Positions 1-64,000 of a stretch of 64,000 nt of DNA are shown here, one piece after another (position 1 is the first letter of the stretch; every line of letters begins with the position of its first letter). Position numbers and translations under genes: made by a program. Source of the stretch: Deltaproteobacteria bacterium. Lineage in GTDB: Bacteria; Desulfobacterota; Syntrophia; Syntrophales; Smithellaceae. The notes beneath the pieces are model-generated. The model saw only the letters and a program-made list of their open reading frames with translations. It was not told where the DNA came from and did no database searches. The stretch is taken from positions 55,028 to 119,027 of the forward strand of contig JAAYDW010000037.1 in the NCBI GenBank assembly GCA_012729055.1. The letters are read 5' to 3'.

Positions 1-48
1 ATCCTTGAGGCTCTGCACATAATCCTCCCGTGTAACGATGCGCTTCAT
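1..48 (-). CDS. 5' end of an unidentified CDS leaving the window (MKRIVTREDYVQSLKD...)
   Basis: Reverse-strand ATG at 48-46 is preceded by a GGAGGAGGGGAG-like Shine-Dalgarno run (about 50-62). The frame stays open to position 1. Only 16 codons are visible, so the product is unknown. Confidence 0.3.
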   Translation of the reverse strand, partial: MKRIVTREDYVQSLKD

Positions 49-150
49 ACTCCCCTCCTCCAATTTTGATATTCCTGCCGACCCCCGCGTTGTTCCCGAT
101 TCCGGGGGCACGCGTTTGGTTTTCCATTCCGAAGGGCGCCAAAGCGCCGC

Positions 151-1521
151 TCAGGACCCGGAGCGGTATTTGTTGATGCGGTAAACAAGTGTGGGGCGGG
201 AAATTCCCAGGAGCTTCGCCGCCTCGGTTTTGTTTCCGCCGGTCATTTCCAGGGCTTTGAAAACAAGGTTTTTATTGATTTCCACGAGATCGACGCCTCC
301 GGAAGTCAGCCGTGGCGCCGCGTCGGTTGCGACCGTATCGGAAGAATTTGCATTGGTCAGAAACGACAAGTGATGCCGTTCGATGCGTTCTCCCTCTTCC
401 AGAAGGACAATTCGCTCAACCATGTTCTTGATCTCGCGGACATTGCCCTCCCAGCGGTAAGCCAGCAAAAATTCCTCGGCGTCCGGAGAGACACCTTGAA
501 AATTTTTCCCGAATTTTTCATTAAATTTTTTCAGGAAAAAATCCACGAAAGGAACGATGTCCGCCTGTCTTTCGCGCAGGGGGGGCAAAACGATTTTTGC
601 GACATTGAGGCGATAGTACAGATCCTCGCGGAAGCCGCCGTCCTTCATGCAGCGCTCGAGGGGTTTGTTGGTCGCGGCAATGATGCGGACGTCGACTTTC
701 TTTTTTTCCGTCGCGCCGACAGGGTAGAATTCGCGCTCTTCCAGAAACCGTAAAAGCTTGACCTGCGCGGGAAGCGCCAGTTCGCTGATCTCATCCAGAA
801 ACAGCGTGCCCTGATCCGCGATTTCGCATTTCCCCTTCTTCCCCTGCGGCAGGGATCCTGTAAACGCTCCTTTTTCGTATCCGAAAAGCTCGCTTTCCAC
901 CAGGTCCTTGCTGATGGCGCCGCAGTTGATGCTGATGAAGGGTTTCCGGGAGCGGGCGCTCCGGTAGTGGATGACCTTGGCAATCACCTCTTTCCCCGTG
1001 CCCGTTTCCCCTTCAATGAGCGCGGTGGTGTCGTAGCTGCCCGCGATCTTCTCGGCCAGCTGGAGCGCCTGTTTCATGCCCGCGCTGTTTCCGATGATGT
1101 TTTCCAGGTCAAATTCGGCAAGCTGCTTGCGGAGCTCCTTCACTTCCTGCCGGAGCTGTGTATTTTCCAGGGCCTTCTCGACAATCACTTCCAGTTCTTC
1201 GATATCCAGCGGTTTCACCAGGTAATCAAAGGCGCCCATCTTCATGGACGTGATCACGGTCTTGATATCCTCGAAGGCGGTCATCATGATCACGCTCACG
1301 TCCAGGCCGTGTTCGCGGATCTTTCTTAAGACTTCCACTCCGTCCATGCCGGGAAGTTTAATGTCCAGGAGCACGAGGTCCACGTTGTTTCTGGCCAGAT
1401 ACCGCAGGCACTCTTCACCGGTGCCGACCACGGTGGCCTCGTATTTTTCCGACAGGATGTTGAAAAGAGACTTCTGCAGCAGTTTGTCGTCGTCGACGAT
1501 CAGAATTCTGTGTCGATACAT
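151..1521 (-). CDS. Sigma-54-dependent response regulator (NtrC/AtoC type enhancer-binding protein)
   Basis: 456 aa. The N-terminal receiver has DD (ILIVDDD) and the canonical LLDIKLPGMDG phospho-Asp motif. The AAA+ sigma-54 interaction domain has Walker A GETGTGKE and ESELFGYEKGAFTG (GAFTGA loop). A C-terminal Fis-type HTH is present (AAKLLGISRPTLVYRINKY). Confidence 0.95.
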   Translation of the reverse strand: MYRHRILIVDDDKLLQKSLFNILSEKYEATVVGTGEECLRYLARNNVDLVLLDIKLPGMDGVEVLRKIREHGLDVSVIMMTAFEDIKTVITSMKMGAFDYLVKPLDIEELEVIVEKALENTQLRQEVKELRKQLAEFDLENIIGNSAGMKQALQLAEKIAGSYDTTALIEGETGTGKEVIAKVIHYRSARSRKPFISINCGAISKDLVESELFGYEKGAFTGSLPQGKKGKCEIADQGTLFLDEISELALPAQVKLLRFLEEREFYPVGATEKKKVDVRIIAATNKPLERCMKDGGFREDLYYRLNVAKIVLPPLRERQADIVPFVDFFLKKFNEKFGKNFQGVSPDAEEFLLAYRWEGNVREIKNMVERIVLLEEGERIERHHLSFLTNANSSDTVATDAAPRLTSGGVDLVEINKNLVFKALEMTGGNKTEAAKLLGISRPTLVYRINKYRSGS

Positions 1522-1524
1522 GGT

Positions 1525-3669
1525 CTACTCTCCCGTCCCCGCCAGGGGAAAATGCAGATAAAAGATCGTCCCGTGTTTTTCAAGACTCTTGACGTCGATG
1601 GTCGCCCGGTGCTGCTCGAGAATTTTGTGAACGATCGACAATCCCAGCCCCGTCCCCTCCTCCTTGGTGGTGAAGAAGGGATCGAATATTCTCTTGATGT
1701 TGTCCTCGGCAATGCCGACGCCGCTGTCCTGAATCGCGACTAAAAAGCTGCGCCCGGCCTTGCCAGGTTCGGCGCCTTCCTCCTTTTTGCCCCGGATCGC
1801 GATCGTCCCGCCGTCCGGCATGGCCTCCGCGGCGTTAAGCAGCAGGTTGACGAACACCTGCTGGAGCTGATGCGTGTCCAAGAGCAGGGGCGGAACGTCG
1901 CCGGCAAACTTCACGTCCAGGGTAATGCGGCGGTCCTTCAGTTTCTGGAGCACCAGGGCGACGGCGTCCGAGAGGACGGAGTCGATCTGCCCGTGCCGCA
2001 GAGAGGTGTTGAGCTCTTTGGTGTAATCCAGGGTTCGCTGCATCACGGTTTTGATGCGATTGATGCCTTCCAGAGTGTCATCGAGGATCTGTCTCGTGTA
2101 AGGATCCCCGGTTATTTTTTTTGACAGCAGCTGCGCGTTGAAATTGATGCTGGCCAGCGGATTGCGGATCTCGTGGGCGATGCTCGCGGACATTTGCCCC
2201 AAAGAAGACAGTTTCTCGGTCCGCCACAACATCGCTTCCGTTTTCTTGATCTCCGTCAGATCCTGGAGGGTGATGATGGCGCCGGTCATGTTGCCCTGCG
2301 GCCCGTGCAGAACGGCCGAGGTCACGCCGTAGATCTGCACCGAACCGTCGCCGGCCGTTCGGGTGATTTCTTCATACGGGTAATCCTTGTCATGATCCAT
2401 CGTGTCGTCGAGCATTTCCATGATCTTCCCCGGCAAAAAATCGGAAATGTTGTGGTCCAGGATATGGCGCCTTTTCACCTTCAGGATTTCCTCGGCTTTG
2501 CGGTTGATCATCCGCAGCATCTTGTTCTTGTCGATGGTAAGAATCCCGTTGGGCGCGCTTTCCAGAATATTTTGCGCGAGATTGCGCTGCTCCAGGATCT
2601 GCTCGTAGAGGAGGGCGTTTTCAACCAGCGCGGAGGTGTGGCTTGCAAAGATCGTCAGGATTTCCTGATCGTCGGAGGAAAAAACCTGTTTCCCGTCGCT
2701 GTCCACGCGGATCACGCCCAGCACACGCTTGTTGCTGACCAGCGGCGTATACAGCTGCGATCGGACGCCCGGAAGGATCGCCACGTAGCCCGCCTCCAGA
2801 TTCGTGTCCTCCACCAGCATGGGATGCCCGGTCGCCGCCACAAATCCACAAATGCTCTGACCGGCCGGAATTTTAATCAGGTCCGCGTTGATTCTTTCAT
2901 AGCCCCGGGAGGCGGCGATCCGGAAATGCTTTCCCTCGCCATCCGGTATCATCAGGGCGCAGGAGCTGCCGTGAACGAGCTTCCCGGCATTGTCTGCGAC
3001 AATCTCCAGCAAATCTTCATAATCCAGCGTGGAGCTGGTTTTCTGGCTGAGATCCTGCAGGGAGATAAACTGCCCCATCTTTTTTTTGTTCTGTTCATGC
3101 AGCCGGGCGTTTTCCAGGATGATGTCGATCAGATTGGCAAAGTAGGTAAACAGGCGGATGTCGCTGCGGGAGAGGATCATTTCCTCGTGGGTTCTGTCGC
3201 CGCCGATGCTGCCGATGACTTCCCGGTTAATCCTCAGCGGCGCGGAAATATTGGAAACCCTTTTCCACCGGTCGGCCATTTTACTTTCGATGTCCGCCCC
3301 TCTGGCATAGGCGTGGATATCCCGGATGTAAATCGTTTTATTCGTCTTGACCGTCAGCGTCTCGAGACAGATATGCTTGTCCATGTCCAGCGGGTGCGAC
3401 ATGGAAAAGGCCTCTTCCTCCGGCGTAAATCCGATGCAGTACTTTGTTTCGAGCTTGTTTTCCGCTTTGTTCAAAAAAAGAATGATCGCCCGCGTAAAGC
3501 CGAAAATCTTCCGGGATTCCTCCAGAATCGTTTTGAGGAGCTGATCGGGATTGCCCGACCGGTTCAGTTTGTGGTTGATTTTATAGATGGATGACAGAAT
3601 GCGGTTTTTCTTGTCCAGCTCATCTTGCAGACGGGAAATTTTATTGATCAGTTTTTTTTCAGAGGCCAT
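1525..3669 (-). CDS. GAF/PAS sensor histidine kinase, cognate partner of the adjacent sigma-54 activator
   Basis: The ORF is open from 3804. I prefer the start at ATG 3669 (MASEKKLINK...), which is preceded by AAGGAAGG; the upstream 45 codons are low-complexity. It has two GAF-like regions, a PAS domain, an H-box (SASIAHEIRNPL) and HATPase_c motifs (DSGVGI, GTGLGLSIV). Only 3 nt separate it from the regulator gene. Confidence 0.9.
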   Translation of the reverse strand: MASEKKLINKISRLQDELDKKNRILSSIYKINHKLNRSGNPDQLLKTILEESRKIFGFTRAIILFLNKAENKLETKYCIGFTPEEEAFSMSHPLDMDKHICLETLTVKTNKTIYIRDIHAYARGADIESKMADRWKRVSNISAPLRINREVIGSIGGDRTHEEMILSRSDIRLFTYFANLIDIILENARLHEQNKKKMGQFISLQDLSQKTSSTLDYEDLLEIVADNAGKLVHGSSCALMIPDGEGKHFRIAASRGYERINADLIKIPAGQSICGFVAATGHPMLVEDTNLEAGYVAILPGVRSQLYTPLVSNKRVLGVIRVDSDGKQVFSSDDQEILTIFASHTSALVENALLYEQILEQRNLAQNILESAPNGILTIDKNKMLRMINRKAEEILKVKRRHILDHNISDFLPGKIMEMLDDTMDHDKDYPYEEITRTAGDGSVQIYGVTSAVLHGPQGNMTGAIITLQDLTEIKKTEAMLWRTEKLSSLGQMSASIAHEIRNPLASINFNAQLLSKKITGDPYTRQILDDTLEGINRIKTVMQRTLDYTKELNTSLRHGQIDSVLSDAVALVLQKLKDRRITLDVKFAGDVPPLLLDTHQLQQVFVNLLLNAAEAMPDGGTIAIRGKKEEGAEPGKAGRSFLVAIQDSGVGIAEDNIKRIFDPFFTTKEEGTGLGLSIVHKILEQHRATIDVKSLEKHGTIFYLHFPLAGTGE

Positions 3670-3865
3670 TACCTTCCTTACACTCCGCCCCTTGCCGCTT
3701 CCGGTTCCCGGAGGCGCCGGACAGGCGTCTTTTTTGCGCAACGTTACCGGGGTACTCTGCGCCGGCACATCCGCTTTAAGAGTATGTTCGGGAAAGCTAA
3801 TCATGGCGGAAGCTTTCTGTCAAATTTAACGTTTATGGCTCTGATCGTCGTTTGAAAGTTATGTT

Positions 3866-3894
3866 CGGCCGGTCGGAAACACCCGTCCCGGCCG
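3866..3894 (-). terminator. Possible terminator/stem-loop after the ligase gene
   Basis: A 7-bp all-GC stem, CGGCCGG...CCGGCCG, with a 15-nt loop lies just downstream of the stop at 3916. The T-tract that follows is weak. Confidence 0.3.
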
Positions 3895-3915
3895 GCTCGC
3901 CAAGCGCAGCCGCTA

Positions 3916-5442
3916 TCATCCCATCTTGCGCAATTCCTTCTTGAGAATTTTACCCACGGGATTTTTCGGCAATTCTCTCATAAAAGAAACCGTTTTAGGT
4001 GATTTGAAACGCGGGAGCGTTTTCAGACAATGGCCGATCAGCTCTTCTGCGGTGGCTGAACACCCGTCGCGCAAAACGACGCAGGCCTTGACTTCTTCGC
4101 CGTAAAGGGGATCCGGAACGCCGATCACCGCCGCTTCCAGAACCGCCGGATGAGAGAAAAGCGCGTCTTCGACCGACCCGGGTGAAATATTTTCTCCGCC
4201 GCGGATGATCAGGTCTTTTTTGCGGCCCGTGATGAAGACATTGCCTTCGTGATCCAGATGGCCCATATCGCCCGTGTGCAGCCAGCCGTTGCGCTTGGCT
4301 TCCGCCGTCTCATGGGGTTTGTTGAGGTATCCCAGCATGACGCCCGGTCCCTGAACGCAGATTTCTCCGTCCTGACCTGCCGGAACTTCATGGTCCTGTT
4401 CATCAAAAATTTTAACCGTCACTCCGTCAATCGCCGGGCCGACGGACCCGGCTTTCCGCGCCTGACCGACGCGCTGCCGGGTGATCGACGGCGCCGTTTC
4501 CGTCATTCCCAAACCGTCATAGACGACGCCTCCCAGCGTCTTTTCCACAGCCTTGACGGTTTCAGCGCTGAGCTGCGCGCCGCCGCACTTCCAGGTCGCA
4601 AGCGAGCTTAGGTCATGTACGGCGGGATCGTAGGCTTCGAGCAGTTTGATCAGCATCGTGGGCACACCCGCAAACTGCGTCACCCGGTTATGCGAAATGC
4701 TCTCCAGAACCATTTTCGGGTCAAACCACTTGTGGATAATCATCCGCGCTCCGGTCACGTTGCACTCGTTGACCATCAGCATGCCGAAAATGTGATTCAG
4801 GGGGAGGGGAACCAGGCTCACGTCCGTGCGCGTGCTGGGCCAGGAGGACAATCCGTTTTCCAGGGTGATGCTGATATTGTAATGAGAAAGCATGACGCCT
4901 TTGGGCGACCCGGTCGTCCCCGACGTGTACATCAGGACGGCCAGATCGTCCTGCGCCATTGCCGCCATTTCAAAATCGGCGGCTTGGCGGTCAATGAGCG
5001 ATGCGAAGGAAATCGTTCCCGGGCGCAGCGGCGCGTCTCCTTCGACAATGATGTGCCGGATGCCGGCCAGACCGTCGGATGCCGCCGCAATCTTCGCATG
5101 AAGTTCGGCGTTCGTCACCACGGCAACGGCGCCGGAATCCTCCAGGATGTATCGGATTTCCGACGCCGTCAGTCCGAAAATAACAGGAAGGAAAACGGCC
5201 CCCAGCCTGAAAATTCCGTTAAAGGCCACAGGCGCCGTCAGGCTGTTGGGCAAAACGACCGCAACGATATCGCCCCGCTTGATTCCCAGCTCGGCCAAAG
5301 ACGCCGCAAGGGCATTGGACCGGTCGCTAAGCCCCCGGTTCGTAAGCGTCTGCGCGCCGTCCTGGTCCTCGTACGTGAGAAGATCATACTCGCCGAAATT
5401 TTCAATATTCTGCGCTCCGTAGCGTGCATAATTCCAGTTCAT
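3916..5442 (-). CDS. AMP-forming acyl-CoA synthetase/ligase (medium-chain or aromatic-acid type)
   Basis: AMP-binding signature YTSGTTGSPKGV, plus TGDMGHLDHEGNVFITGRKKD and a C-terminal GKILK. The ORF opens at 5463; the second ATG at 5442 (MNWNYARYG) has the better GGGGAAG RBS. Confidence 0.9.
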   Translation of the reverse strand: MNWNYARYGAQNIENFGEYDLLTYEDQDGAQTLTNRGLSDRSNALAASLAELGIKRGDIVAVVLPNSLTAPVAFNGIFRLGAVFLPVIFGLTASEIRYILEDSGAVAVVTNAELHAKIAAASDGLAGIRHIIVEGDAPLRPGTISFASLIDRQAADFEMAAMAQDDLAVLMYTSGTTGSPKGVMLSHYNISITLENGLSSWPSTRTDVSLVPLPLNHIFGMLMVNECNVTGARMIIHKWFDPKMVLESISHNRVTQFAGVPTMLIKLLEAYDPAVHDLSSLATWKCGGAQLSAETVKAVEKTLGGVVYDGLGMTETAPSITRQRVGQARKAGSVGPAIDGVTVKIFDEQDHEVPAGQDGEICVQGPGVMLGYLNKPHETAEAKRNGWLHTGDMGHLDHEGNVFITGRKKDLIIRGGENISPGSVEDALFSHPAVLEAAVIGVPDPLYGEEVKACVVLRDGCSATAEELIGHCLKTLPRFKSPKTVSFMRELPKNPVGKILKKELRKMG

Positions 5443-5486
5443 CTTTTCTTCCCCAAATAACATGGTTATCTAAATTCCTGTTCTGC

Positions 5487-6812
5487 CTACTGTGCTCCGT
5501 AAATCAGGTTGGGAAGCCACAGAGCGATCTGCGGGAAAATCATCACCAGCGCGAGGCAGACCAACTGCACCAGGATAAAGGGAATGATGGCGATGTAAAT
5601 ATCTTTCATCTGAGTCCCTTTGGGGGCAATCGCTTTCAGGTAAAACAAGTTGTAGCCGAACGGAGGAGAAATATAGGCGGCCTGCATGTTGATCACGAAA
5701 AGAATGGCAAACCAGACGGGATCGTACCCCAGGGCATCGACAATCGGCACCGTCAAAGGAGCGGTCACCATCACGATGGCGCCCGGATCGAGCAGCATGC
5801 CCAGGATGAAATACAAAACCTGGATCAGAATCAAAACCGTCCAGTAGCCGCCCGGCAATCCCTGGATGACCTCGAGGATGAATGAATCCGCGCCCAGCGC
5901 CATGTAAATGGTGGAAAAGCAGTAGGCGCCGATGATGATCCACATGACCATGCCGGTATACTTGAGCGTGTCCATGGAAACACTCTTGAAGGTCTTCCAG
6001 TTCAGGCTGCGGTTATAAACCATCAGGGCCAGACTTCCGGCCGCGCCGACCGCCGAGCCTTCGGTGGCCGTGGCCACGCCGGTAAAAATCGCGCCCAGAA
6101 CGACAACGATCAGAACCAGCGGCGGAATAACCGGCGTTGAAGCGCGCAGTTTTTGCTTGAACGTCAACTCCGTCTCTTCTGCCGGAGCGGGCGGGCCGTC
6201 CTGCGGACTGATTTTACAGCGGATGAGAACATAGGCGCAGAAAAGGACGGCCAGAAGAAGACCGGGGCCGAGACCGCCGGCGAAGAGCCGTCCGACCGAC
6301 ACCTGGCAGATCATCCCGTAAATGATCATGATGATGCTGGGAGGAATCAAAATGCCCAGCGCTCCGCCCGCGCCCACCACGCCGAGAGACATTCTCGCGT
6401 TATATCCCCGCGACAGCATGGCCGGCACGGCAATCAGTCCCATCGTGACGGTTCCGGCGCCGCCGATGCCCGTCATGGCCGCAAAAATCGCGCAGACAAC
6501 GATGGCGGCAACCGCCAGACCGCCGGCCACCTTTCCCGACCAGATGTGAACGGCGGCAAAAAGCCGGTCGGCCATGCCCGATTGCTGGAGTACGGAACCC
6601 ATAAGAATAAACAGTGGAATCGCCAGGAGCCCGAAAGACGACATGGCCTTGCCGAAAATCAGGTTGGGGATGACCCCCATGGCATGGGGCCCCCAGAGGA
6701 AGAACGTAAAAACGCAGCCGATGGCGCCCAGGACAAATGAGATGGGCAGCCCCATCACCAGGCCGAAGATCATGGCGCCGAAAAGCAGTAAAGTGATAAT
6801 ACCGGTATCCAT
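5487..6812 (-). CDS. dctM: TRAP transporter large permease subunit (DctM family)
   Basis: 441 aa and polytopic, with typical DctM sequence (LLLFGAMIFGLVMGLPISFVLG..., GGAGTVTMGLIAVP). Its start overlaps the dctQ stop (TGATG). Confidence 0.95.
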   Translation of the reverse strand: MDTGIITLLLFGAMIFGLVMGLPISFVLGAIGCVFTFFLWGPHAMGVIPNLIFGKAMSSFGLLAIPLFILMGSVLQQSGMADRLFAAVHIWSGKVAGGLAVAAIVVCAIFAAMTGIGGAGTVTMGLIAVPAMLSRGYNARMSLGVVGAGGALGILIPPSIIMIIYGMICQVSVGRLFAGGLGPGLLLAVLFCAYVLIRCKISPQDGPPAPAEETELTFKQKLRASTPVIPPLVLIVVVLGAIFTGVATATEGSAVGAAGSLALMVYNRSLNWKTFKSVSMDTLKYTGMVMWIIIGAYCFSTIYMALGADSFILEVIQGLPGGYWTVLILIQVLYFILGMLLDPGAIVMVTAPLTVPIVDALGYDPVWFAILFVINMQAAYISPPFGYNLFYLKAIAPKGTQMKDIYIAIIPFILVQLVCLALVMIFPQIALWLPNLIYGAQ

Positions 6813-7318
6813 CAGTAGGTCTCTCCTTTCCCCGTCTTAATGATCAGAATATCATTGAGCAGATTGGCGATGCCTTGGAGCAGCAAAAGTAACGCCCCCA
6901 GGGGAATGGTAAGTTTGATCGGCCACAGGGGCGGCGCCCAATCGCTTTGGGAAATCTCAAAAATCTTGACGGAGCGCCAGGCGAACTCCCAACCCAGCCA
7001 GAGAATGGTTACGCCGAACACCAGAAAGAACGGAAACGTGATCAGGTCCATGATCGCCTTTGCCCTCGGTGTGCGGTTCATGTAAAGAAGGTCCATGTTG
7101 ACATGGCCTTTGTAACGCAGCGTATAAGCGCCGCTCAGAATGCTGAGGGCGCCGAACACCATGCCGCCCAGCTCATGCGCCCAGACGGTGGGATGGTTGA
7201 AAAACGTCCGGGCGATAATTTCCCACATGATGATCAGCGTCAGAATCCACGCAAACCACATGAGGAGCGATCCGCTTACTTCGCTGATTTTATTGACGAC
7301 TCTTATAAAAGATCGCAT
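6812..7318 (-). CDS. dctQ: TRAP transporter small permease subunit (DctQ family)
   Basis: 168 aa with four predicted TM segments. It sits between the DctP and DctM genes and is translationally coupled to dctM. Confidence 0.9.
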   Translation of the reverse strand: MRSFIRVVNKISEVSGSLLMWFAWILTLIIMWEIIARTFFNHPTVWAHELGGMVFGALSILSGAYTLRYKGHVNMDLLYMNRTPRAKAIMDLITFPFFLVFGVTILWLGWEFAWRSVKIFEISQSDWAPPLWPIKLTIPLGALLLLLQGIANLLNDILIIKTGKGETY

Positions 7319-7422
7319 CTTTTCTCCTTTCTCGCTTAGGATGGCCCTCGAGAATCGTTGCCTGACGGCTTTGACGCGACGGAAGCGGACGCCTCCCTAT
7401 CCGAACGCGGCGCAAGCGAACA

Positions 7423-7452
7423 CGGGGAAAGCGACTGACGCCGCCTTCCCCG
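7423..7452 (-). other. Intercistronic stem-loop after the TRAP binding-protein gene
   Basis: CGGGGAAAG...CCTTCCCCG forms a 9-bp stem with one mismatch and a 12-nt loop. It lies in the 147-nt gap between dctP and dctQ. Confidence 0.4.
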
Positions 7453-7465
7453 CCATTCAAAAAGA

Positions 7466-8527
7466 CTATTTCATGTATCCCATTTCCTTCATGTACGATT
7501 TAACCATTTTGATCAGCTCGGCGGCTTCGGGACTTTTCTTGGCTTCCTGGTCCCAGATCTCGTAAGCGGCCTGCTGTGCCTTGGCCAGCTCCGCGCCCTT
7601 GAGTTCGCAGACTTTCAAACCCCGCTGAGCCATCTTGTTGATTGCCCAGTGTTCGCCGGTCCAGTTATAATGATTTGTGAAATCGAGCCCCGCTTTGATC
7701 ATTCCCATTTCCAGCGCAGTTTGCAGGTCCTTGGGAAGCGCATTCCAGGATTTCATGTTGATGAGAACGGACACGTGGTTGACGGGCTGAAGACTGGGCT
7801 GGAGATAATATTTGGCGACTTCGTGAAACTTCAGACTGTACATGGCGATGGCGCCGCCCCAGGCCGAACCGTTGATGGTCCCCGTCTGAAGAGAGGTGTA
7901 GGCATCCTCGCCGGGAACGAAAACCGCCTGCGCGCCGAATTTCTGGAGCCAATCCATCATGAGACCCGCGGCGCGGACTTTCTTGCCTTTCAGATCGGCC
8001 AGAGTATTGATCGGTTTGTTGAAAATCAGCGATGCGGGCCAGCAGTCAACGCCGCCGGCCAGATAGTACACGCCGTGCTTCGCGTAAATTTTTCTCATGA
8101 CGTCGATGGCGCGCCATCCGCCGAACATTTTCGGAAGGTTCTTGCCGTACATGAAATTGTACATTTCATTGGGCGTCCGGATACCGAAGGGCAGGCCGTA
8201 ATCGATGGCCGCCTCGGGAATCACGCCTTTGAAGTAAATGGTCGGCATGACAACCATGTCCACAATACCCGTTTTTACCGCGTCCAGGGCTTCCGTGCTC
8301 TTCACAAGGTCGCCGGCCCAGAACATCTTGATTTTCAGACGGCCGTTGGTCATCTGCGGCAGGGTCTTGTCAAACATGTCCTTGTAATAGACCGTGGCCT
8401 GTTCGGCCGGAATCCTATGCTGCTGACACTTCCAGTTGAAAACCTTTTGCTGCGCCAGACACGTAAACGATACGGTAAACAGCATGACGGCAGACAATAC
8501 AGCGACCAATACCACCTTCTTTTTCAT
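7466..8527 (-). CDS. dctP: TRAP transporter substrate-binding protein (DctP family)
   Basis: The start is placed at ATG 8527 (MKKKVVLVAVLSAVMLF..., signal peptide ending CLAQQ), which follows a perfect AAGGAGGAT RBS. The body resembles DctP-type periplasmic binding proteins. The ORF-track start at 8572 is probably too long. Confidence 0.9.
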   Translation of the reverse strand: MKKKVVLVAVLSAVMLFTVSFTCLAQQKVFNWKCQQHRIPAEQATVYYKDMFDKTLPQMTNGRLKIKMFWAGDLVKSTEALDAVKTGIVDMVVMPTIYFKGVIPEAAIDYGLPFGIRTPNEMYNFMYGKNLPKMFGGWRAIDVMRKIYAKHGVYYLAGGVDCWPASLIFNKPINTLADLKGKKVRAAGLMMDWLQKFGAQAVFVPGEDAYTSLQTGTINGSAWGGAIAMYSLKFHEVAKYYLQPSLQPVNHVSVLINMKSWNALPKDLQTALEMGMIKAGLDFTNHYNWTGEHWAINKMAQRGLKVCELKGAELAKAQQAAYEIWDQEAKKSPEAAELIKMVKSYMKEMGYMK

Positions 8528-8632
8528 AACATCCTCCTTCAGGGAATAAATAATTTTGCTGACGAACTGCATGACAGCGTAAACGTCCTTTTTTACCGCC
8601 GGCCGGAGAAAATCCGTCCGGCCGTCAACCTC

Positions 8633-9397
8633 TTACTTCTTCTTTTTATCGACAAACGCCTGCATCCCGTCCTTTTGTTCCCGGGTGGAAAAGCACAGGG
8701 CAAAGCAGTTGATTTCAAACAAAGACGCCGTTTCCATATCCGTCTCCGTCCCCTTGTTCATGGCGGTTTTCACCATCTTGGCGGAAAAGGCGCTGTTCTT
8801 GGCAATCCGATCGGCAAGAGCGTAGGTTTTTTCAACGAGGGCTTCGGAAGGAACAACGTGGTTTACCAGACCGTAGTCAAGCGCGAGCTTCGCATCGAAT
8901 ATCTCTCCCGTCAAGGCCAATTCCTTGGCCTTGGTAAGACCGATCAGGCGCGGAAGCCGCTGCGTTCCCGCCGATCCGGGAATGATGCCCAGCGTAATTT
9001 CAGGCAGGCCGAATTTGGATTTTTCCGACGCGATGCGGATGTCGCAGGCCATGGCATACTCGAGTCCGCCGCCCAGACAAAATCCGTCGATCATGGCTAT
9101 CACGGGCTTTCCCAGATTCCAGAGCTTGTCCGCCACCCGTTTTGACCGCAGGCCGTGGTCTCTGGCTTCGGGCGACGACAGAGGCAGCATTTCCTTGATG
9201 TCCGCGCCGGCGATGAACGCCCGGTTTCCCGAACCGGTCAGGATGACCACCCGGACGTCGTCATCTGCGTCGGCTTTGTCCAGACAGTCCAGAAGCGCCA
9301 GGTTGACGTCTTTGTTGAGAGCGTTTAGCGCATCGGCGCGGTTGACCGTCAGGACGGCGATCTTATCTTTTTTTTCGTAGAGAACGATTTCTTCCAT
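8633..9397 (-). CDS. Enoyl-CoA hydratase/isomerase (crotonase family)
   Basis: Crotonase motifs are present: VILTGSGNRAFIAGADIKEM and IAMIDGFCLGGGLEYAMACDIRIAS. The start is placed at ATG 9397 (MEEIVLYEKKD), which follows GGAGGAG. Confidence 0.9.
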   Translation of the reverse strand: MEEIVLYEKKDKIAVLTVNRADALNALNKDVNLALLDCLDKADADDDVRVVILTGSGNRAFIAGADIKEMLPLSSPEARDHGLRSKRVADKLWNLGKPVIAMIDGFCLGGGLEYAMACDIRIASEKSKFGLPEITLGIIPGSAGTQRLPRLIGLTKAKELALTGEIFDAKLALDYGLVNHVVPSEALVEKTYALADRIAKNSAFSAKMVKTAMNKGTETDMETASLFEINCFALCFSTREQKDGMQAFVDKKKK

Positions 9398-9523
9398 TTT
9401 ATAACTTCTCCTCCATAACTTTTCCGCAGGAAGCAACCGCTTGCCCGCCGAATCTTCAGATATTTTTGTCCTTCCGTTTTTTAAGCGCCCTTTCCGGCGC
9501 GCCCAAACTTGTTTTGCCTTTCG

Positions 9524-10816
9524 TCAACGGGCAAGCAAACCGACGGCGATGGCCTCCTTCCTCAACGCTTCCCGGAAATCCGGATGGGCGATGGAAATCA
9601 TGGCATTCACACGATCGGGAATGGATTTCAGATACAGGTCGGCAATTCCGTACTCCGTCACAACGTACATGACGTCGCAACGCTGAACCGTTACCACCGC
9701 CCCCGGAGGAAGTGCCACCGAGATCGTGGAGAGGATCTTGTTGTCTTTGGTCCTGATCGTGGACGGCATGCACAAAAAGCTTTTTCCGCCTTTCGACCGC
9801 AGCGCGCCGCGCACGAAATCCCCCTGCCCGCCGATCGAACTGTACTGCGTAAATCCAAGCGACTCGGAACAGACCTGGCCCGTAAGATCGGACATCAGGC
9901 AGCCGTTGATGGAAATCAGGTTGTCGTTTTGGCCGATGATGTTTTCATCGTTGGTGATCCGCAGGGGAGTGAGCTCGATTTGCCCGGCGGCCAAAAAATC
10001 GTAAAGCTCCGGACTGCCCATGGAGAAACCGGCGACGATCTTGCCGGTAATGACGCCCTTCTTGACCAGGTGCATCATGGAGTCCGTGAACATCTCGGTG
10101 TAGACCGACAAATTCTTCTTTTCTTCCAGGCGGTAGCCGATGGCGTTGGCCAGACCGCCGATGCCCAGTTGAATGCACGCGCCGTCGGGAATCTGATCGA
10201 TGAGAATGGCGGCGATTTGCTTATCCGTTTCCGTGGGCTCGCGCTGCGGGAAAACGGGAAAGGAATGATCCGCTTCACAAATATAATCCACCTTGCTCAC
10301 GTGGATTTTGCATTCGGGCCCCTTGATGCGGGGCTGGTATTTATTCACCTGAACGATGATTTTCTTCGCATACTCGGCAATCTCGCCATGCCAGTCCACG
10401 CCGCACGCGCCGTAGTACAGATAGCCTTCTTCGTCGGGAAGAGAAACGTCAACGGCCAGCGTGTCCACCCGGTAATAATCCCTGAGCGCGATGCAGACTT
10501 TGGAAAAGGGAACGGAGTTGTTATCGATATTGCCGATCTTGTGGTAGAGTCTTTCCTGGGGGCCGACAAATACGGAATGCCCCTTGATGTGACCGATGTA
10601 CTTTGCGTCCTGAAGGACTTTAAAATCGTACAAGAACAGGCTGCTGATGATGTGGACGTCGGTAAGCTCGGCGTACCGGTCGACGACCGCATCCATCAAT
10701 TGAATCGGCGTCGAGGTGCTGGACCCGAACCAGATCCGGTCGCCCGATTCAATCTTCGCCGCAGCGTCTTGCACTGAAACCAGTTTGCTTTGATAGATAT
10801 TCTTCCAGTCGGACAT
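9524..10816 (-). CDS. Acetyl-CoA hydrolase/transferase family protein (4-hydroxybutyrate CoA-transferase-like)
   Basis: 430 aa. Family motifs are present: IQLGIGGLANA, VYTEMFTD, SSIGGQGDFVRGA and a C-terminal IAHPDFRE. Confidence 0.9.
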   Translation of the reverse strand: MSDWKNIYQSKLVSVQDAAAKIESGDRIWFGSSTSTPIQLMDAVVDRYAELTDVHIISSLFLYDFKVLQDAKYIGHIKGHSVFVGPQERLYHKIGNIDNNSVPFSKVCIALRDYYRVDTLAVDVSLPDEEGYLYYGACGVDWHGEIAEYAKKIIVQVNKYQPRIKGPECKIHVSKVDYICEADHSFPVFPQREPTETDKQIAAILIDQIPDGACIQLGIGGLANAIGYRLEEKKNLSVYTEMFTDSMMHLVKKGVITGKIVAGFSMGSPELYDFLAAGQIELTPLRITNDENIIGQNDNLISINGCLMSDLTGQVCSESLGFTQYSSIGGQGDFVRGALRSKGGKSFLCMPSTIRTKDNKILSTISVALPPGAVVTVQRCDVMYVVTEYGIADLYLKSIPDRVNAMISIAHPDFREALRKEAIAVGLLAR

Positions 10817-10852
10817 GTTTTCTCCGAACGTATTTTTTCTAAATCAGTACTC

Positions 10853-10895
10853 TTCCGGCAGGAAAGCCGTCGCTGAGAACGGCTGCCTGCCGGAA
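10853..10895 (-). other. Intercistronic stem-loop after the acyl-CoA dehydrogenase gene
   Basis: A perfect 10-bp outer stem, TTCCGGCAGG...CCTGCCGGAA, encloses an inner AGCCGT/ACGGCT pairing. No T-tract follows on the transcribed strand, so it is not a canonical terminator. Confidence 0.4.
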
Positions 10896-10897
10896 CT

Positions 10898-12055
10898 CTA
10901 GAACAGCGTGCATGTCTTGCCCAGAATGCCGCGGCCGGCGACCATACGGTTGATCTGGTTGGTCCCCTCGAAGATCTGCGTCAGCTTCGCGTCGCGCATC
11001 AGCTTTTCCACAACGGCGCCTTTCATGTATCCGGAACCGGCCATAATCTGAACGGCATCCGTGGTCACTTTCATTGCGGCGTCGGAGGCAAACAGCTTGG
11101 CCAGCGCCGCTTCCGTGGAACAGCGGATGTTGTTGTCGAGCATCCAGCCGACCTGCAGATACATCGCCCGGGAAGCCATCGTCAGGGCGTTCATATCGGC
11201 CAAGAGAAAGCTGACGCCCTGGAAATTGCCGATCGGCTGGCCGAACTGCACGCGCGTGTTCGCGTATTTGGCCGCTTCGTCCAGCGCCTTCTGCGCAATG
11301 CCGGTGCTGACGGCCGTGATGTTCGCCCGCCCCCGGTCCAGCGCCATCATCGCCAGCTTGAAGCCCTGGCCCTCGCCGCCGATCAGATTTTCTTTCGTCA
11401 ATTCCACGTTGTCAAAAATCAGCTCCGCCACGTTCATCGCGCGGTGGCCCATCTTATCCTCGATCCGGCCGACGCTGATCCCCGGGGTGTCGCGGGGAAC
11501 GGCAAAGCAGCAGATGCCCTTGGTGCCCTTGCTCTTGTCGATAGTAGCGAAAAGACACAGCAGATCGGCGTATACGCCGTTGGTGATGTAGCATTTGAGC
11601 CCGTTGACGATGTAGCGGTCGCCCTTTTTCTCGGCCGTTGTCTTCATGACGCCGGCATCCGAACCGGCTTCCGGCTCGGTGAGGCAGAAACAGGCGCTGC
11701 GATAGCTTTCCGTCATTTTGCCGATGAACTTCTTTTTCTGCTCTTCGGTGGCCCCGATCATGAGGGCGCCGGTGGCCAGATGCGAAATGCCGATCACCTG
11801 GGCAATGGCGCAGCATTCGTAGTTCATCGCTTCCGTGACGAGATAATGCTCGACAAAGCTCATTCCCGTGCCGCCGTAGGCTTTGGGAATATTCGTGTAC
11901 ATCAGCCCCAGTTGATGGGCTTTCTTGCAGATCTCCTCGGGGTATGTCCCGTCCCGGTCGTATTCGACAGCGACAGGCCGAATCTCCCTGGCCGCAAAAT
12001 CGCGCGCCGTTTCCAACAACGCCTTTTGCTGGCTGCTTAAACTGAAATCAATCAT
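10898..12055 (-). CDS. Acyl-CoA dehydrogenase (short/medium-chain type)
   Basis: 385 aa with the ACAD fold pattern (CLTEPEAGSDAG, YITNG, a C-terminal IFEGTNQI containing the catalytic Glu, and QIMAGSGYM). Confidence 0.95.
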   Translation of the reverse strand: MIDFSLSSQQKALLETARDFAAREIRPVAVEYDRDGTYPEEICKKAHQLGLMYTNIPKAYGGTGMSFVEHYLVTEAMNYECCAIAQVIGISHLATGALMIGATEEQKKKFIGKMTESYRSACFCLTEPEAGSDAGVMKTTAEKKGDRYIVNGLKCYITNGVYADLLCLFATIDKSKGTKGICCFAVPRDTPGISVGRIEDKMGHRAMNVAELIFDNVELTKENLIGGEGQGFKLAMMALDRGRANITAVSTGIAQKALDEAAKYANTRVQFGQPIGNFQGVSFLLADMNALTMASRAMYLQVGWMLDNNIRCSTEAALAKLFASDAAMKVTTDAVQIMAGSGYMKGAVVEKLMRDAKLTQIFEGTNQINRMVAGRGILGKTCTLF

Positions 12056-12132
12056 CGGATGGTTCCTTTCTTTATCTTATGAATTTTTCGCCGCGGCGGG
12101 ATGACCTGCCGCTTCCTCGCGCTTTTTTTCCT

Positions 12133-13353
12133 TTACCGTTCCAGGTTTTCCACCAGCGTCACCACGCCCTGGCCGCCGCCGCAGCAGGAGCCGAACATGC
12201 CGAAGCGCCCGCCCCGGCGAATGAGCTCGCGCATGCACAGCATGCCGATGCGTCCGCCGGACGCGCCGTTGGCATGCCCGAAGGCAATGGCGCCGCCGTT
12301 GGGATTCCACCGGTTCATATCGATTTTATGGTCCGTTTGTTTTTCCATCTCGCGGATGACCGCCAGGTTCTGCGCGGCGAAGGCTTCATTGCATTCAATG
12401 ATGTCGATATCCGCCAGCGTAAGTCCCGCGCGCTTGAGCGCCACGAGAAAAGCGTACGCCGGCGCAATGCCCATGATGCCGGGATCGACGCCGAACTCGG
12501 CGCCGGCGACCCAGCGGGCCAGCGGTTTGTACCCCAGGGCTTTGGCTTTTTCTGCCGTCATCAAAAGCACGAACGAAGCGCCGTCGTTGAAGCCGGAGGA
12601 GTTGCCGGCGGTCACGGTGCCGCCCTTTTTGAAAGCCGGCGGAAGCGTCGCGAGCGTTTCCAGGGAAGACAGGCGGGGAAATTCATCAACCTTGAAATCC
12701 AGCGGCGGTTTCTTCTTGCCCTGAGAAACCGGAACCGGCACGATCTCATCGACATAAATTCCCGCTTCGATGGATTTCTTAGCAAGCGTCTGGCTCCGGA
12801 AAGCAAATTCGTCCTGCTCTTCGCGGGAAATCTTGTACATCTCCACAAGGTTCTCAGCGGTCAGGCCCATTTCGGCAAGCGGAATGTACTTGCGCCCTTC
12901 CATTTCCGGCGGCTGAAGTTCGAACTCCAGAAGTTTGACGGCATTTAATTTGTAAGGCTGGACGCTGGTCGAGTAGAGACGGGGCAGTTGGCTGAAGGAC
13001 TCGCAGCCGCCGGCGATCACGACATCCGCCTGGTCGGCCAGAATCTTCCACGCCGCGTGGTTGATGCAGTCGATCGCCGAACCGCACTGCAATTCAATGG
13101 ATGACGCGGAGGTTTCAAAGGGCATGCCCGCGTAAAGCATAGCCCAGCGCGCCAGGTTGATCGCATGGGCCGGGTGATAGGCCATTCCGGCATACACATT
13201 GTCCACCTTCGTGCGTTCGCAGATTTTTGTTTTATCGACGAGGCCCTTGAGGCATATTCCCGCGAGCTGCTCCGCGGTATGGTCCTTCAGGCTGCCTCCC
13301 AGTTTGCCGAAGGCGGTTCGCATGGCTTCTACAATAACAACTTCTCTCTTCAT
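12133..13353 (-). CDS. Thiolase (acetyl-CoA C-acyltransferase family)
   Basis: 406 aa. It has the nucleophile Cys context IELQCGSAID, then ECNEAFAAQ, GHANGASGGR and a C-terminal SCCGGGQG. Confidence 0.9.
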   Translation of the reverse strand: MKREVVIVEAMRTAFGKLGGSLKDHTAEQLAGICLKGLVDKTKICERTKVDNVYAGMAYHPAHAINLARWAMLYAGMPFETSASSIELQCGSAIDCINHAAWKILADQADVVIAGGCESFSQLPRLYSTSVQPYKLNAVKLLEFELQPPEMEGRKYIPLAEMGLTAENLVEMYKISREEQDEFAFRSQTLAKKSIEAGIYVDEIVPVPVSQGKKKPPLDFKVDEFPRLSSLETLATLPPAFKKGGTVTAGNSSGFNDGASFVLLMTAEKAKALGYKPLARWVAGAEFGVDPGIMGIAPAYAFLVALKRAGLTLADIDIIECNEAFAAQNLAVIREMEKQTDHKIDMNRWNPNGGAIAFGHANGASGGRIGMLCMRELIRRGGRFGMFGSCCGGGQGVVTLVENLER

Positions 13354-13494
13354 TATAAATTCATCCTCTCTTCACCAATATGTTGTAGTTAAGACGTGAC
13401 GTCCGTAAGCAGGATTTCCGTCGTTCTTTGATCGCGAAATGCCGAAGGAATCCGGCTCGTACCGAAAATGTCAACACCGTCATGAATGGAAGGT

Positions 13495-13510
13495 AGCAAC
13501 GAATATGCCA
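13495..13510 (-). promoter_or_regulatory. Sigma-54 (-24/-12) promoter
   Basis: The minus strand reads TGGCAT-ATTCG-TTGCT with exact GG-N10-GC spacing. It lies about 140 nt upstream of the thiolase ATG at 13353, inside a 344-nt intergenic gap. Confidence 0.75.
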
Positions 13511-13667
13511 CAGCAGCTTTATCACGATAAGCCGTCGATATGACTTAGGTTGCATGAATTCCGGCAAACGATTCCCCGTCGGCATATGCTTCATCCGGTG
13601 AGCGACGATCCAAAGGGAACCTCGGGCAAATCAGAAAAAACCTGCGCAATAATGATTCCTTAACACG

Positions 13668-13706
13668 CCATGACGCAAATGATTCACGGTGCATGATTTA
13701 ATTGCC
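13668..13706. promoter_or_regulatory. Candidate enhancer (UAS) element, copy 1
   Basis: The 39-nt sequence CCATGACGCAAATGATTCACGGTGCATGATTTAATTGCC matches 18844-18882 at 30 of 39 ungapped positions. It lies about 160-195 nt upstream of the sigma-54 promoter at 13495-13510 and contains two (G/C)CATGA repeats 23 bp apart. Confidence 0.55.
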
Positions 13707-14996
13707 TTCCTCTTCTTTGTGGTCTTCCAGCCACTGGGGAAGTCTTTCCAGTTCGGGAGCGCGATAAAGAACGTTTCCCCGGTAGAGGTCCGAAATATCT
13801 TCCGTTTTATAATCCAGAATCTTCGAAAGAATTTCTTCGTTGTGTTCTCCCAGGAAAGGCGCATAGCCCCGGACGTCGCCCGGCGTCTTGGATAACTTCA
13901 GCGGGCTGCCGAACATTTTCATTGGCCCTAAAAAGGGCTGGACCTTTTCCAGCCTCATGCCGCGCGCTCCAATATTGGCATCCGTCGTGGCCAGCTCCGC
14001 AATGCTTTTCACCCGGCAGCAGGGAATGCCGGCCGCGAGCAGTCTTCGCTCCGCTTCTTCAACGGAGTCCTGCGCCATTACCCACGCTTCAACCGCTTCA
14101 TGCACGAGCGGCGCGCTTTCCGGCGAGCAGCGTCTGCTGACTTCCTTGGTCCGCGGATCATCATGCAGCCAGGCGCATTCCGATCCCAGAAGGTCCACGA
14201 GCTCCGGCCAGCGCGTCTGGGAAAGAATGGCGATGGCGATGGCGCCGTTCTTTCCGCGATAAATGCCGTATGGCGCGGCGGTGCTGCTTTTTTGGCCGTT
14301 TACCGGCGTGATCACCGCTTTGCCGGCAGCCTCGCTGGTCCAGTAAGCGGGAACCGCCGTCTCGTGGATCGAGAAAAGACAATCGACCATGGAAATGTCG
14401 ATCGCCTGACCTTCTCCCGTGAGCATCCGGTGGTACAGGGCGGCCAGGACCGCCGTGCAGGCGTGCATCGCCGCGACCGTATCGCCGATGGCGACGGGGG
14501 CGGGATGCTTCGCTTCTGTCAGACCCACCCAACCGCTGGCGGCCTGGGCGATGACATCGTACCCCGGTTTGTTGCTGTCCGGGCCGGTCTGTCCGAAACA
14601 GGAAATGGAACAATAGATGATGTCGGGTTTGATTTGTTTTGCCGATTCGTAGTCCAGTTTCAGCTTGGCCATGACTCCCGGGGCAAAGTTTTCGACCAGA
14701 ATGTCGCTCTTTCGGATCAGCTCGCGGATGATGGCGATTCCCCGCGGCTCTTTGAGGTTGATGCAGAGGCTTTTCTTTCCTCTGTTGAGATGGATGTGAT
14801 AAGAACTTTGCGTGACTTGTTCCTTCTGGACCTGGAGGGGCTGCCATCTTTCGTGGCAGCCGCGCGTGTAGTGCTCGACCTTGATGACCGTGGCGCCGAG
14901 ATCGGTAAAGGTCATGGTCGTGTGCGGTCCGGCCAGAACCCACGTGAAATCCAAAACGGTCAATCCGGAAAGCGGGCCCGGTTTCGTTTTATACAT
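13698..14996 (-). CDS. Family III CoA-transferase (CaiB/BaiF type)
   Basis: 432 aa. It has the N-terminal LSGLTVLDFTWVLAGPHTTMTFTDLGATVIKVE signature and the downstream GYDVIAQAASG region typical of family III CoA-transferases. Confidence 0.9.
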   Translation of the reverse strand: MYKTKPGPLSGLTVLDFTWVLAGPHTTMTFTDLGATVIKVEHYTRGCHERWQPLQVQKEQVTQSSYHIHLNRGKKSLCINLKEPRGIAIIRELIRKSDILVENFAPGVMAKLKLDYESAKQIKPDIIYCSISCFGQTGPDSNKPGYDVIAQAASGWVGLTEAKHPAPVAIGDTVAAMHACTAVLAALYHRMLTGEGQAIDISMVDCLFSIHETAVPAYWTSEAAGKAVITPVNGQKSSTAAPYGIYRGKNGAIAIAILSQTRWPELVDLLGSECAWLHDDPRTKEVSRRCSPESAPLVHEAVEAWVMAQDSVEEAERRLLAAGIPCCRVKSIAELATTDANIGARGMRLEKVQPFLGPMKMFGSPLKLSKTPGDVRGYAPFLGEHNEEILSKILDYKTEDISDLYRGNVLYRAPELERLPQWLEDHKEEEGN

Positions 14997-15272
14997 AAGT
15001 TGTTTTCTCCTCTTTGATCACGTCCCCGAAAAGAACCGAATTGACTCCGGATCGGAGAGTGACCTGAAATCTCCGGCTTCTCCGCATGGACGCTGTTTCT
15101 CATTTTTCTGATCGACCGCCGGCAAGGCCGAGGCTTTCCGTTGGCCGGCCGCTCAGCCGGCGATACTCTTCGCCTGCTTCCTGCTCGGCACGCCGCCGGA
15201 CGCGTCCGGATCGCGATTTGCCCCTACCGTGATCAGAGCCGATATTTTGCCGTCCGGAACCGCGCCATGATT

Positions 15273-15348
15273 CCCGACGAACCCGGCCTCGGCCGCAGGA
15301 ACCGAAGCCGGGTTCGTCGGGCAGGAGGACGGAAGACAGCTGTCTTCC
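15273..15348 (-). other. Two strong stem-loops in the 365-nt spacer between the thiolase and CoA-transferase genes
   Basis: The first is a perfect 15-bp stem, CCCGACGAACCCGGC (15273-15287) with GCCGGGTTCGTCGGG (15307-15321). The second is a perfect 18-bp palindrome, GGAAGACAGCTGTCTTCC (15331-15348). Confidence 0.6.
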
Positions 15349-15361
15349 GGGTTTGTAGCCG

Positions 15362-16615
15362 CTACAGCATTTCCAGGGCGACGGCCATGGAGACGCCGCC
15401 GCCGCCGCAAAGCGTGGCGAGCCCCAGCGTGTTGCCGCGCTTCTGCATCGCGTGCAAAAGCGTCACGAGAAGCCGGCAGCCCGTGGCGCCGGTCGGATGG
15501 CCGAGCCCGCAGCCGGAGCCGTTGATATTGGTGATTTCCCGGTTGAGCCCGAGCTCTCTTTCGCAGGCGATGTACTGCGCAGCAAAAGCTTCATTCACTT
15601 CCATGAGCTCAAAATCCGCTATTTTCAAATTCGCGTTTTGCATCAGGTTCCGCACCGCCGGCGCGGGAGAAATTCCCATCACCGAAGGATGGCTGCCGCC
15701 GTAGCCCACGGCTTTGATCCGGGCCAGCGGCTTGAGCCCCAGCGCCCGGGCCTTTTCGGCCGACATGATCACCATGGCGGCGGCGCCGTCATTGAGGCCG
15801 GAGGAATTGCCGGCCGTCACTTTGCCGATCTTCGGAACGAAGGCGGGGGGCAGCGCCGCCAGACGGTCCATCGTCAGTCCCGCAATAAAATGTTCGTCCT
15901 TTTCGAAAACAAGCGGCGGCTTTCCTTTTTTCTGGGGAACGGACACGGGAATAATTTCCGCCCGGAAGGAACCGTCTTTCGTCGCGCGTTCGGCGTTGTT
16001 GTGGCTGCGCAGGGCCACCTCGTCCATCTCTTCCCGCGTAATGGAATACAGTTCGGCAAGAAACTCCGCCGTCTGCCCCATGATGTAAGGCTGGCCGCGG
16101 AACAGGTCGATGAGCGCCCCTTCCTTAAGCGGGCCTTTTTCCGGCCCGGGAAGCAGCCGCGATCCGCAGTAGAGCTGATGCCACACTTCGTCGGCGAAAA
16201 CCTGATCCTGAAGCCTGCTGCCCCACCGGGCCGTGAGGACGCGGTAAACGCCCCCGGACATCTGCTCCACGCCGCCCGCCAGAATGACGTCGGTAAATCC
16301 GGCTTTAATCATCGCCGCGCCGGACACAACCGCTTCCATCGCGGAAACACAGACGCGGTTCATGGTCACGGCCGGAACCGTCACGGGAATGTCCGCCAGC
16401 AGCGCTGCGACGCGGGCGGTATTTTGTTCATCGATATGTTCGTTGCAGCAGCCGAAGCGAACGTCATTGATGATCGCCGGGTCGATTCCGGCGCGGCGGA
16501 TGGCCTCCTTCATGACGACACTGGCCATCGTCGAAGCGTTACTGTCTTTGAGCGACCCGCCGAATTTACCGATGGCGGTCCGGCAGGCCGATACGATTAC
16601 AACATCTTTTTCCAT
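15362..16615 (-). CDS. Thiolase (acetyl-CoA C-acyltransferase family)
   Basis: 417 aa. Motifs: MNRVCVSAMEAV (nucleophile Cys), EVNEAFAAQ, GHPTGATGCR and LCGGGGVS. Confidence 0.9.
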   Translation of the reverse strand: MEKDVVIVSACRTAIGKFGGSLKDSNASTMASVVMKEAIRRAGIDPAIINDVRFGCCNEHIDEQNTARVAALLADIPVTVPAVTMNRVCVSAMEAVVSGAAMIKAGFTDVILAGGVEQMSGGVYRVLTARWGSRLQDQVFADEVWHQLYCGSRLLPGPEKGPLKEGALIDLFRGQPYIMGQTAEFLAELYSITREEMDEVALRSHNNAERATKDGSFRAEIIPVSVPQKKGKPPLVFEKDEHFIAGLTMDRLAALPPAFVPKIGKVTAGNSSGLNDGAAAMVIMSAEKARALGLKPLARIKAVGYGGSHPSVMGISPAPAVRNLMQNANLKIADFELMEVNEAFAAQYIACERELGLNREITNINGSGCGLGHPTGATGCRLLVTLLHAMQKRGNTLGLATLCGGGGVSMAVALEML

Positions 16616-16664
16616 AACTTTTCCTCTTCAATTGATATTCCGTAAACGTCAGCAAAAGATCGCA

Positions 16665-18524
16665 TCAGTAGGAAAAAGCCTCTTCCGTGATCTCCATGGC
16701 CGACGTGTCGCACAGTTTGATGCCTTCGCACCTGGCTTTGACGCTGGTGAGAACATTGGCTGCAAAAAATTTGGCGGAGGCAACCTTGCCGCTGTAAAAG
16801 GCCGCTTCCTTGTCCTCTTGGCACAAAGCGTATTGTTCCCCGGCCGTGCCGGCGCCTTTTGCCTGATAAATCGCATTCCGCTTGTCAACGCAGAGGCGGG
16901 CGGCGCCCAGCAAAAAGTTCCCGATCACGACGTCTCCGAACAGCTCCAGAAATGGCGCCGCGCAAAGATAAGCCGCGGCCGTATTCTCTTTCGAAAGCTT
17001 GATGAGAAAAACGGCCAGATCGAAACAGGCGCGGGCGGCGTCATCAAGAATGCCCGCCGATGGCGCAAGCTCCGCGACTTTTTTCGCCGCGGCCGCATTG
17101 CCGAAGATATCGTTAAAGAGATTCTCGATATTCCGGCCGTTGCGCTGTCTCAGTTTCCGGCCCAGGAGGTCCATGGCCTGAATGCCGTTGGTGCCTTCGT
17201 AAATCGTCGCAATCTTCTCGTCGCGCAGGTACTGCTCGATGGGATATTCGGAGCAGAAACCGTACCCGCCGAAGACATCCATCGCCATGGAGCAAATCTG
17301 GAATCCCTTGTCGGTCGTGTAGGCTTTCACCACCGGAATCAGCAGCTCGACATAACCGTTCCATTTCTCCTTTTCTTCCGGAGTCGGCGCGATCCTGGCG
17401 CTGTCCATACAGTAGGCGACGTAGTAACACATGGCCCGAAGACCCTCGATGTGGGACTTCATCCACATCAGTTTGCGGCGGACGTCGGGATGGTGGATAA
17501 TGGTAACCGGTTTGGCGTTCGGGTCCTTTCCCGCAAGCATGTCGTTGCCCTGCACGCGCTCGCGGGCGTACACGACGGCGCGCTCAAACGAAGCGGACGC
17601 CATCTCGAGGCCCTGCAAGCCCGTATTCAGCCGGGCCTCGTTCATCATCTGGAACATGATCTTCATGCCTTCACGTTCCTTGCCCAGCAGTTCGCCCGTG
17701 CACTGTCCGTTCTCTCCGAAGTTAAGCGTCGCCGTGGCCGATCCCTTGATCCCCATCTTGTGCTCGATGCCGCCGGTCGCCACGTCGTTTGATTCTCCCA
17801 GAGAACCGTCTTCCTTCACACGGACCTTCGGGACAATAAAAATCGAAATTCCTTTCGTTCCCGCCGGGTCGCCTTCGATCCGTGCCAGAACCGGGTGAAC
17901 GATATTCGGGGTTAAATCGTGGTCTCCCGAAGAGATGAAGCATTTGGTGCCGGTGATGAGATACTTGCCGTCAGGCAGGCGTTTGGCCGATGTTTTGAGG
18001 GCGCCGACGTCCGAACCCGCGCCCGGCTCGGTCAGACACATCGTGCCGCCCCATTCGCCGGAGAAGAGTTTATACATGTACTTGTTTTTCTGTTCTTCCG
18101 TGCCGAAAACCTCGAGAAGGTTCGCGGCGCCCAGAGTCAGGCTCGAATACATGTAAAAGGCATAATTGGCGGAGGCGGTGGTTTCCACGATCGCAAACGC
18201 CATGGAGGAAGGCAACCCCTGGCCTCCGACTTCCGGAGAAGCCGCGGGACAGAGCCATCCCGCTTCCGTGTATTTTTTGTAGGGTTCGTGAAAGCATTGC
18301 GGCGCCGTGACCACTCCGTCTTTGAATGTGCAGCCGACCTTGTCTCCCTCGGCCATCGTCGGAGCAATGACGTTAACGGCGATCTTTTCCGCTTCCTTTA
18401 AAACCATCAACAGATCTTCTTTGGAAAAGCCGTTGAACGCGTCCGATTCCAGCAGACGATCGATACCCAATTGTTCAAAGAGAACAAATTGCTGATCTCT
18501 TGTGTTCACCAACAAATTACTCAT
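16665..18524 (-). CDS. Large acyl-CoA dehydrogenase with extended C-terminal domain
   Basis: 619 aa. An ACAD core (CLTEPGAGSDVG, FISSGDHD, IYEGTNGIQAMD) is followed by a helical extension of about 170 aa, as in long FadE/AidB-like ACADs. Confidence 0.9.
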   Translation of the reverse strand: MSNLLVNTRDQQFVLFEQLGIDRLLESDAFNGFSKEDLLMVLKEAEKIAVNVIAPTMAEGDKVGCTFKDGVVTAPQCFHEPYKKYTEAGWLCPAASPEVGGQGLPSSMAFAIVETTASANYAFYMYSSLTLGAANLLEVFGTEEQKNKYMYKLFSGEWGGTMCLTEPGAGSDVGALKTSAKRLPDGKYLITGTKCFISSGDHDLTPNIVHPVLARIEGDPAGTKGISIFIVPKVRVKEDGSLGESNDVATGGIEHKMGIKGSATATLNFGENGQCTGELLGKEREGMKIMFQMMNEARLNTGLQGLEMASASFERAVVYARERVQGNDMLAGKDPNAKPVTIIHHPDVRRKLMWMKSHIEGLRAMCYYVAYCMDSARIAPTPEEKEKWNGYVELLIPVVKAYTTDKGFQICSMAMDVFGGYGFCSEYPIEQYLRDEKIATIYEGTNGIQAMDLLGRKLRQRNGRNIENLFNDIFGNAAAAKKVAELAPSAGILDDAARACFDLAVFLIKLSKENTAAAYLCAAPFLELFGDVVIGNFLLGAARLCVDKRNAIYQAKGAGTAGEQYALCQEDKEAAFYSGKVASAKFFAANVLTSVKARCEGIKLCDTSAMEITEEAFSY

Positions 18525-18663
18525 GCTGTAACTCCTTTTTTAATTGATCTTCATGCCGGCGAGTGTTGTTCATCGGAGCCGTTTCTCCCCCGAATATTTC
18601 GAACATTCCAGAAACAAAACAAAAGGTCCCGCACCTCTTGTGCCGACCAGTCGAAATAAGTTC

Positions 18664-18679
18664 AGCAATGAGCATGCCA
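18664..18679 (-). promoter_or_regulatory. Sigma-54 (-24/-12) promoter
   Basis: The minus strand reads TGGCAT-GCTCA-TTGCT with exact spacing. It lies 140 nt upstream of the ATG at 18524. Confidence 0.8.
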
Positions 18680-18843
18680 TTGCCCGGCGCAGCACATAAT
18701 GCATTGTTAATATTCAACTAATTTATAATACGCGCAGAAAAACGCTCTGTCGATAACCGAAATGCTTCAGAGAAAGCGCCTGCGGGACTGAAAAAAAGCC
18801 GCGGGAAAGGAAGAATAATCTGCAAAGACGCTTCATTACACCG

Positions 18844-18882
18844 GCATGAAGCAAAACATACACCCTGCATGATTTGCTTGCC
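18844..18882. promoter_or_regulatory. Candidate enhancer (UAS) element, copy 2
   Basis: GCATGAAGCAAAACATACACCCTGCATGATTTGCTTGCC matches 13668-13706 at 30 of 39 positions. It lies about 165-200 nt upstream of the minus-strand promoter and about 260 nt upstream of the divergent plus-strand promoter. Confidence 0.55.
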
Positions 18883-19139
18883 GCATCTTTTGCCGTCCGC
18901 CGGCGATGGCGGAGGGCCGGTGGCAACGGCCGCGCCGCGGCTTCTTTTGGGCGCCTGCACCATTTCCAACGGCGGTGAATCATATGCTGCATGACGGCTA
19001 AGTAACTGAAATAATTGCAGAATGAACGGCTTGTCGGCGCGCGCCGGAAATACCTGCCCCCGCCGGATCAATCAAATGCTTTGCACCGCCAGCGGGCAAA
19101 ATTCATATATTCAAATAATATTAAGTAGTTACAATGTTG

Positions 19140-19155
19140 TGGCACAGTCGTTGCT
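19140..19155 (+). promoter_or_regulatory. Sigma-54 (-24/-12) promoter
   Basis: TGGCAC-AGTCG-TTGCT is a perfect consensus core. It lies 51 nt upstream of ATG 19206 and inside the spurious N-terminal extension of the tracked ORF. Confidence 0.85.
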
Positions 19156-19205
19156 CTGATTGCGGACAGCGTTGCGGATCTCACTGGAGAAAGGAGTGTA
19201 CAAAC

Positions 19206-20066
19206 ATGGAACGTATTCAAAAAATCGGAGTCATCGGCGCGGGGATGATGGGATCGGAAATCGCGCTTGCCTTTGCAATGGGCGGCTATTTCGTTTCCAT
19301 CAAGGATGAAACGCTTGAAATCGCCGCCAGGGGAAAGGAAAAAATGACCAAATCCCTGGAGAAGCTCGTTAAAAAAGGAAAAGTAGCCGAAGACGCAAAG
19401 GCAAAGATTTTAGGCGGCGTAACGCCTGTCGCCACTTACGAAGAACTAGCAGACGCCGACTTTGTCATTGAAGCGGTTTTTGAAAACCTGAACGTCAAAG
19501 AAGCCGTGTGGGCCGCACTGGACAAGGCCTGCAAGAGCGACTGTATTTTTGCATCCAACACGTCGAGCATCTCCATCACGCGGCTCGCCACGTCCGTCAA
19601 AAAGGAGCGGCTGGGCCAGTTTTTGGGCGCGCATTTCTTTTCCCCCGCTTCCGTGATGAAGCTCGTGGAAGTGATTCCCGGCCTGGATACGACCGACGAA
19701 ACCGTGAAAGCGGTCATGGACCTATTGCGCAGCATCGGCAAAGAACCCATTCGCGTAAAAGACGTCGTCGGCTTTGCCGTAAATCGGATATTTCACGCCA
19801 TGCTCATTGAAGCCTGCCGCCTGCTGGAAGAGGAAGTCGCAACGCCCGAAGACATCGACAAGGCGTGCAAGCTGGGCCTGGGACATCCCATGGGTCCTTA
19901 CGAACTGATGGACGTCCTCAACAACAAATTGAACCTGGAAGTTGAAGAGATCCTGTTTGAATCCTACGGCGAACGCTTCCGGCCGCGGCCGAACCTGAAA
20001 CAGCGGGTTAACGCCAATCACCTGGGACGCGTGACGGGACGCGGCTGGTTTGATTACGGTAAGTAA
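19206..20066 (+). CDS. 3-hydroxyacyl-CoA dehydrogenase (NAD-binding, Hbd-like)
   Basis: The start at ATG 19206 follows AAAGGAG. It has the Rossmann motif IGVIGAGMMGSEIA, SNTSSISIT and a C-terminal GRKTGRGF-like GRVTGRGWFDY. Confidence 0.9.
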   Translation: MERIQKIGVIGAGMMGSEIALAFAMGGYFVSIKDETLEIAARGKEKMTKSLEKLVKKGKVAEDAKAKILGGVTPVATYEELADADFVIEAVFENLNVKEAVWAALDKACKSDCIFASNTSSISITRLATSVKKERLGQFLGAHFFSPASVMKLVEVIPGLDTTDETVKAVMDLLRSIGKEPIRVKDVVGFAVNRIFHAMLIEACRLLEEEVATPEDIDKACKLGLGHPMGPYELMDVLNNKLNLEVEEILFESYGERFRPRPNLKQRVNANHLGRVTGRGWFDYGK

Positions 20067-20115
20067 GGAACGGCTGACCGCGAAACAATGGCTCCTTTCG
20101 CAAAAGGAAAAAGCG

Positions 20116-20874
20116 ATGTTTGATTTAAAAGGAAAAACAGCCCTGGTGACCGGCGGAAACGGCGGCATCGGACTGGGCATGGCGCGCGGACTGGCAAAAG
20201 CCGGAGCCCGCATCATTGTTGCCGCGCGAAACGCGGAAAAATCCGCCGCGGCCGTCGGGGACTTACAGGCGCTGGGCGCCGAGGCGTTTGCCGTCCGTGT
20301 GGACGTGAACAGTGAATCATCGGTGGAAGACATGGTCCAGGCGGCGATCCGCCGCTGCGGCCGGATTGACATTCTGGTCAACAACGCCGGAATGAACATC
20401 CGCAAACCCGCCCAGGATCTGCTTCTTGCCGAATGGCGGCAGGTCCTGGACACGAACCTGACCAGCGCCTTTCTCTGCGCGCGCGGCGTTTATCCGCACA
20501 TGAAACAGGCGGGTGCGGGGAAAATCATCAATATCGGCTCCATGCTCTCGATTTTCGGAGGATCGCACCTGCCGGCTTACGGGGCCAGCAAAGGCGGACT
20601 GGTCCAGTTGACCAAATCCCTGGCCGCGGCCTGGGCGATCGACCATATCCAGGTCAACGCCGTGCTGCCGGGCTGGATAGACACAGACCTGACGCGCCTG
20701 GCCCGCCGGAAAGATCCGACGCTGCACGAACGCATTCTGGCCAGAACGCCCGCCGGAAAATGGGGAGATATGGATGACCTGGCCGGCATAGCCGTTTTCC
20801 TGGCCGACTCCGCGTCCGACTTCATAACCGGCGCGGCCATACCCGTGGACGGCGGCTATTCGGCGCTTTGCTGA
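20116..20874 (+). CDS. Short-chain dehydrogenase/reductase (SDR)
   Basis: The start is at ATG 20116 (MFDLKGKTALVTGGNGGIG). It has TGxxxGIG, NNAG and the YGASKGG (YxxxK) catalytic motif. Confidence 0.9.
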   Translation: MFDLKGKTALVTGGNGGIGLGMARGLAKAGARIIVAARNAEKSAAAVGDLQALGAEAFAVRVDVNSESSVEDMVQAAIRRCGRIDILVNNAGMNIRKPAQDLLLAEWRQVLDTNLTSAFLCARGVYPHMKQAGAGKIINIGSMLSIFGGSHLPAYGASKGGLVQLTKSLAAAWAIDHIQVNAVLPGWIDTDLTRLARRKDPTLHERILARTPAGKWGDMDDLAGIAVFLADSASDFITGAAIPVDGGYSALC

Positions 20875-21012
20875 GCCGGCCGGGAAGGCCATAAACAGGG
20901 ACAGGGATTCCGGGAGGCAAAATCCCTTTACCCCTTAATGATAGACTCCTTCTTTGCAGTCGGTAATACTTCGCCTCTTCAGTTTTTAAAACTGGTTACC
21001 GACAACCACTTT

Positions 21013-21041
21013 CCCTCCGCCGTGTTGCCCGCGGCGGAGGG
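21013..21041 (+). terminator. Possible terminator of the hbd-SDR unit
   Basis: A perfect 10-bp stem, CCCTCCGCCG...CGGCGGAGGG, with a 9-nt loop. It is followed only by a weakly T-rich tail and lies 140 nt after the stop. Confidence 0.35.
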
Positions 21042-21131
21042 ACCCTCCTTTATTCATCTGATCGCGCCATTATGTTCCCCTGCCCGCTTTGCATAAATTA
21101 TTTCTGCAAAAGCTTACCATCGTATTGACTT

Positions 21132-21147
21132 CTTCTAGATGTTGTGG
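21132..21147. promoter_or_regulatory. NrdR-box-like operator, box 1 (overlaps a putative TTGACT promoter spacer)
   Basis: The right half of CTTCTAGATGTTGTGG matches the NrdR-box half-site (ATnTwGTGt). It lies in the spacer after TTGACT (21125-21130). The centre is 32 bp from box 2. Confidence 0.45.
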
Positions 21148-21163
21148 TTAATAGTCTTCATCA

Positions 21164-21179
21164 TAACTACATGTAGTGT
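21164..21179. promoter_or_regulatory. NrdR-box-like operator, box 2
   Basis: TAACTACATGTAGTGT contains the perfect 12-bp palindrome ACTACATGTAGT. By eye it matches about 12 of 16 positions of the published acaCwAtATaTwGtgt consensus. It lies 49 nt upstream of the nrdJ ATG. Confidence 0.55.
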
Positions 21180-21227
21180 TTGTTATTAAATTAACATTTC
21201 TCGTCATATTTCAAGGAGTTCATTTCA

Positions 21228-23453
21228 ATGGAAAAAAAGACCACGCCCCCCCTTGTGCCGGAGCTCTCCCCCAACGCCATCACCGTCCTGGAGCGACGTT
21301 ACCTGAAGCGCGATACGGAGGGCAAGGTGCTGGAAAAGCCGGTCGACATGTTTCGGCGCGTCGCCCAAACCATTGCCGCCGCCGATCAACTGTTTGCCGA
21401 AAAAGCGGACACCGAGCCGCTCGCGGAAGACTTCTACCGGATGATGGCCCATCTGGAATTCCTGCCCAATTCCCCCACGCTGATGAACGCGGGCCGCGAG
21501 CTGGGGCAGCTGTCCGCCTGTTTCGTTTTGCCGGTCGGCGATTCCATGGAGGATATTTTCGATGCGGTGAAATACACAGCGCTCATTCACAAGTCCGGCG
21601 GCGGCACGGGATTTTCCTTTTCCCGCCTGCGTCCGGCCAATGACGTCGTCATGACGACCACCGGCATTTCCAGCGGACCGATTTCTTTCATGCGCGTCTT
21701 CGACGTGGCGACGGAAACGATCAAGCAGGGCGGAACGCGGCGCGGCGCGAACATGGGCATTTTGCGCGTCGATCATCCGGACATCATGAATTTCATCATG
21801 TGCAAGGCCGATCACAAGCAGCTCAACAATTTCAACATTTCCGTGGGACTCACCGAGGCCTTCATGAAAGCGGTGGAAAAGGACGAAAATTACGACCTCG
21901 TCAACCCCCGCAACGGCCAGGTGACGGGCCAGCTCAACGCCCGCAAGGTCTTCAACCGGATCGTCACGCAAGCCTGGGAAAACGGCGAGCCGGGCATTGT
22001 CTTTCTCGACCGCCTCAACCGCGACAATCCGACGCCGCACGTCGGAGCCATCGAATCCACCAATCCCTGCGGCGAACAGCCCCTGCTGCCCTACGAATCG
22101 TGCAATCTGGGCTCAATCAATCTGGCCAAAATGGTTTCCGGCGGACAGATCGCCTGGGACAGGCTCAAAGAGATTGTCCACCTGGGCGTTCACTTTCTGG
22201 ACAATGTGGTGGAAGTCAACAAATACCCCCTGCCGCAAATCGCCGAAATGACGCTTGCCAACCGTAAAATCGGTCTGGGCGTCATGGGCTGGGCGGACAT
22301 GCTTATCCGCCTGGGCGTTGCCTACAATTCGGATGAGGCGGTGGAGCTGGGAAAAAAGGTCATGGCCTTCATCAACGATCAGGGGCACGAAGCCTCGCGG
22401 GCGCTGGCCGTCGCGCGCGGCGCCTTTCCGAATTTTCAAGGATCGGTGTACGAAAAAAAGAGCGAAGCGCCGCTGCGCAACGCGACCGTCACCACGATCG
22501 CGCCCACCGGCACCATCTCGATCATCGCCAATGCTTCGTCGGGCGTGGAGCCCCTGTTTGCCGTCTCCTACGTCCGGCAGGTCATGGACAACGATCGCCT
22601 GGTGGAAGTCCATCCCTATTTTGAAGCCGTTGCCAGGCAGAGGGGATTTTATTCGCCGGAGCTGATGCAGCGCATCGCCGAACAAGGCTCCCTGCACGAT
22701 CTCGAAGAAATTCCCGAGGACATCCGCAGGATTTTTGTGACGGCGCACGACATCACCCCGGAAGTCCATATCCGGATGCAGGCCGCCTTTCAGCAATACA
22801 CGGACAACGCGGTCAGCAAAACCGTCAACTTTCCCAAAACGGCGACCATCCAGGATGTAACGCGCGTCTACGAGTTGGCCTACCAGCTCGACTGCAAGGG
22901 CGTAACCATTTACCGCGACGGCTCGCGCGACCAACAGGTGTTAAGCGTCGGAAAGAAAGAGGAAGCGGCGCCGGGCGCTCCAAAGGACAAACCCGCCACC
23001 AAACGCGAACGCCCCAAAGTGCTCAAGGGCTGGACCTATCAGATGCAGACCGGCTGCGGCCCTCTGTACGTCACCGTCAACGAGGACAACACCGGTCTCT
23101 TCGAGCTCTTTACCACGATGGGCAAGGCCGGCGGCTGCGCCGCGTCCCAAAACGAAGCCATCGGGCGCATGGTGTCGCTTGCGTGGCGCAGCGGCCTGCA
23201 GGCGCGGCAGGTGATCAAGCAGTTGCAGGGTATTTCCTGCCATTCCCATTCCGGCTTCGGTGAAAACAAGATTCTGTCCTGCGCGGACGCCGTGGCCAAG
23301 GCCATTCAATCGCACCTGACCGCCAACGGCGACAAAGTGCAGCACGAGAAACGCGCCTTCTTCAAGGGCGCCTGCCCCGACTGCGGCGGCATCGTCGAAC
23401 ACGAGGGAGGCTGCGTCGTCTGCCGCATCTGCGGCTACAGCGAATGCGCCTGA
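21228..23453 (+). CDS. nrdJ: Class II (adenosylcobalamin-dependent) ribonucleotide reductase
   Basis: 741 aa. Motifs: NSPTLMNAG, the active-site TNPCGEQPLLPYESCNLGS, the downstream YRDGSRDQQVL, the TSCPD-like ILSCADAVAKAI and a C-terminal Cys-rich ribbon (CPDCGG...CVVCRICGYSEC). Confidence 0.95.
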   Translation: MEKKTTPPLVPELSPNAITVLERRYLKRDTEGKVLEKPVDMFRRVAQTIAAADQLFAEKADTEPLAEDFYRMMAHLEFLPNSPTLMNAGRELGQLSACFVLPVGDSMEDIFDAVKYTALIHKSGGGTGFSFSRLRPANDVVMTTTGISSGPISFMRVFDVATETIKQGGTRRGANMGILRVDHPDIMNFIMCKADHKQLNNFNISVGLTEAFMKAVEKDENYDLVNPRNGQVTGQLNARKVFNRIVTQAWENGEPGIVFLDRLNRDNPTPHVGAIESTNPCGEQPLLPYESCNLGSINLAKMVSGGQIAWDRLKEIVHLGVHFLDNVVEVNKYPLPQIAEMTLANRKIGLGVMGWADMLIRLGVAYNSDEAVELGKKVMAFINDQGHEASRALAVARGAFPNFQGSVYEKKSEAPLRNATVTTIAPTGTISIIANASSGVEPLFAVSYVRQVMDNDRLVEVHPYFEAVARQRGFYSPELMQRIAEQGSLHDLEEIPEDIRRIFVTAHDITPEVHIRMQAAFQQYTDNAVSKTVNFPKTATIQDVTRVYELAYQLDCKGVTIYRDGSRDQQVLSVGKKEEAAPGAPKDKPATKRERPKVLKGWTYQMQTGCGPLYVTVNEDNTGLFELFTTMGKAGGCAASQNEAIGRMVSLAWRSGLQARQVIKQLQGISCHSHSGFGENKILSCADAVAKAIQSHLTANGDKVQHEKRAFFKGACPDCGGIVEHEGGCVVCRICGYSECA

Positions 23454-23469
23454 GGAAGAAAAGTCGCTC

Positions 23470-23928
23470 ATGAGGAAAATCGTTGCCGGATCCGTCATCC
23501 TTTTCCTGCTTTTCTGTCCGCTCACCCGGGCGCAGGCAGCCTCCTGCGAGGATGTCGTCGGAACTCTGAACGCGCGGCTTGCAGCGACCATAGACGAACA
23601 GGAACTCGTTGACATTCTCCGGCAGCTCAACGAGACGAACAACAAAAAATTGCCCGCCAAGTTTGTCAACAAACGAAAGGCCCGCGCGCTGGGCTGGACG
23701 CCGGGGCGCGACCTCTGGTCCCTTCCGGCGCTCCGGGGCGCGAGCTTGGGCGGCGATCGATTCGGCAACTACGAGAAACGGCTGCCCGCCAAAAAATGGC
23801 GCGAAGCGGATCTGGATTACCGGGGCGGGCGCCGCGGCGCCAAACGCCTCGTCTTTTCGACCGACGGAAAAAGAATGATCACCGTGGATCATTACCGGAC
23901 TTTTACGGAGGTGCCCCCATGCCGCTGA
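23470..23928 (+). CDS. Secreted barnase-type guanyl-specific ribonuclease
   Basis: An N-terminal signal peptide (MRKIVAGSVILFLLFCPLTRAQA). The C-terminal FGNYEKRLPAKKWREADLDYRGGRRGAKRLVFS...VDHYRTFTEV aligns by eye with barnase (FSNREGKLPGK..WREADINY..R..DR.....TDHYQTFTKI). Confidence 0.85.
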   Translation: MRKIVAGSVILFLLFCPLTRAQAASCEDVVGTLNARLAATIDEQELVDILRQLNETNNKKLPAKFVNKRKARALGWTPGRDLWSLPALRGASLGGDRFGNYEKRLPAKKWREADLDYRGGRRGAKRLVFSTDGKRMITVDHYRTFTEVPPCR

Positions 23929-24200
23929 AACGCTGCACGCTCGACGGCCGGACCATTCAATCGCTCGACGCCTTTTACGACCGTCTCGCCAAACGGTTGA
24001 ATTTTCCCGCGCACTTCGGCCGCAGCCTCGACGCGCTGTGGGACGTCCTCGCCACCGATGTCCCCGGTCCTTTCGAGATCATCTGGACGTCCGCCGACGC
24101 ATCAAAAAAATCCCTGGGCAGGGATTACTCGAAAGTCGTGAAACTGCTGGGCAAGCTGGAAAAGGAACGCGGCGACTTCCGGCTTGTCCTTTTGCCGTAA
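23919..24200 (+). CDS. Barstar-type ribonuclease inhibitor
   Basis: The start is at ATG 23919 (MPLKRCTLDGRTIQSLDAFYDRLAKRLNFPAHFGRSLDALWDVL), which resembles the barstar helix-2 region (YYGENLDALWDCL). It overlaps the RNase gene by 10 nt. Confidence 0.85.
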   Translation: MPLKRCTLDGRTIQSLDAFYDRLAKRLNFPAHFGRSLDALWDVLATDVPGPFEIIWTSADASKKSLGRDYSKVVKLLGKLEKERGDFRLVLLP

Positions 24201-24236
24201 ACGCTTTTTGTAAAAATTCAACAAAGGGGAGGGCAG

Positions 24237-24731
24237 ATGTACGTCGTTTTCTTTTTGGGGCTCGCGGTTGTGTTTTCGGCCGCCAGCCTGATCCGCAGGC
24301 GAAAAGAACTCTCGGCGCTGCGGATCGTCGAGACGGTTCTCCTTTATCTTTTCATCTTCAACGTGGGCTGTTCCGGACTGTTCGCCTTCTGGGGCCACGC
24401 CTTTTTTGCCGACCGAGCGGCCGCCTCCATCGGCTGGGCGCCGGGAAGTCCTTTTCAGTTCGAGGTAGCCGTGGCCAATCTGGCTTTCGGCGTTCTGGGA
24501 ATGCTCTGCATCTTTTTTAGGGATAATTTCTGGCTCGCGACCGGCGTCGGCTGCGCCGTTTTTCTTCTCGGCGCAGCGGCGGGTCACATTCGCGAAATGC
24601 TCACGGCGGGCAATTATGCCGTCAACAACGCGGGACCGGTTCTCTACCTTGGCGATATCACGATTCCGGTTTTGATTCTGGTGCTGCTGGCCGTCCGGCG
24701 CCGTCTCGCGCCGGCGCGGCGTCTTTCCTGA
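24237..24731 (+). CDS. Hypothetical integral membrane protein (4-5 TM)
   Basis: 164 aa and strongly hydrophobic, with GC3-rich codons. An AGGGGAGGG RBS-like run precedes the ATG. I do not recognise a family. Confidence 0.55.
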   Translation: MYVVFFLGLAVVFSAASLIRRRKELSALRIVETVLLYLFIFNVGCSGLFAFWGHAFFADRAAASIGWAPGSPFQFEVAVANLAFGVLGMLCIFFRDNFWLATGVGCAVFLLGAAAGHIREMLTAGNYAVNNAGPVLYLGDITIPVLILVLLAVRRRLAPARRLS

Positions 24732-26031
24732 CAAAATGGTAGTGAGGCCCGAAGCGCTCGAAAGCCGCCCGGTCCAGCGCTTCTCGGTGGTCGGGATGGG
24801 CGATGCCGATGAGCAGCCGCGCCCGCTCCTGGAGCGACCGGCCGTAAAGATTCACGGCGCCGTACTCCGTCACAATCCAGTGCGCGTGGGCGCGCGTCGT
24901 CACGACGCCCGCGCCGGGCGTGAGGACCGGCGTGATTTTGCTCACCCCCTTGTCCGTCGCCGACGGCATGGCCAGGATGGCCTTTCCGCCCGCCGAGCGC
25001 GACGCGCCGTAAAAGAAATCGATCTGCCCGCCCACGCCGGAGTAGCATTTCGTTCCCAGCGAGTCGGCCCCGATCTGGCCGGTGAGATCCACCTGCAGCG
25101 CGGAATTGATCGCCGTCACCTTCGGATTGCGCGAAAGGATGAAGGGATCGTTGGTGTAGCCCACATCCTTCATCAGCACCGAGCTGTTGCGGTGCACGTA
25201 ATCGTATAATTTTTTCGATCCCAGAAGAAACGTCGCCACCATCTTCCCCGGGTCGATCGCCTTGTTTGCCCCGTTGATCACGCCTTTTTCCACGAGCGGA
25301 ATCACGCCGTCGGCAAACATCTCCGTGTGAATCCCCAGATTTTTATGCCCCGAAAGCTGGGACAAAACCGCGTTGGGAATCGCGCCGATGCCCATCTGCA
25401 GCGTGGCGCCGTCTTCGATGAGCGCCGCGCAGTGCCGGCCGACGGCCGCCTCGACGGCATCCGGCTCTGTGTAATGAACCGTATGAAGCGGGGCGTCGTC
25501 TTCCACGAAAAAATGAATGCGCGAGGCGGGGAGAACGCCGTCGCCGAATGTAAACGGCACAGAGGGATTCAGCACAGCGATCACAACCCTGGCCTTTTCG
25601 ACGGCGGCTACGGACGCGTCCACCGACGTTCCCAGCGACACGTTGCCTTCGTCGTCGGGCGGGCTCACCTGGATCAGGGCCACGTCGCACGGCAGGTGCC
25701 CTTCCCGGTAAAGACGCTGGGTTTCGCCGAGAAATACGGGGATATAGTCGGCGTATCCCTGCTGCGTCCAGGAGCGGACATTGGGGCCGACGAAAAAGGA
25801 GTCGAGCTGAAAGACGCCCTCAAACGACGGATCGGCATAAGGCGCGGGACCTTCCGTGTGGAGATGATGGATATGAACGTCTCGTAATTCTCCGGTCCGA
25901 CCCCGCCGGCACAGGGCGGCCACCAGACAGTGGGGCGCGTTCGACGTGGCGCTCAAATGAACGTGATCCCCCGATTGTATCGCTTTTACCGCTTCGTCCG
26001 GCACAACGGTTGCAATGGAATTGGCTCTCAT
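24658..26031 (-). CDS. Acetyl-CoA hydrolase/transferase family protein (4-hydroxybutyrate CoA-transferase-like)
   Basis: Motifs: LQMGIGAIPNAV, GIHTEMFADG, SGVGGQIDFFYGA, IAHPDHRE. The start is probably M16 (MRANSIATV, 26031); the ORF is open to 26076. The C-terminal tail overlaps the convergent membrane-protein gene. Confidence 0.9.
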   Translation of the reverse strand: MRANSIATVVPDEAVKAIQSGDHVHLSATSNAPHCLVAALCRRGRTGELRDVHIHHLHTEGPAPYADPSFEGVFQLDSFFVGPNVRSWTQQGYADYIPVFLGETQRLYREGHLPCDVALIQVSPPDDEGNVSLGTSVDASVAAVEKARVVIAVLNPSVPFTFGDGVLPASRIHFFVEDDAPLHTVHYTEPDAVEAAVGRHCAALIEDGATLQMGIGAIPNAVLSQLSGHKNLGIHTEMFADGVIPLVEKGVINGANKAIDPGKMVATFLLGSKKLYDYVHRNSSVLMKDVGYTNDPFILSRNPKVTAINSALQVDLTGQIGADSLGTKCYSGVGGQIDFFYGASRSAGGKAILAMPSATDKGVSKITPVLTPGAGVVTTRAHAHWIVTEYGAVNLYGRSLQERARLLIGIAHPDHREALDRAAFERFGPHYHFVRKDAAPARDGAGRPAAPESKPES

Positions 26032-26101
26032 GGGCACCTGTTTTTGTAGGGTACTGCGATAAAGCAAAGACTGCACGCTGCCAGGCTGCGGACCGGTAGC
26101 C

Positions 26102-26148
26102 GCAGGGAACGGATACGACCACCCTGCGGGCGGCTGGCCGCTCCCTAC
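26102..26148. repeat. 47-bp nested-palindrome intergenic element, copy A (degenerate)
   Basis: GCAGGGAACGG-ATACGA-CCACCCTGCGGGCGG-CTGG-CCGCTCCCTAC. About 39 of 47 positions match the reverse complement of 26972-27018. It overlaps the stop codon of the hydrolase gene. Confidence 0.7.
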
Positions 26149-26942
26149 GATTTCAAAAATTCCCGAATATCTTTTGAAAGCCGATCGGGCTTTTCCAGAA
26201 GAATGGCATGCCCGCAGTTTTCGTAAATAATCATTTTGGCCTTCGGCAGGGCCTGCCGGAAATCCCGGGCCAGATCAATCGGAAAAATCGGATCGTCCTG
26301 CCCCAGAATAATCAGCGTCGGCTGAGCGATCTGCGGCGTGCGGAGATTATTGTCAAACACGCTGCACGCGGCAAACTGGCGCAGGAAAGCGTAAAGCGGC
26401 TGCGGATTCTGCATCCTGAGCCGCACCGCTTTTTCGATCACGTCCGGACGGCTTCCGGCAAATCCCGGCGCGGTCATCAGCGCGAGATCGATTCGGTATA
26501 CCTCCTCGGCCGGTTTGCCGCTGATGGCCGCGGCCGCCTTTTCCCAGAAGGGCTTTCCCAACTCCTGCGATCGGGGCCCGCCCATACCGGTCGCCACCAG
26601 CACCAGGCGATCGACGATGTCAGGATACGACAGGGCGATTTCCTGGGAAATGAATCCGCCCATCGAAAGTCCCGCCACATAGGATTTTTCAATACCCAGC
26701 GCTTTCAGCAGCCCCACCGCATCGGACGCCAGCAGGGGAATCGAATAGTCCTCGTCGGGCTGATCGCTGCGGCCGATGCCCCGGTTGTCGAGGGCAATCA
26801 CGCGAAAATCTCTGGACAGCTCTTCGACTTGCGCAAACCATAAATCCATGGGGAACGCCAGTCCGTTGATGAGCAGAAGCGGCTCGCCCTGTCCCCGTTC
26901 TTCGTAGTAGATTTTGATTCCGTTGACAGATTGATAAGGCAT
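26145..26942 (-). CDS. Alpha/beta-fold hydrolase
   Basis: The start is at ATG 26942 (MPYQSVNGIKIYYEERGQGEPLLLINGL). It has the nucleophile elbow GLSMGG and a C-terminal CGH (catalytic His context). Confidence 0.9.
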   Translation of the reverse strand: MPYQSVNGIKIYYEERGQGEPLLLINGLAFPMDLWFAQVEELSRDFRVIALDNRGIGRSDQPDEDYSIPLLASDAVGLLKALGIEKSYVAGLSMGGFISQEIALSYPDIVDRLVLVATGMGGPRSQELGKPFWEKAAAAISGKPAEEVYRIDLALMTAPGFAGSRPDVIEKAVRLRMQNPQPLYAFLRQFAACSVFDNNLRTPQIAQPTLIILGQDDPIFPIDLARDFRQALPKAKMIIYENCGHAILLEKPDRLSKDIREFLKS

Positions 26943-26971
26943 AAATAGAAATCCTGTAAATTTAAAAAAAT

Positions 26972-27018
26972 GCAGGGAACGGCTTGCCACCCGCAGGGTG
27001 GTTCAGTCCGTTCCCTGC
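26972..27018. repeat. 47-bp nested-palindrome intergenic element, copy B (intact); also a likely terminator for the upstream thiolase
   Basis: A perfect 11-bp outer stem, GCAGGGAACGG/CCGTTCCCTGC, encloses an inner 6-bp hairpin, CCACCC-GCA-GGGTGG. It is flanked by A7 (26964-26970) and T5 (27020-27024), so it looks like a rho-independent terminator on either strand. Confidence 0.75.
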
Positions 27019-27027
27019 ATTTTTGAT

Positions 27028-28317
27028 CTAAACCGCTTCGATGGCAATGGCCATGCCCTGGCCGCCGCCGATGCACAGGGAAGCCAGCCCCAGGCCTACG
27101 TTGCGTCGCTTCATTTCATTGGCGAGCGCCAGCACGATGCGCGCGCCGGAGCAGCCGACCGGATGGCCGATGGAAATGGCCGAACCGTTGACGTTGGTGA
27201 TGTCCCAGGGAATGCCCAGCTCGCGCAGACAGGAGATGGCCTGGGAGGCAAACGCTTCGTTGAGTTCAAAAAGACCGTAATCCTTGACGGACGTGCCGGT
27301 AATGCGCAGCAGTTTGCGCACGGCCGGAACCGGCCCCAGTCCCATGTAGGCCGGATCGACGCCGCCCGAGGCGTAGCCCTTGATTCTCGCCAGGGGTTTT
27401 AACCCCATCTGTTTGGCTTTGTCCTCGCTCATGATCAGCAGCGCCGCCGCCGCGTCGTTGATGCCGGAAGCGTTGCCGGCCGTTACCGTTCCGTCTTTTT
27501 TGAAGGCCGTCCCCAGCTTGGCCAGTTTCTCCAGACTGGTTTCCATCGGGCGCTCATCCGTGTCGAAGACGATGGGGTTGCCCTTCTTCTGGGGAATCGT
27601 GACCGGAACGATTTCGTCTTTCAAGAGACCGCTTTTGATCGCATTGCGGGCGCGGGTATGGCTCTCGAGGCTGAGCTTGTCCTGCTCTTCACGGGAGATA
27701 TTGTAGCGCGCGGCGATGTTTTCGGCGGTGATGCCCATGTGGTAGCCGTAAAAGATTTCATACAGGGCGTCAAACACCATCAGGTCGACGGTTTTGCCGA
27801 AAGGCATATCCATGCGGTGCCCCCAGCGGGCTTTGGGCAGGCCGATGGGCACGTCGCTCATGTTTTCCATGCCGCCTGCGACGACCACTTCGTTGTCGCC
27901 GGCCTTGATCGTGGCGGCGGCCAGCGCAATGGCTTTCATGCCGGAAGCGCACACCTTGTTGACCGTAATGGCGGTCGTTTCCTTGGGAAGGCCGGCGCGG
28001 ATCATCGCCTGGCGTCCGACGTTCTGCCCCTGGCCCGCGCCGATGACGTTGCCCATGATCACTTCGTCCACGGCGATTTCCCGGAGATTCTCATCCCACT
28101 TGTAATACTGCTGTTCAATCGGGCAAAGGCCCTCGGTTTTAGCCGTATCCGGCGCGTCTTCCCCGGCGTGGGCGGGCAGGCCCGGTTTGAATCCGGCTTT
28201 CACCAGAGCTTCATGGATAACCAGCGCTCCCAGGTCTTTGGCGGGAACGTCCTTTAAAGAGCCGCCGAAGGCTCCTACCGCGGTGCGCACACCGCTGACA
28301 ATGACTGCATTTGGCAT
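27028..28317 (-). CDS. Thiolase (acetyl-CoA acetyltransferase-like)
   Basis: 429 aa. Motifs: VNKVCASGMKAI, ELNEAFASQ, GHPVGCSGAR and LCIGGGQGMA. Confidence 0.95.
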   Translation of the reverse strand: MPNAVIVSGVRTAVGAFGGSLKDVPAKDLGALVIHEALVKAGFKPGLPAHAGEDAPDTAKTEGLCPIEQQYYKWDENLREIAVDEVIMGNVIGAGQGQNVGRQAMIRAGLPKETTAITVNKVCASGMKAIALAAATIKAGDNEVVVAGGMENMSDVPIGLPKARWGHRMDMPFGKTVDLMVFDALYEIFYGYHMGITAENIAARYNISREEQDKLSLESHTRARNAIKSGLLKDEIVPVTIPQKKGNPIVFDTDERPMETSLEKLAKLGTAFKKDGTVTAGNASGINDAAAALLIMSEDKAKQMGLKPLARIKGYASGGVDPAYMGLGPVPAVRKLLRITGTSVKDYGLFELNEAFASQAISCLRELGIPWDITNVNGSAISIGHPVGCSGARIVLALANEMKRRNVGLGLASLCIGGGQGMAIAIEAV

Positions 28318-28512
28318 AATACTGCTACCTCCTTGTTCTCATATAGATGACTGTATTTCGATGTCAGTTCGTGACATTGACCGTCATGGGTCTGCGGCGA
28401 GGGCCGCAACCGTCTGAAACAGGCGGGAGTATTCCATAATTGAGGCGGTAAGGCAAGAATGTTTTGCCCGGACTTGCCTGGAGGCGGACGGCCGGGGCCG
28501 TAAGCGAAAACC

Positions 28513-30411
28513 TTATTCTCCGGCCGCGCCGGCGGCCGGAGGCTCGGCCAGGGAAAAGCGCAGAACCAGTGCATCGGCCTCGCAGGACCGGCCGGTTTCC
28601 AGCCCGGCTTTTTCGAACACTTTCAGCATGGCTTCGTTGCGGGGCAGAACATAGGCGACAAACCGGGCGACGCCCCGGTCGCGCGCGATTTTCACCAGGT
28701 AGCTGAACAGGAAAGTGGCGATGCCTTTTCCCTGGAATTCCTCGTCCACGATGAAGGCGATTTCGTAGGCGTCCTCTTTCTTGTCGTACGCGTAGCGCGC
28801 CTCCGCGATGATTCTTTCGTTGCGGCCTTTTTCCACGATGGCGACGACGGACATCACCTCATCGTAGTCGATGCTGACGTATTTCTGCATTTCCTTGTGC
28901 GGCATCAGGGGCTTCGGCGCAAAATAGCGGAAGTACTTCGACTCGTCGGAAAAGTTGTAAAACAGCCGCCGCATCATGTCCTCATCGGAAGGTTTGATGG
29001 GGCGGATCTTCACTTCCAGGCCATCGCGCAGCGTCTTGCGCGTTTCGAGCAGAGCCGGATAGTTGGCCGCGTGCCGGGCGACGTAAATCTGATCCGGATA
29101 CACGTAGTTGAACGCTTTGGCCTGCGCGAGCAGGCTCTCGCGGTGATCCGGATGGGCGATATCGATCATGGCGAGCGCCCGTTCACGGATCGATTTCCCG
29201 AAAAGATTGGCCACGCCGTACTCCGTGACAATATACTTGACCACGCCCAGCGTGCTGTGCGGATTGTCGGCGGCGCTGTCGTGCCGAATGACGATGTTGC
29301 TGCGGCCCTCCCGGTCGACGGAATTGAGCGCGACAATAGCCTTGCCTCTTTTTGAAATGGTCGCAGCCACGGCAAAGTTGAGCTTGCTTTCATAACCGGT
29401 GAGCAGATTGTCTCCGGAATGAAAGATAACGGAATCGCCGAAAATGTCGATCTTTTTAACATTCATAATACTGATCAAACTTTGAATCCGGCGCACGACA
29501 AAAGGATTGCTCAGGCGCGCAAGCGGATAAAATTCAAAAATGGGATTGCGGCTGACATAGTCATAAAGGGCACGGCTTCCATAGCAGTAGCTGGCGGTCA
29601 CCAGCCCGCCGCTGATCCGGCTGCGGTCCAGCGAAATGGCGCCGGAGGCAATCAGATCGATGACCCAGTCGGAAACCACATGGGTAAGAATCCCCAGATT
29701 TTTCTTATTTTGCAGATGATGGGCCACGGCGGTGAACACTCTGCCCACATGGAGCGCCACGGTTGCGCCGTCTTCGATCAGGTTGGAAATATTCCAGCCG
29801 ATTCTGTCCATGATGGAATCGTAGGACTTGCTTTCCCTTTCAATCAAAGGCAGGTCGCTTTCCACCACATAATCAAAACTGCTGATATGCAGAAACGTTT
29901 CGCCCAGGGTAACGGGCATGTTGGGATTGATTTCCGCTATGACCAGCGACGCTTGTTTTGCGACAATATTGGCCACGTCCACCGCCACGCCCAGAGAAAC
30001 AAATCCGTTGTCGCCGGGCGGGGACGTCGCAATCACCGCCACATCGACGGCCACCGCTCCGCTTAAAAAAAGATACGGCAGCTCCATGAGATTGGCGGGA
30101 ATAAAGTCGACTTTGCCTTCCGCAATTTCCTTGCTGATGCTTTCTCCGATATTGAACGTCTTCAATCGGTATTGCCGGTTGTCGCTGGAAGACTGGAGAT
30201 ATTTGCCCAGGGTAATCAGTTGGATGATTTCCAGATCGCGGATGTTGGGCGCGTCGGATCGGGCGATGGCCGTGAGCATTTTTCCGGGCGCCGCCACGCC
30301 GCTGGAAACGAAAATTTTCTGCCCCGGTTTGATTTTCTCCAGGATTTTTTCTTCGCTGGTCACCTTGGCTCTGTAATCGGAGCCGCGTCTCCCGGTTTTT
30401 TGTTCCATCAT
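28513..30411 (-). CDS. Fusion protein: degenerate acetyl-CoA hydrolase/transferase-like domain (aa 1-466) plus Pat-type GNAT acyltransferase domain (aa 467-632)
   Basis: The N-terminal two thirds align with the two CoA-transferase paralogs in this window and end in IAHPDHRE. However, TEMF is replaced by THVV, QxGIG by LHVG, and GGQxDF by YESKLNF. The C-terminus (IRPIKPSDEDMMRRLFYNFSDESKYFRYF ... EFQGKGIAT ... AMLKVFEKAG) is a GNAT of the kind found in protein acetyltransferase Pat. Confidence 0.85.
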   Translation of the reverse strand: MMEQKTGRRGSDYRAKVTSEEKILEKIKPGQKIFVSSGVAAPGKMLTAIARSDAPNIRDLEIIQLITLGKYLQSSSDNRQYRLKTFNIGESISKEIAEGKVDFIPANLMELPYLFLSGAVAVDVAVIATSPPGDNGFVSLGVAVDVANIVAKQASLVIAEINPNMPVTLGETFLHISSFDYVVESDLPLIERESKSYDSIMDRIGWNISNLIEDGATVALHVGRVFTAVAHHLQNKKNLGILTHVVSDWVIDLIASGAISLDRSRISGGLVTASYCYGSRALYDYVSRNPIFEFYPLARLSNPFVVRRIQSLISIMNVKKIDIFGDSVIFHSGDNLLTGYESKLNFAVAATISKRGKAIVALNSVDREGRSNIVIRHDSAADNPHSTLGVVKYIVTEYGVANLFGKSIRERALAMIDIAHPDHRESLLAQAKAFNYVYPDQIYVARHAANYPALLETRKTLRDGLEVKIRPIKPSDEDMMRRLFYNFSDESKYFRYFAPKPLMPHKEMQKYVSIDYDEVMSVVAIVEKGRNERIIAEARYAYDKKEDAYEIAFIVDEEFQGKGIATFLFSYLVKIARDRGVARFVAYVLPRNEAMLKVFEKAGLETGRSCEADALVLRFSLAEPPAAGAAGE

Positions 30412-30681
30412 TATGGCCTTGCTTTATCCGAGCGAATTCACTATGATGCGTCCTCGTTCCGAGGTGTTTCCACTTGCCGCTGTTGGGTTGCACTATGACA
30501 CGGAAAGGAGATACTTGCAAACGACAATTCATCCGCTCCCGAACAGATGCCGCTTCCGTTCACGACGGTCAACGCCGCGCAGGCGGATCGTCGCGATGCC
30601 TTCCGGCGTTACGGAGACAAGGCTCTCCGGCGGCGCAAGGTTACCGCGGAAAACAAACGTCTTTAAATCCGTTACCGAAAA

Positions 30682-33600
30682 ATGGAGAGATCGGTCATGA
30701 TTGAAAAGAGCAACCGGCAGTACATCGAAGAAATCAAGTTGATCCGGCGGCAAATGGCTTCTTTGGATCAGCAGAAAACCGAGCTTCAGGACACGATAGA
30801 CCGGATGAAAGAAAACGAAAAATTCTACCGGGATCTGGCCGAAAACGATCCGGACTGGACCTTCTGGCTGGACGCCGACAATCGTCTGGTGTACGTATCC
30901 CCCTCCGCCAAGCGCATCACCGGCTATGAACCGGAAGACTTCCGGAAAGACGCCAAACTTCTGTTTAAAATGATTCATCCCGACGACCGTTCAGCCTTCG
31001 ACGATCACCTCCACTTTGCGCGCAAGTCCAAAGCCAGCACGGAAGAGGAGTTCCGGATTATCCGGAAAGACAAAAAAACGCGCTGGATCAGTCACCTGCC
31101 CCAGCCGGTTTACGATGAAGAAGGCCGGTACGCCGGGCTTCTGTCCAGCAACCGCGACATCACCGGCAGCAAAACCAAAAACGACGGTTCCCTGGACAGC
31201 GAAATCCGCTACCGCCTGCTTTCTGAAAACATCCGGGATGTCGTCTGGTCGATGGACCCGACCCTGCGCCCGACGTATGTGAGTCCGTCGGTCTTGCTTC
31301 TGCTCGGCTATACGGTCGAAGAAGCCCTGGACCAGAACTTCCGCGTCGTTCTGACACCGGTCGCGCTGCAGAAGTTCAACGAGGCCTGGTCGCCGGAAAT
31401 GGAAAAGCAAGGCGTCGCGGGGACGACCGCCAAATCCTCCCTCACACTGGAACTGGAATGCCGGCGCAAGGACGGCTCCACCGTCTGGACCGAATCGCAG
31501 TTCACGGCCCTGCGCAACGACAATAAAAAAATCGTCGAAATCATCTGCGTCAGCCGCGACATCACCGCTCTTGTCGAGGCCCGGGAAAAACTGGCCCTGG
31601 AGGAAACACGGCAGGCGCACAGCGAACAACGGATGAAGGCGCTGTGCGACGCGGCGGAAGAAAGCCTCTATTTCGCCGACGCGGACGGCCGCCTGGTGCT
31701 GGTTAACGCCGCAGCCGCCCGGTGCCTCGGCACGGACCCGGAAACCCTGCTCGCCAGCGGGAAACTGGGGGATTTTATTCCGCGGGACGCCGAAGCAAGG
31801 TGTAAAGAGCACATTGCCCGGGCGCTGCAAGGCGCGGAGACGGTTGCATTTCAGGAGGATCTCCTGGGCCGATCCATGCGCTGCCTGGCGAATCCGGTCG
31901 CGGGAGAAGACGGAACCCTCATCGGCGTTGCCGTTTGCGGACAGGATGTCACGGACCTCGCATCCGCCCGGACGGAAATCGAGGACCTCCGCCGCGCGCG
32001 GGACGCCGCTGAAAAGAAGCGGCGCGACGGGGAAAAAGAACTCTCGGAACGCGAACGGCAGCTGGACGAAGTCGCAGAAGCGTTGAAAGAGCGGCAAAGC
32101 CTGCTTGCAGGCTGCGAGCGCCGGCTTGCAGAAAATTCGGACCGGCAAGAGGCCCTGGAAAAGGAACTTGGCGACAGCCGCAGCCGCCTGGAGGAAAAGG
32201 AAAGCGCGCTTGCGCAACTGAAAGGCGAGTTGCGGGGGCTTCTCGATGCGGCAACGGAAGCTTTTTTCCTGATGGATCTTCAGGGCCGTCTGCTTTATGC
32301 CAACGAAGCGACCGCCCGGCTCGTTCACACGGAGCTTCCGGCGCAGACAGCGGGCCGCAGTCTCTATGATTTTCTGCCCGCTCCCGCAGCCGACCGCTAC
32401 CGGAAATACGCGGCGGACGTTCAAAAAACAGGACGGCCGATACACTTTGATCTGGAAATTTTCGGCCGGCCCATGACGCATTCCGTCTGCCCCATTATGA
32501 ATGAAAAAGGCAAGGTCACGCGGCTGGCCGTTTTCGCGGCGGATCTCTCCGACCGCAGGACCGGCGAAGCGCAGGCCGAGGAAAACCGGCGCCGGGCCAG
32601 GGAAGCCGAACACATGCTGCAGCTCATTGTCGACGCCATCCCCCTGCGTATTTTCTGGAAGGACCAAAACTCCGTTTATCGGGGCGCCAACGCCCTTTTC
32701 GCCCGTGACGCGGGCCGGGAAAATCCCGAAGCGCTGATCGGAAAAACGGACGATGACATGATCTGGAGCGACAAGGCAAAGCAATACCGCCGCGAGGACA
32801 GCGAGGTCCTAACCTCGGGAAAGCCCAGAGTCCGCAGCGAGGAGCGCTGTGCCGGGCCCAGCGGCGGGCAGCGCTGTTTTCAGACCACCAAGACGCCCCT
32901 GACGGACGACGGCCGGATCATCGGCATCCTGGGCCTGTACGATGACGTCACCGACCGGAAAACGGCCGAAGAAGCGCTTGCGGAAAGCGAAAAGCGCTAT
33001 CGCAGCGTCTTTGAAAACAACCGCATGCCCATGCTGCTCATCGATCCGGAAGGCGGGATCATCCTGGACGCGAATCCCGCGGCCGCCGACTACTACGGCT
33101 GGAACAGAGCCGCGCTGACCCGCATGACCATCGCCGACATCAACACGCTGCCCGGAAGCGAAATCACCAAAATGATGAAACTGGCCATGACGCGTAAAAG
33201 CAGTCATGTCTTTTTCAAGCACAACCTCGCGGACGGCTCCGTTCGCGACGTCGAAGTCTTCAGCAGTCTGCTGCAGTTTCACGGCAAAGCCGCGATCTGC
33301 GCCATGATTTACGATGTAACGGAACGCGTCCGGATGGAAGGCGCCCTGCGGCAAGCCGAAAAGCTCGACTCGCTGGGCATTCTGGCCGGCGGCATCGCGC
33401 ACGACTTCAACAACCTGATGACCATTGTACAGGGTCACATCGACGTGGCGCTTCTGGGACTGCCCGAGGACGACTCCGCGCGGCAAAGCCTTCGCGCGGC
33501 GCAGGACGCGGTCGATAAAACACGAGAGATCACCGGCCGCCTCATCACTTTCTCCCGCGGCGGCGCGCCGGTCGCGAAACCCCGCCGCGTCCAGAATCTG

Positions 33601-34476
33601 CTTTCCGCCGCGGCCCAGCGTCTGCTTGCCGCGTCTCCCGTCAAATGGTCTCTGGACCTCGCCGACGATTTATGGCCCGCGGAAGTGGATTCAAATCAAA
33701 TCCAGCAGTGCTTCTGCCATTTGATCGACAACGCCCGGGAAGCCATGCCGGAGGGCGGACGGCTGACCATCCGCGTCGAAAATGCGGACATCGGAGAAGC
33801 GGACTTGCTGCCGCTGGCTTCGGGACCGTATCTGAAAATCATTTTCGACGACAGCGGCGCCGGTATTGCCCCCGAACATCTCGCCCGCATCTTCGATCCT
33901 TATTTCACGACGAAGCCCCTGGGAAAGGAAAAGGGGCTGGGACTGGGGCTGGCCGTCTGCCATTCCGTGCTGAAGAAGCATGACGGTTACATTGCCGTCC
34001 ATTCCGACCAGGGGCAGGGAGCAACCTTTACGCTGTACCTTCCGGCGCAGCCCGGAGCGGTCGTGGAAGAGGAACCGGCGCAGGAAAAGAAGCCGACGCC
34101 CGGACGCATTCTCATCATGGACGACAATGCCGATATCCGGAAGATCCTCCAGATCTACATGGAAAAGCAGGGATTTGCCGTCACCGGCGTCACGGAAGGC
34201 CAGGAAGCCGTCCGTCAGTACCGGGAAGCGCAGGAGGCGGGAGAGCCCTACCACGCCGTCTTCATGGAAATCTCCGTGAAGCAGGGCCTTGGCGGAGAAT
34301 CCACAATCACGCGGCTCAAAAGCATCGATCCGGACGTCAAAGCCGTGGCCATTGTTTCCGAAGACGGCGACAGCCGCACGCAGAATTTTCTCGATCTCGG
34401 CTTTAGCGAAGTCCTGGGCAAACCGTTTCGCCTGGAGGATATGAGAAAAATTCTCGGCAGCCTGATCAAGATCTGA
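30682..34476 (+). CDS. Multi-PAS hybrid sensor histidine kinase with coiled-coil segment and C-terminal receiver-like domain
   Basis: 1264 aa. It has repeated PAS/PAC units (for example RWISHLPQPVYDEEGRY and DITERVRMEGAL), a charged coiled-coil (aa ~430-500), an H-box GIAHDFNNLMT, HATPase motifs DSGAGI and GLGLGLAV, and a receiver-like domain at 34102-34473. Confidence 0.9.
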   Translation: MERSVMIEKSNRQYIEEIKLIRRQMASLDQQKTELQDTIDRMKENEKFYRDLAENDPDWTFWLDADNRLVYVSPSAKRITGYEPEDFRKDAKLLFKMIHPDDRSAFDDHLHFARKSKASTEEEFRIIRKDKKTRWISHLPQPVYDEEGRYAGLLSSNRDITGSKTKNDGSLDSEIRYRLLSENIRDVVWSMDPTLRPTYVSPSVLLLLGYTVEEALDQNFRVVLTPVALQKFNEAWSPEMEKQGVAGTTAKSSLTLELECRRKDGSTVWTESQFTALRNDNKKIVEIICVSRDITALVEAREKLALEETRQAHSEQRMKALCDAAEESLYFADADGRLVLVNAAAARCLGTDPETLLASGKLGDFIPRDAEARCKEHIARALQGAETVAFQEDLLGRSMRCLANPVAGEDGTLIGVAVCGQDVTDLASARTEIEDLRRARDAAEKKRRDGEKELSERERQLDEVAEALKERQSLLAGCERRLAENSDRQEALEKELGDSRSRLEEKESALAQLKGELRGLLDAATEAFFLMDLQGRLLYANEATARLVHTELPAQTAGRSLYDFLPAPAADRYRKYAADVQKTGRPIHFDLEIFGRPMTHSVCPIMNEKGKVTRLAVFAADLSDRRTGEAQAEENRRRAREAEHMLQLIVDAIPLRIFWKDQNSVYRGANALFARDAGRENPEALIGKTDDDMIWSDKAKQYRREDSEVLTSGKPRVRSEERCAGPSGGQRCFQTTKTPLTDDGRIIGILGLYDDVTDRKTAEEALAESEKRYRSVFENNRMPMLLIDPEGGIILDANPAAADYYGWNRAALTRMTIADINTLPGSEITKMMKLAMTRKSSHVFFKHNLADGSVRDVEVFSSLLQFHGKAAICAMIYDVTERVRMEGALRQAEKLDSLGILAGGIAHDFNNLMTIVQGHIDVALLGLPEDDSARQSLRAAQDAVDKTREITGRLITFSRGGAPVAKPRRVQNLLSAAAQRLLAASPVKWSLDLADDLWPAEVDSNQIQQCFCHLIDNAREAMPEGGRLTIRVENADIGEADLLPLASGPYLKIIFDDSGAGIAPEHLARIFDPYFTTKPLGKEKGLGLGLAVCHSVLKKHDGYIAVHSDQGQGATFTLYLPAQPGAVVEEEPAQEKKPTPGRILIMDDNADIRKILQIYMEKQGFAVTGVTEGQEAVRQYREAQEAGEPYHAVFMEISVKQGLGGESTITRLKSIDPDVKAVAIVSEDGDSRTQNFLDLGFSEVLGKPFRLEDMRKILGSLIKI

Positions 34477-34514
34477 AAGACGTCCCCGGCCGGATCAAGA
34501 TTTCGACTATCCGC

Positions 34515-34544
34515 TTGACAACGGTCCGGCGTCATCATTACTAT
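34515..34544 (+). promoter_or_regulatory. Sigma-70-type promoter candidate
   Basis: TTGACA (34515-34520), an 18-nt spacer, then TACTAT (34539-34544). It lies about 65 nt upstream of the biotin carboxylase start. Confidence 0.45.
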
Positions 34545-34609
34545 ACAAAAGCGAAAAAAACAAAATCGGGCAAGGGGCGGTCAGGCGCCTGCAACCCAAA
34601 GGACAAAAA

Positions 34610-36061
34610 TTGGCAAAAAAAATATCGAAAGTACTGGTGGCCAACCGGGGGGAAATCGCTCTGCGCATTATCCGCACGGTCAAGGAGATGGGCCTCGACA
34701 CGGTGGCCGTTTATGAAAAACCCGACAGCGAGTCCTACTTTCTGCGGTTTGCCGATCAGGCGATCCTGATCGGCGACGGGCCGCGCAAGGATTACCTCGA
34801 CATCGACAAAATCATCTGGGCCGCGCAAAAATCCGGCGCGGACGCCATTCATCCCGGCTACGGTTTCCTTTCGGAAAATCCGGACCTGGCCGCCGCCTGC
34901 GAGGACGAGGACATCGTGTTCATCGGCCCGCCGCCCCGTGTGATCCGCGATCTGGGCAACAAGGTCGTCGCCCGGGAAATCATGGAAAAAGCCGCGATTC
35001 CCTTCATTCCGGGAACCGGCACGCTTTCCGCAGGCGACATGGGCCTTCGGGAGGCGGTGGCCTTTGCCGAAAAGCACGGCTATCCGATCATGTTCAAGGC
35101 GCTGGCCGGCGGCGGCGGACGCGGCATCCGCAAAATCGAAAACGAGGAAGAGCTGCGCGCGCAGCTGCCGCAGGCGCGCTCCGAGGCGCGCTCCGCCTTC
35201 AACGACGACCGCATTTACATTGAAAAATGCGTCGAGTCTCCCCGGCACATCGAAGTGCAGATTCTGGCCGACGCTTACGGCCACGTGATGCATCTGGGCA
35301 CCCGCGACTGTTCCATCCAGCGCCGCCACCAGAAACTTCTGGAAATCGCTCCGGCCGATCTGCCCAAAAACGTGCTGGACGCCATGCACGCGACCGCCAT
35401 CCAGGCGGCCCGCCAGGCGGGTTATGTCAACGCCGGCACGGTGGAATTTCTGGTCGATCCACAAACCAACCAATTCTGGTTTATGGAGGTCAACACCCGG
35501 CTGCAGGTGGAGCATACCGTAACGGAAATCCTGACGGGCATCGATATCATCCGCCAGCAGGTGCTCCTGGCCGAAGGCAACCGGCTGGAGATTCCCGAGG
35601 AACGCATTCATCTGGTCAACAAAGCCATCCAGGTGCGTGTCAATGCGGAGGATCCGAAAAACAATTTCATGCCCGAAGGCGGCAAGCGCGTTGAAGTGTA
35701 TCAATCTCCCGGCGGACCGGAAATCCGTCTCGACGGCATTGTCTACCAGGGCTATAAAATTCCCACCGACTACGATTCGCTTCTGGTCAAGCTCACCGTG
35801 CGGGGCTATTCCTGGCGGCAGACGATCCAGCGCCTCAAGCGCGCCCTCCAGGACTTCCTGATCGTCGGACCGAAAACGACGATTCCTTTCTACCTGGCCA
35901 TTTGCGACGACAAGGATTTCCGGGACGGCCGCTTTACGACCGGTTATCTCGACTCTCATCCCGAACTGTTCGATTATCCTGAACCGGAGCGGGAAATCGC
36001 CAGACTGTCCAAACTCATCGCGGAAATCCACGCGCGGAAAATCAATCCCTACGCCTACTGA
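34610..36061 (+). CDS. Biotin carboxylase subunit (AccC/PycA type, ATP-grasp)
   Basis: TTG start at 34610 follows AAAGGA. Motifs: KVLVANRGEIALRIIRT, GYGFLSEN, GGGGRGIR, EKCVESPRHIEVQILAD and EVNTRLQVEHTVTE. Confidence 0.95.
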   Translation: MAKKISKVLVANRGEIALRIIRTVKEMGLDTVAVYEKPDSESYFLRFADQAILIGDGPRKDYLDIDKIIWAAQKSGADAIHPGYGFLSENPDLAAACEDEDIVFIGPPPRVIRDLGNKVVAREIMEKAAIPFIPGTGTLSAGDMGLREAVAFAEKHGYPIMFKALAGGGGRGIRKIENEEELRAQLPQARSEARSAFNDDRIYIEKCVESPRHIEVQILADAYGHVMHLGTRDCSIQRRHQKLLEIAPADLPKNVLDAMHATAIQAARQAGYVNAGTVEFLVDPQTNQFWFMEVNTRLQVEHTVTEILTGIDIIRQQVLLAEGNRLEIPEERIHLVNKAIQVRVNAEDPKNNFMPEGGKRVEVYQSPGGPEIRLDGIVYQGYKIPTDYDSLLVKLTVRGYSWRQTIQRLKRALQDFLIVGPKTTIPFYLAICDDKDFRDGRFTTGYLDSHPELFDYPEPEREIARLSKLIAEIHARKINPYAY

Positions 36062-36090
36062 TCGGGCAGAGCTGCAAGGAGACACGTTTT

Positions 36091-38019
36091 ATGAAAATCC
36101 TCCCCGAAGGAAGAATATCCCCCCGGGAACTGAAAAAATCAGGGGTCAAAGCCGTCCTCGATAAAATGCGCCGCATGCCGGGCTACTATCTCACCAACAC
36201 GGAGCGCGACCTCTCCCAGTCGGACTTTAAAAATCGGATGATGCCCCACACGCAAATCCTCGTCGCCCCGGAGCGCAACGCGGCCGGCTACTTTTCGCTC
36301 GAGATCACCGGCGGGGCGTCGATCCATGTCGACATGCTCCGCAAACAGATGAACCCGCTCGAAAAGCTCGACGTCCTCGCCGGCTACATGCCGGACACGC
36401 TATTCCAGACGCTTTGCCGCGGCATCAACCTGTTCGGCTATCGCCCCTATCCGGAAAACGTCATCCGCCTCACCGTGGAAACGTTCGCCCGCTACGTCCA
36501 CGTCTGGCGCGTTTTCGATTTTTTAAACTACATACCGAACATGATTCCGGTGTACGAAGAGGTCAAAAAAGCCGGCCGGATTCTCGAAGCAGCCGTGTGT
36601 TTTTCGACAGGGCCGGAGCACACCAACAAGTTTTACATCAAAAAAGTGGGCGAAATCCTGGACGTCACCGGACCGGACATTCTGCTGGCGATTAAAAACC
36701 ACGGCGGTCTGGGATCGCCCAGACGCATCGGCGAGCTGGTGCGCGCCATCTTGCAGAAGTACCCCGATCTGCTTCTTCACTACCACGGCCACAACACCGA
36801 CGGCAATGAAGTCGGCCGCATCGTGGCGGCCGTAGAGAACGGCGCGAAAATCGTGGACGCAAGCGACCACGCGCTCACCGGCTTTTACGGCCCGCCGCCC
36901 CTGCTCACCGTTATTGATACGCTCGCGGATTACGGTCATCAGGCCGTCGGCCTGGACCGGCAGGCGGTGATCGACGCCTCCAACAAACTGCGCTATGAAC
37001 GTCTCCATTACCGGGATTTCGAATCCCAGTTTTTCGGCTTCGATCCGACGGTGCAGACCCACAAGCTGCCGGGCGGCGCGACCGGCTCCAGCTTCGAACA
37101 GGCGCAGAAAGGCGGTTTTCTCGACCGCATGCCGGAAATCCTCCAAAACGAACTTCCCCGGGTGCAGGTGGAGCTCGGCAACTTCTGGAGCGTCACGCCG
37201 GGATCGCAGATCCTATGGACCACGGCAGCCAGCAATGTCCTTACGGGCGTCCGCTACAAGGACGCGAGCGACGATTTGAAAAACCTCCTGCTGGAGCGCT
37301 ACGGCAAGTTTCCGTTTTACAAACCGGCGCCGGAAATTTACGAAGCGGTTTTCGGCCGGGACTGGAAGAAAATCGTCAGAAAAGAGGCGGGCTACCAGAA
37401 AATCGAAGACGTGGATTTGCATATTGAAAAAAGACTGCTCGAGCGCGCCATCGGCCGGAAGGCAACCGAGGACGAACTGGTCCTGTACCTGCAGCATCCC
37501 AACGACGCGGTGGGCTTTTTCAAGTTCGAAGAAAAATTCGGCAAAACCTGGGTGCTGCCGCCCCAGCTCTGGTTACGCCGCGGCGGATTCAACATCGGCG
37601 ACAAATTCGAATTTCCCGACGCTTACGGCAAGTATCATTCCATTGAAATCGGCCCGCTGCGCCGCACCAAGGACGGCTCGTACATGACGGTTCTCGGCGT
37701 GGACTACCATCCGGAACCGATTCTTACCGTTGTGGAAGATGAGGCTCACGATAAAGTCAGGACCAAAACCTTCACGCCCAAGGAAATCGAAGCGCTGGCG
37801 CTGGCCGGCGATATCCGCGCGACCATGAAGGGCGTGGTCAATTCCATCCCCGTCGCCGTCGGCGAGACGGTCGGCGAAGGAGACGTTCTGGTGGTGCTGG
37901 AAGCCATGAAGATGCTTACCAACGTCGTGGCGGAAATCGGCGGCAAGGTCACGGAGATTTTCGTTTCTCCCGGAGCCTCCGTGGAGACGGGGGACAAACT
38001 GATGGCGATCGAAATCTGA
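36091..38019 (+). CDS. Carboxyltransferase (TIM-barrel, PycB/OadA-like, divergent) fused to a C-terminal biotinyl carrier domain
   Basis: 642 aa. It has HYHGHNTDGN (HxHxH), the conserved-carboxylase region HKLPGGATGSSFEQAQ...VTPGSQILW, and the C-terminal biotin attachment motif VLEAMKMLTNV. The N-terminal signature reads LTNTERDLSQS instead of the canonical DTTxRDxxQS. Confidence 0.85.
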   Translation: MKILPEGRISPRELKKSGVKAVLDKMRRMPGYYLTNTERDLSQSDFKNRMMPHTQILVAPERNAAGYFSLEITGGASIHVDMLRKQMNPLEKLDVLAGYMPDTLFQTLCRGINLFGYRPYPENVIRLTVETFARYVHVWRVFDFLNYIPNMIPVYEEVKKAGRILEAAVCFSTGPEHTNKFYIKKVGEILDVTGPDILLAIKNHGGLGSPRRIGELVRAILQKYPDLLLHYHGHNTDGNEVGRIVAAVENGAKIVDASDHALTGFYGPPPLLTVIDTLADYGHQAVGLDRQAVIDASNKLRYERLHYRDFESQFFGFDPTVQTHKLPGGATGSSFEQAQKGGFLDRMPEILQNELPRVQVELGNFWSVTPGSQILWTTAASNVLTGVRYKDASDDLKNLLLERYGKFPFYKPAPEIYEAVFGRDWKKIVRKEAGYQKIEDVDLHIEKRLLERAIGRKATEDELVLYLQHPNDAVGFFKFEEKFGKTWVLPPQLWLRRGGFNIGDKFEFPDAYGKYHSIEIGPLRRTKDGSYMTVLGVDYHPEPILTVVEDEAHDKVRTKTFTPKEIEALALAGDIRATMKGVVNSIPVAVGETVGEGDVLVVLEAMKMLTNVVAEIGGKVTEIFVSPGASVETGDKLMAIEI

Positions 38020-38037
38020 CGGACCGTTTCCGGATAT

Positions 38038-38064
38038 AAAAAGGGCGGCGCGGCCGCCCTTTTT
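38038..38064. terminator. Bidirectional rho-independent terminator between convergent genes
   Basis: AAAAA-GGGCGGC-GCG-GCCGCCC-TTTTT is a GC stem flanked by an A-run and a T-run. It lies between the stop at 38019 (+) and the stop at 38074 (-). Confidence 0.8.
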
Positions 38065-38073
38065 ATCGGCATA

Positions 38074-39819
38074 TTAGGCGGCCGGCGGCGGATTGCGCAT
38101 CTCCCGCCACTTCCGCAGCGCCAGCACAATGACGCCCGCGGAAAGAATGATCAGCGCCACGTCCGTCACCGCGAGCGCGGTGTTGTGCCTGGGAAGATAT
38201 TTAGTGACGAGCAGCGACACCAGCGAGTAAAGTGTGGTGACCATCATGAAAATCGCCGGCAGCACGGTGAACCAGGCCGTCTTCTTTCTTTTCACCAGCC
38301 AGGCGGAAACGGCGATCAGCGCCAGCGACGCCAGAAGCTGGTTCGCGGAGCCGAAAATCGGCCAGATGGCCGCAAACGCATTGGTGTAGGCCAGAATATA
38401 CATGAAAACCACGCACAGCAGCGCGTTGAAAAGATAGGACTTCATGATTCTCGGTACTTTCCTGAAAATCACCTGCCAGAGCTCTTCAAACAGATACCGG
38501 TTCAAACGGACGGCCGTGTCGAGCGTCGTCACGACAAATCCTTCCACCATTAAGATTCCGAACACCGTCCCGTAGATGGGCGGCACTCCCAGAGCTTTAT
38601 CGAGCAGGCCGCCGACGCCGAGCGAAAACGCCAGAATCGGATTGGCCTTGACGCCGACGGCGGAAGGAAAGGCAATATTGACAAAATCGGCAAAAGCGAT
38701 TCCGCAGCCGACCGCGATCATGACGCCGATGGCGAGCAGGCCCTCGAGCAGCATGCCGCCGAAAGCAATCTTTTTGACGTGCGTTTCCCTGGCTATCTGC
38801 TTGCTCGACGTTCCTCCCGCCACAAGGGCATGAAATCCGGAAACCGCGCCGCAGGCCACCGTAATAAAAAGGAAAGGCCAGATCGGCCCCAGCTTGCTCG
38901 CCCCTTGCGCCAGATTGAAGGCGGGGGCCGTAAAGGTCACACCCTTGAAACCGGCGGCCATGCCGCCGGCAAACAGTGCGATGACGCCCATATACAGCAA
39001 AAAGGAATTGGTGAAATCGCGGGGCTGCAAAATGATCCAGACGGGAATCCCCGCGGCGAAGAGCGTATAGAAGCAAAGAATGATCATCCAGATCTCCGGG
39101 TCCAGCGAAACCGGATATTTCATGCCGAATAAGATGGAGCCGATACAAACGATGACGGCCAGGGGAACGGCCAGTTTAACGCTGATGCCTTTTTTATATA
39201 CCAGCCAGCCGATGACCGGCGCAAAGGCGGTGATAATTATAAGAGAGGTTGAGGAGATGCCGCCGATTTGCGCGTTTAGCACGCCGCCGACCATGACGGT
39301 TTTAACGATGGTCTGATCGGGCGCGAGCCTCATCATCTCCAGCGGCACCAGCGACGTCAGTGAAACGGCCGTCAGTCCCAGAAAGGCGGAGGTCAGAAGC
39401 AAAAGCATCAGGATGGCGAAACTGATAAACAGGAAAAATCCCGTGTTGCCCAGAGCCTCCCTGGCGATTTCGGCAATCGACTTGCCCTTTTCCCGGACGC
39501 TCGCAAACAGCACCGTCATATCCTGGACGGCGCCGATAAAAATGGTGCCGACGACCGCCCACATCCAGACGGGCAGGTAGCCGAAAAGCAGGGCGACGGT
39601 GGGGCCGATAATCGGTCCGCCGCCGGCGATACTGGAAAAATGATGCCCGAACAAAATAAGGGGCTTGGTCGGCACATAGTCGCGATCATCCCGAAGAGCG
39701 CAGGCCGGCGTCGGATTGTCGTTGTTTTCGTTAAAAAGTGCCGCGATAAACCGCGCATAAAAACGGTAAGCCAGATAAAATAAAACCGCCGCCAGAATCA
39801 ATAAAACCGCAACATTCAT
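38074..39819 (-). CDS. cstA: Carbon starvation protein A (CstA family peptide/pyruvate transporter)
   Basis: 581 aa and polytopic. The N-terminal region FGHHFSSIAGGGPIIGP is diagnostic of CstA. Confidence 0.95.
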   Translation of the reverse strand: MNVAVLLILAAVLFYLAYRFYARFIAALFNENNDNPTPACALRDDRDYVPTKPLILFGHHFSSIAGGGPIIGPTVALLFGYLPVWMWAVVGTIFIGAVQDMTVLFASVREKGKSIAEIAREALGNTGFFLFISFAILMLLLLTSAFLGLTAVSLTSLVPLEMMRLAPDQTIVKTVMVGGVLNAQIGGISSTSLIIITAFAPVIGWLVYKKGISVKLAVPLAVIVCIGSILFGMKYPVSLDPEIWMIILCFYTLFAAGIPVWIILQPRDFTNSFLLYMGVIALFAGGMAAGFKGVTFTAPAFNLAQGASKLGPIWPFLFITVACGAVSGFHALVAGGTSSKQIARETHVKKIAFGGMLLEGLLAIGVMIAVGCGIAFADFVNIAFPSAVGVKANPILAFSLGVGGLLDKALGVPPIYGTVFGILMVEGFVVTTLDTAVRLNRYLFEELWQVIFRKVPRIMKSYLFNALLCVVFMYILAYTNAFAAIWPIFGSANQLLASLALIAVSAWLVKRKKTAWFTVLPAIFMMVTTLYSLVSLLVTKYLPRHNTALAVTDVALIILSAGVIVLALRKWREMRNPPPAA

Positions 39820-40220
39820 ACTCTCCTCCTCGTCTATTTCCGATCAGCGCAAATCCCGGCTTGCCATACGATCAAGATTGCCGTTCCTCAACATACACGG
39901 TTGTCGGATGGGGGCTCCTGCCTGCCGGTGGTTTCCCGGCGGCACAAAGAACAGTTCCCGTAAACCGGGAGATGTCGTCGGATAAGTAAGGGTAAAAAAT
40001 GGTGACGCTTTGCTATCCATGGCAATTGGGTGCACCGTAATAGTAATGCGGTATAATATACTTTGCGACGCGCGATTCAAGCTGTTTTTTTGAAACCCGA
40101 GGCAGAGCCTCCTGTTTTCATCTTGACAATCATTCAGAGGGTATGGCACAGGCAAGGTCCACAGGCTCCAGAGGCTTTCACAAGAAAGGAATCATCAAAA
40201 TAAATATAAGGAGAATGGTT

Positions 40221-41333
40221 ATGATTAAGTCAAGATTGTGCGATCTGGTCGGCATCAAGTATCCGATCATTCAGGCGGGCATGGGTCCTTTTTCCAACAA
40301 CAATCTTTGCGTGGCGGCCGCCAACGCGGGCGTTCTGGGGCTTCTCTCAACGAGCGGCCTTTTCAGCAAAGACACGCAGCCCTGGATCTATGAAGACTTT
40401 ATCAAGACGGCTGAATCCACCATGGACGACGAAATGGACGTCGTGCTCGAAAACCTGCTTAAGAGAACCTATCGTCTGACGAAGGATTCGGGAGGCATTT
40501 TCGGCATCAATACCATGGTTTCCGCGGAGCTCCGCGACAAAGCCATGGTCATGATCGACACGGCCATCAAAGTCTGCGAAGAAAATCCCGATATCCGGAA
40601 ACATTTTAAAGTCATTTTCACCTCCGCCGGCGATCCCGTCGGCCTTAAGGACAAGATTAAAGACGCCGGATTTATCTGGATGCACGTCGTTCCCTCAGTG
40701 AAGGGTGCGCAGCGCTGCAAAAAGGCGGGCGTGGACGTCATCGTCGCTTCCGGTCATGAAGGAGGCTTTCACACCTCCTGGGAGCCGGTGCATTCCATGA
40801 TTCTTCTGCCGGCGGTCGTCGAGGCCGTTTCCGACGAAAAGACCCTGGTTTGCGGGGCGGGCGGCTTTTGCGACGGCAAAACCCTGGCGGCGGCGCTTGT
40901 TCTGGGCGCGGACGGCGCGCAGATGGGCACGCGCTTTCTGGCCACCCAGGAAAGCGATTTCCATTCCATCTGGAAGCAGAGCGTTGTCGATGCAGGCGAC
41001 CGCGGCACGCTGGTGGCGCGGGGATTTGTCGGTCCGGCCCGCTGGATAAAAAATCAGCGCAGCGAGACGCATGCCGCGAACACGCTCAAAAAATCGCCCG
41101 GTGTTTTTCTGGGGACGCCGGATGATTACTCGACGCTCGATATGAGTCTCATCGATTTTGAAATCGACTCCATCCGCGCCGTCTGCACGGGCGACAAGGA
41201 AAAAGCCATGATGGCCGCCGGCGAAGCGGCGCAGCGCATCAACGACATGCCCAAAGTCGCGGACATGGTTCAGGGTATTGTCCGGGAGGCCGAGAATATT
41301 CTTCGCAGCGTGCCTGCGAAATTTCTGGGCTGA
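40221..41333 (+). CDS. Nitronate monooxygenase / FabK-like FMN oxidoreductase (NMO family)
   Basis: The start at ATG 40221 follows AAGGAG. Motifs: IKYPIIQAGMGPFS, VIVASGHEGGFHT and GADGAQMGTRFLAT. Confidence 0.85.
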   Translation: MIKSRLCDLVGIKYPIIQAGMGPFSNNNLCVAAANAGVLGLLSTSGLFSKDTQPWIYEDFIKTAESTMDDEMDVVLENLLKRTYRLTKDSGGIFGINTMVSAELRDKAMVMIDTAIKVCEENPDIRKHFKVIFTSAGDPVGLKDKIKDAGFIWMHVVPSVKGAQRCKKAGVDVIVASGHEGGFHTSWEPVHSMILLPAVVEAVSDEKTLVCGAGGFCDGKTLAAALVLGADGAQMGTRFLATQESDFHSIWKQSVVDAGDRGTLVARGFVGPARWIKNQRSETHAANTLKKSPGVFLGTPDDYSTLDMSLIDFEIDSIRAVCTGDKEKAMMAAGEAAQRINDMPKVADMVQGIVREAENILRSVPAKFLG

Positions 41334-41361
41334 GGAACAAAAGCTCCGATCCTTTTTCGGC

Positions 41362-41399
41362 GGGAAGCGGCTGCCATCGGCCGCTTCCCGCATTTTTTA
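41362..41399 (+). terminator. Rho-independent terminator
   Basis: A perfect 10-bp stem, GGGAAGCGGC/GCCGCTTCCC, with an 8-nt loop, followed by GCATTTTTTA. Confidence 0.85.
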
Positions 41400-41422
41400 T
41401 CCGTCGTTTTCTCTGTTTGTTC

Positions 41423-41451
41423 TTGACACCCTTGGTGGTTCTTCTTATACT
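41423..41451 (+). promoter_or_regulatory. Sigma-70-type promoter
   Basis: TTGACA (41423-41428), a 17-nt spacer, then TATACT (41446-41451). It lies 70 nt upstream of the crotonase ATG. Confidence 0.6.
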
Positions 41452-41521
41452 GCCTCACGCCGGAAGGAAAAAGGGTTTCTTAAAAACTAAATAAAAATCA
41501 AATACATCAGGAGGAAAAACT

Positions 41522-42304
41522 ATGGCTTTTGAGTATGAAAAATTGAAAGTGGAACAAGACGGCATGGTATTGGTAGCGGCCATCAATCACCCCCCGGCAA
41601 ACTCGATGGGACAGGGTGTTTTGAGAGACATTGATGACCTGCTCACCAAATGCGAAAAAGACGACAACGTGCGCGTCATTATCCTCACCGGAAGCGGCAA
41701 CAAACTGTTTTCGGCGGGCGCGGACATTACCGAATTCGCCAGCATTCAGGCGGGCAACGTTCCCAAATACAACGGCAACGAAATTTATTTCCGCATCGAA
41801 AATTATCCCAAAGTCATTATCGCGGCCATGCAGGGCGGCGCCTACGGCGGCGGCCTGGAGCTGGCCTGCTGCTGCCATCTGCGCATCATGGCGGAAGAAG
41901 CCACCCTGGGGCTTCCCGAAGTGAAGCTGGGCCTCAATCCCGGCTGGGGCGGAACGCAGCGCCTGCCGCGTTTTATCGGCAAGACCAAAGCCCTGGAACT
42001 GATGCTGACCGGCGACTTCATGTCCTCCAAGGAAGCCTGTACGCTGGGCCTTCTGAACAAGGTCGTTCCGCAGGCGGAAGTTCTGGAAACCGCCAAAAAA
42101 CTGGCCAAAAAACTGGCCGCCGGCGCTCCGGTCGCCCAGCGCGAAATCATGCGGGCGGTGCGGGAAGGCCTCGAGACCACAACGTTTGAGGGCGTCATGA
42201 AAGTGGAATTCAGCGCCAGCAAAGCGCTGCAGTTCACCGAGGACTTCAAGGAAGGCGCCAAGGCTTTCCTCGAAAAGAGACCTCCGGCTTTCAAGGGCCG
42301 CTAG
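41522..42304 (+). CDS. Enoyl-CoA hydratase/isomerase (crotonase family)
   Basis: 260 aa. Motifs: VIILTGSGNKLFSAGADITEF and IAAMQGGAYGGGLELACCCHLRIMAE. Confidence 0.9.
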   Translation: MAFEYEKLKVEQDGMVLVAAINHPPANSMGQGVLRDIDDLLTKCEKDDNVRVIILTGSGNKLFSAGADITEFASIQAGNVPKYNGNEIYFRIENYPKVIIAAMQGGAYGGGLELACCCHLRIMAEEATLGLPEVKLGLNPGWGGTQRLPRFIGKTKALELMLTGDFMSSKEACTLGLLNKVVPQAEVLETAKKLAKKLAAGAPVAQREIMRAVREGLETTTFEGVMKVEFSASKALQFTEDFKEGAKAFLEKRPPAFKGR

Positions 42305-42332
42305 CGTTCTTTTAGAACGTCAACATTTTGAA

Positions 42333-42375
42333 AAGGCGACGGAGTTTTCAATTCCGCCGCCTTTTTTTCTTTTTC
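42333..42375 (+). terminator. Rho-independent terminator
   Basis: The stem AAGGCGACGGAG...TTCCGCCGCCTT (one mismatch) is followed by a TTTTTCTTTTT run. Confidence 0.75.
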
Positions 42376-42548
42376 CCGCCGCGCGCCGGACACAAAACCC
42401 CGATTGGACAAATCGTGATTGACAGAAGCCCTGTTTTCTGTCTAAGACCCCCTCTACTGCTGCGGAAGGAAAATTCGGGCCGCACTCGACCGGATTAAAA
42501 TCGCGTAGCCGTATTTTCTTCTCTCCGAGAGCTTTGCACAACTCACTT

Positions 42549-43948
42549 GGTTATTTATTTGCCTGATCAATGTTACCCCGAATATCCTTTGAGTTAATCA
42601 GCCTGAAAAATACGATAATGTATTGATAATATTCATTATTTATATTGACAAACGCATTGTTTTCTGGCATGATTCGTTTAAATTAAATCGTTTGGAGGAA
42701 TCATGGGCTTTAAAAATATGAAAACCAATCTCACCTTCGCCGACATCTCCATTTTTAACTCCCTGGAAAAGAACAGGGCCATCCAAAGAATGGAAGATAT
42801 CAATCGGACCGTTGATTGGTCCAGAATCGAAACGCTCTTGCTCAGAAACTACCCCGTCGGTAAAAGCTTTGAGGGCAACAGCGCCTACCCGCCTCTCTTC
42901 CTGATGAAATGCCTGCTGCTTCAGCAATGGTTTAAAATCGACTCCGATCCCGAACTGGAAACCCAGATCAACGACAGGAATTCCTTCAAAAAGTTCCTGG
43001 GCCTTTCTTTTGATGATGTCGCTCCCGATCATTCGACTTTCTCCAGGTTCAGAGGAAGGTTTTCTAAAGATACGATGCGCATGGTCAATCATGAACTTCT
43101 CTCACAATTTACCGCCAAAGGACTGACTATCAATGAAGGCATTGCCATTGATGCCCGCCTGGTGCAATCCGCTTCCCATCCACTTAGCAATCAAAGACTT
43201 CAAGAAGAAAAACTGAAACAGCAGACACCGGAAGGCAAAGTGGATAAGAACGGTAAGGCGCTTAAGTTCTCCCGCGATCTGGAATCGGATTGGACGGTAA
43301 AAAACGATGTCGCTCATTTCGGGCTTAAGGAACATGCTTCTGTGGATACTCGCTATGGTTTTGTTCTCTCCACGGAGATGACACCTGCTTCTCGTCATGA
43401 CAGTCCTTATCTTCCTCTTTGTGTTGCCGGCAGTTGTCATACCCAAGAACCCATTAAAAAGGTGTTTGCGGATAAAGGATATTTTGGAAAACCGAATCGG
43501 GAGTTTCTTGCCTTGAACAAGATCGAAGACGGCATCATGCGCAAGGCGACAACCGGGACAGAACTTACGGAATATGAAACAGAACGCAACAAAGCGATTT
43601 CCAAAGTCCGGTATATTGTTGAACAGTATTTTGGACTTTCCCATTTACACAACAACGCCTTCCGAGCCAGGTTTCCGAGAATGATCAAAAATGCCATAGA
43701 TGTCCTGTTCAGGCAAATGGCGTTTAATCTCGCACGGGCTTCAAAGATACTCAAACCGGCATGACCCAGGGAGGCGTGAGTGTAATGCACGGAAAAACCG
43801 GTAATCCACGATAAATGAGGTTGTATATGGAGGAAAAATGAACTCTTCATAACCCTTTCAACTGATTCGAAGCCGATTTATCGGCCGGAATCGAAATGCG
43901 ATACTCGAAAAAATTTGCTCAAAAAAATCCATCTCTCAAAAATAAGCC
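42549..43948 (+). mobile_element. IS5-family insertion sequence (boundaries approximate)
   Basis: A visibly AT-richer block of about 1.4 kb carries a single DDE transposase gene. The tentative imperfect terminal repeats are GGTTATTTATTTG (left) and the reverse complement of CAAAAATAAGCC (right). No clear target-site duplication was found. Confidence 0.4.
42703..43764 (+). CDS. IS5-family DDE transposase
   Basis: 353 aa. It has an InsH-type N-terminal domain (YPPLFLMKCLLLQQWFKIDSDPELETQINDRNSFKKFLGL...PDHSTFSRFR). The DDE core is visible (IAIDARLV, FADKGYFG, YIVEQYFG). Confidence 0.9.
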   Translation: MGFKNMKTNLTFADISIFNSLEKNRAIQRMEDINRTVDWSRIETLLLRNYPVGKSFEGNSAYPPLFLMKCLLLQQWFKIDSDPELETQINDRNSFKKFLGLSFDDVAPDHSTFSRFRGRFSKDTMRMVNHELLSQFTAKGLTINEGIAIDARLVQSASHPLSNQRLQEEKLKQQTPEGKVDKNGKALKFSRDLESDWTVKNDVAHFGLKEHASVDTRYGFVLSTEMTPASRHDSPYLPLCVAGSCHTQEPIKKVFADKGYFGKPNREFLALNKIEDGIMRKATTGTELTEYETERNKAISKVRYIVEQYFGLSHLHNNAFRARFPRMIKNAIDVLFRQMAFNLARASKILKPA

Positions 43949-44236
43949 TTTGTTCAAACCTCTCTCTCCGCCGCCGGATACAGAGATATCAGTCCCTCCC
44001 TGCAACATGCGGCTGCATCCGGCGCAGCAGCGGTAAGAGCCTCCGGCGGCGCTCCTGAGGCAGACCGTCGCAAAGCTTTCCCCGATCCCCTTCCCGTTGT
44101 TTTGGCCTGCGGGGTCAGTGACTTCTATCGGAAAGACCTCGATGTCATGTTTGGAGTTACGCCGGACAACAGATGTCTTTAAGTCTTCAGCGCCGCAGGA
44201 ATAGAATGACATCGGATATTTGAACGCTCGGATCAC
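43919..44236 (-). CDS. Hypothetical small Cys-rich protein, possibly 3'-truncated by the IS
   Basis: A 105-aa ORF, the only long frame in this gap, with moderately GC3-rich codons. It contains CLRS...YRCCAGC. The last ~10 codons lie in the AT-rich IS-proximal sequence. I do not recognise a family. Confidence 0.25.
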   Translation of the reverse strand: MIRAFKYPMSFYSCGAEDLKTSVVRRNSKHDIEVFPIEVTDPAGQNNGKGIGESFATVCLRSAAGGSYRCCAGCSRMLQGGTDISVSGGGERGLNKGLFLRDGFF

Positions 44237-44242
44237 AGGCCC

Positions 44243-46150
44243 ATGCCAGAACGAATGACAGCGATCAAACCGGATAAAAGGCGTCTTTCAAAAAACGGCT
44301 ACTACCGGCGGCTGAACCTTATGATGGTTTACGCCTGCATGCCCGGCCTGCTGTTCTATGCCGGTTTTTACTTCTATCTCCGACATTATTTTCATGCGTT
44401 TCTGTTTATCTTCATGTTCATCAATGCGTTTGCCGCCGTGCTGGTCGGCGTTCGGTTGCCGTCTTTTCATCTGGCCCTGCGTCATCACCGCATCACCGCG
44501 GGCATCGGTTTCGGACTTTTCGCCGTTAATCTGCTTACCGGTCTCTGGGATCCGAGCATCTACTATATTGTTTTTCCCTGGATCGTTTTGTTTCCGCTGG
44601 CCGCCGTGATCATCCTCGGCCGGTACCTCGGATTGGTTACGGCGGCCGCGTTCAGCAGCATCGCGCTCATTTTTTTTCTTCTCAATGACCTGCCGCCCTT
44701 CGACGCATACAACACCAAGCTGTTCAAATTCAACGCCATTGCCGTGCTGGTCTTCGTGTTGACCATCGCCGCCGCGTACGAAAAGATTCGCATGAAAATT
44801 CACAGTGAACTGGTTTTTTCGGAAAACCAGTACCTGCAGGCCGTCGAACGACAACTTCAAACCAACCGGGAACTCGAGCAGGAAATAGAACGGCGCAGTT
44901 ATTCCGAAAAAGCGCTCGCGGAAAGCGAACTGCACTACCGCGCCCTTTTCGCGGAGTCCGTCGTGCCGCTGTGGGAAGAAGACTGGTCACAGGTTAAAAC
45001 GCTCCTGGACAACCTGCCTGCCTCGGAGCGCGAAAATCTGGCCTGCTGTCTGGAGGAAAATCCCGAACTCATCGAACAATGCGCCTCCTTCATTCAGATT
45101 ACAGCCGTGAACCAGGCTACCCTCAAAATTTGCGAGGCGGATACGCAATCCGTTTTTATGGAAAACTGGGAGCGACTCATTGCCCCGGATCGCTCCGGTT
45201 TTCTCGCCCGGCGAATCGCGTCCGTCTGCCGCACCGGTCGCTACACTGCCCAAGTTGAGGCGGCAACGCTAAACGGAAATCGCATTACGCTGCTCGTGAG
45301 CAGCATGGTCCCGGCAGGATACGAAGCGTCATGGCAGAGGATTTTCAGTTCCGTTTACGACATCACCGAACGGATTGCCATGGAACGGGAAAAAAAGATC
45401 ATGGAAATGAAAATGGAGAATATGAGACAAATTCAGGCCACTGCGAAGCTGGCAGGCGGCATCGCCCACCAGTTCAACAACGCTCTGGCGGTGATTAACG
45501 GCAGCCTGGAGATGCTGTCGATGAACGGGGACGACCATCCGGAATCGCGCAAATTTCTGGCGTCCCTGAAAACGTCGGCGGATCGGATGAGCCGGCTCAC
45601 CGATCAGCTGCTCGCTTACGCCGAAGGGGGGAAATATCAGCCCCGCCATTTTTCCGTCAACGATGTGGTGAACGATGTCGTCCACGCCCAGTCCCTGCTG
45701 ATGGACTCCGATACCGATATCATTCAGGAGCTGGATGACGACGCCGGCATCTCGACAGGCGACATCATACAGATCAAAATGGCCGTCGAGGCGGTCGTTG
45801 CCAACGCGCTGGAGGCCTTGCCGCAGGGAGGCTTGGTGAAAATCTCCACCGGCCGGATGGTGATCGGCCCCGCCTCAGTTCCGGCCGGCCAGACCGTCCG
45901 GCCGGGCGCATACGTGTTTATCCGGGTGAAAGACAGCGGCGTCGGCATGGACCGGGAAACGGTGCAGCGGATTTTTGAACCCTTCTTTACAACAAAGGTG
46001 TATGGCCGCGGCCTCGGCATGGCCGCCGCCTTCGGCATTCTCAAAAATCATGACGGCTGGATTACGGTCGATTCCGGACCGGGAAGGGGAACCAGCGTCG
46101 ATCTCTTTTTCCCCGCCGCCGACCCACCGCGGTCCGTCAAGATCCGGTAA
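44243..46150 (+). CDS. Membrane-bound PAS sensor histidine kinase (orphan)
   Basis: 635 aa. It has about six N-terminal TM helices, a PAS region, an H-box GIAHQFNNALAV, and HATPase motifs DSGVGM and GRGLGMAAAFG. Confidence 0.85.
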   Translation: MPERMTAIKPDKRRLSKNGYYRRLNLMMVYACMPGLLFYAGFYFYLRHYFHAFLFIFMFINAFAAVLVGVRLPSFHLALRHHRITAGIGFGLFAVNLLTGLWDPSIYYIVFPWIVLFPLAAVIILGRYLGLVTAAAFSSIALIFFLLNDLPPFDAYNTKLFKFNAIAVLVFVLTIAAAYEKIRMKIHSELVFSENQYLQAVERQLQTNRELEQEIERRSYSEKALAESELHYRALFAESVVPLWEEDWSQVKTLLDNLPASERENLACCLEENPELIEQCASFIQITAVNQATLKICEADTQSVFMENWERLIAPDRSGFLARRIASVCRTGRYTAQVEAATLNGNRITLLVSSMVPAGYEASWQRIFSSVYDITERIAMEREKKIMEMKMENMRQIQATAKLAGGIAHQFNNALAVINGSLEMLSMNGDDHPESRKFLASLKTSADRMSRLTDQLLAYAEGGKYQPRHFSVNDVVNDVVHAQSLLMDSDTDIIQELDDDAGISTGDIIQIKMAVEAVVANALEALPQGGLVKISTGRMVIGPASVPAGQTVRPGAYVFIRVKDSGVGMDRETVQRIFEPFFTTKVYGRGLGMAAAFGILKNHDGWITVDSGPGRGTSVDLFFPAADPPRSVKIR

Positions 46151-46184
46151 AAAGGGCGGCGTTTTTACGAACGCCGCCCTTTCT
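46150..46184. terminator. Bidirectional terminator between convergent genes
   Basis: A perfect 10-bp stem, GGGCGGCGTT/AACGCCGCCC, with a 6-nt loop, flanked by AAAA and TTTCTTT. Confidence 0.8.
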
Positions 46185-46207
46185 TTACAACCGAACAGTC
46201 GCCTGTA

Positions 46208-47569
46208 TTATTTCCTCAGCTCCGCCGGTGTTCGATAGCGCTTGGGATCCACCCATTTGACCACCAGGGGCTCGTTTTCCTCGCAGGACTCATGCAGATA
46301 GGCAATTTTCCCGTCTTGCTGGAACTGGACGATCAGCTGCAGGAAGTAACCCGGATATGTTTTGTAGGGATTGGCCGCATCCACTCTCATGCGGGAATGA
46401 TAGAAGGGTTTGATTTTCCGCGTTTCATACTTCATCTTGCCCAGCGAGTAGACGGTTTCCACATCTTCCATCGCCTTGATCAATTTCCTGATATCGGCCG
46501 TGCCGCCCGCTTTTTCAATGGCCGCCTTGAAATGGAAAATATCCGCGTAAGCGATGTGCACGTGAATCTGCATGGGGATTTTACGGGACTGCGCCTTCTT
46601 CACCAGAGGAATGGTTCGGGGCGTGAGCGGTATTTCATCCAGATCCGTGAAGGAGCTGATGACACCCAGTCCCTTGCCGCCCGTCATCCGCCAGAAATCC
46701 CGTGTCTGCGCCACGCCGCCGTAAAGGTTGACCTGAATGTCGCGCGCCGCCGAATCCGCCCACTGCTTCGCGAAAGATTCGGTATCGGTGAACCAGGAGC
46801 TGATGAAGAAAATCAGATCGGCGTTGGATTTCTTGATGTCCTGGAGAATCGGCAGGTACATCGTGCCGCGGGGCTTCACCGCCTTGCTGTAAACTACCTG
46901 CAGACCGCATTCCTCGGCCATTTTTTCCCAGGTGGGCAGATTGATGTAGCTGATGCCTCTGCGCCATTCCGTCGTCCAGGCGAGGTCTTCCCAGAGGAAC
47001 GCGATCCGTTTCGTCTTCTGATACTGGGGCATGGTCTTGCAGAAGAAATACTTGGTCTGCGCGTAATGCGCCGGCTCCGGATCCCAGTCGCGGAAGCAGT
47101 GATCGTACTTCGGCGCCTGGTCGATGATGCGCGCCGTCAGTTCCGATCCCATCGGTCCGTTGAAAATCAGAATATGGGGATATTCCTTGGCCAACATGCC
47201 GGATGCCTCCTGAACCGCCAGGCAGATTTCCGACCTGCCTTCAACGGACACAAACTTGGCCTTGTCTTCAATGACCAGCTTCCGCAGGGCTTCCACGGAA
47301 AGCGATGTATCCCCCTTGTTGTCCATGACCACGTACTTGACCGGTCGCCCCATAATGCCGCCCATGGCGTTGATTTCCTCCACCGCCATTTTCTGGATGT
47401 CCATACATGGCCTGGTGCCGGGTGAAGCGACCATGCCGATGTAGCCGATTACGAACGGCTCTCCTTTCGGCTGGGCCGACGAGACGGACGGAACGCTGAC
47501 TGCAACCGCAACCAGCAGTATCAGCGCCGCCACAGCAACCATCTTAACCCTGTTTGCCTGTTTCATCAT
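46208..47569 (-). CDS. ABC transporter substrate-binding protein (Liv/branched-chain-amino-acid-type periplasmic binding fold)
   Basis: 453 aa. It has a signal peptide (MMKQANRVKMVAVAALILLVAVAVSVPSVSSA). The mature N-terminus, PFVIGYIGMVASPG, and the overall pattern resemble type-I periplasmic binding proteins. Confidence 0.85.
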   Translation of the reverse strand: MMKQANRVKMVAVAALILLVAVAVSVPSVSSAQPKGEPFVIGYIGMVASPGTRPCMDIQKMAVEEINAMGGIMGRPVKYVVMDNKGDTSLSVEALRKLVIEDKAKFVSVEGRSEICLAVQEASGMLAKEYPHILIFNGPMGSELTARIIDQAPKYDHCFRDWDPEPAHYAQTKYFFCKTMPQYQKTKRIAFLWEDLAWTTEWRRGISYINLPTWEKMAEECGLQVVYSKAVKPRGTMYLPILQDIKKSNADLIFFISSWFTDTESFAKQWADSAARDIQVNLYGGVAQTRDFWRMTGGKGLGVISSFTDLDEIPLTPRTIPLVKKAQSRKIPMQIHVHIAYADIFHFKAAIEKAGGTADIRKLIKAMEDVETVYSLGKMKYETRKIKPFYHSRMRVDAANPYKTYPGYFLQLIVQFQQDGKIAYLHESCEENEPLVVKWVDPKRYRTPAELRK

Positions 47570-47639
47570 GCTACCCCCTCCTCTTAAAAAAAGCTTATGG
47601 TAATGATCCGATCAAACATCTGCCGACAATTTGATCCCG

Positions 47640-48962
47640 CTAATCGCGTAAATATTTTTCCCGGACATAATCGTTGTCCCGGCCGATCTCCGAGGAGACC
47701 CATTTCACCCGGGGCGGCGATTCGGACATTTTCACGAAATTGGCGCTGATGATGAATTTGCCGAGCTTTTCATCCTCCACTTCCTGGAACGCCTTGCGCA
47801 CCTCCCACTGCTTGTTGGACATCGCCTCTTCCGGCGTCATCAGCTTCATGACGATGGGCACGCCGCCGCCCCGCCACTTGGAGCGCGCGGATTTTCTGCT
47901 GTAATTGAGCGCCATTTTCACCAGTTCGTCCGCCGTGTACAGGACGGTCTTTTCTTCGATAATCTTGTGCAGATGAAGCGCCTGTTCCAGAATATCGGGA
48001 ATGCGGTCGGACGAATAGCGCCAGTCGTCTTCCTGTTCCCACAGACCCAGGATTTTCAAGAGCGCCCGGAAATCATGATCGCGCGGCGCGGCGATCGCCA
48101 CGAAACCGTCCTTGCACTTCCAGTGGCCGTAGGGATAAAGAATGAAATCCAGCACGCCGATGCGCGGACGCGCTTTTTCCCAGGTAAAGCCGATGGTCGC
48201 CGGCATGCCGACCATGGAAGAGTAGGCGTCCATTCCCGCAACGTCCACCATCTGGCCCTCGCCGGTGTTTTGCCGGTGAATCAGCGCAACGGTGGCGCCG
48301 AAGGCCGCGGACAGGCCCGAAATGTACCAGCCCGCCCACATGCCGCCCCGCAGCGGCCAGTTCAAAGGCTCGGGGTCTTCGGGCGGCGCCCCCATCTGGG
48401 CGGGAAGCCCCGATCCGGCCTGCGACGTGATGTCCGTGTCCGGCATCCGGGCCGAGTCTTTGGCTTTGTCCGTATACTGCCCGTAGGCGGAAAGAGCCAC
48501 GTAAACCAGCCCCGGATTCGCGGCGGAAAGCTGCCGGTAACCGATGCCCCAGGCGTCCATCTCGCCGGGCAGAAAACTTTCGATCACCACGGCCGCTTTT
48601 GCCGCCAGCCTGGCGAATGTTTTTCTGTCTTCCTCGCTGTTTTTCACGTCGAGCGTCAGGTAGCGCTTGTTGCGGCCCTCGAACATGAACGGAACGCCCA
48701 CGCCCTGAACCATCACGCCGAAAGGTGTGATCTGGCGCGCCGGATCGCCATCGGCCGGTTCGATCTTGATCACCTCCGCGCCGAATTCAGCCAGCAGGCT
48801 CGCACAGATGATGCCGGCAAAATTGGCCGAACTGACATCCAGCACCAGAACGTCGTCCAGCACTTCCGGCTTGCCTTCCGCGTTCATGATCTCGGCCAGC
48901 ATTTTCCCCCGGTCGCCGGCTTTTCCACCGTGTCTTGTATAAATGGCTTCCTTGGCGCTCAT
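47640..48962 (-). CDS. Family III CoA-transferase, subunit 2 of a probable heteromer
   Basis: 440 aa. The N-terminal sequence LDDVLVLDVSSANFAGIICASLLAEFGAEVIKIEPADGDP carries the family III CoA-transferase signature. Its ATG overlaps the upstream gene's TGA (ATGA at 48959-48962). Confidence 0.9.
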   Translation of the reverse strand: MSAKEAIYTRHGGKAGDRGKMLAEIMNAEGKPEVLDDVLVLDVSSANFAGIICASLLAEFGAEVIKIEPADGDPARQITPFGVMVQGVGVPFMFEGRNKRYLTLDVKNSEEDRKTFARLAAKAAVVIESFLPGEMDAWGIGYRQLSAANPGLVYVALSAYGQYTDKAKDSARMPDTDITSQAGSGLPAQMGAPPEDPEPLNWPLRGGMWAGWYISGLSAAFGATVALIHRQNTGEGQMVDVAGMDAYSSMVGMPATIGFTWEKARPRIGVLDFILYPYGHWKCKDGFVAIAAPRDHDFRALLKILGLWEQEDDWRYSSDRIPDILEQALHLHKIIEEKTVLYTADELVKMALNYSRKSARSKWRGGGVPIVMKLMTPEEAMSNKQWEVRKAFQEVEDEKLGKFIISANFVKMSESPPRVKWVSSEIGRDNDYVREKYLRD

Positions 48963-50314
48963 TTCTTAACCTCTTTTCCGTAATTGTAAATGGGATCCTC
49001 GTTCAGGTTGTAATAGACAGGCGGCTTCAGTCCCGGTCGGTCGTCAAATGTGCCGATGACTTTTTTCCTTTCCAGCTCCTGAATGTCCGCTTCGCACAGA
49101 TCGAGAAATTTCTTGAGCACGAGCCGGTTATGGTACCCCAGCGGTCGGGCCAGCCACTTGGTGCGCGACGGCGTTTTGCTCAGCTGCGCGGACGGGCCGG
49201 CTATCAGGAGCTTGCCGTAAACCGTGTCATTGAAGAGCACGACGCTGCCCCGTTTGCGCCGCCATTCCTCATTGGCGATCATGTAGTCGTCCGCCACTTC
49301 CGCGGCGGGGAAACCTTTCGCGTCGGCCAGTTTGAGGATATCGGCGCAGGATTTCGATTGAATCCAGTCCGTCGCGATCTTCGTCAGGGCTTTGGCGTTC
49401 TCCGGCTTCAGCCGCTCCGGCGTTTCGGCAAAGCGCGGATCGGACGCCAGCTCGGGCATGCCGATCGCATCCGCAAAATGACCGAACTGCTGTGCCGTCG
49501 CGCAGGCGAGCGCGAGGAATTTTTCATCGGCCGTTTTGAAAATCGACGCCGGCATCATCGTGGGATCGGTGTTGCCGGTGCGGCCGATCGCCTCCTTGGT
49601 GACGGAAAAATAGGTGTAGTGATACAGCATGCGCATCAGGCCTTCGGTTTGCGCCATATCGATGTACTGACCCTTGCCGGTTTTTTTCCGGTGGTACAGC
49701 GCCATCAGAACGGCCAGCGACGCGAAATTGCCGGGCACGAAGTCGCCCACGTAATCCGGCAGCTTGTAATAAATGTCGGTGTCCGGATACCCGTTGAGCG
49801 TCAGCACGCCGCTGGCGCCCTGGGCCAGCAGGTCCCAACCCGGAAAGTAACGCATGGGGCCGAACTGGCCGTACGTCGAGCAGCTGAGAAAGATAATGTT
49901 GGGATTGATCTTGGAAATCTTTTCATAGCCGATATTCCAGGCGTCCGCCGTGCCGGGCGCAAAATTTTCAATCACCACGTCGGCCTTTTCCGCCATTTTA
50001 TAGATCAGCTCTTTGGACTCCTTCAGCTGCAGGTTCACCGAAAGGAAGTACTTGTTTTTCGTGATGTTGTGCCAGATGGGGTTGGAGTGCTTCCAATATT
50101 TGCCCCAGTAGGTCGCCGGACGCCAGAGATCGCCGTAGAAGGGCAGTTCCAGCTTGATCACCTCTGCGCCGTAATCGGCCAGGAGCCGCGCGGCAATCGG
50201 CCCGAAGATTACGTGGGAAAAGTCCAGCACCCGGAGGCCCTTGAGCGCTTCCGGCTTCGCGTTTGCCTCGTCGGGATTGAAAAGCTTCGCCGTATAAGCA
50301 AAATAATCTTCCAT
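48959..50314 (-). CDS. Family III CoA-transferase, subunit 1 of a probable heteromer
   Basis: 451 aa. It has LKGLRVLDFSHVIFGPIAARLLADYGAEVIKLELP and GWDLLAQGASG. Confidence 0.9.
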   Translation of the reverse strand: MEDYFAYTAKLFNPDEANAKPEALKGLRVLDFSHVIFGPIAARLLADYGAEVIKLELPFYGDLWRPATYWGKYWKHSNPIWHNITKNKYFLSVNLQLKESKELIYKMAEKADVVIENFAPGTADAWNIGYEKISKINPNIIFLSCSTYGQFGPMRYFPGWDLLAQGASGVLTLNGYPDTDIYYKLPDYVGDFVPGNFASLAVLMALYHRKKTGKGQYIDMAQTEGLMRMLYHYTYFSVTKEAIGRTGNTDPTMMPASIFKTADEKFLALACATAQQFGHFADAIGMPELASDPRFAETPERLKPENAKALTKIATDWIQSKSCADILKLADAKGFPAAEVADDYMIANEEWRRKRGSVVLFNDTVYGKLLIAGPSAQLSKTPSRTKWLARPLGYHNRLVLKKFLDLCEADIQELERKKVIGTFDDRPGLKPPVYYNLNEDPIYNYGKEVKK

Positions 50315-50316
50315 CG

Positions 50317-51021
50317 CTATCTCCCCAAATATGCCTTTTTCACCAGATTGTTCTTCATCAGTTCGGATGATTTTCCCTCGAGAACGATTCTTCCCTCCTG
50401 AATGATATAGCCGCGGTCGGCGAGCTGCAGGGCCCGCAGAGCGTTTTGTTCGGTAAGCAGAATCGTCAGACCCGTCTCCCGGAGCTTGCCCAGGGTTTCG
50501 TACACGTTGTCGACAATGAGCGGCGCCAAACCGATCGACGGTTCATCCACCATCAGCAGATACGGATTGGCCATGAGCCCCCGGCCGATTTTCAGCATCT
50601 GCTGTTCGCCGCCGGAAAGCAGCCGGGCCGACATGTTGGACCGTTCCTTCAGGATCGGAAAGAGGCTGTACACATACTCCAGGGTCTGTTTTCTTTTAGA
50701 CCAGGACGACCTCCGGTAAGCCCCCAGCAGCAGATTTTCCTTGACGGTCATGTAGGGAAAGCTCTTCATGCCCTCGGGAACCTGCACGATGCCCCGGCCC
50801 ACAATGCGGTGCGACGGCAGCCCCTGAATCGCTTCATCGCGGAAGATGATCCGTCCGCTGGTGCCGGTCATCATGCCCTGGATCACATTCAGAATCGTGC
50901 TTTTCCCCGTGCCGTTGGACCCCAGAATGGTCACGATCTCCGATTGACGGACGTTGAAACTGACGCCGTGCAGCGCCGGAATCACGCCGTAGGACGCGCT
51001 CAGATCACTGACTTCAAGCAT
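50317..51021 (-). CDS. ABC transporter ATP-binding protein (LivF-like)
   Basis: The start is at ATG 51021 (MLEVSDLSASYG). It has Walker A GSNGTGKST, signature LSGGEQQML and Walker B LLMVDEPS. It overlaps the upstream ATPase gene by 8 nt. Confidence 0.9.
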   Translation of the reverse strand: MLEVSDLSASYGVIPALHGVSFNVRQSEIVTILGSNGTGKSTILNVIQGMMTGTSGRIIFRDEAIQGLPSHRIVGRGIVQVPEGMKSFPYMTVKENLLLGAYRRSSWSKRKQTLEYVYSLFPILKERSNMSARLLSGGEQQMLKIGRGLMANPYLLMVDEPSIGLAPLIVDNVYETLGKLRETGLTILLTEQNALRALQLADRGYIIQEGRIVLEGKSSELMKNNLVKKAYLGR

Positions 51022-51760
51022 ATTCCCTCCAGCCTCTGCCCAGATACGCTTCGATGACTTCGTCGTTGTTGACCACTTCGTCCGGCGTGCCTTCCGCCAG
51101 TTTGGCGCCGTAGTTGATAGCCACAATCCGATCGGCCGCTTCCATCAGAACCGCCATGACATGCTCGATCCAGAAGACCGTGATGCCGAACTCCTCTTTG
51201 GCTCTGCGGATCATCTTGATGGCGTTTTTAGCCTCGCCGGGATTCAATCCCGCCATGACCTCGTCGATAAAAAGCAACTGTGGCGTCGTGGCCAGGGCCC
51301 TGGCGAGCTCCAGCATGCGCAGCTCGTAAAACGTCAAATCCCGCGCCAGAATATTGCGCTTGCTGAAAAGGCCGACAAACTCGAGATAATGCGTGGCGTC
51401 GTACATCGCGTCCTGAAAGCTCTGATTGATTCTCTTCTTCCCGGAGATGGAGCTTGCCAATACACTGGTGAGCGCGGTCAGTTCCGGAAACGGCCGGGGA
51501 ATCTGATAGGTGCGCGAAAGCCCCATGTGCGCCCGCTGATAGGGCTTCATCCGCGTGATGTCCACGCCGTTCATCTCAACTTTTCCCGAAGTGGCAAGAA
51601 GCGCGCCGGTGAGGCAGTTCACGACCGTGGATTTGCCCGCGCCGTTGGGGCCGATGAACCCCAGGGTCTCGCCCTTGTAAACCTCAAACGAGACGTCATT
51701 GACCGCGACGATGCCTCCAAAACGCTTGACCAGATTGCTTACTTTCAGCAGGGGTTCCAT
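51014..51760 (-). CDS. ABC transporter ATP-binding protein (LivG-like)
   Basis: 248 aa with Walker A GPNGAGKST and Walker B LLFIDEVMAG. Confidence 0.9.
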   Translation of the reverse strand: MEPLLKVSNLVKRFGGIVAVNDVSFEVYKGETLGFIGPNGAGKSTVVNCLTGALLATSGKVEMNGVDITRMKPYQRAHMGLSRTYQIPRPFPELTALTSVLASSISGKKRINQSFQDAMYDATHYLEFVGLFSKRNILARDLTFYELRMLELARALATTPQLLFIDEVMAGLNPGEAKNAIKMIRRAKEEFGITVFWIEHVMAVLMEAADRIVAINYGAKLAEGTPDEVVNNDEVIEAYLGRGWREYA

Positions 51761-51763
51761 GGC

Positions 51764-52804
51764 TTACCTCCGCACATGAATGGTTGGCAGATATTCGCGA
51801 TAACGGCGCTTCCGGTAGAGGCCGAACAAGCCTTCCGGGAGAATAAACAGCAGGATCAGCAGAATGATCGGAAAAACCAGCGGCTGAATCGGCCCCATGA
51901 AACGGATCATCAGCATTTCCAGGAACGCGACGAAATATCCGCCGACCACGCAGCCGAAAATCTGCGCCCGTCCGCCGATCATCAGCACCAGCAGAATCTT
52001 CAGCATGAACGTCAGCGGCAGATAGGTAATGCCGGCAAAGGAGCTGAAATAATGCGCGTAGAACCAGCCGATGACGCCCACCATGGTGGACGCGCCGACA
52101 AACGCAATGATTTTGATCTTGTTGATGTTCACGCCGATGGAATGGGCGACGTCTTCATCGTCGTTGATCGCGGCCATCAGCAGTCCGTAACGGGATTTCA
52201 GCACCTTGTTGATAATCCACAGATACGCAAACATGATGACGGTGGAAAAATAGCCGATGAAGAGAAAGTTGTTTTTGGCGTTGCCGGTGTCGAGCAGGGG
52301 AACGATGCCGAACAGCCCTGTATCTCCCTTGAAAATGTCGGTGTAGATGAAGGTGACTTCCAGGAAAACCAGCGGCAAAAGCAACGTGAGCAGAACATAA
52401 TACAGCCCGCGCGCCATGATGACGAGCGGACTGAACAGCAGCGCCGCGATCATCGACATCAGGATGGCGAAAGGCAGCGTCGTCAGAGGGCCCCATCCGT
52501 ACGCGATGCTGAGCAGGGCCGCCGTGTAGCCGCCCACGCCGATGTAGAACTGCGGCCCGAAATTCATCCGCCCCGTGCCGATGGTCATCAGCGCCAGAGG
52601 CATCGCTATGGCCGCGTAGATATTGGCCGAGATCATGGTATTGATCAGACCGGGGCTGAGGAAGTAGGAGACCGTCGGAAATAAAAACAGGACCACGGCC
52701 CAGATCAGCGTGTTGCGCCAGTAGCGGGGTTCCAGCACCCATTCCCATTTTTTGGTGCCGAACCGGATGACAATGCGGTCTCTCTTTAATTCCAGATCTA
52801 CCAT
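51764..52804 (-). CDS. ABC transporter permease (LivM-like)
   Basis: 346 aa and polytopic. It sits between the LivH-like and LivG-like genes and overlaps the upstream permease gene by 7 nt. Confidence 0.85.
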   Translation of the reverse strand: MVDLELKRDRIVIRFGTKKWEWVLEPRYWRNTLIWAVVLFLFPTVSYFLSPGLINTMISANIYAAIAMPLALMTIGTGRMNFGPQFYIGVGGYTAALLSIAYGWGPLTTLPFAILMSMIAALLFSPLVIMARGLYYVLLTLLLPLVFLEVTFIYTDIFKGDTGLFGIVPLLDTGNAKNNFLFIGYFSTVIMFAYLWIINKVLKSRYGLLMAAINDDEDVAHSIGVNINKIKIIAFVGASTMVGVIGWFYAHYFSSFAGITYLPLTFMLKILLVLMIGGRAQIFGCVVGGYFVAFLEMLMIRFMGPIQPLVFPIILLILLFILPEGLFGLYRKRRYREYLPTIHVRR

Positions 52805-53673
52805 AGCGATTCACTCCTTGCTAAACCCTGGGGTCGTATAACCAGTATGACCATGACAAGAATCAGCGCCGACAAATTCATGAAACGCGGCTCTCCAAGG
52901 ACGAAACTCACAAAGGCATGGGCAAAGCCGATCAGAAAGCTGGCGATGATCGTGCCTTTGATATTGCCCAGTCCGCCCAGAACCGCGACAAGAATCGCGG
53001 TGACCATGTACATCCACCCCATCCCCGGCTCGACGGACCAGACCGGCGCGACGATGAGCATCCCGATGATCACCGGCAAAAGAACAATCATCATCGTGAA
53101 CATGTAAAGGGTTTCAACGTTGATGCCGACAATTTTCGACGAGTAGATGTCCTGCGACAGGGCGCGAATGGCCATGCCGGTTTTGGTTTTGAGAAAAAAC
53201 AGGACGAAGACGGCGGTCATCGCCAGAGCGATGAAGGAGCCGATCATGAGCTGTTTGGGCACCACGGTCTCGCCGAATTGATAGATGCCTCCCGCGAGCG
53301 TGGTCTCCAGGTAAACGCCCGCCTGGATCGGATAAAAGTAATTCGCCGCCTGCTCGACAATCAGCGCCACCAGCAAGAGCGCCGTGAGCAAAACGTCCTC
53401 GGTGGCGAGGTATTTTTTGATCATGCCTTTATAGATGAGGATGGCCACGATAAACTGGATGAGGATCATGCCCAGGATGGAGGGAATGAGCGGCCATTCC
53501 AGCGTCATCATGAGCATCCAGGTACCGTAAACCGTCAGCGGGAAAATGTAGGCATACCCGAGATGAAAAATTCTCAGCACGCCGCAGATCAGGGAAAACC
53601 CCAAGGCAATGAGAAGGTAAATGGACCCCATCACAAAAGTAAACACGACCACATTCTGAATATACGTCCACAT
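52798..53673 (-). CDS. ABC transporter permease (LivH-like)
   Basis: 291 aa and polytopic. It is the first gene of the operon. Confidence 0.85.
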   Translation of the reverse strand: MWTYIQNVVVFTFVMGSIYLLIALGFSLICGVLRIFHLGYAYIFPLTVYGTWMLMMTLEWPLIPSILGMILIQFIVAILIYKGMIKKYLATEDVLLTALLLVALIVEQAANYFYPIQAGVYLETTLAGGIYQFGETVVPKQLMIGSFIALAMTAVFVLFFLKTKTGMAIRALSQDIYSSKIVGINVETLYMFTMMIVLLPVIIGMLIVAPVWSVEPGMGWMYMVTAILVAVLGGLGNIKGTIIASFLIGFAHAFVSFVLGEPRFMNLSALILVMVILVIRPQGLARSESLW

Positions 53674-53727
53674 GCTGATCCACCCTCATTGAAGAAAATT
53701 TATTTTCAAAACAACGATTATGCAATC

Positions 53728-53743
53728 TGCAAGGTTTCCGCCG
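53728..53743 (-). promoter_or_regulatory. Weak sigma-54-like promoter candidate for the ABC/CoA-transferase operon
   Basis: The minus strand reads CGGCGG-AAACC-TTGCAG. The GG-N10-GC spacing is correct and the -12 TTGCA is good, but the -24 element is poor. It lies about 55 nt upstream of ATG 53673. Confidence 0.25.
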
Positions 53744-53778
53744 GGAACGGGAAACCCCTTCTCGCGCTTTAATGAGCG

Positions 53779-53797
53779 CTGGATACCGGGTATCCAG
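53779..53797. promoter_or_regulatory. Perfect 19-bp palindrome, candidate operator
   Basis: CTGGATACC-G-GGTATCCAG lies about 105-125 nt upstream of the operon start codon. Confidence 0.35.
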
Positions 53798-54221
53798 CCT
53801 GCCTGGTCCGGGCACAAAAGAACAGGATGCCGGAAAACAGCCGGGCCGCCTGTCGTCGGGAAAAACGCAAAAACGAAGGGTCGTATTTATTGAAAAGTGG
53901 AATTTGTCTGCGATTCAGAAAAAAACTGTCGGTCAGTGCCAGGTCATTGTTGGAAATGGATAAAAGGATGTTTTCATCGGAGATCGGTTGAAGCGAAAAT
54001 GTTGCAGCGAACACCATGCCTCCAAAGCTTCCAGATGGTCAATCTGTTCCATCCGCAGGAAAACCGTGTGTAACAATATCCAGCATCCGGCTCCCGACGA
54101 TCGTGTGCTTTTGAGTTGCTTTGTGCTTCACCTGTAAATCCTCCATCGCGGTGAAACGATGCAAGGTTAGCATGTTTATTAGGTCAGGACGATTATTTTG
54201 TCAACGAAAAAAAATTATTAT

Positions 54222-54449
54222 TTAAAGCAGAGCGATATCAAAGTAATCCAGCCGATCCGTCAGGACGCCTGCCGCCCGGTCGCGATCCGCGCCGTCGATG
54301 CGCAGGCAAACGCCGCAGTCCGAACTCAAATGCCGGGGCACCGGGATGAGCTTGCACTTTACACCGGCGGCTTTGAGGAGTTTTTCGGCGTGCAGCGCGT
54401 GGCTGACGGATTCAAAGAGAATGACGGCGGGGGTTTCGGAAGCGGCCAT
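54222..54449 (-). CDS. DUF3343-type putative Se/S carrier protein
   Basis: 75 aa. AVILFESVSHALHAEKLLKAAGVKCKLIPVPRHLSSDCGVCLRI matches my recollection of the DUF3343 pattern (a small domain with a conserved CG). Confidence 0.7.
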   Translation of the reverse strand: MAASETPAVILFESVSHALHAEKLLKAAGVKCKLIPVPRHLSSDCGVCLRIDGADRDRAAGVLTDRLDYFDIALL

Positions 54450-54459
54450 GGAAAACGGG

Positions 54460-55617
54460 TCAGCCTTTCAGGAGATCGCGCACCGCATCGGCGGCCATCG
54501 CGGCATCTCCGGGCGCGTTGAAAAAACCGAAACTGAAGCGGACGGTTCCCTGCGGAAAAGTACCGAGCGTCCGGTGAGCCGATGGAGCGCAATGCAGTCC
54601 CGGCCGGCACAAAATGCCGTATTTTTCCTCAAAGTGCAGCGCGGCATCCGAGGGCGTGACGCCCCGGACAGTAAACGACACGACGGCAGTCTGCCGGTCC
54701 GCGTCGGCCGGTCCATAAACCGTCGCCTCCGGACAACCATCGTAAAGCCGCTTCAGAAAGGCCGCCGTAATCTGTTTTTCCTTTTCACGAACGGCGGCGA
54801 TGGAGTGCCCGGCAATGAACTTCAATCCCGCGCACAGCCCGGCAAAGCCCAGCGCGTTGGGCGTGCCGCTTTCATACTTGTCCGGCAGAAAATCCGGCTG
54901 GATTTCAAACTCCGACCGGCTGCCGGTTCCGCCCATCATGAGCGGCGCGATCTTTTTTTCCAGACCCTTGCGGATAAAAAGCGCCCCCGTTCCCTGCGGG
55001 CCATAAAGGGATTTGTGCCCCGTGACGGCCAGTAAATCAATGTTCATTTGTTCAACGTCAATCGGCAGCGCTCCTGCGGTTTGCGCCGCATCGACGCAAA
55101 ACATGACGCCTTCTCTTTCGCGAACGATGCGGCCGACTTCCGCCACCGGCTGGATCGTTCCGGTGACGTTGGAGGCATGCGTCATCACAACTACTTTCGT
55201 GTTTTTCCGAAGCGCTTTTTGAAGATCGGCGGGATCGAGTTCTCCTTGCGGCGAGCAGCCAATGACGGACAGGCAAACGCCGCGTGATGCCAGATAGCGC
55301 AGCGGCCGCATAACGGAGTTGTGTTCCATGCTGGTGGTAACCACGTGATCGCCGGGGGCCAGCGCGCCCAGAAGAACAATGTTGAGCGCTTCGGTGGAAT
55401 TTTTTGTGAGCACGACGGAGAGCGGGTCATCAATGTTGAAAAGGGCGGCCAACGCCTCACGGGCTTCGTACAGCACGCGTCCCGCGTCGATGGAGCGACC
55501 GTGTCCCGAGCGTCCGGGATTGGCGCCGATTTCCCGCTGAAAGGCGTTCATCTCCTCCATCATCGCGGGCGGTTTCGGAAAGGAGGTCGCCGCATTGTCC
55601 AGATAAATCATTTTCAT
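54460..55617 (-). CDS. Class V aminotransferase-fold cysteine desulfurase / selenocysteine lyase-like protein
   Basis: 385 aa. It has MIYLDNAATSFPKP, the THASNVTG region and the PLP-Lys context LLAVTGHKSLYGPQGTG. Confidence 0.9.
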   Translation of the reverse strand: MKMIYLDNAATSFPKPPAMMEEMNAFQREIGANPGRSGHGRSIDAGRVLYEAREALAALFNIDDPLSVVLTKNSTEALNIVLLGALAPGDHVVTTSMEHNSVMRPLRYLASRGVCLSVIGCSPQGELDPADLQKALRKNTKVVVMTHASNVTGTIQPVAEVGRIVREREGVMFCVDAAQTAGALPIDVEQMNIDLLAVTGHKSLYGPQGTGALFIRKGLEKKIAPLMMGGTGSRSEFEIQPDFLPDKYESGTPNALGFAGLCAGLKFIAGHSIAAVREKEKQITAAFLKRLYDGCPEATVYGPADADRQTAVVSFTVRGVTPSDAALHFEEKYGILCRPGLHCAPSAHRTLGTFPQGTVRFSFGFFNAPGDAAMAADAVRDLLKG

Positions 55618-55630
55618 ACGTCAAAAACGC

Positions 55631-55674
55631 TTACCCCCGATACCGCCTTCACGTCAAGCGCAGATCGGGGGTAA
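55631..55674 (-). terminator. Stem-loop/attenuator between the TusA-like and desulfurase genes
   Basis: A perfect 11-bp stem, TTACCCCCGAT/ATCGGGGGTAA, with a 22-nt loop. On the minus strand it is followed by GCGTTTTTGA. Confidence 0.5.
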
Positions 55675-55696
55675 ATAAAATATTTTCAATCCGCCG

Positions 55697-55912
55697 TCAG
55701 GTTTTGGTGGTGGCGATGACGATATCGTTTCCGTCCCGGCGGACCTCCGCCTTCAGGCCGCGGCGCGCGGCCAGGCGCGCAACATTTTCTTTGGCCACTT
55801 CATTATCCACCAGCACTTCCAGATCCGTGCTTCCCGCGGCAATGGCCTTGTCAACCAGCACTACCGGTTGCGGACAGGATAATCCTCTTGCATCAATGCG
55901 TTTTGCTGCCAT
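55697..55912 (-). CDS. TusA/SirA-family sulfurtransferase-like protein (YedF N-domain-like)
   Basis: The start at ATG 55912 (MAAKRIDARGLSCPQPVV) follows a perfect AAGGAGG. It has the CPxP active-site motif. The tracked start at 55933 is a TTG abutting the yedE stop. Confidence 0.85.
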   Translation of the reverse strand: MAAKRIDARGLSCPQPVVLVDKAIAAGSTDLEVLVDNEVAKENVARLAARRGLKAEVRRDGNDIVIATTKT

Positions 55913-55929
55913 GTTTTTCCTCCTTATCT

Positions 55930-57009
55930 TCAAACAGACATCTTGTCTCGTTGTGTAAATCCGATGATCAGGCAGAAAAGCAAACCAATGATCACAGCAG
56001 CCGGGCCGAAGGCGGCCGGGCCTTTGGGCGAGCTGGCGACGGCAAAGTTATGCGCCACCGCGGCGCCGGCGATCATCCCCAGCGCGAATATCGCCGCGTC
56101 CATGTCGCCTTCGCCGGACAGGAAAAGCTGGCGCCCGGGGCAGCCGCCGGCCAGTACAAACGCCAGACCCGCCAGCGTCATACCCAGAAAATTCCAGACA
56201 AAACTGGTATGCGCCACCGGCTGGCCTTCAAAACCAGGGTGAAACTGGCCGAGAATCACATTGGTGGCAAACGCAAAAACAACGAGCGCCGCCACGCCGG
56301 AGGCCAGATGAAAATCCCGGATCAGGATCATATCGCGAAAAGCGCCCATGGTGCAGAAGCGGCTTCGCTGCGCCAGCGCGCCGATGACCAGACCGGCAAT
56401 CAGGCTGAGCAGAAGCGGAGCATGCTGCGAGCCGGGTCCCTTGAGGCTGAAAAAGATTGGCCCGCCCGGCGAAAAAGATACCTGGAAAACCAGCAGGAGC
56501 AAAAGGCCGATCATCAAAGCCGGGAAAATCCAGCCGCTGGCTTTGCGTTGCGCGTAGGATCGGCCGAGACTGTAACCGTTTTTCAAAAATAAAACGCCGA
56601 TAAAAATACCGAAAATCAGCCCCAGCAGGCCCAGAATGGCGTTACCGTCTCCGCCGGCCAGCCGCAAAAGCGCCCGCCACGGACATCCCAGAAAGACCAG
56701 CGCGCCCAGCATGGCAAAGACTCCAAGAAAAAATCGGACGAGCGGCGACGAGCCGCCGCGCGGCTTGTATTCGCCGGCCGCGAATGCAGCAACAAAAGCG
56801 CCCAGGACGAATCCCATGATTTCCGGCCGCAGATACTGGACGACGTCCGCCCGGTGCCACCCCAGGGCGCCGGCGATGTCCCGTTCAAAGCAGGCCACGC
56901 AGATGCCCATGTTGGGCGGATTGCCGAAATACTGCAAAAAGGCGGCGCCGATGCCGATAACCGCGCCGACAACGATAATGCCCGCCCGGCTGGAAAAAAT
57001 ATTTTTCAT
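55930..57009 (-). CDS. yedE: YedE/YeeE-family membrane protein (sulfur/selenium transport)
   Basis: 359 aa and polytopic. It has the N-terminal GNPPNMGICVACFERD motif and a second Cys-containing half (RSRFCTMGAFRD), both typical of YedE/YeeE. Confidence 0.9.
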   Translation of the reverse strand: MKNIFSSRAGIIVVGAVIGIGAAFLQYFGNPPNMGICVACFERDIAGALGWHRADVVQYLRPEIMGFVLGAFVAAFAAGEYKPRGGSSPLVRFFLGVFAMLGALVFLGCPWRALLRLAGGDGNAILGLLGLIFGIFIGVLFLKNGYSLGRSYAQRKASGWIFPALMIGLLLLLVFQVSFSPGGPIFFSLKGPGSQHAPLLLSLIAGLVIGALAQRSRFCTMGAFRDMILIRDFHLASGVAALVVFAFATNVILGQFHPGFEGQPVAHTSFVWNFLGMTLAGLAFVLAGGCPGRQLFLSGEGDMDAAIFALGMIAGAAVAHNFAVASSPKGPAAFGPAAVIIGLLFCLIIGFTQRDKMSV

Positions 57010-57123
57010 TGCGACCTCCTGGAGAAAATGAAGTTGGGTTCACTTAGCAGCAGCCGGCGTAAAAATGCAAATTCATAAGAGGAATAAAGGCAGGATGACT
57101 ATAACTTAAAAGAATGGAGGTAG

Positions 57124-57166
57124 AAAAAGGGCAGGATCCGCCGGTGCCTCCGGCGGGTCCTGTTTT
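57124..57166 (-). terminator. Rho-independent terminator after the acyl-CoA synthetase gene
   Basis: A 13-bp stem, CAGGATCCGCCGG/CCGGCGGGTCCTG (one wobble), is followed on the minus strand by CCCTTTTTC. It also has a T-run on the plus side. Confidence 0.7.
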
Positions 57167-57230
57167 GTGTAAGAACCAGTGTATTAATAAAGAGGCGGCA
57201 TCCATCCGGCGCAGGCGTTCGCCTGCGGCC

Positions 57231-59042
57231 TTAAGCGTTGTAAAGCGCTTGAATCTGTTTGCCGTATTTCCTGATAACGTTAAGCCGTTTGAGCTTCATG
57301 GTCTGTGTAATCAGGCCGTTATCCACCGTGAAGTCTTCTGCGATAAAAAGGTACTTCTGCGGAACTTCGTAGCCTCCGAAAACTTTGCGCAGGTGGGTCG
57401 TAATATCATTGGACAGATAATTCGTCACGGCCTTGTCTTTCAGGGATTCTTCCAGCGTGTCTTTCAAAAGCGGTTTGAGGTTCGGATCCGCCTTAAGCGC
57501 GTTGAAGTCGGGAACCACAACAGCCACATTGTAATCCTTGCCGTCGCCGTAGAGCATGATCTGGAGGACGTAGCGCAGCAGCTTGGCTTCGTTTTCAATG
57601 CCTTCCGGATGGACGTACTTGCCGTTGGCCAGTTTGTATTCATCCTTGAAGCGTCCGGTGATATGCAGGAAGCCGTCTTCGTCGAGCCAGCCGCGGTCGC
57701 CGGTGCGGATGCCGGGAAAACCGTTCCATGTATCCGGCATCAGAATTTCCGCCGTCTGCTGCGGCTTATTGTGATACCCCCGCATGACGCAGGGACCGTA
57801 CGCAATGATTTCACCGTCGATGCTGTCTTCGCCCGTACGTGATTTGTCAATCACCACGTGCATGCCTGCGGCGGGCTTTCCGACCGTGCCGTATTTGTTG
57901 CCGTACTTGGGGGAGTTGACCGAAATCGTCGGAGCGGTTTCCGTCATTCCGTAGCAGTCATAGGTGGGCTGGCCGATGTCTTTGAAGAAGAGAGCGATTT
58001 CGGGCTTCAGAAGCGCGCTGCCGGTCACAAAGAATTTCAGATTGCCGCCGAACACGTTGCGGACCTGGGAGAAAACCAGCGCATCATAATCTTTAAACTC
58101 TTTTGTTTTTTCAGGCAGGTCGCGGTTTTTGACCGCTTCCGCCACCGCCGCGTCAAAGAACTGCTTTTTCACCGGGTCGGCGCTGACCCCCTGCAAAATG
58201 GTGTCGTAAATCTTGTTCACGATGCGGGGAACGACGGAAAGGCCCGTGGGTTTGACCTCCTGGAAGTTCTGCACCAGCTTTTCCAGCGATTCGGCAAAGG
58301 CAACACCGCCGCCGCAATAAATGTAGTTATGCAAATCGGCGTTCTGGCCGAAGATATGCGCCCAGGGCAAAATGGCGACGACATGCATGGTTTCATCCAG
58401 CGTGAAAGTATCAATACTGGATTTCGCGCTCATGGTCATGTTGCCGTGTGTGAGCTCGACGCCTTTGGGATCGCCGGTTGTTCCGGAGGTGTAAATGATG
58501 CTGGAAAGATCCGGCCAGGTCAGCTTGATGGAAGGCGCCGGGGTTTTTTTGCCCATTTCTTCGAGGGCTTTCAGGGAATTTTCTCCCTCTCCGAAAACGA
58601 GAAAAATCTCCTGCAGCCCGGGAATACTCTTTTTGAAATCCTTGATTTTTTCATAAGCACCGGCATGCGCGACAAAAAGAAATTTTACCGCGGCATCTTT
58701 AACGATGTACTCGATGACTTTCGGCATTTCCTGAAGATACATGGGAACGAAAACGCCGCCCAGACCGTGCACCGCCTGTTCGCAGATGAACCATTCCTGG
58801 CAATTGTGGAGAATAACGCCCACGGAATCTCCTTTGGCCAAGCCAATCTTCTTGAGCGCGCCGCGAAGGTTGTTGACCCGGTCGGCCACCTGCCGGTAGG
58901 TCGTCCATTCATACTTTCCGGACGCCTGGCTTTTTGTGCCGAACAGTCTGTTGTTGCCGTATTTGGCCACGCTCTGTTCAAACAAATCTACCAGGTTGTT
59001 GGGATTGCCGTACACTTCGTCGATGTTTGCTTCTTTAGCCAT
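57231..59042 (-). CDS. Long-chain-fatty-acid--CoA ligase (AMP-forming)
   Basis: 603 aa. It has YTSGTTGDPKGVELTH, TGDRGWLDEDGFLHITGRFKD, and C-terminal TQTMKLKR typical of FadD/ACSL-like enzymes. Confidence 0.9.
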   Translation of the reverse strand: MAKEANIDEVYGNPNNLVDLFEQSVAKYGNNRLFGTKSQASGKYEWTTYRQVADRVNNLRGALKKIGLAKGDSVGVILHNCQEWFICEQAVHGLGGVFVPMYLQEMPKVIEYIVKDAAVKFLFVAHAGAYEKIKDFKKSIPGLQEIFLVFGEGENSLKALEEMGKKTPAPSIKLTWPDLSSIIYTSGTTGDPKGVELTHGNMTMSAKSSIDTFTLDETMHVVAILPWAHIFGQNADLHNYIYCGGGVAFAESLEKLVQNFQEVKPTGLSVVPRIVNKIYDTILQGVSADPVKKQFFDAAVAEAVKNRDLPEKTKEFKDYDALVFSQVRNVFGGNLKFFVTGSALLKPEIALFFKDIGQPTYDCYGMTETAPTISVNSPKYGNKYGTVGKPAAGMHVVIDKSRTGEDSIDGEIIAYGPCVMRGYHNKPQQTAEILMPDTWNGFPGIRTGDRGWLDEDGFLHITGRFKDEYKLANGKYVHPEGIENEAKLLRYVLQIMLYGDGKDYNVAVVVPDFNALKADPNLKPLLKDTLEESLKDKAVTNYLSNDITTHLRKVFGGYEVPQKYLFIAEDFTVDNGLITQTMKLKRLNVIRKYGKQIQALYNA

Positions 59043-59296
59043 AATTCACCTCGTTTAAAGAATTATATCCTCCCAGAGGACCCCCCGGGGAAAATGGCCC
59101 TTTTGTTTCCGGAACGGAAACGCAGAATTTTTCCGCATGAACACACCCATCGTTACCGTCCTGCAAACGATGTGATCCGTCATGAGCGGGAAATACGCCC
59201 CGGAAACTGCCAAACTTTTAATTTTAATAAAAAAGTGCTGTAACCCCTTTTTCGGGGCGCAGTATAGGGAAAATCATTAAGTACGTCAATGGAATA

Positions 59297-59524
59297 TTGC
59301 TCTTGGCACAAATATTTCCGGACGGCATGATCGTCATCGACCAGGCGCGTATGGATTACATCGCCCATGTTCTGAACAACATGAAACTGATGGAAGGGCT
59401 CATCGGCATCGCCAATATCGCCGACCTGCAGCTGCCCGCTTCCACCGGCTTTGCAAAACGAGAGAGCCGGAAAATTGCCGCTGGCTCCCCGTCCAGAAGG
59501 ATGCCGATTGTTGCAACACCCTAA
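59297..59524 (+). CDS. Hypothetical small protein (start uncertain; 58-75 aa)
   Basis: The frame is GC3-rich (atc gcc gac ctg cag ctg ccc ...). The stop codon abuts a perfect 14-bp hairpin. I do not recognise a family. Confidence 0.3.
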   Translation: MLLAQIFPDGMIVIDQARMDYIAHVLNNMKLMEGLIGIANIADLQLPASTGFAKRESRKIAAGSPSRRMPIVATP

Positions 59525-59566
59525 ATAACCCCCATCCTCATTAAGCTGACAAGGATGGGGGTTATT
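59524..59566. other. Perfect 14-bp stem-loop
   Basis: AATAACCCCCATCC (59524-59537) pairs with GGATGGGGGTTATT (59553-59566) around a 15-nt loop. Neither side has a convincing T-tract. Confidence 0.6.
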
Positions 59567-59760
59567 CATTTGCGGGCGCCAACAGGAATAAATGCTTGCC
59601 TCGGAGAGCAAATACTGGTAAAAGCACGAAAATTTTGAAAAGAGACTTTTTTATAAGTTATCTGTCAGAAGCGCTTGGCCGCCGCAGCACCGGACGGACC
59701 GACACGCGCGCCTGACGCTTGTTTAAAAGTCAAAAAATAAATTTCAGAGAGGTCAGAACT

Positions 59761-60942
59761 ATGAGAGAAGTTGTCATCGTCAGCGGCGCCAGAACCGCTA
59801 TTGGAGATTACATGGGATCCCTTTCGGGTTTAAATCCGGTCCAACTCGGCATCACCGCTTTAAAAGGCGCCATCGCTAAAGCCGGTATTGATAAGAACCT
59901 GATTCAGGAAGTCGTCGGAGGCCAGTGCAACCAGGCCGGCGCCCCGGGCAACACCGCCCGTCATATTGCGCTGGGCGCGGAACTGCCGGTGGAGTCCTTC
60001 GCCTTTACCGTGCATCAGCAGTGCTGTTCTTCGATGCGCGCCTCCGAGCTGCTTTCCCAGGAAATCATGCTGGGCAAGGTCGACATCGGCGCGGTGGTCG
60101 GCGTGGAAAGCATGAGCAACGCTCCCTATCTGCTGTTCGGCGCCCGCAAGGGCTATCGTCTCAATGACGGCGAAAAAATCCAGGACAGTTTGATGATCGG
60201 CGGCCTGGTCGATGCGCTTTTGGGCTACCACATGGGCATTACGGCCGACAACATCGCCGACATGTACAAAATTTCCCGCCAGGAGCAGGACGAATGGGCG
60301 CTCATGAGCCACCAGAGAGCCTGCGCCGCCATTAAAAACGGCTGGTTTAAAGACGAAATCGTTCCGGTGGAAATCAAAACCAAAAAAGGTCCGGCCCTGT
60401 TCGATACCGACGAGCATCCCCGGGCCGATACCAGCATGGAATCGCTCGGCAAACTCAAGCCGGTTTTCAAAAAAGACGGCACAGTCACGGCCGGCAACGC
60501 CTCCGGTCTCAACGACGCGGGTTCCTGCCTGATTCTGATGGCCGCGGAAAAAGCCAAGGAGCTGGGCCTCGCCCCCATCGCAAGAGTGGTCGCTTCCGCT
60601 CCCGGCTCCGTCGAGCCCCGCATCATGGGCATGGGCGTGGTTCCGGCCGTCAAAAACGCCCTGAAATTTGCAAAGATGAAACTGGAAGACATTGATTATT
60701 TCGAGTTGAACGAAGCTTTTGCCGCCCAGGTCATCGGCTGCAACCGCGAGTTGAAGATTTCTCTGGAAAATGTCAACGCCGTCGGCTCCGGCATCAGCAT
60801 GGGCCATCCGGTCGGCGCCACCGGCGCGCGGCTGATCGTCACTCTGATGGGCGAACTCAAACGCCGCGGCAAGAAATTCGGCTGCGCGGCGCTTTGCGCC
60901 AGCGGCGGCCCCGGCCAGGCATTCATCGTGGAAATGCTGTAA
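59761..60942 (+). CDS. Thiolase (acetyl-CoA acetyltransferase-like)
   Basis: The start is at ATG 59761 (MREVVIVSGARTAIG). Motifs: VHQQCCSSMRA, ELNEAFAAQ, GHPVGATGAR and LCASGGPGQA. Confidence 0.95.
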   Translation: MREVVIVSGARTAIGDYMGSLSGLNPVQLGITALKGAIAKAGIDKNLIQEVVGGQCNQAGAPGNTARHIALGAELPVESFAFTVHQQCCSSMRASELLSQEIMLGKVDIGAVVGVESMSNAPYLLFGARKGYRLNDGEKIQDSLMIGGLVDALLGYHMGITADNIADMYKISRQEQDEWALMSHQRACAAIKNGWFKDEIVPVEIKTKKGPALFDTDEHPRADTSMESLGKLKPVFKKDGTVTAGNASGLNDAGSCLILMAAEKAKELGLAPIARVVASAPGSVEPRIMGMGVVPAVKNALKFAKMKLEDIDYFELNEAFAAQVIGCNRELKISLENVNAVGSGISMGHPVGATGARLIVTLMGELKRRGKKFGCAALCASGGPGQAFIVEML

Positions 60943-60955
60943 GGTTAAAGTACAC

Positions 60956-61006
60956 GGGAAGCCGTCGCGCAACCCTCCGGCTGCCGCGACGGTTTCCCGT
61001 CTTTAT
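60956..61006 (+). terminator. Rho-independent terminator
   Basis: A 14-bp stem, GGGAAGCCGTCGCG/CGCGACGGTTTCCC (one G-T pair), is followed by GTCTTTAT. Confidence 0.65.
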
Positions 61007-61133
61007 GAGGGAAGTGTGCTTGGAAAGTAAAACCTCACCCGTTTATTGACATCAAGCCATTCGTTAACAAATTAAAAAATAACACATCACAACATAGCGG
61101 ACCGTTTAAGCCGCAATGTCAGGAGGAAACAAC

Positions 61134-62597
61134 ATGGCCTTAAAAACGCCCGAACAGTACGAAGAAAGTTTGCGGAAGATGAATTTTAAGATTTACCTTA
61201 TGGGAGAGCTCGTGAAGAATTGGGTCGACAACCCCATCATCCGTCCATCCCTGAATTCCGTCAAAATGACCTATGCGCTGGCCCAGAAGCCGGAGTATGA
61301 AGACCTGATGACGGCCACGTCCCATCTTACCGGAAAGAAAGTCAACCGCTTCACCCATCTGCATCAGAGCACGGAAGATCTGGTCAAGAAAGTCAAGATG
61401 CAGCGCCTGCTGGGTCAGCAGACCGCCTCCTGTTTTCAGCGCTGCGTGGGTATGGACGCGATGAACGCGGTGGACAGCACCACGTATGAAATGGATCAGA
61501 AGCTCGGCACCAAGTATCATGAACGCTTCATCAATTTCCTGAAAATGGTCCAGGAAGAAGACCTCACGGTAGACGGCGCCATGACGGACGTCAAAGGCGA
61601 CCGGAGTCTCGCTCCGCACCAGCAGGCCGACCCGGATCTGTATGTCCATGTCGTCGAGAAAAACGACAAGGGCATCGTGGTCCGCGGCGCCAAGGCGCAT
61701 CAGACCGGCGCGGTAAACTCCCACTGGATTCTGGTGATGCCGACCGTCGCCATGGGCAAAGACGACGCGGATTACGCCGTTTCCTTTGTCTGCCCGGCGG
61801 ACGAAAAAGGAATTTTCTACATTTACGGCCGCCAGTCCTGCGATACGCGCAAACTGGAAGGCGGCACGATCGACGTAGGCAACGCCCAGTTCGGCGGCCA
61901 TGAAGCCCTGATGGTTTTCGACAACGTCTTCATTCCCTGGGAAAACGTCCTGATGTGCGGCGAAACCGAATTTTCCGGCATGCTGGTCGAGCGGTTTGCC
62001 GGCTACCACCGGCAGAGCTACGGCGGCTGCAAGGTCGGCGTGGGCGACGTCCTCATCGGCGCGGCGGCGCTGGCGGCGGATTACAACGGCGCGGCCAAGG
62101 CCTCGCACGTCAAAGACAAGCTCATCGAGATGACGCATCTCAACGAAACGCTGTTTTCCTGCGGCATCGCCTGCTCGGCCCAGGGCCACAAAACGGCATC
62201 CGGCACCTACCTCATCGACCTGCTGCTGGCGAACGTCTGCAAGCAGAACGTCACCCGTTTCCCCTATGAAATCTGCCGTCTGGCGGAGGACATTGCGGGC
62301 GGCATGATGGTCACCATGGCTTCCGAAAAGGATTTCAAGAATCCGGAACTCGGCAAGGTGCTGGAAAAATACCTGAAGGGGACGGCCAATGTTTCCTGTG
62401 AAGACCGCGCCCGCGTCATGCGTCTGGTGGAAAACCTGACGCTCGGCACCGCGGCCGTCGGCTACCGCACGGAGTCGATGCACGGCGCCGGCTCGCCCCA
62501 GGCCCAGCGCATCATGATCGCCCGCCAGGGCAATCTGGAGCAGAAGAAGAATCTGGCCAAGAACATCGCCGGTATTAAAGAAGAAAAGAAAGCTTAA
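61134..62597 (+). CDS. abfD: 4-hydroxybutyryl-CoA dehydratase / vinylacetyl-CoA delta-isomerase
   Basis: The start at ATG 61134 lies 7 nt after AGGAGG. It has the [4Fe-4S] ligand pattern C-x3-C (TASCFQRCVG) and H-x6-C (GYHRQSYGGC), as in the Clostridium aminobutyricum enzyme. Length (487 aa) and overall sequence fit. Confidence 0.85.
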   Translation: MALKTPEQYEESLRKMNFKIYLMGELVKNWVDNPIIRPSLNSVKMTYALAQKPEYEDLMTATSHLTGKKVNRFTHLHQSTEDLVKKVKMQRLLGQQTASCFQRCVGMDAMNAVDSTTYEMDQKLGTKYHERFINFLKMVQEEDLTVDGAMTDVKGDRSLAPHQQADPDLYVHVVEKNDKGIVVRGAKAHQTGAVNSHWILVMPTVAMGKDDADYAVSFVCPADEKGIFYIYGRQSCDTRKLEGGTIDVGNAQFGGHEALMVFDNVFIPWENVLMCGETEFSGMLVERFAGYHRQSYGGCKVGVGDVLIGAAALAADYNGAAKASHVKDKLIEMTHLNETLFSCGIACSAQGHKTASGTYLIDLLLANVCKQNVTRFPYEICRLAEDIAGGMMVTMASEKDFKNPELGKVLEKYLKGTANVSCEDRARVMRLVENLTLGTAAVGYRTESMHGAGSPQAQRIMIARQGNLEQKKNLAKNIAGIKEEKKA

Positions 62598-62610
62598 CCG
62601 CCAAAATGCA

Positions 62611-62655
62611 AGCAGGCCTGCCGACTGAACAACCGGCAGGCCTGCTTTCTTCTCT
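62611..62655 (+). terminator. Rho-independent terminator
   Basis: A perfect 13-bp stem, AGCAGGCCTGCCG/CGGCAGGCCTGCT, is followed by TTCTTCTCT. Confidence 0.8.
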
Positions 62656-62693
62656 CAATATTCCGGCGGAAACCGGCCGGACATCCTTTTTCA

Positions 62694-62723
62694 TTGACTC
62701 AGCCCTGCTCTCTTCATTATACT
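62694..62723 (+). promoter_or_regulatory. Sigma-70-type promoter
   Basis: TTGACT (62694-62699), an 18-nt spacer, then TATACT (62718-62723). It lies 45 nt upstream of the AOR ATG. Confidence 0.55.
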
Positions 62724-62767
62724 TCGGTTAAATAAAACATCCGTTTGTTGATGACAAGGGGGCTTCC

Positions 62768-64000
62768 ATGCAAATTCTGCGCGTATCACTAGCCGACCAC
62801 AAAGTCTCTTTCGAACCGCTTCCATCGCCCTGGACCTCTCTGGGCGGCAGCGCTTTGATCGCTAAACTCCTCAACCGGGAAGTCCCGCCGCAGTGCGATC
62901 CGCTGGGTCCCGAAAACAAGTTCATCGTCGCGTGCGGTCCGCTGGCCGGCACGCGCGCGCCGCAGCTGGGACGCATGTCCGTCGGCGCGAAAAGTCCGCT
63001 CACCCAGGGCATCAAGGAAGCCAACTCGGGCGGCCCCGCCGGTCAGTATCTGGATCGTCTGGGATTGCGCGCCATCGTGTTCGAAGGGTTGCCGCAGGAC
63101 GGAAAACTGCGCGTGCTCGTGGTGACGAAGGACGGGGCAAAGCTGGTCCCGGCGGAAGAATACCGCGGGCTCAAAAATTACGACCTCGTTTCCGCCATCC
63201 ACAAACAGTATTCCGACAAAGTCGCCGTCATTTCCACGGGGCTTGCCGGAGAACGCCAGTACAAGGGAGCGTCCGTATCGCTGACCGACATTTTCGGCGA
63301 TCCCTCGCGCAACGCCGCCCGCGGCGGCCTGGGCGCGGTGATGGGCTCCAAAGGCCTCAAAGCCATCATTCTGGACCCGACCGGAACCGGGCAGGTGGCG
63401 CTGGCCGATCCGGACGCCTTCCGCAAAATCGTCCGCGACTGGGCGGAAGTGATGAAGCACGACGTCACCATCAGTCTTTACACGCGTTTCGGCACGCCGT
63501 TTGCGATCAACAACTCCGCAGGGCACGGCACCCTTCCAGCCATGAACTACCGCTCCGGACGCCCCGACAATTTCACAGCCGTCAGCGGCAACAACATCCA
63601 GAAGATCCTGTTCGAGCGCGGCGGAAAAATGCACGGCTGCATGCCCGGCTGTCTGGTTCAGTGCTCGATCATCTATCCGGACAAGGACGGCAAAAAGATC
63701 TGCGCGGCGTATGAATACGAGACGATCGCTCTTCTGGGAACCAACCTGGGCATCACCGACAACGACGCCATCGCCCGGCTGAAGTTCCTGTGCGACGACA
63801 TCGGCCTCGACGGCATCGAAGCGGGCAGCGCCCTGGGCGTCGCGGCCGAAGCGGGCAAAATGAACTGGGGCGACGCCCAGGGCGCGGAAAGCCTGCTTTT
63901 GGAAATCGAAAAGGAAACGCCGCTCGGCTTCGCGCTCGGCAACGGCGTCGTGACAACGGCCCGTTTCCTCAACGTGGAACGCATTCCCGCCTTCAAGGGC
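62768..64000 (+). CDS. aor: Aldehyde:ferredoxin oxidoreductase family (tungsto/molybdopterin) protein, 3' end outside the window
   Basis: This gene is absent from the ORF track because there is no stop in the window. My own translation from ATG 62768 gives MQILRVSLADHKVSFEPLP...DPLGPENKFIVACGPLAGTRAPQLGRMSVGAKSPLTQGIKEANSGG, the typical AOR N-terminal domain. Later comes the Cys cluster GCMPGCLVQC. The frame is open for 411 codons to position 64000. Confidence 0.85.
   Translation, partial: MQILRVSLADHKVSFEPLPSPWTSLGGSALIAKLLNREVPPQCDPLGPENKFIVACGPLAGTRAPQLGRMSVGAKSPLTQGIKEANSGGPAGQYLDRLGLRAIVFEGLPQDGKLRVLVVTKDGAKLVPAEEYRGLKNYDLVSAIHKQYSDKVAVISTGLAGERQYKGASVSLTDIFGDPSRNAARGGLGAVMGSKGLKAIILDPTGTGQVALADPDAFRKIVRDWAEVMKHDVTISLYTRFGTPFAINNSAGHGTLPAMNYRSGRPDNFTAVSGNNIQKILFERGGKMHGCMPGCLVQCSIIYPDKDGKKICAAYEYETIALLGTNLGITDNDAIARLKFLCDDIGLDGIEAGSALGVAAEAGKMNWGDAQGAESLLLEIEKETPLGFALGNGVVTTARFLNVERIPAFKG

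Follow-up and report, generated by a model that had tools for sequence, protein, structure and literature searches.

A putative Pat-type protein lysine acyltransferase fused to a degenerate CoA-transferase domain in a Smithellaceae bacterium

Our analysis of a fusion gene in a 64-kb stretch of Smithellaceae DNA (the window) suggests, with slightly better than even confidence, that its 632-residue product is a Pat-family protein N-epsilon-lysine acyltransferase whose N-terminal 434 residues are a CoA-transferase-derived pseudoenzyme acting as a regulatory or scaffold module. In the mechanism that we propose, this N-domain would serve the C-terminal GNAT in that capacity. By analogy with the dimers of 4-hydroxybutyrate CoA-transferases and with the regulatory domain of PatZ, it may mediate dimerisation, may help to shape the substrate-docking surface, or may gate the GNAT by a conformational change, and a small ligand, not CoA, may occupy its rebuilt site. 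As substrates we presume AMP-forming acyl-CoA synthetases, modified at their catalytic (A10) lysines; acylation of these ligases would tie fatty-acid activation to the acyl-CoA pool.

The gene lies on the minus strand, which an earlier note on this DNA had left unstated, and the coordinates of its parts and of the relevant neighbours are collected in Table 1. That note had proposed a degenerate CoA-transferase domain followed by a Pat-type GNAT, and domain calls and structure prediction agree on this division. Pfam and NCBIfam searches place an AcetylCoA_hydro fold at the N-terminus (Pfam: AcetylCoA_hydro N at 12-186, 2e-21; AcetylCoA_hyd_C at 278-431, 2.4e-38) and a GNAT at the C-terminus (468-604, about 1e-11). 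The AlphaFold2 model (pLDDT 90.4, pTM 0.87) shows a CoA-transferase fold joined to a Pat GNAT fold, and in Foldseek it matches 3GK7, 2OAS and RipA with TM 0.83-0.89 and the S. lividans Pat GNAT (4NXY/4U5Y) with TM 0.88-0.91. The two CoA-transferase paralogues in the window align with residues 1-466 along their whole length, as had been claimed, at 28% and 33% identity. Between the domains the linker segment aligns with the pre-GNAT segment of S. lividans PatA and E. coli PatZ, and residues 431-470 are modelled with block-mean pLDDT of 85-95. The architecture is not a chance product, since it recurs, with the same substitutions, in 120 of the 120 closest database proteins.

Table 1. Positions in the window of the fusion gene, its domains and remodelled motifs, and neighbouring genes of interest
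Feature	Coordinates	Strand	Basis or remark
CoA-transferase-like domain + Pat-type GNAT fusion gene	28513..30411	minus	632 aa, ATG to stop
Pseudo-CoA-transferase domain, residues 12-434, 4-hydroxybutyrate/butyryl-CoA:acetate CoA-transferase fold	29110..30378	minus	phmmer, PDB
A219-L-H221-V-G223 in place of Q-x-G-I-G	29743..29757	minus	alignments
H244 at the catalytic nucleophile Glu position (E238 of AbfT, E249 of RipA)	29680..29682	minus	residue-level alignment
D248-W249, W249 in place of a conserved Gly	29665..29670	minus	alignment
E341-S-K343-L-N345 in place of G-G-Q-x-D, external oxyanion-hole loop	29377..29391	minus	alignments
Inter-domain linker, residues 435-466, with Pat-type pre-GNAT segment YPxxxE....L.DG	29014..29109	minus	alignment
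Pat-type GNAT catalytic domain, residues 467-620	28552..29013	minus	PDB, NCBIfam, Foldseek
E550, predicted GNAT general base, equivalent to MtPat E235	28762..28764	minus	alignment
Q560-G-K-G-I-A565, acyl-CoA pyrophosphate-binding P-loop	28717..28734	minus	read from sequence
AMP-forming acyl-CoA synthetase, candidate substrate, C-terminal PX4GK motif PKNPVGK	3916..5463	minus	Pfam AMP-binding + AMP-binding_C
FACS-type AMP-forming ligase, second candidate substrate, ends ...TQTMKLKR, without PX4GK	57231..59042	minus	Pfam AMP-binding
Intact CoA-transferase paralogue, comparator, motifs QLGIG/YTEMF/GGQGDF	9524..10816	minus	Pfam
Intact CoA-transferase paralogue, comparator, motifs QMGIG/HTEMF/GGQIDF	24658..26076	minus	Pfam

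The origin of the N-domain is clear from its matches in the PDB (phmmer: 9VAG 8e-83, 3EH7 3e-73, 3GK7 3e-66), and it was by residue-level alignment to these three solved structures that H244 was assigned. The earlier note had read substitutions in QxGIG, at the catalytic Glu and in GGQxDF. All three hold against solved 4-hydroxybutyrate CoA-transferases, where they appear as A219/H221-V-G, H244 and E341-S-K-L-N-F, and the loss of all three catalytic elements is confirmed. The roles of such elements in class I CoA-transferases, including the external oxyanion-hole loop GGQxDF, have been described (PMC4876117), as has, for RipA, the mobile gate loop formed by G-V/I-G (PMC3180442). The Gln of QxGIG, our candidate for the internal oxyanion-hole carboxamide, is Ala or Val at position 219 in the window's clade. 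H221 occurs in 120 of 120 close homologues and in 26 of 31 sequences of a thinned clade set, against Gly in all 45 sequences of a branch with intact motifs. Position 244 is His in 119 of the 120 close homologues and His, Asn or Tyr (19, 11 and 1) in the thinned set, against Glu in 45/45. W249 is found in 31/31 where the intact branch has Gly in 40/45. In the former oxyanion-hole loop the thinned clade carries E341 in 29/31 (the other two having Asp), K343 in 31/31 and N345 in 29/31, and E341 always occurs together with loss of E244. Finally, six basic residues conserved in active enzymes, which may contact CoA, are all replaced (R93 to S, K264 to S, K270 to L, R348 to V, R373 to I, R387 to T). 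The clade keeps none of these six and none of the seven catalytic-motif residues. Since nothing is left of the nucleophile Glu, of either oxyanion-hole element or of the conserved basic residues, class I CoA transfer by the N-domain is, as far as alignment can decide, excluded.

How strongly is this altered domain constrained? We thinned the clade to 31 sequences below 75% identity and compared it with the intact branch (n = 45). Of 212 positions conserved in that branch, 76 are replaced in the window's clade. In the thinned clade the N-domain, linker and GNAT have pairwise identities of 56.8%, 57.2% and 58.3%, respectively, and the linker's value of about 57% compares with 28% in the intact branch. 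By this measure, purifying selection on the N-domain and linker equals that on the GNAT in strength. Most former active-site positions in the clade evolve like ordinary ones: the 76 remodelled positions and the rest of the N-domain do not differ significantly in entropy (1.36 vs 1.55, p = 0.12, 31 sequences). The picture of a new pocket with all replacement residues under selection, which the 120 close homologues had given, is rejected on this test after thinning. What is fixed is a compact set at the old catalytic centre, namely H221, H/N244, D248-W249, E341, K343 and N345, of which H221, H244, W249, E341 and K343 should cluster in space, judging by homology to the solved enzymes. A role for His244 as a conserved functional substitute is ruled out, as Asn and Tyr alternate there in the wider clade. 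Judged from the alignments, the window's clade, which comprises members from Smithellaceae, Leptospirales and Syntrophomonadaceae, is the most degenerate of the family.

The fusion is no isolated oddity. It belongs to a family of at least 8000 proteins, spread over many bacterial phyla and the Thermoplasmatota archaea, and many members carry intact transferase motifs. Loss of the catalytic Glu has occurred on about 15 occasions, and 13 different residues now stand in its place. On this sequence record the ancestral transferase was intact and inactivation followed many times over, the window's protein being one extreme. In a second degenerate clade (Glu to Pro) there is a conserved Glu in the former Gly-Gly loop as well. 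Since several lineages that have lost the Glu keep all canonical basic residues (P0130, P0144, P0146, P0168, P0153 and P0264), a CoA-binding, non-catalytic state appears to exist in the family, and canonical CoA binding in those lineages is plausible. The earlier note knew of no functional characterisation of this architecture, and our search, of open-access literature only, likewise found no description of it. The family is uncharacterised and very widespread.

These lineages also speak for an alternative that we consider possible though rather doubtful: that the old cleft of the inactive N-domain still takes up acyl-CoA or CoA and that the N-domain thereby switches the GNAT on by allostery, as in PatZ, where acetyl-CoA acts through the regulatory domain (PMC12184503). 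The N-domain is well conserved in its fold and in its C-terminal half, and the carriers of the window's clade live on acyl-CoA metabolism, both of which would suit such a role. Against it stand the complete loss of basic and catalytic-motif residues in the clade, the ordinary evolution of most former active-site positions, and the replacement of the Gly-rich loop by E-S-K, which puts a carboxylate at the place of the thioester. Because the conserved basic residues are replaced and most former active-site positions are ordinary, canonical CoA binding by the N-domain of the window's clade is unlikely. For the same reasons the description of the protein as acyl-CoA-sensing, put forward in the earlier note, is doubtful in this clade.

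A bolder joint reading of the whole family can be entertained as a speculation that is probably wrong as stated. The fusions might form a sixth class of prokaryotic protein acyltransferases, unrecognised so far and very widespread, in which protein acylation is linked to the pools of free acids and of acyl-CoA. In intact members the N-domain might conceivably make acyl-CoA in situ from a free acid and acetyl-CoA and hand it to the GNAT. The acid would perhaps be butyrate, propionate, 4-hydroxybutyrate or similar, and the presence of particular acids would be mirrored in lysine acylation. In the window's clade the protein could, just as tentatively, be a ligand-gated pseudoenzyme, in which the site formed by H221, H/N244, W249, E341, K343 and N345 keeps only the carboxylate half-site. 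We can only conjecture that such a site senses a fatty or short-chain acid and that it thereby turns off acyl-CoA synthetases in leptospires and in anaerobes that oxidise fatty acids.

We return to the preferred reading, a Pat-family lysine acyltransferase, and to the domain that would carry it out. The earlier note had recognised a Pat-type signature at the C-terminus, and the string IRPIKPSDEDMM..F.NFSDESKYFRYF indeed stands at residues 469-496. The best PDB matches of the GNAT are Pat enzymes (S. lividans PatA 4NXY 1e-28, E. coli PatZ 2e-17, M. tuberculosis Pat 9e-15), and the catalytic Glu, the P-loop and the pre-GNAT segment are intact. E550 aligns with the Glu of 'AEIAF' in MtPat and of 'AEFAV' in PatZ, and is kept in 29 of the 31 thinned sequences (with Asp in two) and in 78 of 92 across the family. 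The P-loop follows the motif R/Q-x-x-G-x-G/A defined in PMC8556138, and its G563 is invariant (31/31). As read from the alignments, the GNAT has every residue that catalysis needs, in E550 and the Q560-A565 loop.

Links to reversible protein acylation come from other members of the family. Two triple fusions, P0150 and P0184, join the GNAT to an AcuC/HDAC-type domain of the protein-deacetylase kind, the two HDAC domains being of different classes, and an archaeal member with intact motifs lies 50 bp downstream of an acetyl-CoA synthetase gene and co-directional with it. Both links belong to other branches of the family, at 30-35% identity, and not to the window's clade. An AMP-forming acyl-CoA synthetase directly adjoins the fusion gene in 11 of 81 loci, which are phylogenetically non-independent and were found by a scan with a narrow junction alignment that reached mainly the degenerate clade. 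Nine of the 11 ligases are co-directional, with gaps of 6-277 bp, in Spirochaetota, deltaproteobacterial and Desulfobacterales members. A general enrichment of ligases near the fusion gene is rejected: over the 81 loci there are 14 per 895 kb, no higher a density than in the window. Because the overall density does not exceed the window's, only immediate adjacency counts as signal. The HDAC fusions, the Acs adjacency and the ligase adjacency in 11/81 loci together leave a role in protein acylation better supported.

The same observations weigh on the idea that the acceptor of the GNAT is a small amine or a protein N-terminus rather than a protein lysine, with the N-domain binding that small substrate or a related acid. 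GNATs are promiscuous in function, their acceptor cannot be read from sequence similarity, small-molecule amidohydrolases occur among HDAC-family domains, and most family members have no informative neighbours. Nevertheless we think this improbable. A grouping with small-molecule GNATs was not seen, the NCBIfam mycobacterial Pat model (7e-26) being ahead of the best small-molecule GNAT model (ArsN1, 1e-6) by some 20 orders of magnitude, and the Pat-specific pre-GNAT segment is present. Further, the closest structural matches include the GNAT of the Pat-Acs complex 4U5Y, the fused HDAC domains fit protein deacetylases far better (HDAC6 1e-99, HDAC2 3e-62) than acetylpolyamine amidohydrolase (1e-28), and fusion genes adjoin genes for Acs and acyl-CoA ligases. 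Least credible, and in our view very improbable, is a living transferase in which E341 is the relocated catalytic carboxylate of a bifunctional protein that makes its own acyl-CoA donor or hydrolyses acyl-CoA: the near-fixation of E341, always together with loss of E244, the conserved Glu in the same loop of the second degenerate clade, and the probably ancestral transferase-GNAT bifunctionality of the intact branch would favour it, but the peripheral positions are relaxed, and the Gln, the external oxyanion-hole Gly and the gate loop were lost along with every one of the conserved basic residues, leaving a relocated nucleophile no apparatus for handling CoA.

It is useful to set the putative acyltransferase beside known systems. 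With the Type I/II Pat enzymes (S. enterica Pat, E. coli PatZ/YfiQ, S. lividans PatA) it shares the GNAT subfamily with its catalytic Glu, P-loop and pre-GNAT segment, and, for the fusion as a prediction, AMP-forming acyl-CoA synthetases as likely targets. The parallel drawn in the earlier note, of an inactive domain from a CoA enzyme ahead of the GNAT, is sound: in both, the GNAT is fused to a large CoA-enzyme-derived domain without its catalytic residue. Here, however, the place of the NDP-forming ACD of 700-900 residues is taken by a class I CoA-transferase fold of about 430, with no ATP-grasp or CoA-ligase subdomains, and unlike the PatZ domain, which binds acetyl-CoA, this one has in the window's clade probably lost the CoA site. 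Homology to NDP-forming acyl-CoA synthetases, which defines Type I/II KATs, was not found, Pfam and fold searches giving only AcetylCoA_hydro over residues 1-434.

The arrangement of 434 residues, linker and GNAT resembles that of the Type III KATs, in which the N-terminal few hundred residues form an accessory domain and a Pat-type GNAT stands at the C-terminus (M. tuberculosis and M. smegmatis Pat with a cAMP domain, the Micromonospora ACT-GNAT, and Myxococcus MxKat with an NADP domain). The best NCBIfam match is the mycobacterial Pat model (NF058543, mycobacterial acetyltransferase Pat, equivalog), but at 87-91 bits the fusion does not reach its cut-off of 460. Its accessory domain has no relation to cNMP-binding, ACT or Rossmann domains and is of a type missing from the lists in reviews. 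With AbfT (3GK7), Y. pestis RipA (3QLI), Shewanella 2OAS and the window's paralogues the protein shares the two-lobed fold, about 30-35% identity and the VTEYG...IAHPD region. It differs from them in that the nucleophile Glu, the Gln, the G-I-G gate, GGQxDF and the six basic residues are replaced and a GNAT is appended. In B. subtilis, writer and eraser are separate proteins of one operon, AcuA and AcuC, acting on AcsA; P0150 and P0184 combine a GNAT and an AcuC/HDAC-type domain in one polypeptide, and the Acs adjacency fits the AcuA-AcsA logic. The window's protein, in contrast, has no HDAC domain, and the 64-kb window holds no deacylase.

More generally, bacterial lysine acetyltransferases have been sorted into five types, with regulatory domains that are ACD-like or bind cAMP, ACT-type or NADP-binding (reviews of 2021 and 2024; PatZ structure paper of 2025). 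The fusion family adds a type of regulatory domain that lies outside this scheme and yet is very common. Within the family, active enzymes, domains that probably bind CoA but do not catalyse, and a fully remodelled pseudoenzyme make up a natural series, all with the same catalytic partner, and this is unusually good material on the change from enzyme to regulator. Syntrophic fatty-acid degraders show extensive acyl-lysine modification, and one acylome paper on Syntrophus names deacylases and no acyltransferase (PMC8942843). The fusion gene is a concrete candidate for the acyl-lysine writer in such organisms.

In the window itself the genomic context says less. The earlier note had argued from the gene's position among thiolases, CoA-transferases and AMP-forming ligases, an argument that carries little weight: relatives at 84% and 71% identity already have different neighbourhoods, and 23 and 27 kb separate the gene from the nearest AMP-forming ligases. 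A thiolase / alpha-beta hydrolase / CoA-transferase cluster lies downstream of the gene and ends with the paralogue at 24658..26076. Co-transcription with this cluster as a conserved feature is rejected, as two sensor genes intervene in the relative at 84% identity. The relative at 71% has an unrelated context, and a thiolase follows the fusion gene only in 10 Smithellaceae loci. A scan for promoters and terminators at the fusion locus gave no informative signal. The ligase at 3916..5463, in which the codon of K505 lies at 3949-3951, may be a substrate of the fusion protein. Direct neighbours of fusion genes in other genomes include ligases with the same PX4GK motif type, and ligases of the 'TPTMKLKR' type, to which the window's second candidate belongs, directly adjoin fusion genes in six loci. 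The ligases beside fusion genes are not orthologues of those in the window (29-42% identity). As a minor observation, the ORF of the downstream CoA-transferase paralogue starts at a GTG at 26076, where the earlier note had used 26031.

The fusion protein of this Smithellaceae (Syntrophales) genome, whose identical database entry is named only 'GNAT family N-acetyltransferase', combines an intact Pat-type GNAT, a conserved linker and a non-catalytic transferase fold under strong constraint. Pfam places the two acetyl-CoA hydrolase/transferase halves at residues 12-186 (2e-21) and 278-431 (2.4e-38) and the GNAT at 468-604; among NCBIfam models, the best over the full length is butyryl-CoA:acetate CoA-transferase, far under its cut-off, and the best on the GNAT is mycobacterial Pat. 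The protein aligns end to end with the two intact CoA-transferase paralogues in the window (28% and 33% identity) and matches the solved 4-hydroxybutyrate CoA-transferases 9VAG (8e-83), 3EH7 (3e-73) and 3GK7 (3e-66). An AlphaFold2 model computed from 92 aligned fusions has high confidence scores (pLDDT 90.4, pTM 0.87, and block means of 85-95 in the linker), with TM-scores of 0.83-0.89 between its transferase part and 3GK7, 2OAS and RipA, and of 0.88-0.91 between its GNAT part and the Pat GNAT structures 4NXY and 4U5Y, the latter a complex with the Acs C-terminal domain. The ORF, the Pfam domains and the alignments thus bear out the earlier note, which had proposed a Pat-type GNAT joined to a CoA-transferase-type domain alignable along its length with both paralogues, and structure prediction, which it had suggested as a check, recovers both folds.

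On sequence tests the GNAT comes out as a member of the Pat subfamily. It matches the GNAT of S. lividans PatA (1e-28), E. coli PatZ (2e-17) and M. tuberculosis Pat (9e-15), and in NCBIfam the Pat model, at 7e-26, leads the best small-molecule GNAT model, at 1e-6, which supports the assignment of the C-terminal domain to the Pat type. The catalytic Glu of MtPat (E235) has its counterpart in E550, the P-loop reads Q560-G-K-G-I-A565, and the pre-GNAT segment YP...E....L.DG....RPI is common to the fusion protein, PatA and PatZ.

Class I CoA-transferases employ a Glu nucleophile that forms an acyl-glutamyl anhydride and a glutamyl-CoA thioester. Their external oxyanion hole, the backbone N of the second Gly of a Gly-Gly loop (Gly388 in AarC), is strictly conserved in the superfamily, while the internal one is a carboxamide side chain, with different conserved carboxamides in two subfamilies (PMC4876117); in RipA the G-V-G loop beside the Glu is a mobile gate of the CoA cleft (PMC3180442). 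Residue-level alignment to 3GK7, 9VAG and 3EH7 confirms that all three conserved blocks are substituted and the catalytic Glu lost, as had been noticed earlier: Q-x-G-I-G becomes A219-L-H221-V-G, H244 stands in place of E238 of 3GK7, and G-G-Q-x-D-F becomes E341-S-K343-L-N345-F. We infer that Q219 of the intact enzymes is the internal oxyanion-hole residue. Since nucleophile, oxyanion-hole and gate elements are all replaced, canonical class I CoA transfer is, judged from these residues, excluded, and since none of the three defining catalytic features tested is present, the fusion protein does not qualify as a functional CoA-transferase.

More important than the single gene is the family of such fusions, of which the window's clade (the degenerate-motif fusions close to the fusion protein) is the extreme, most degenerate branch. 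In an exhaustive search of 50%-identity representatives, 74 of the best 150 matches were clusters of full-length fusions (590-670 aa), with identity down to 29%, and a profile made from 16 intact-motif members found at least 8000 proteins at E <= 1e-30 (8000/8000 candidates). The best 120 of these are nearly all about 606-650 aa long, with the same three-domain Pfam pattern and generic names, and include Calditrichota, Simkaniaceae, Planctomycetota, Xanthomonadales/Lysobacterales, Thermoplasmata and Methanomassiliicoccales. Members of the intact branch show little or no variation at Q, G-x-G, E, GGQ, D and F, and the transferase is therefore presumably active there; ancestrally, it was probably intact in the family. 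Among the 92 fusions aligned, 14 residue types occur at the Glu position (E 40, H 19, D 12, P 5, and others), a variety that by itself shows recurrent loss; Fitch parsimony on a rough neighbour-joining tree gives about 15 Glu/non-Glu changes. In glutaconate CoA-transferase a Glu-to-Asp change reportedly gave a thioesterase, and the 12 Asp-type fusions (including P0132, P0144, P0146, P0150, P0152, P0158 and P0168) might be acyl-CoA hydrolases instead of inert proteins. Two proteins of about 960 aa (P0147, P0148) carry an N-terminal extension of about 340 aa with 4Fe-4S dicluster motifs in front of a transferase domain that has Val or Gln in place of the Glu and is followed by the GNAT, which hints at redox input to some members. 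P0251 (703 aa), an intact CoA-transferase joined to an enoyl-CoA hydratase with no GNAT, shows that the transferase module often takes part in fusions. Eight GNAT-less homologues of about 420-430 aa (P0236, P0243, P0244, P0253, P0256, P0258, P0263, P0267) have Gly at the Glu position ('GIHSG...') and an intact GVGGQxDF loop, and may be a separate non-canonical or inactive subfamily.

Scanning species-representative genomes with a junction-spanning alignment gave at least 582 loci, the best 80 of which lie in Smithellaceae/Syntrophaceae, many Leptospirales/Spirochaetota (among them a Leptospira biflexa MAG), Syntrophomonadaceae and two Desulfobacterales; several genomes, including several Leptospirales, hold two copies. 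In these 80 the motifs are degenerate and the Glu position is His, Asn or Tyr, except in the two Desulfobacterales, which have Pro. Of 212 N-domain positions conserved in the intact branch, the window's clade has substitutions at 76, among them R93, K264, K270, R348, R373 and R387, which are Arg/Lys also in 9VAG, 3EH7 and 3GK7. When the clade is thinned to 31 sequences (<75% identity, mean 57%), W249, K343, D248, G339 and I373 are each fixed in 31/31, N372 in 30/31, E341 (plus 2 Asp) and N345 in 29/31, and H221 in 26/31; the N-domain is conserved to 56.8% against 58.3% for the GNAT, and linker identity is 57% against 28% in the intact branch. Remodelled positions are not on average more constrained than others in this set (entropy 1.36 versus 1.55, p = 0.12). 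Catalysis thus appears to have been given up in the window's clade, and the CoA nucleotide site was probably lost as well; in our reading the N-domain is still needed and tightly coupled to the GNAT, and a small new site seems to be kept up at the former catalytic centre, where the fixed residues would cluster in space, judging from solved homologues. A second paralogue type, about 52% identical and with the motifs 'RICS[HY]..SDW' and 'PGFEGKLNF', occurs in Smithellaceae/Syntrophaceae (L059, L061, L065, L068, L074, L076, versus L014 and others); a FACS-type acyl-CoA ligase follows 0.1-3.7 kb downstream in three loci with this type (L068, L074, L076), and the UBA4059 genome has both types. The degenerate clade (L018-L079, 55-70% identity) is common to Syntrophia, Leptospirales/Spirochaetota and Syntrophomonadaceae, unrelated phyla that are all fatty-acid oxidisers, which suggests horizontal transfer tied to that lifestyle.

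Several family members are linked to reversible protein acylation. Two whose transferase motifs are degenerate, P0150 (1013 aa) and P0184 (955 aa), end in a Hist_deacetyl domain (about 1e-80). That of P0184 is of the class IIb/HDAH/'acetoin utilization protein' kind (HDAC6 1e-99, bacterial 5JI5 1e-66, HDAH 6e-52, and only 1e-28 to acetylpolyamine amidohydrolase), that of P0150 class I/HDLP-like (HDAC2 3e-62); since the classes differ, two protein-deacetylase-type domains have joined the same module independently, so that a putative writer and its eraser share a polypeptide. An intact-motif fusion of a Methanomassiliicoccales archaeon lies 50 bp downstream of a co-directional acetyl-CoA synthetase gene (ACAS_N + AMP-binding + AMP-binding_C). 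Of 81 loci, namely those of the genome scan plus two earlier examples, 14 contain an AMP-forming acyl-CoA synthetase, which ends in a PX4GK motif in eight cases and is of the FACS type ('...TPTMKLKR') in six; it is the direct neighbour in 11, nine of them co-directional, with gaps of 6-277 bp; such adjacency occurs in Spirochaetota, deltaproteobacterial and Desulfobacterales members. The window's own two ligases lie 23-27 kb from the fusion gene and share only 29-42% identity with the fusion-adjacent ones elsewhere.

We propose that the GNAT would use acyl-CoA to acylate the A10 lysine of acyl-CoA synthetases, and perhaps other proteins too, and that the pseudo-transferase domain would serve dimerisation, substrate docking as part of the surface, or conformational gating, by analogy with PatZ, where activity depends on the regulatory domain, which gives the Acs pocket its shape and, once a ligand is bound, opens the GNAT. 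That the N-domain is instead an acyl-CoA sensor as in PatZ, the suggestion of the earlier note, we consider doubtful here. Outside the window's clade motif retention correlates with basic-residue retention (Spearman 0.62, p = 4e-9), and sensing is plausible in those Glu-lost lineages that keep all the basic residues; the window's clade keeps none, which weakens sensing there and argues against CoA as ligand of the rebuilt site, whose conserved Lys, His, Asn and Trp would, speculatively, suit a carboxylate. A small molecule or an N-terminus as the GNAT's acceptor is very improbable given its Pat-specific features and the HDAC, Acs and ligase links. Relocation of the catalytic Glu to E341 is hardly to be expected, since everything else handling CoA was lost simultaneously.

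Our proposal thus has the fusion protein work like the Pat enzymes, whose GNAT subfamily its sequence indicates it shares, and parallel PatZ in concept. Unlike type I and II KATs it has no ACD domain and so belongs to neither type, and a transferase-type accessory domain is absent from those named for type III KATs in the 2021 and 2024 reviews and the 2025 PatZ paper. The CoA-transferase-GNAT architecture had been thought to lack functional characterisation, and indeed no description of it was found in the searchable literature. Family size, a natural enzyme-to-pseudoenzyme series and the writer-eraser fusions make this a worthwhile, directly testable lead.

The fusion gene is separated by 270 bp from a divergent PAS-rich hybrid histidine kinase gene and by 195 bp from a downstream thiolase / alpha-beta hydrolase / CoA-transferase cluster. 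PAS-rich kinases flank it in 16 loci, mostly Smithellaceae; the window's arrangement is not kept around homologues at 84% or 71% identity, and neighbours are unrelated for most family members. The gene behaves as a stand-alone unit, and Pat genes generally are such units. The window ORFs scanned with Pfam, all of at least 220 aa, include neither a sirtuin nor an HDAC gene.

Features of the window discussed in the text
Feature	Position	Strand	Remarks
Fusion gene	28513-30411	-	ATG-to-stop ORF, 632 aa
Intact 4-hydroxybutyrate/butyryl-CoA-transferase paralogue	9524-10816	-	
Intact 4-hydroxybutyrate/butyryl-CoA-transferase paralogue	24658-26076	-	
AMP-forming ligase, PX4GK type	3916-5463		PKNPVGK, K505
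AMP-forming ligase, FACS type	57231-59042		TQTMKLKR
Hybrid histidine kinase	30682-34476	+	1264 aa, multiple PAS + receiver; divergent from fusion gene
Family III CoA-transferase	13698-14996	-	
Family III CoA-transferase	47640-48962	-	
Family III CoA-transferase	48959-50314	-	
Five thiolases	12133-13353, 15362-16615, 27028-28317, 59719-60942 and others		
DDE transposase	42703-43764	+	DUF772 + DDE_Tnp_1; in low-GC stretch
HpaB-fold protein	61116-62597	+	HpaB equivalog 154 vs cut-off 480 bits

Three family III CoA-transferases, of which two lie side by side and next to a branched-chain-type ABC transporter, and five thiolases make the window unusually dense in acyl-CoA metabolism. The HpaB-fold protein, which we presume may be a 4-hydroxybutyryl-CoA dehydratase, shares the window with the two intact paralogues. 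The transposase stretch is the only low-GC part of the window (0.47 at 42-44 kb versus about 0.56 elsewhere).

Follow-up and report, generated by a model that had tools for sequence, protein, structure and literature searches.

In a Smithellaceae member, a syntrophic sludge bacterium, seven genes lie in one row on the minus strand at positions 46208-53673 of the window, which is the whole stretch of 64,000 nucleotides that was analysed. With the leader and the hairpin at either end, they are as follows:

53674..54241, minus strand: promoter-like site and long 5' leader, found in RNA-library contigs (sigma-70-like sites, RNA-library contig ends)
52798..53673, minus strand: perm1, LivH/UrtB-type permease, 291 aa (PF02653, E 1.5e-26; under every NCBIfam equivalog cut-off)
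51764..52804, minus strand: perm2, LivM/UrtC-type permease, 346 aa (PF02653, E 2e-28)
51014..51760, minus strand: atpG, LivG-type ABC ATPase, 248 aa (ABC_tran and BCA_ABC_TP_C)
50317..51021, minus strand: atpF, LivF-type ABC ATPase, 234 aa (ABC_tran, E 1.4e-27)
48959..50314, minus strand: ctA, predicted catalytic subunit of a family III CoA-transferase, 451 aa, P0001 (PF02515, E 7.5e-93)
47640..48962, minus strand: ctB, predicted non-catalytic partner subunit, 440 aa, P0002 (PF02515, E 1.8e-80)
46208..47569, minus strand: sbp, predicted secreted LivJ-fold solute-binding protein, 453 aa, P0003 (Peripla_BP_6, E 9.5e-28)
46151..46183, no strand assigned: GC-rich hairpin and T-run, AGGGCGGCG ... 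CGCCGCCCT followed by TTTTT (read from the sequence)

The preliminary description had given this order and these gene families, and both are confirmed: all open reading frames lie on the minus strand where it had placed them and the Pfam families agree (BPD_transp_2, ABC_tran and CoA_transf_3 twice each, Peripla_BP_6 once). It had also described junctions that are tight or overlapping everywhere except before sbp, and this is what the sequence contains. Perm1 and perm2 overlap by 7 nt (52798-52804, as read from the sequence), perm2 and atpG are 3 nt apart, atpG and atpF overlap by 8 nt, atpF and ctA are 2 nt apart, ctA and ctB have the claimed ATGA at 48959-48962 in common, and 70 nt lie between ctB and sbp. 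The start of atpF was corrected, since the LivF profile aligns only from residue 35-36 of the long open reading frame; homology thus favours the ATG at 51021 over the TTG at 51126 with which the longest frame begins. The ATG of perm1 is preceded by the ribosome-binding site GAGGGTGG, likewise read from the letters. Long antisense open reading frames over the operon had no Pfam match.

In the leader, a sigma-70-like site TTGATA-16-AATAAT is located at 54241-54214 and a second site, TTGACA-17-TAATAA, can be read at 54204-54176. RNA-library contigs of two studies extend from inside the operon to 54158 and 54151 with no loose end, a weak hint that the 5' end of the operon lies there. The sigma-54-like site that had earlier been proposed for the leader did not stand, its TTGCA half being absent from the aligned relatives. 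A hairpin with a T-run at about 53727-53757 is kept among Smithellaceae only. A riboswitch was considered and rejected, because Rfam gave no match at E up to 1 and RNAalifold over 15 Smithellaceae leaders found a structure of only -1.1 kcal/mol with 4 pairs. An 82-aa open reading frame in the leader has no Pfam match and partial relatives at 32-51% identity, and is probably not a gene. At the other end, the hairpin at 46151..46183 sits where the sbp and histidine-kinase genes converge, contigs from four runs terminate at 46180-46228, and the hairpin is likely a bidirectional terminator.

All six gene junctions are bridged by RNA-library contigs from three studies at 100% identity, which counters the doubt raised at the outset that the genes might not be co-transcribed, although such contigs neither prove one transcript nor rule out contaminating DNA. 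The contig over sbp has 3-6 times the depth of those over the other operon genes. Beyond the operon the depth is zero, low or patchy; only contigs were considered here, and uncovered stretches were not counted as evidence.

The importer has the full HAAT or LivHMGF-J set (TC 3.A.1.4), namely two BPD_transp_2 permeases, two ATPases and a Peripla_BP_6 protein, and its LivG-type ATPase carries the C-terminal BCA motif (BCA_ABC_TP_C). The importer was not found to be equivalent to the branched-chain amino acid system of E. coli or to urea systems, the LivF/G/H/M/J and Urt models all scoring far under their cut-offs (atpG against LivG 211 bits, cut-off 362; atpF against LivF 249 bits, cut-off 441; sbp against the LivJ-type model 35 bits, cut-off 477). 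Sbp has a Sec-type signal peptide that ends VSSA/QP, as read from the sequence, and its structure model has a pLDDT of 88.6. The nearest solved structures, from sequence search and Foldseek, are only 13-20% identical and bind leucine, urea, GABA or 4-hydroxybenzoate alike. Because these LivJ-fold relatives are so distant and their ligands unrelated, homology of sbp was abandoned as a route to the ligand and none is assigned. In Rhodopseudomonas palustris, COG0683/Liv-type binding proteins mostly recognise aromatic, fatty and dicarboxylic acids, not leucine, isoleucine or valine (PMC3223731). We consider it fairly probable that the imported solute is a carboxylic acid and not a branched-chain amino acid.

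The arrangement is far from unique to one genome, which had been named as a possible refutation. The recommended survey of gene neighbourhoods recovered the seven-gene order in nearly all of 80 species-level genomes with a long enough contig. With identities of 60-95%, the carriers belong to Smithellaceae, other Syntrophales, Desulfomonilia, Desulfobacterales and Dehalococcoidia; the cassette spans two phyla and at least 80 species genomes, which come from Thermodesulfobacteriota and Dehalococcoidia. Judged by this distribution, the seven-gene arrangement is not due to chance. Both ctA and ctB were found in every locus of sufficient length, their 4-nt overlap is retained at most loci, and translational coupling of the ATPase gene to ctA is present in most. 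In addition, there is a paralogous cassette of the same gene content at 48-56% identity, in which sbp comes first and is merely 33% identical; the entire unit thus duplicates and diverges together. A related A/B pair without any transporter occurs in about 65 Syntrophales genomes, roughly a third of those sampled, and the enzyme is therefore in principle independent of the importer. A full-text search of the literature found no description of the cassette.

Both transferases clearly belong to the family, ctA with 312 bits and ctB with 271 bits against CoA_transf_3 (PF02515; cut-off 23.3), and are 30% identical to each other. ctA has the canonical HVIFGP motif, and its D191 (in PDYVGDFVPG) aligns with D169 of CaiB and D212 of SUGCT (SUGCT index 179) and is retained in 72 of 72 ctA orthologues. 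The position in CaiB was fixed by comparing the wild type 1xk6 with the D169A entry 1xvu, and Asp212 of SUGCT was placed by its numbering, Trp91 and Tyr102 setting an offset of 33. In ctB, aligned against CaiB, 10uh and 4ed9, the nucleophile position is occupied by W212; tryptophan is found there in 65 of 68 ctB orthologues, the remaining three being unmatched by the search pattern. The N-terminal motif of ctB is degenerate (SxANFxGI). The aspartate of the G-W/Y-D motif (D161 in ctA, D177 in ctB) was considered as the nucleophile, which would have made both sites live, and was ruled out by the mapping of SUGCT Asp212 and the comparison of CaiB wild type with D169A. Because W212 replaces the catalytic aspartate, ctB, despite having the family fold, is not expected from its sequence to be an enzyme alone.

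The unusual length of the two proteins was borne out in part. Both are longer than the 366-position Pfam domain, ctA by about 23 N-terminal and about 55 C-terminal residues, ctB by about 34 N-terminal residues and internal insertions, but the extra length is not peculiar to transporter-linked copies. The conserved C-terminal tail of ctA is shared by single family III genes as well as by transporter-less pairs, and it was for this reason discarded as a candidate dock for the transporter.

Several lines of evidence suggest that ctA and ctB very probably form a physical heterodimer. In the tree, A-type and B-type subunits are two sister clades with matching branching order (support 97/92 for A, 100/98 for B), which group together, separate from the four single family III genes of this genome; by this mirrored topology the A and B subunits appear to co-diversify. 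Proteins P0124 and P0125 (908-910 aa) are natural A-B fusions, with the A-type half before the B-type half as in the gene order and with tryptophan at the nucleophile position of the B half. Their halves are 63% and 60% identical to an unfused pair and share only 34-37% identity with ctA/ctB; the fusions come from the transporter-less lineage. A model of the ctA/ctB complex scored 0.96, where the best of 3 controls scored 0.00, though resemblance to the family III dimers already solved may be all that this reflects. Among solved complexes 58 of 80 attain that mark, and among mismatched pairs 2 of 110. About 600 contacts are predicted, of which three runs share at least 93%, with a partner pLDDT of at least 86, and the model is blind to the difference between a heterodimer and homodimers.

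With the flanking genes, the ligand could not be narrowed down further. When the flanking open reading frames of the 80 loci were clustered, no consistent partner gene emerged, and this route to the ligand was given up as well. The flanks recurrently carry genes for enoyl-CoA hydratase, acyl-CoA dehydrogenase, SDR, NMO-like proteins and thiolase. A ligase gene is not part of the conserved unit. In six loci an aminotransferase lies upstream, alongside a TonB receptor, DUF6504 and CbiB; from this gene content it belongs to a cobalamin-type cluster. No conserved aminotransferase, 2-hydroxyacid dehydrogenase or 2-hydroxyacyl-CoA dehydratase was found beside the cassette.

Taken together, we propose that the operon probably serves to bring in an organic acid and to activate it directly as the CoA thioester, an import-and-activate reading to which, as a whole, we assign a probability of about 0.68. 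The conserved operon structure suggests that uptake is coupled to CoA activation. The periplasmic LivJ-fold sbp would capture the solute, the LivHMGF-type ABC importer would take it in, spending ATP, and the heterodimeric ctA/ctB would turn it into a CoA thioester. An abundant thioester (either acetyl-CoA or succinyl-CoA) would donate the CoA, with no AMP-forming ligase; the argument that ATP is saved is weakened, since ABC import itself spends ATP. We regard it as reasonably likely, if slightly less so than the acid nature of the solute, that ctAB acts on the imported solute itself. In the interlocked dimer a single active site would work, with Asp191 of ctA as the nucleophile and ctB, bearing Trp212, as a non-catalytic, structurally required partner. 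The product probably feeds beta-oxidation-type metabolism.

The alternative that survives best, although we consider it unlikely, is that an amino acid is what the importer brings in and that the transferase handles an acid made from it in at least one further step, for instance a 2-hydroxy acid; import would then not lead straight into activation. The family III enzymes FldA and HadA of clostridia act on amino-acid-derived 2-hydroxy acids and so provide a precedent, and leucine-, GABA- and pyroglutamate-binding proteins are among the nearest solved relatives of sbp. However, no conserved gene of an amino-acid route accompanies the cassette, the aminotransferase of six loci having its cobalamin context, and the scores against the NCBIfam Liv equivalogs are all far under cut-off. 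We think it very unlikely that the transferase genes are passengers which serve general CoA recycling, such as succinyl-CoA:acetate transfer, and are merely co-transcribed with an unrelated importer. That many Syntrophales carry A/B pairs without transporters would fit such a role, but the seven genes remain linked in both phyla, as well as in a paralogous cassette that has diverged, and the ATPase gene is translationally coupled to ctA at most loci.

A bolder version of direct import and activation has ctA/ctB touching the importer on its cytoplasmic side, thioesterifying the solute as it emerges, with the dead ctB site docking or sensing acyl-CoA and thereby gating uptake. Such vectorial CoA trapping would be the CoA-transferase analogue of group translocation, and we hold both the contact and the analogy to be very doubtful. 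The dead ctB site does retain CoA-binding motifs. What the idea leans on is the conserved wiring of the operon and the translational coupling of the ATPase gene to ctA, and only these.

It is more improbable still that ctAB is an intramolecular CoA-transferase or a racemase like Mct, ThnP or AMACR: these activities are known in the same fold family (PMC11659651) and AMACR is among the PDB matches, but they require a CoA ester as substrate, and an ABC importer is unable to deliver one, and the conserved unit comes without a ligase. Least likely of all are two independent homodimeric CoA-transferases of differing specificities, which had been named as a refutation and for which speak the low identity of ctA and ctB and the homodimer as commonest state among characterised family III enzymes (SUGCT: PMC10871334), yet which are untenable because ctB and all its B-type relatives lack the aspartate and a homodimer of ctB would hence be without an active site, the mirrored phylogeny, the natural fusion and the conserved 4-nt overlap also standing against them.

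Strict anaerobes, syntrophs included, live on very small energy margins, and for this reason the uptake and activation of acids sets the range of what is degradable in digesters, peat and sediments. The cassette is widespread, with at least 80 species genomes, a paralogous version and a transporter-less version, and it is present in the metatranscriptome libraries of three studies. ctB, if read correctly, would clearly exemplify a pseudo-enzyme subunit among the family III CoA-transferases, and the cassette, if the import-and-activate reading holds, could offer pathway engineering an ATP-independent uptake-plus-activation module.

The cassette joins two known kinds of system, a BbsEF-type heteromeric CoA-transferase and a Liv-type carboxylate importer. 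BbsEF activates an acid without ATP by means of two different family III subunits from adjacent genes (PMC10818641). In BbsEF (succinyl-CoA:(R)-benzylsuccinate CoA-transferase, PDB 9fn0/9fol/9fun), as in its relatives of fumarate-addition pathways such as LssDE (PMC12583861), the two distinct adjacent-gene subunits resemble ctA/ctB. The likeness to BbsEF that had been drawn earlier is strengthened, as far as a probable heteromer is concerned, by Trp212, the mirrored tree and the natural fusion, and does not extend to orthology: ctA and ctB both score higher against the homodimeric SUGCT, 4ed9 and 10uh and are therefore not orthologous to BbsE and BbsF. ctA fits chain B of 9fn0 better and the ctB profile chain A, ctA reaching 126 bits with 9fn0_B but 162 with SUGCT, and the ctB profile 91 bits with 9fn0_A but 123 with 4ed9. 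Where ctB has its tryptophan, chain A of 9fn0 has a tyrosine, in a weak alignment (E 0.07). BbsEF moreover is encoded in a beta-oxidation operon that handles a metabolite made inside the cell, whereas ctA/ctB lie in a transporter operon. Other two-subunit family III CoA-transferases, likened to ctA/ctB by description only, act on dicarboxylic acids with succinyl-CoA as donor, which by analogy is a weak hint that the substrate of ctAB may be a dicarboxylate; to our knowledge, no ABC importer is embedded with them. The SUGCT (9br6), CaiB (1xk6), Frc/YfdW and YfdE enzymes have the fold, the interlocked-dimer architecture and the aspartate nucleophile in common with ctA/ctB, but consist of two identical subunits with two active sites, whereas in ctA/ctB one subunit is without the nucleophile. 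Fused two-domain family III proteins (about 800-910 aa) include DddD-type proteins as well as P0124 and P0125, which combine A and B halves as in ctA-ctB, but in one polypeptide. A close parallel on the transport side are the HAAT/COG0683 importers of R. palustris, in which Liv-type uptake is likewise paired with the activation of organic acids to CoA esters and their beta-oxidation (PMC3223731); there, ATP-dependent ligases such as PimA are encoded in neighbouring operons, whereas the cassette has its CoA-transferase pair inside the transporter operon.

We propose, from the sequence evidence set out below, that the two family III CoA-transferase subunits embedded in the Liv-type importer operon form one enzyme with one active site. 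As in the preliminary description, seven consecutive minus-strand open reading frames are present at 46208-53673, and the junctions reported there were reproduced: a 7-nt overlap, a 3-nt gap, an 8-nt overlap, a 2-nt gap, an ATGA overlap and 70 nt before the binding-protein gene. In gene order they encode two LivH/LivM-type permeases (perm1, perm2), two LivG/LivF-type ATPases (atpG, atpF), the A-type and B-type transferase subunits (ctA, 451 aa; ctB, 440 aa) and a binding protein of LivJ fold (sbp). Pfam assigned them to BPD_transp_2 (two), ABC ATPase (two), CoA_transf_3 (two; E = 7.5e-93 for ctA and 1.8e-80 for ctB) and Peripla_BP_6 (one). Of the two ATPases, the first has the LivG-specific C-terminal motif; for the second, the first in-frame TTG was discarded as start codon in favor of ATG 51021. 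The closest NCBIfam models for the transporter parts are Liv and Urt, with all equivalog cut-offs missed by far, and ctA and ctB are about equidistant from the mesaconate, glutarate, oxalate and formyl-CoA transferase models at roughly one quarter of the required score. Long antisense reading frames across the operon had no family match.

Features around the operon
13698-14996, minus strand: third family III CoA-transferase gene (432 aa), single, flanked by thiolase and acyl-CoA dehydrogenase genes
42703-43764: IS5-type transposase, downstream of sbp
44243-46150: histidine kinase, downstream of sbp
46151-46183: GC-rich hairpin and T-run, between the operon and the convergent histidine-kinase gene
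53779-53798: perfect 20-bp palindrome within the putative leader of the operon

Close homologues are labeled Smithella or Smithellaceae, and the source assembly comprises 113 contigs (3.36 Mb). Genes of acyl-CoA metabolism are abundant in the window: five thiolases, acyl-CoA dehydrogenases, an enoyl-CoA hydratase, an AbfD-like dehydratase and family I CoA-transferase-like genes, besides the single family III gene, which clusters with a further single family III gene of the source genome (contig C69) outside the A and B clades. Upstream of the operon, on the same strand, lie a sulfur-trafficking-type module and then an AMP-forming ligase; downstream follow the histidine kinase, the transposase and an enoyl-CoA hydratase. 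In one relative (L002) the hydratase gene directly follows sbp; in the window kinase and transposase intervene (41522-46150). Eight relatives also have a kinase at this place.

A scan with one genome per species yielded 162 relatives of ctA, and the best 80 of them were surveyed by tblastn with all seven proteins. The order perm1-perm2-atpG-atpF-ctA-ctB was common to essentially every locus long enough, usually with one to three binding-protein genes behind it, and most loci retained the 4-nt ctA/ctB overlap. These best 80 of 162 relatives belong to Smithellaceae, other Syntrophales, Desulfomonilia, Desulfobacterales and six Dehalococcoidia, the last with 57-66% identity and an inverted binding-protein gene. 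A Dehalococcoidales locus (L075, 14633-17084) has a further tandem family III pair beside the cassette, 27-31% identical to ctA and followed by acyl-CoA dehydrogenase and enoyl-CoA hydratase genes. In a sample of 201 Syntrophales genomes the family falls into three tiers. Sixteen genomes carry true orthologues (tier 1, at least 65% identity). The second tier is a paralogous cassette of 48-56% identity (45-57% for L081 = G135:C1, L082 and L087), which has the same seven genes in the order sbp-perm1-perm2-atpG-atpF-ctA-ctB, with a binding protein only 33% identical; it is present in other genomes of the genus and the order, in some of them alongside the orthologous cassette, and was not found in the source genome. 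A distant A/B pair (tier 3; 35-39% identity, L083-L086) stands without any transporter in ~65 genomes, about a third of the sample, and adjoins AMP-forming ligase, thiolase and NMO-like genes.

The nucleophile position supports a single active site in the ctA/ctB pair. In SUGCT, Asp212 is catalytic, as the inactive D212A variant shows (PMC10871334); in structure 9br6 (numbering offset 33) it is the AMTD-motif Asp, and the wild-type and D169A entries of CaiB differ at the homologous position. ctA has D191 there, kept in 72/72 orthologues. ctB has W212; of 68 orthologues, 65 have Trp and three were unmatched by the search pattern. The B subunits of tiers 2 and 3 have Gly and Trp, respectively. 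The N-terminal motif of ctB is also degenerate (SxANFxGI versus HVIFGP), and GAEVIKIE, GDPxR and RNK motifs are retained. With the Asp replaced, a ctB homodimer would therefore have no active site.

The maximum-likelihood tree separates an A-type (support 97/92) and a B-type clade (100/98), which stand together, apart from four single family III genes of the source genome. Both clades show the same internal order, namely tier 3, tier 2 and then tier 1 with Dehalococcoidia sister to the rest; the tree is midpoint-rooted, with long branches coming together where tier 3 joins. As read from this tree, the history would be one old duplication followed by co-diversification. Metagenomic A-B fusions of 822-910 aa (P0124, P0125, P0127) join the tier-3 pair; those of 908-910 aa are 63% and 60% identical to the unfused pair, with the halves in gene order, and Trp recurs at the nucleophile position of the B half. 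The ctA-ctB complex model reached an ipSAE of 0.96 versus 0.00 for the best of three controls, a mark attained by 58/80 solved complexes and 2/110 mismatched pairs; family III dimers are already solved, so this shows likeness to them rather than binding, and the model cannot separate a heterodimer from homodimers. Three runs agreed in at least 93% of contacts (partner pLDDT at least 86), and the ~600 predicted contacts, involving both N-terminal extensions, would fit the interlocked family III dimer.

The stretch is present in 20 public runs from 14 studies, six runs being on record as RNA. When contigs of four metatranscriptome runs were compared with the window, 100%-identical contigs from three studies covered 46180-54158 and bridged six of six junctions, which attests presence and bridging and not a single transcript, strand or level; cover of the flanks was absent or patchy. 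In the four runs the contig over sbp (46208-47569) had 3-6x the depth of the contigs for the remaining six genes (47640-53673), contig depth being a poor measure; this is only a hint, and could reflect a promoter inside the 70-nt gap or greater stability of a 3' segment guarded by the terminator hairpin. The 548-nt upstream region (53674-54241, minus strand) looks like a long 5' leader and not a silent spacer, since contigs of two studies extend to 54158 and 54151; these ends lie ~480 nt ahead of the perm1 start codon, with promoter-like hexamers a short way further upstream. At ~70-100 nt from that start codon the region contains a hairpin, GGTTTCCCG...CGGAAACC, with a T-run behind it, which could act as an attenuator; it shows apparent compensatory changes among Smithellaceae, with weak RNAalifold support. 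An Rfam search of the leader gave no match, and relatives do not conserve its sigma-54-like TTGCA half-site.

The sbp model is confident (pLDDT 88.6), and its nearest solved relatives, 13-20% identical, bind Leu, urea, GABA, pyroglutamate or hydroxybenzoates. Clustering of all flanking reading frames in the best 80 of 162 relatives found no constant partner gene; recurrent neighbors are generic and of beta-oxidation type, and two-component regulators likewise recur.

Recurrent neighbors of the cassette
enoyl-CoA hydratase: 18 loci
NMO-like: 9 loci
AMP ligase: 8 loci
acyl-CoA dehydrogenase: 5 loci
SDR: 5 loci
AbfD-like: 4 loci

In R. palustris screening, Liv-type (COG0683) binding proteins mostly bound aromatic, fatty and dicarboxylic acids, not Leu/Ile/Val (PMC3223731). 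Because of these ligands and the beta-oxidation-type neighbors, we propose that the imported solute is probably a carboxylic acid, which would be thioesterified on arrival, with acetyl-CoA or succinyl-CoA as putative CoA donor, and then beta-oxidized. The use of succinyl-CoA and dicarboxylates by known two-subunit relatives is, by analogy, only a weak hint for the cassette. Loci of one Thermodesulfobacteriota subgroup (L049, L059, L061, L064, L068) have genes for a TonB-dependent receptor, a DUF6504 protein, CbiB and a class I/II aminotransferase, probably CobD-type, upstream of perm1 on the same strand, and an amine-oxidase-family flavoprotein and FMN reductase downstream; this cobalamin-type setting probably reflects an inherited adjacency.

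A full-text literature search did not find a description of the cassette. The comparison with benzylsuccinate CoA-transferase (BbsEF, 9fn0) drawn in the preliminary description stands as to the kind of enzyme and fails as to orthology, since homodimeric enzymes outscore BbsEF against both ctA and ctB. Within BbsEF, ctA matches chain B better and the ctB profile chain A, which has Tyr at the nucleophile position (in a weak alignment) where ctB has Trp. No part of the cassette falls outside known families, and there are precedents for heteromeric family III enzymes as well as for Liv-type carboxylate importers.
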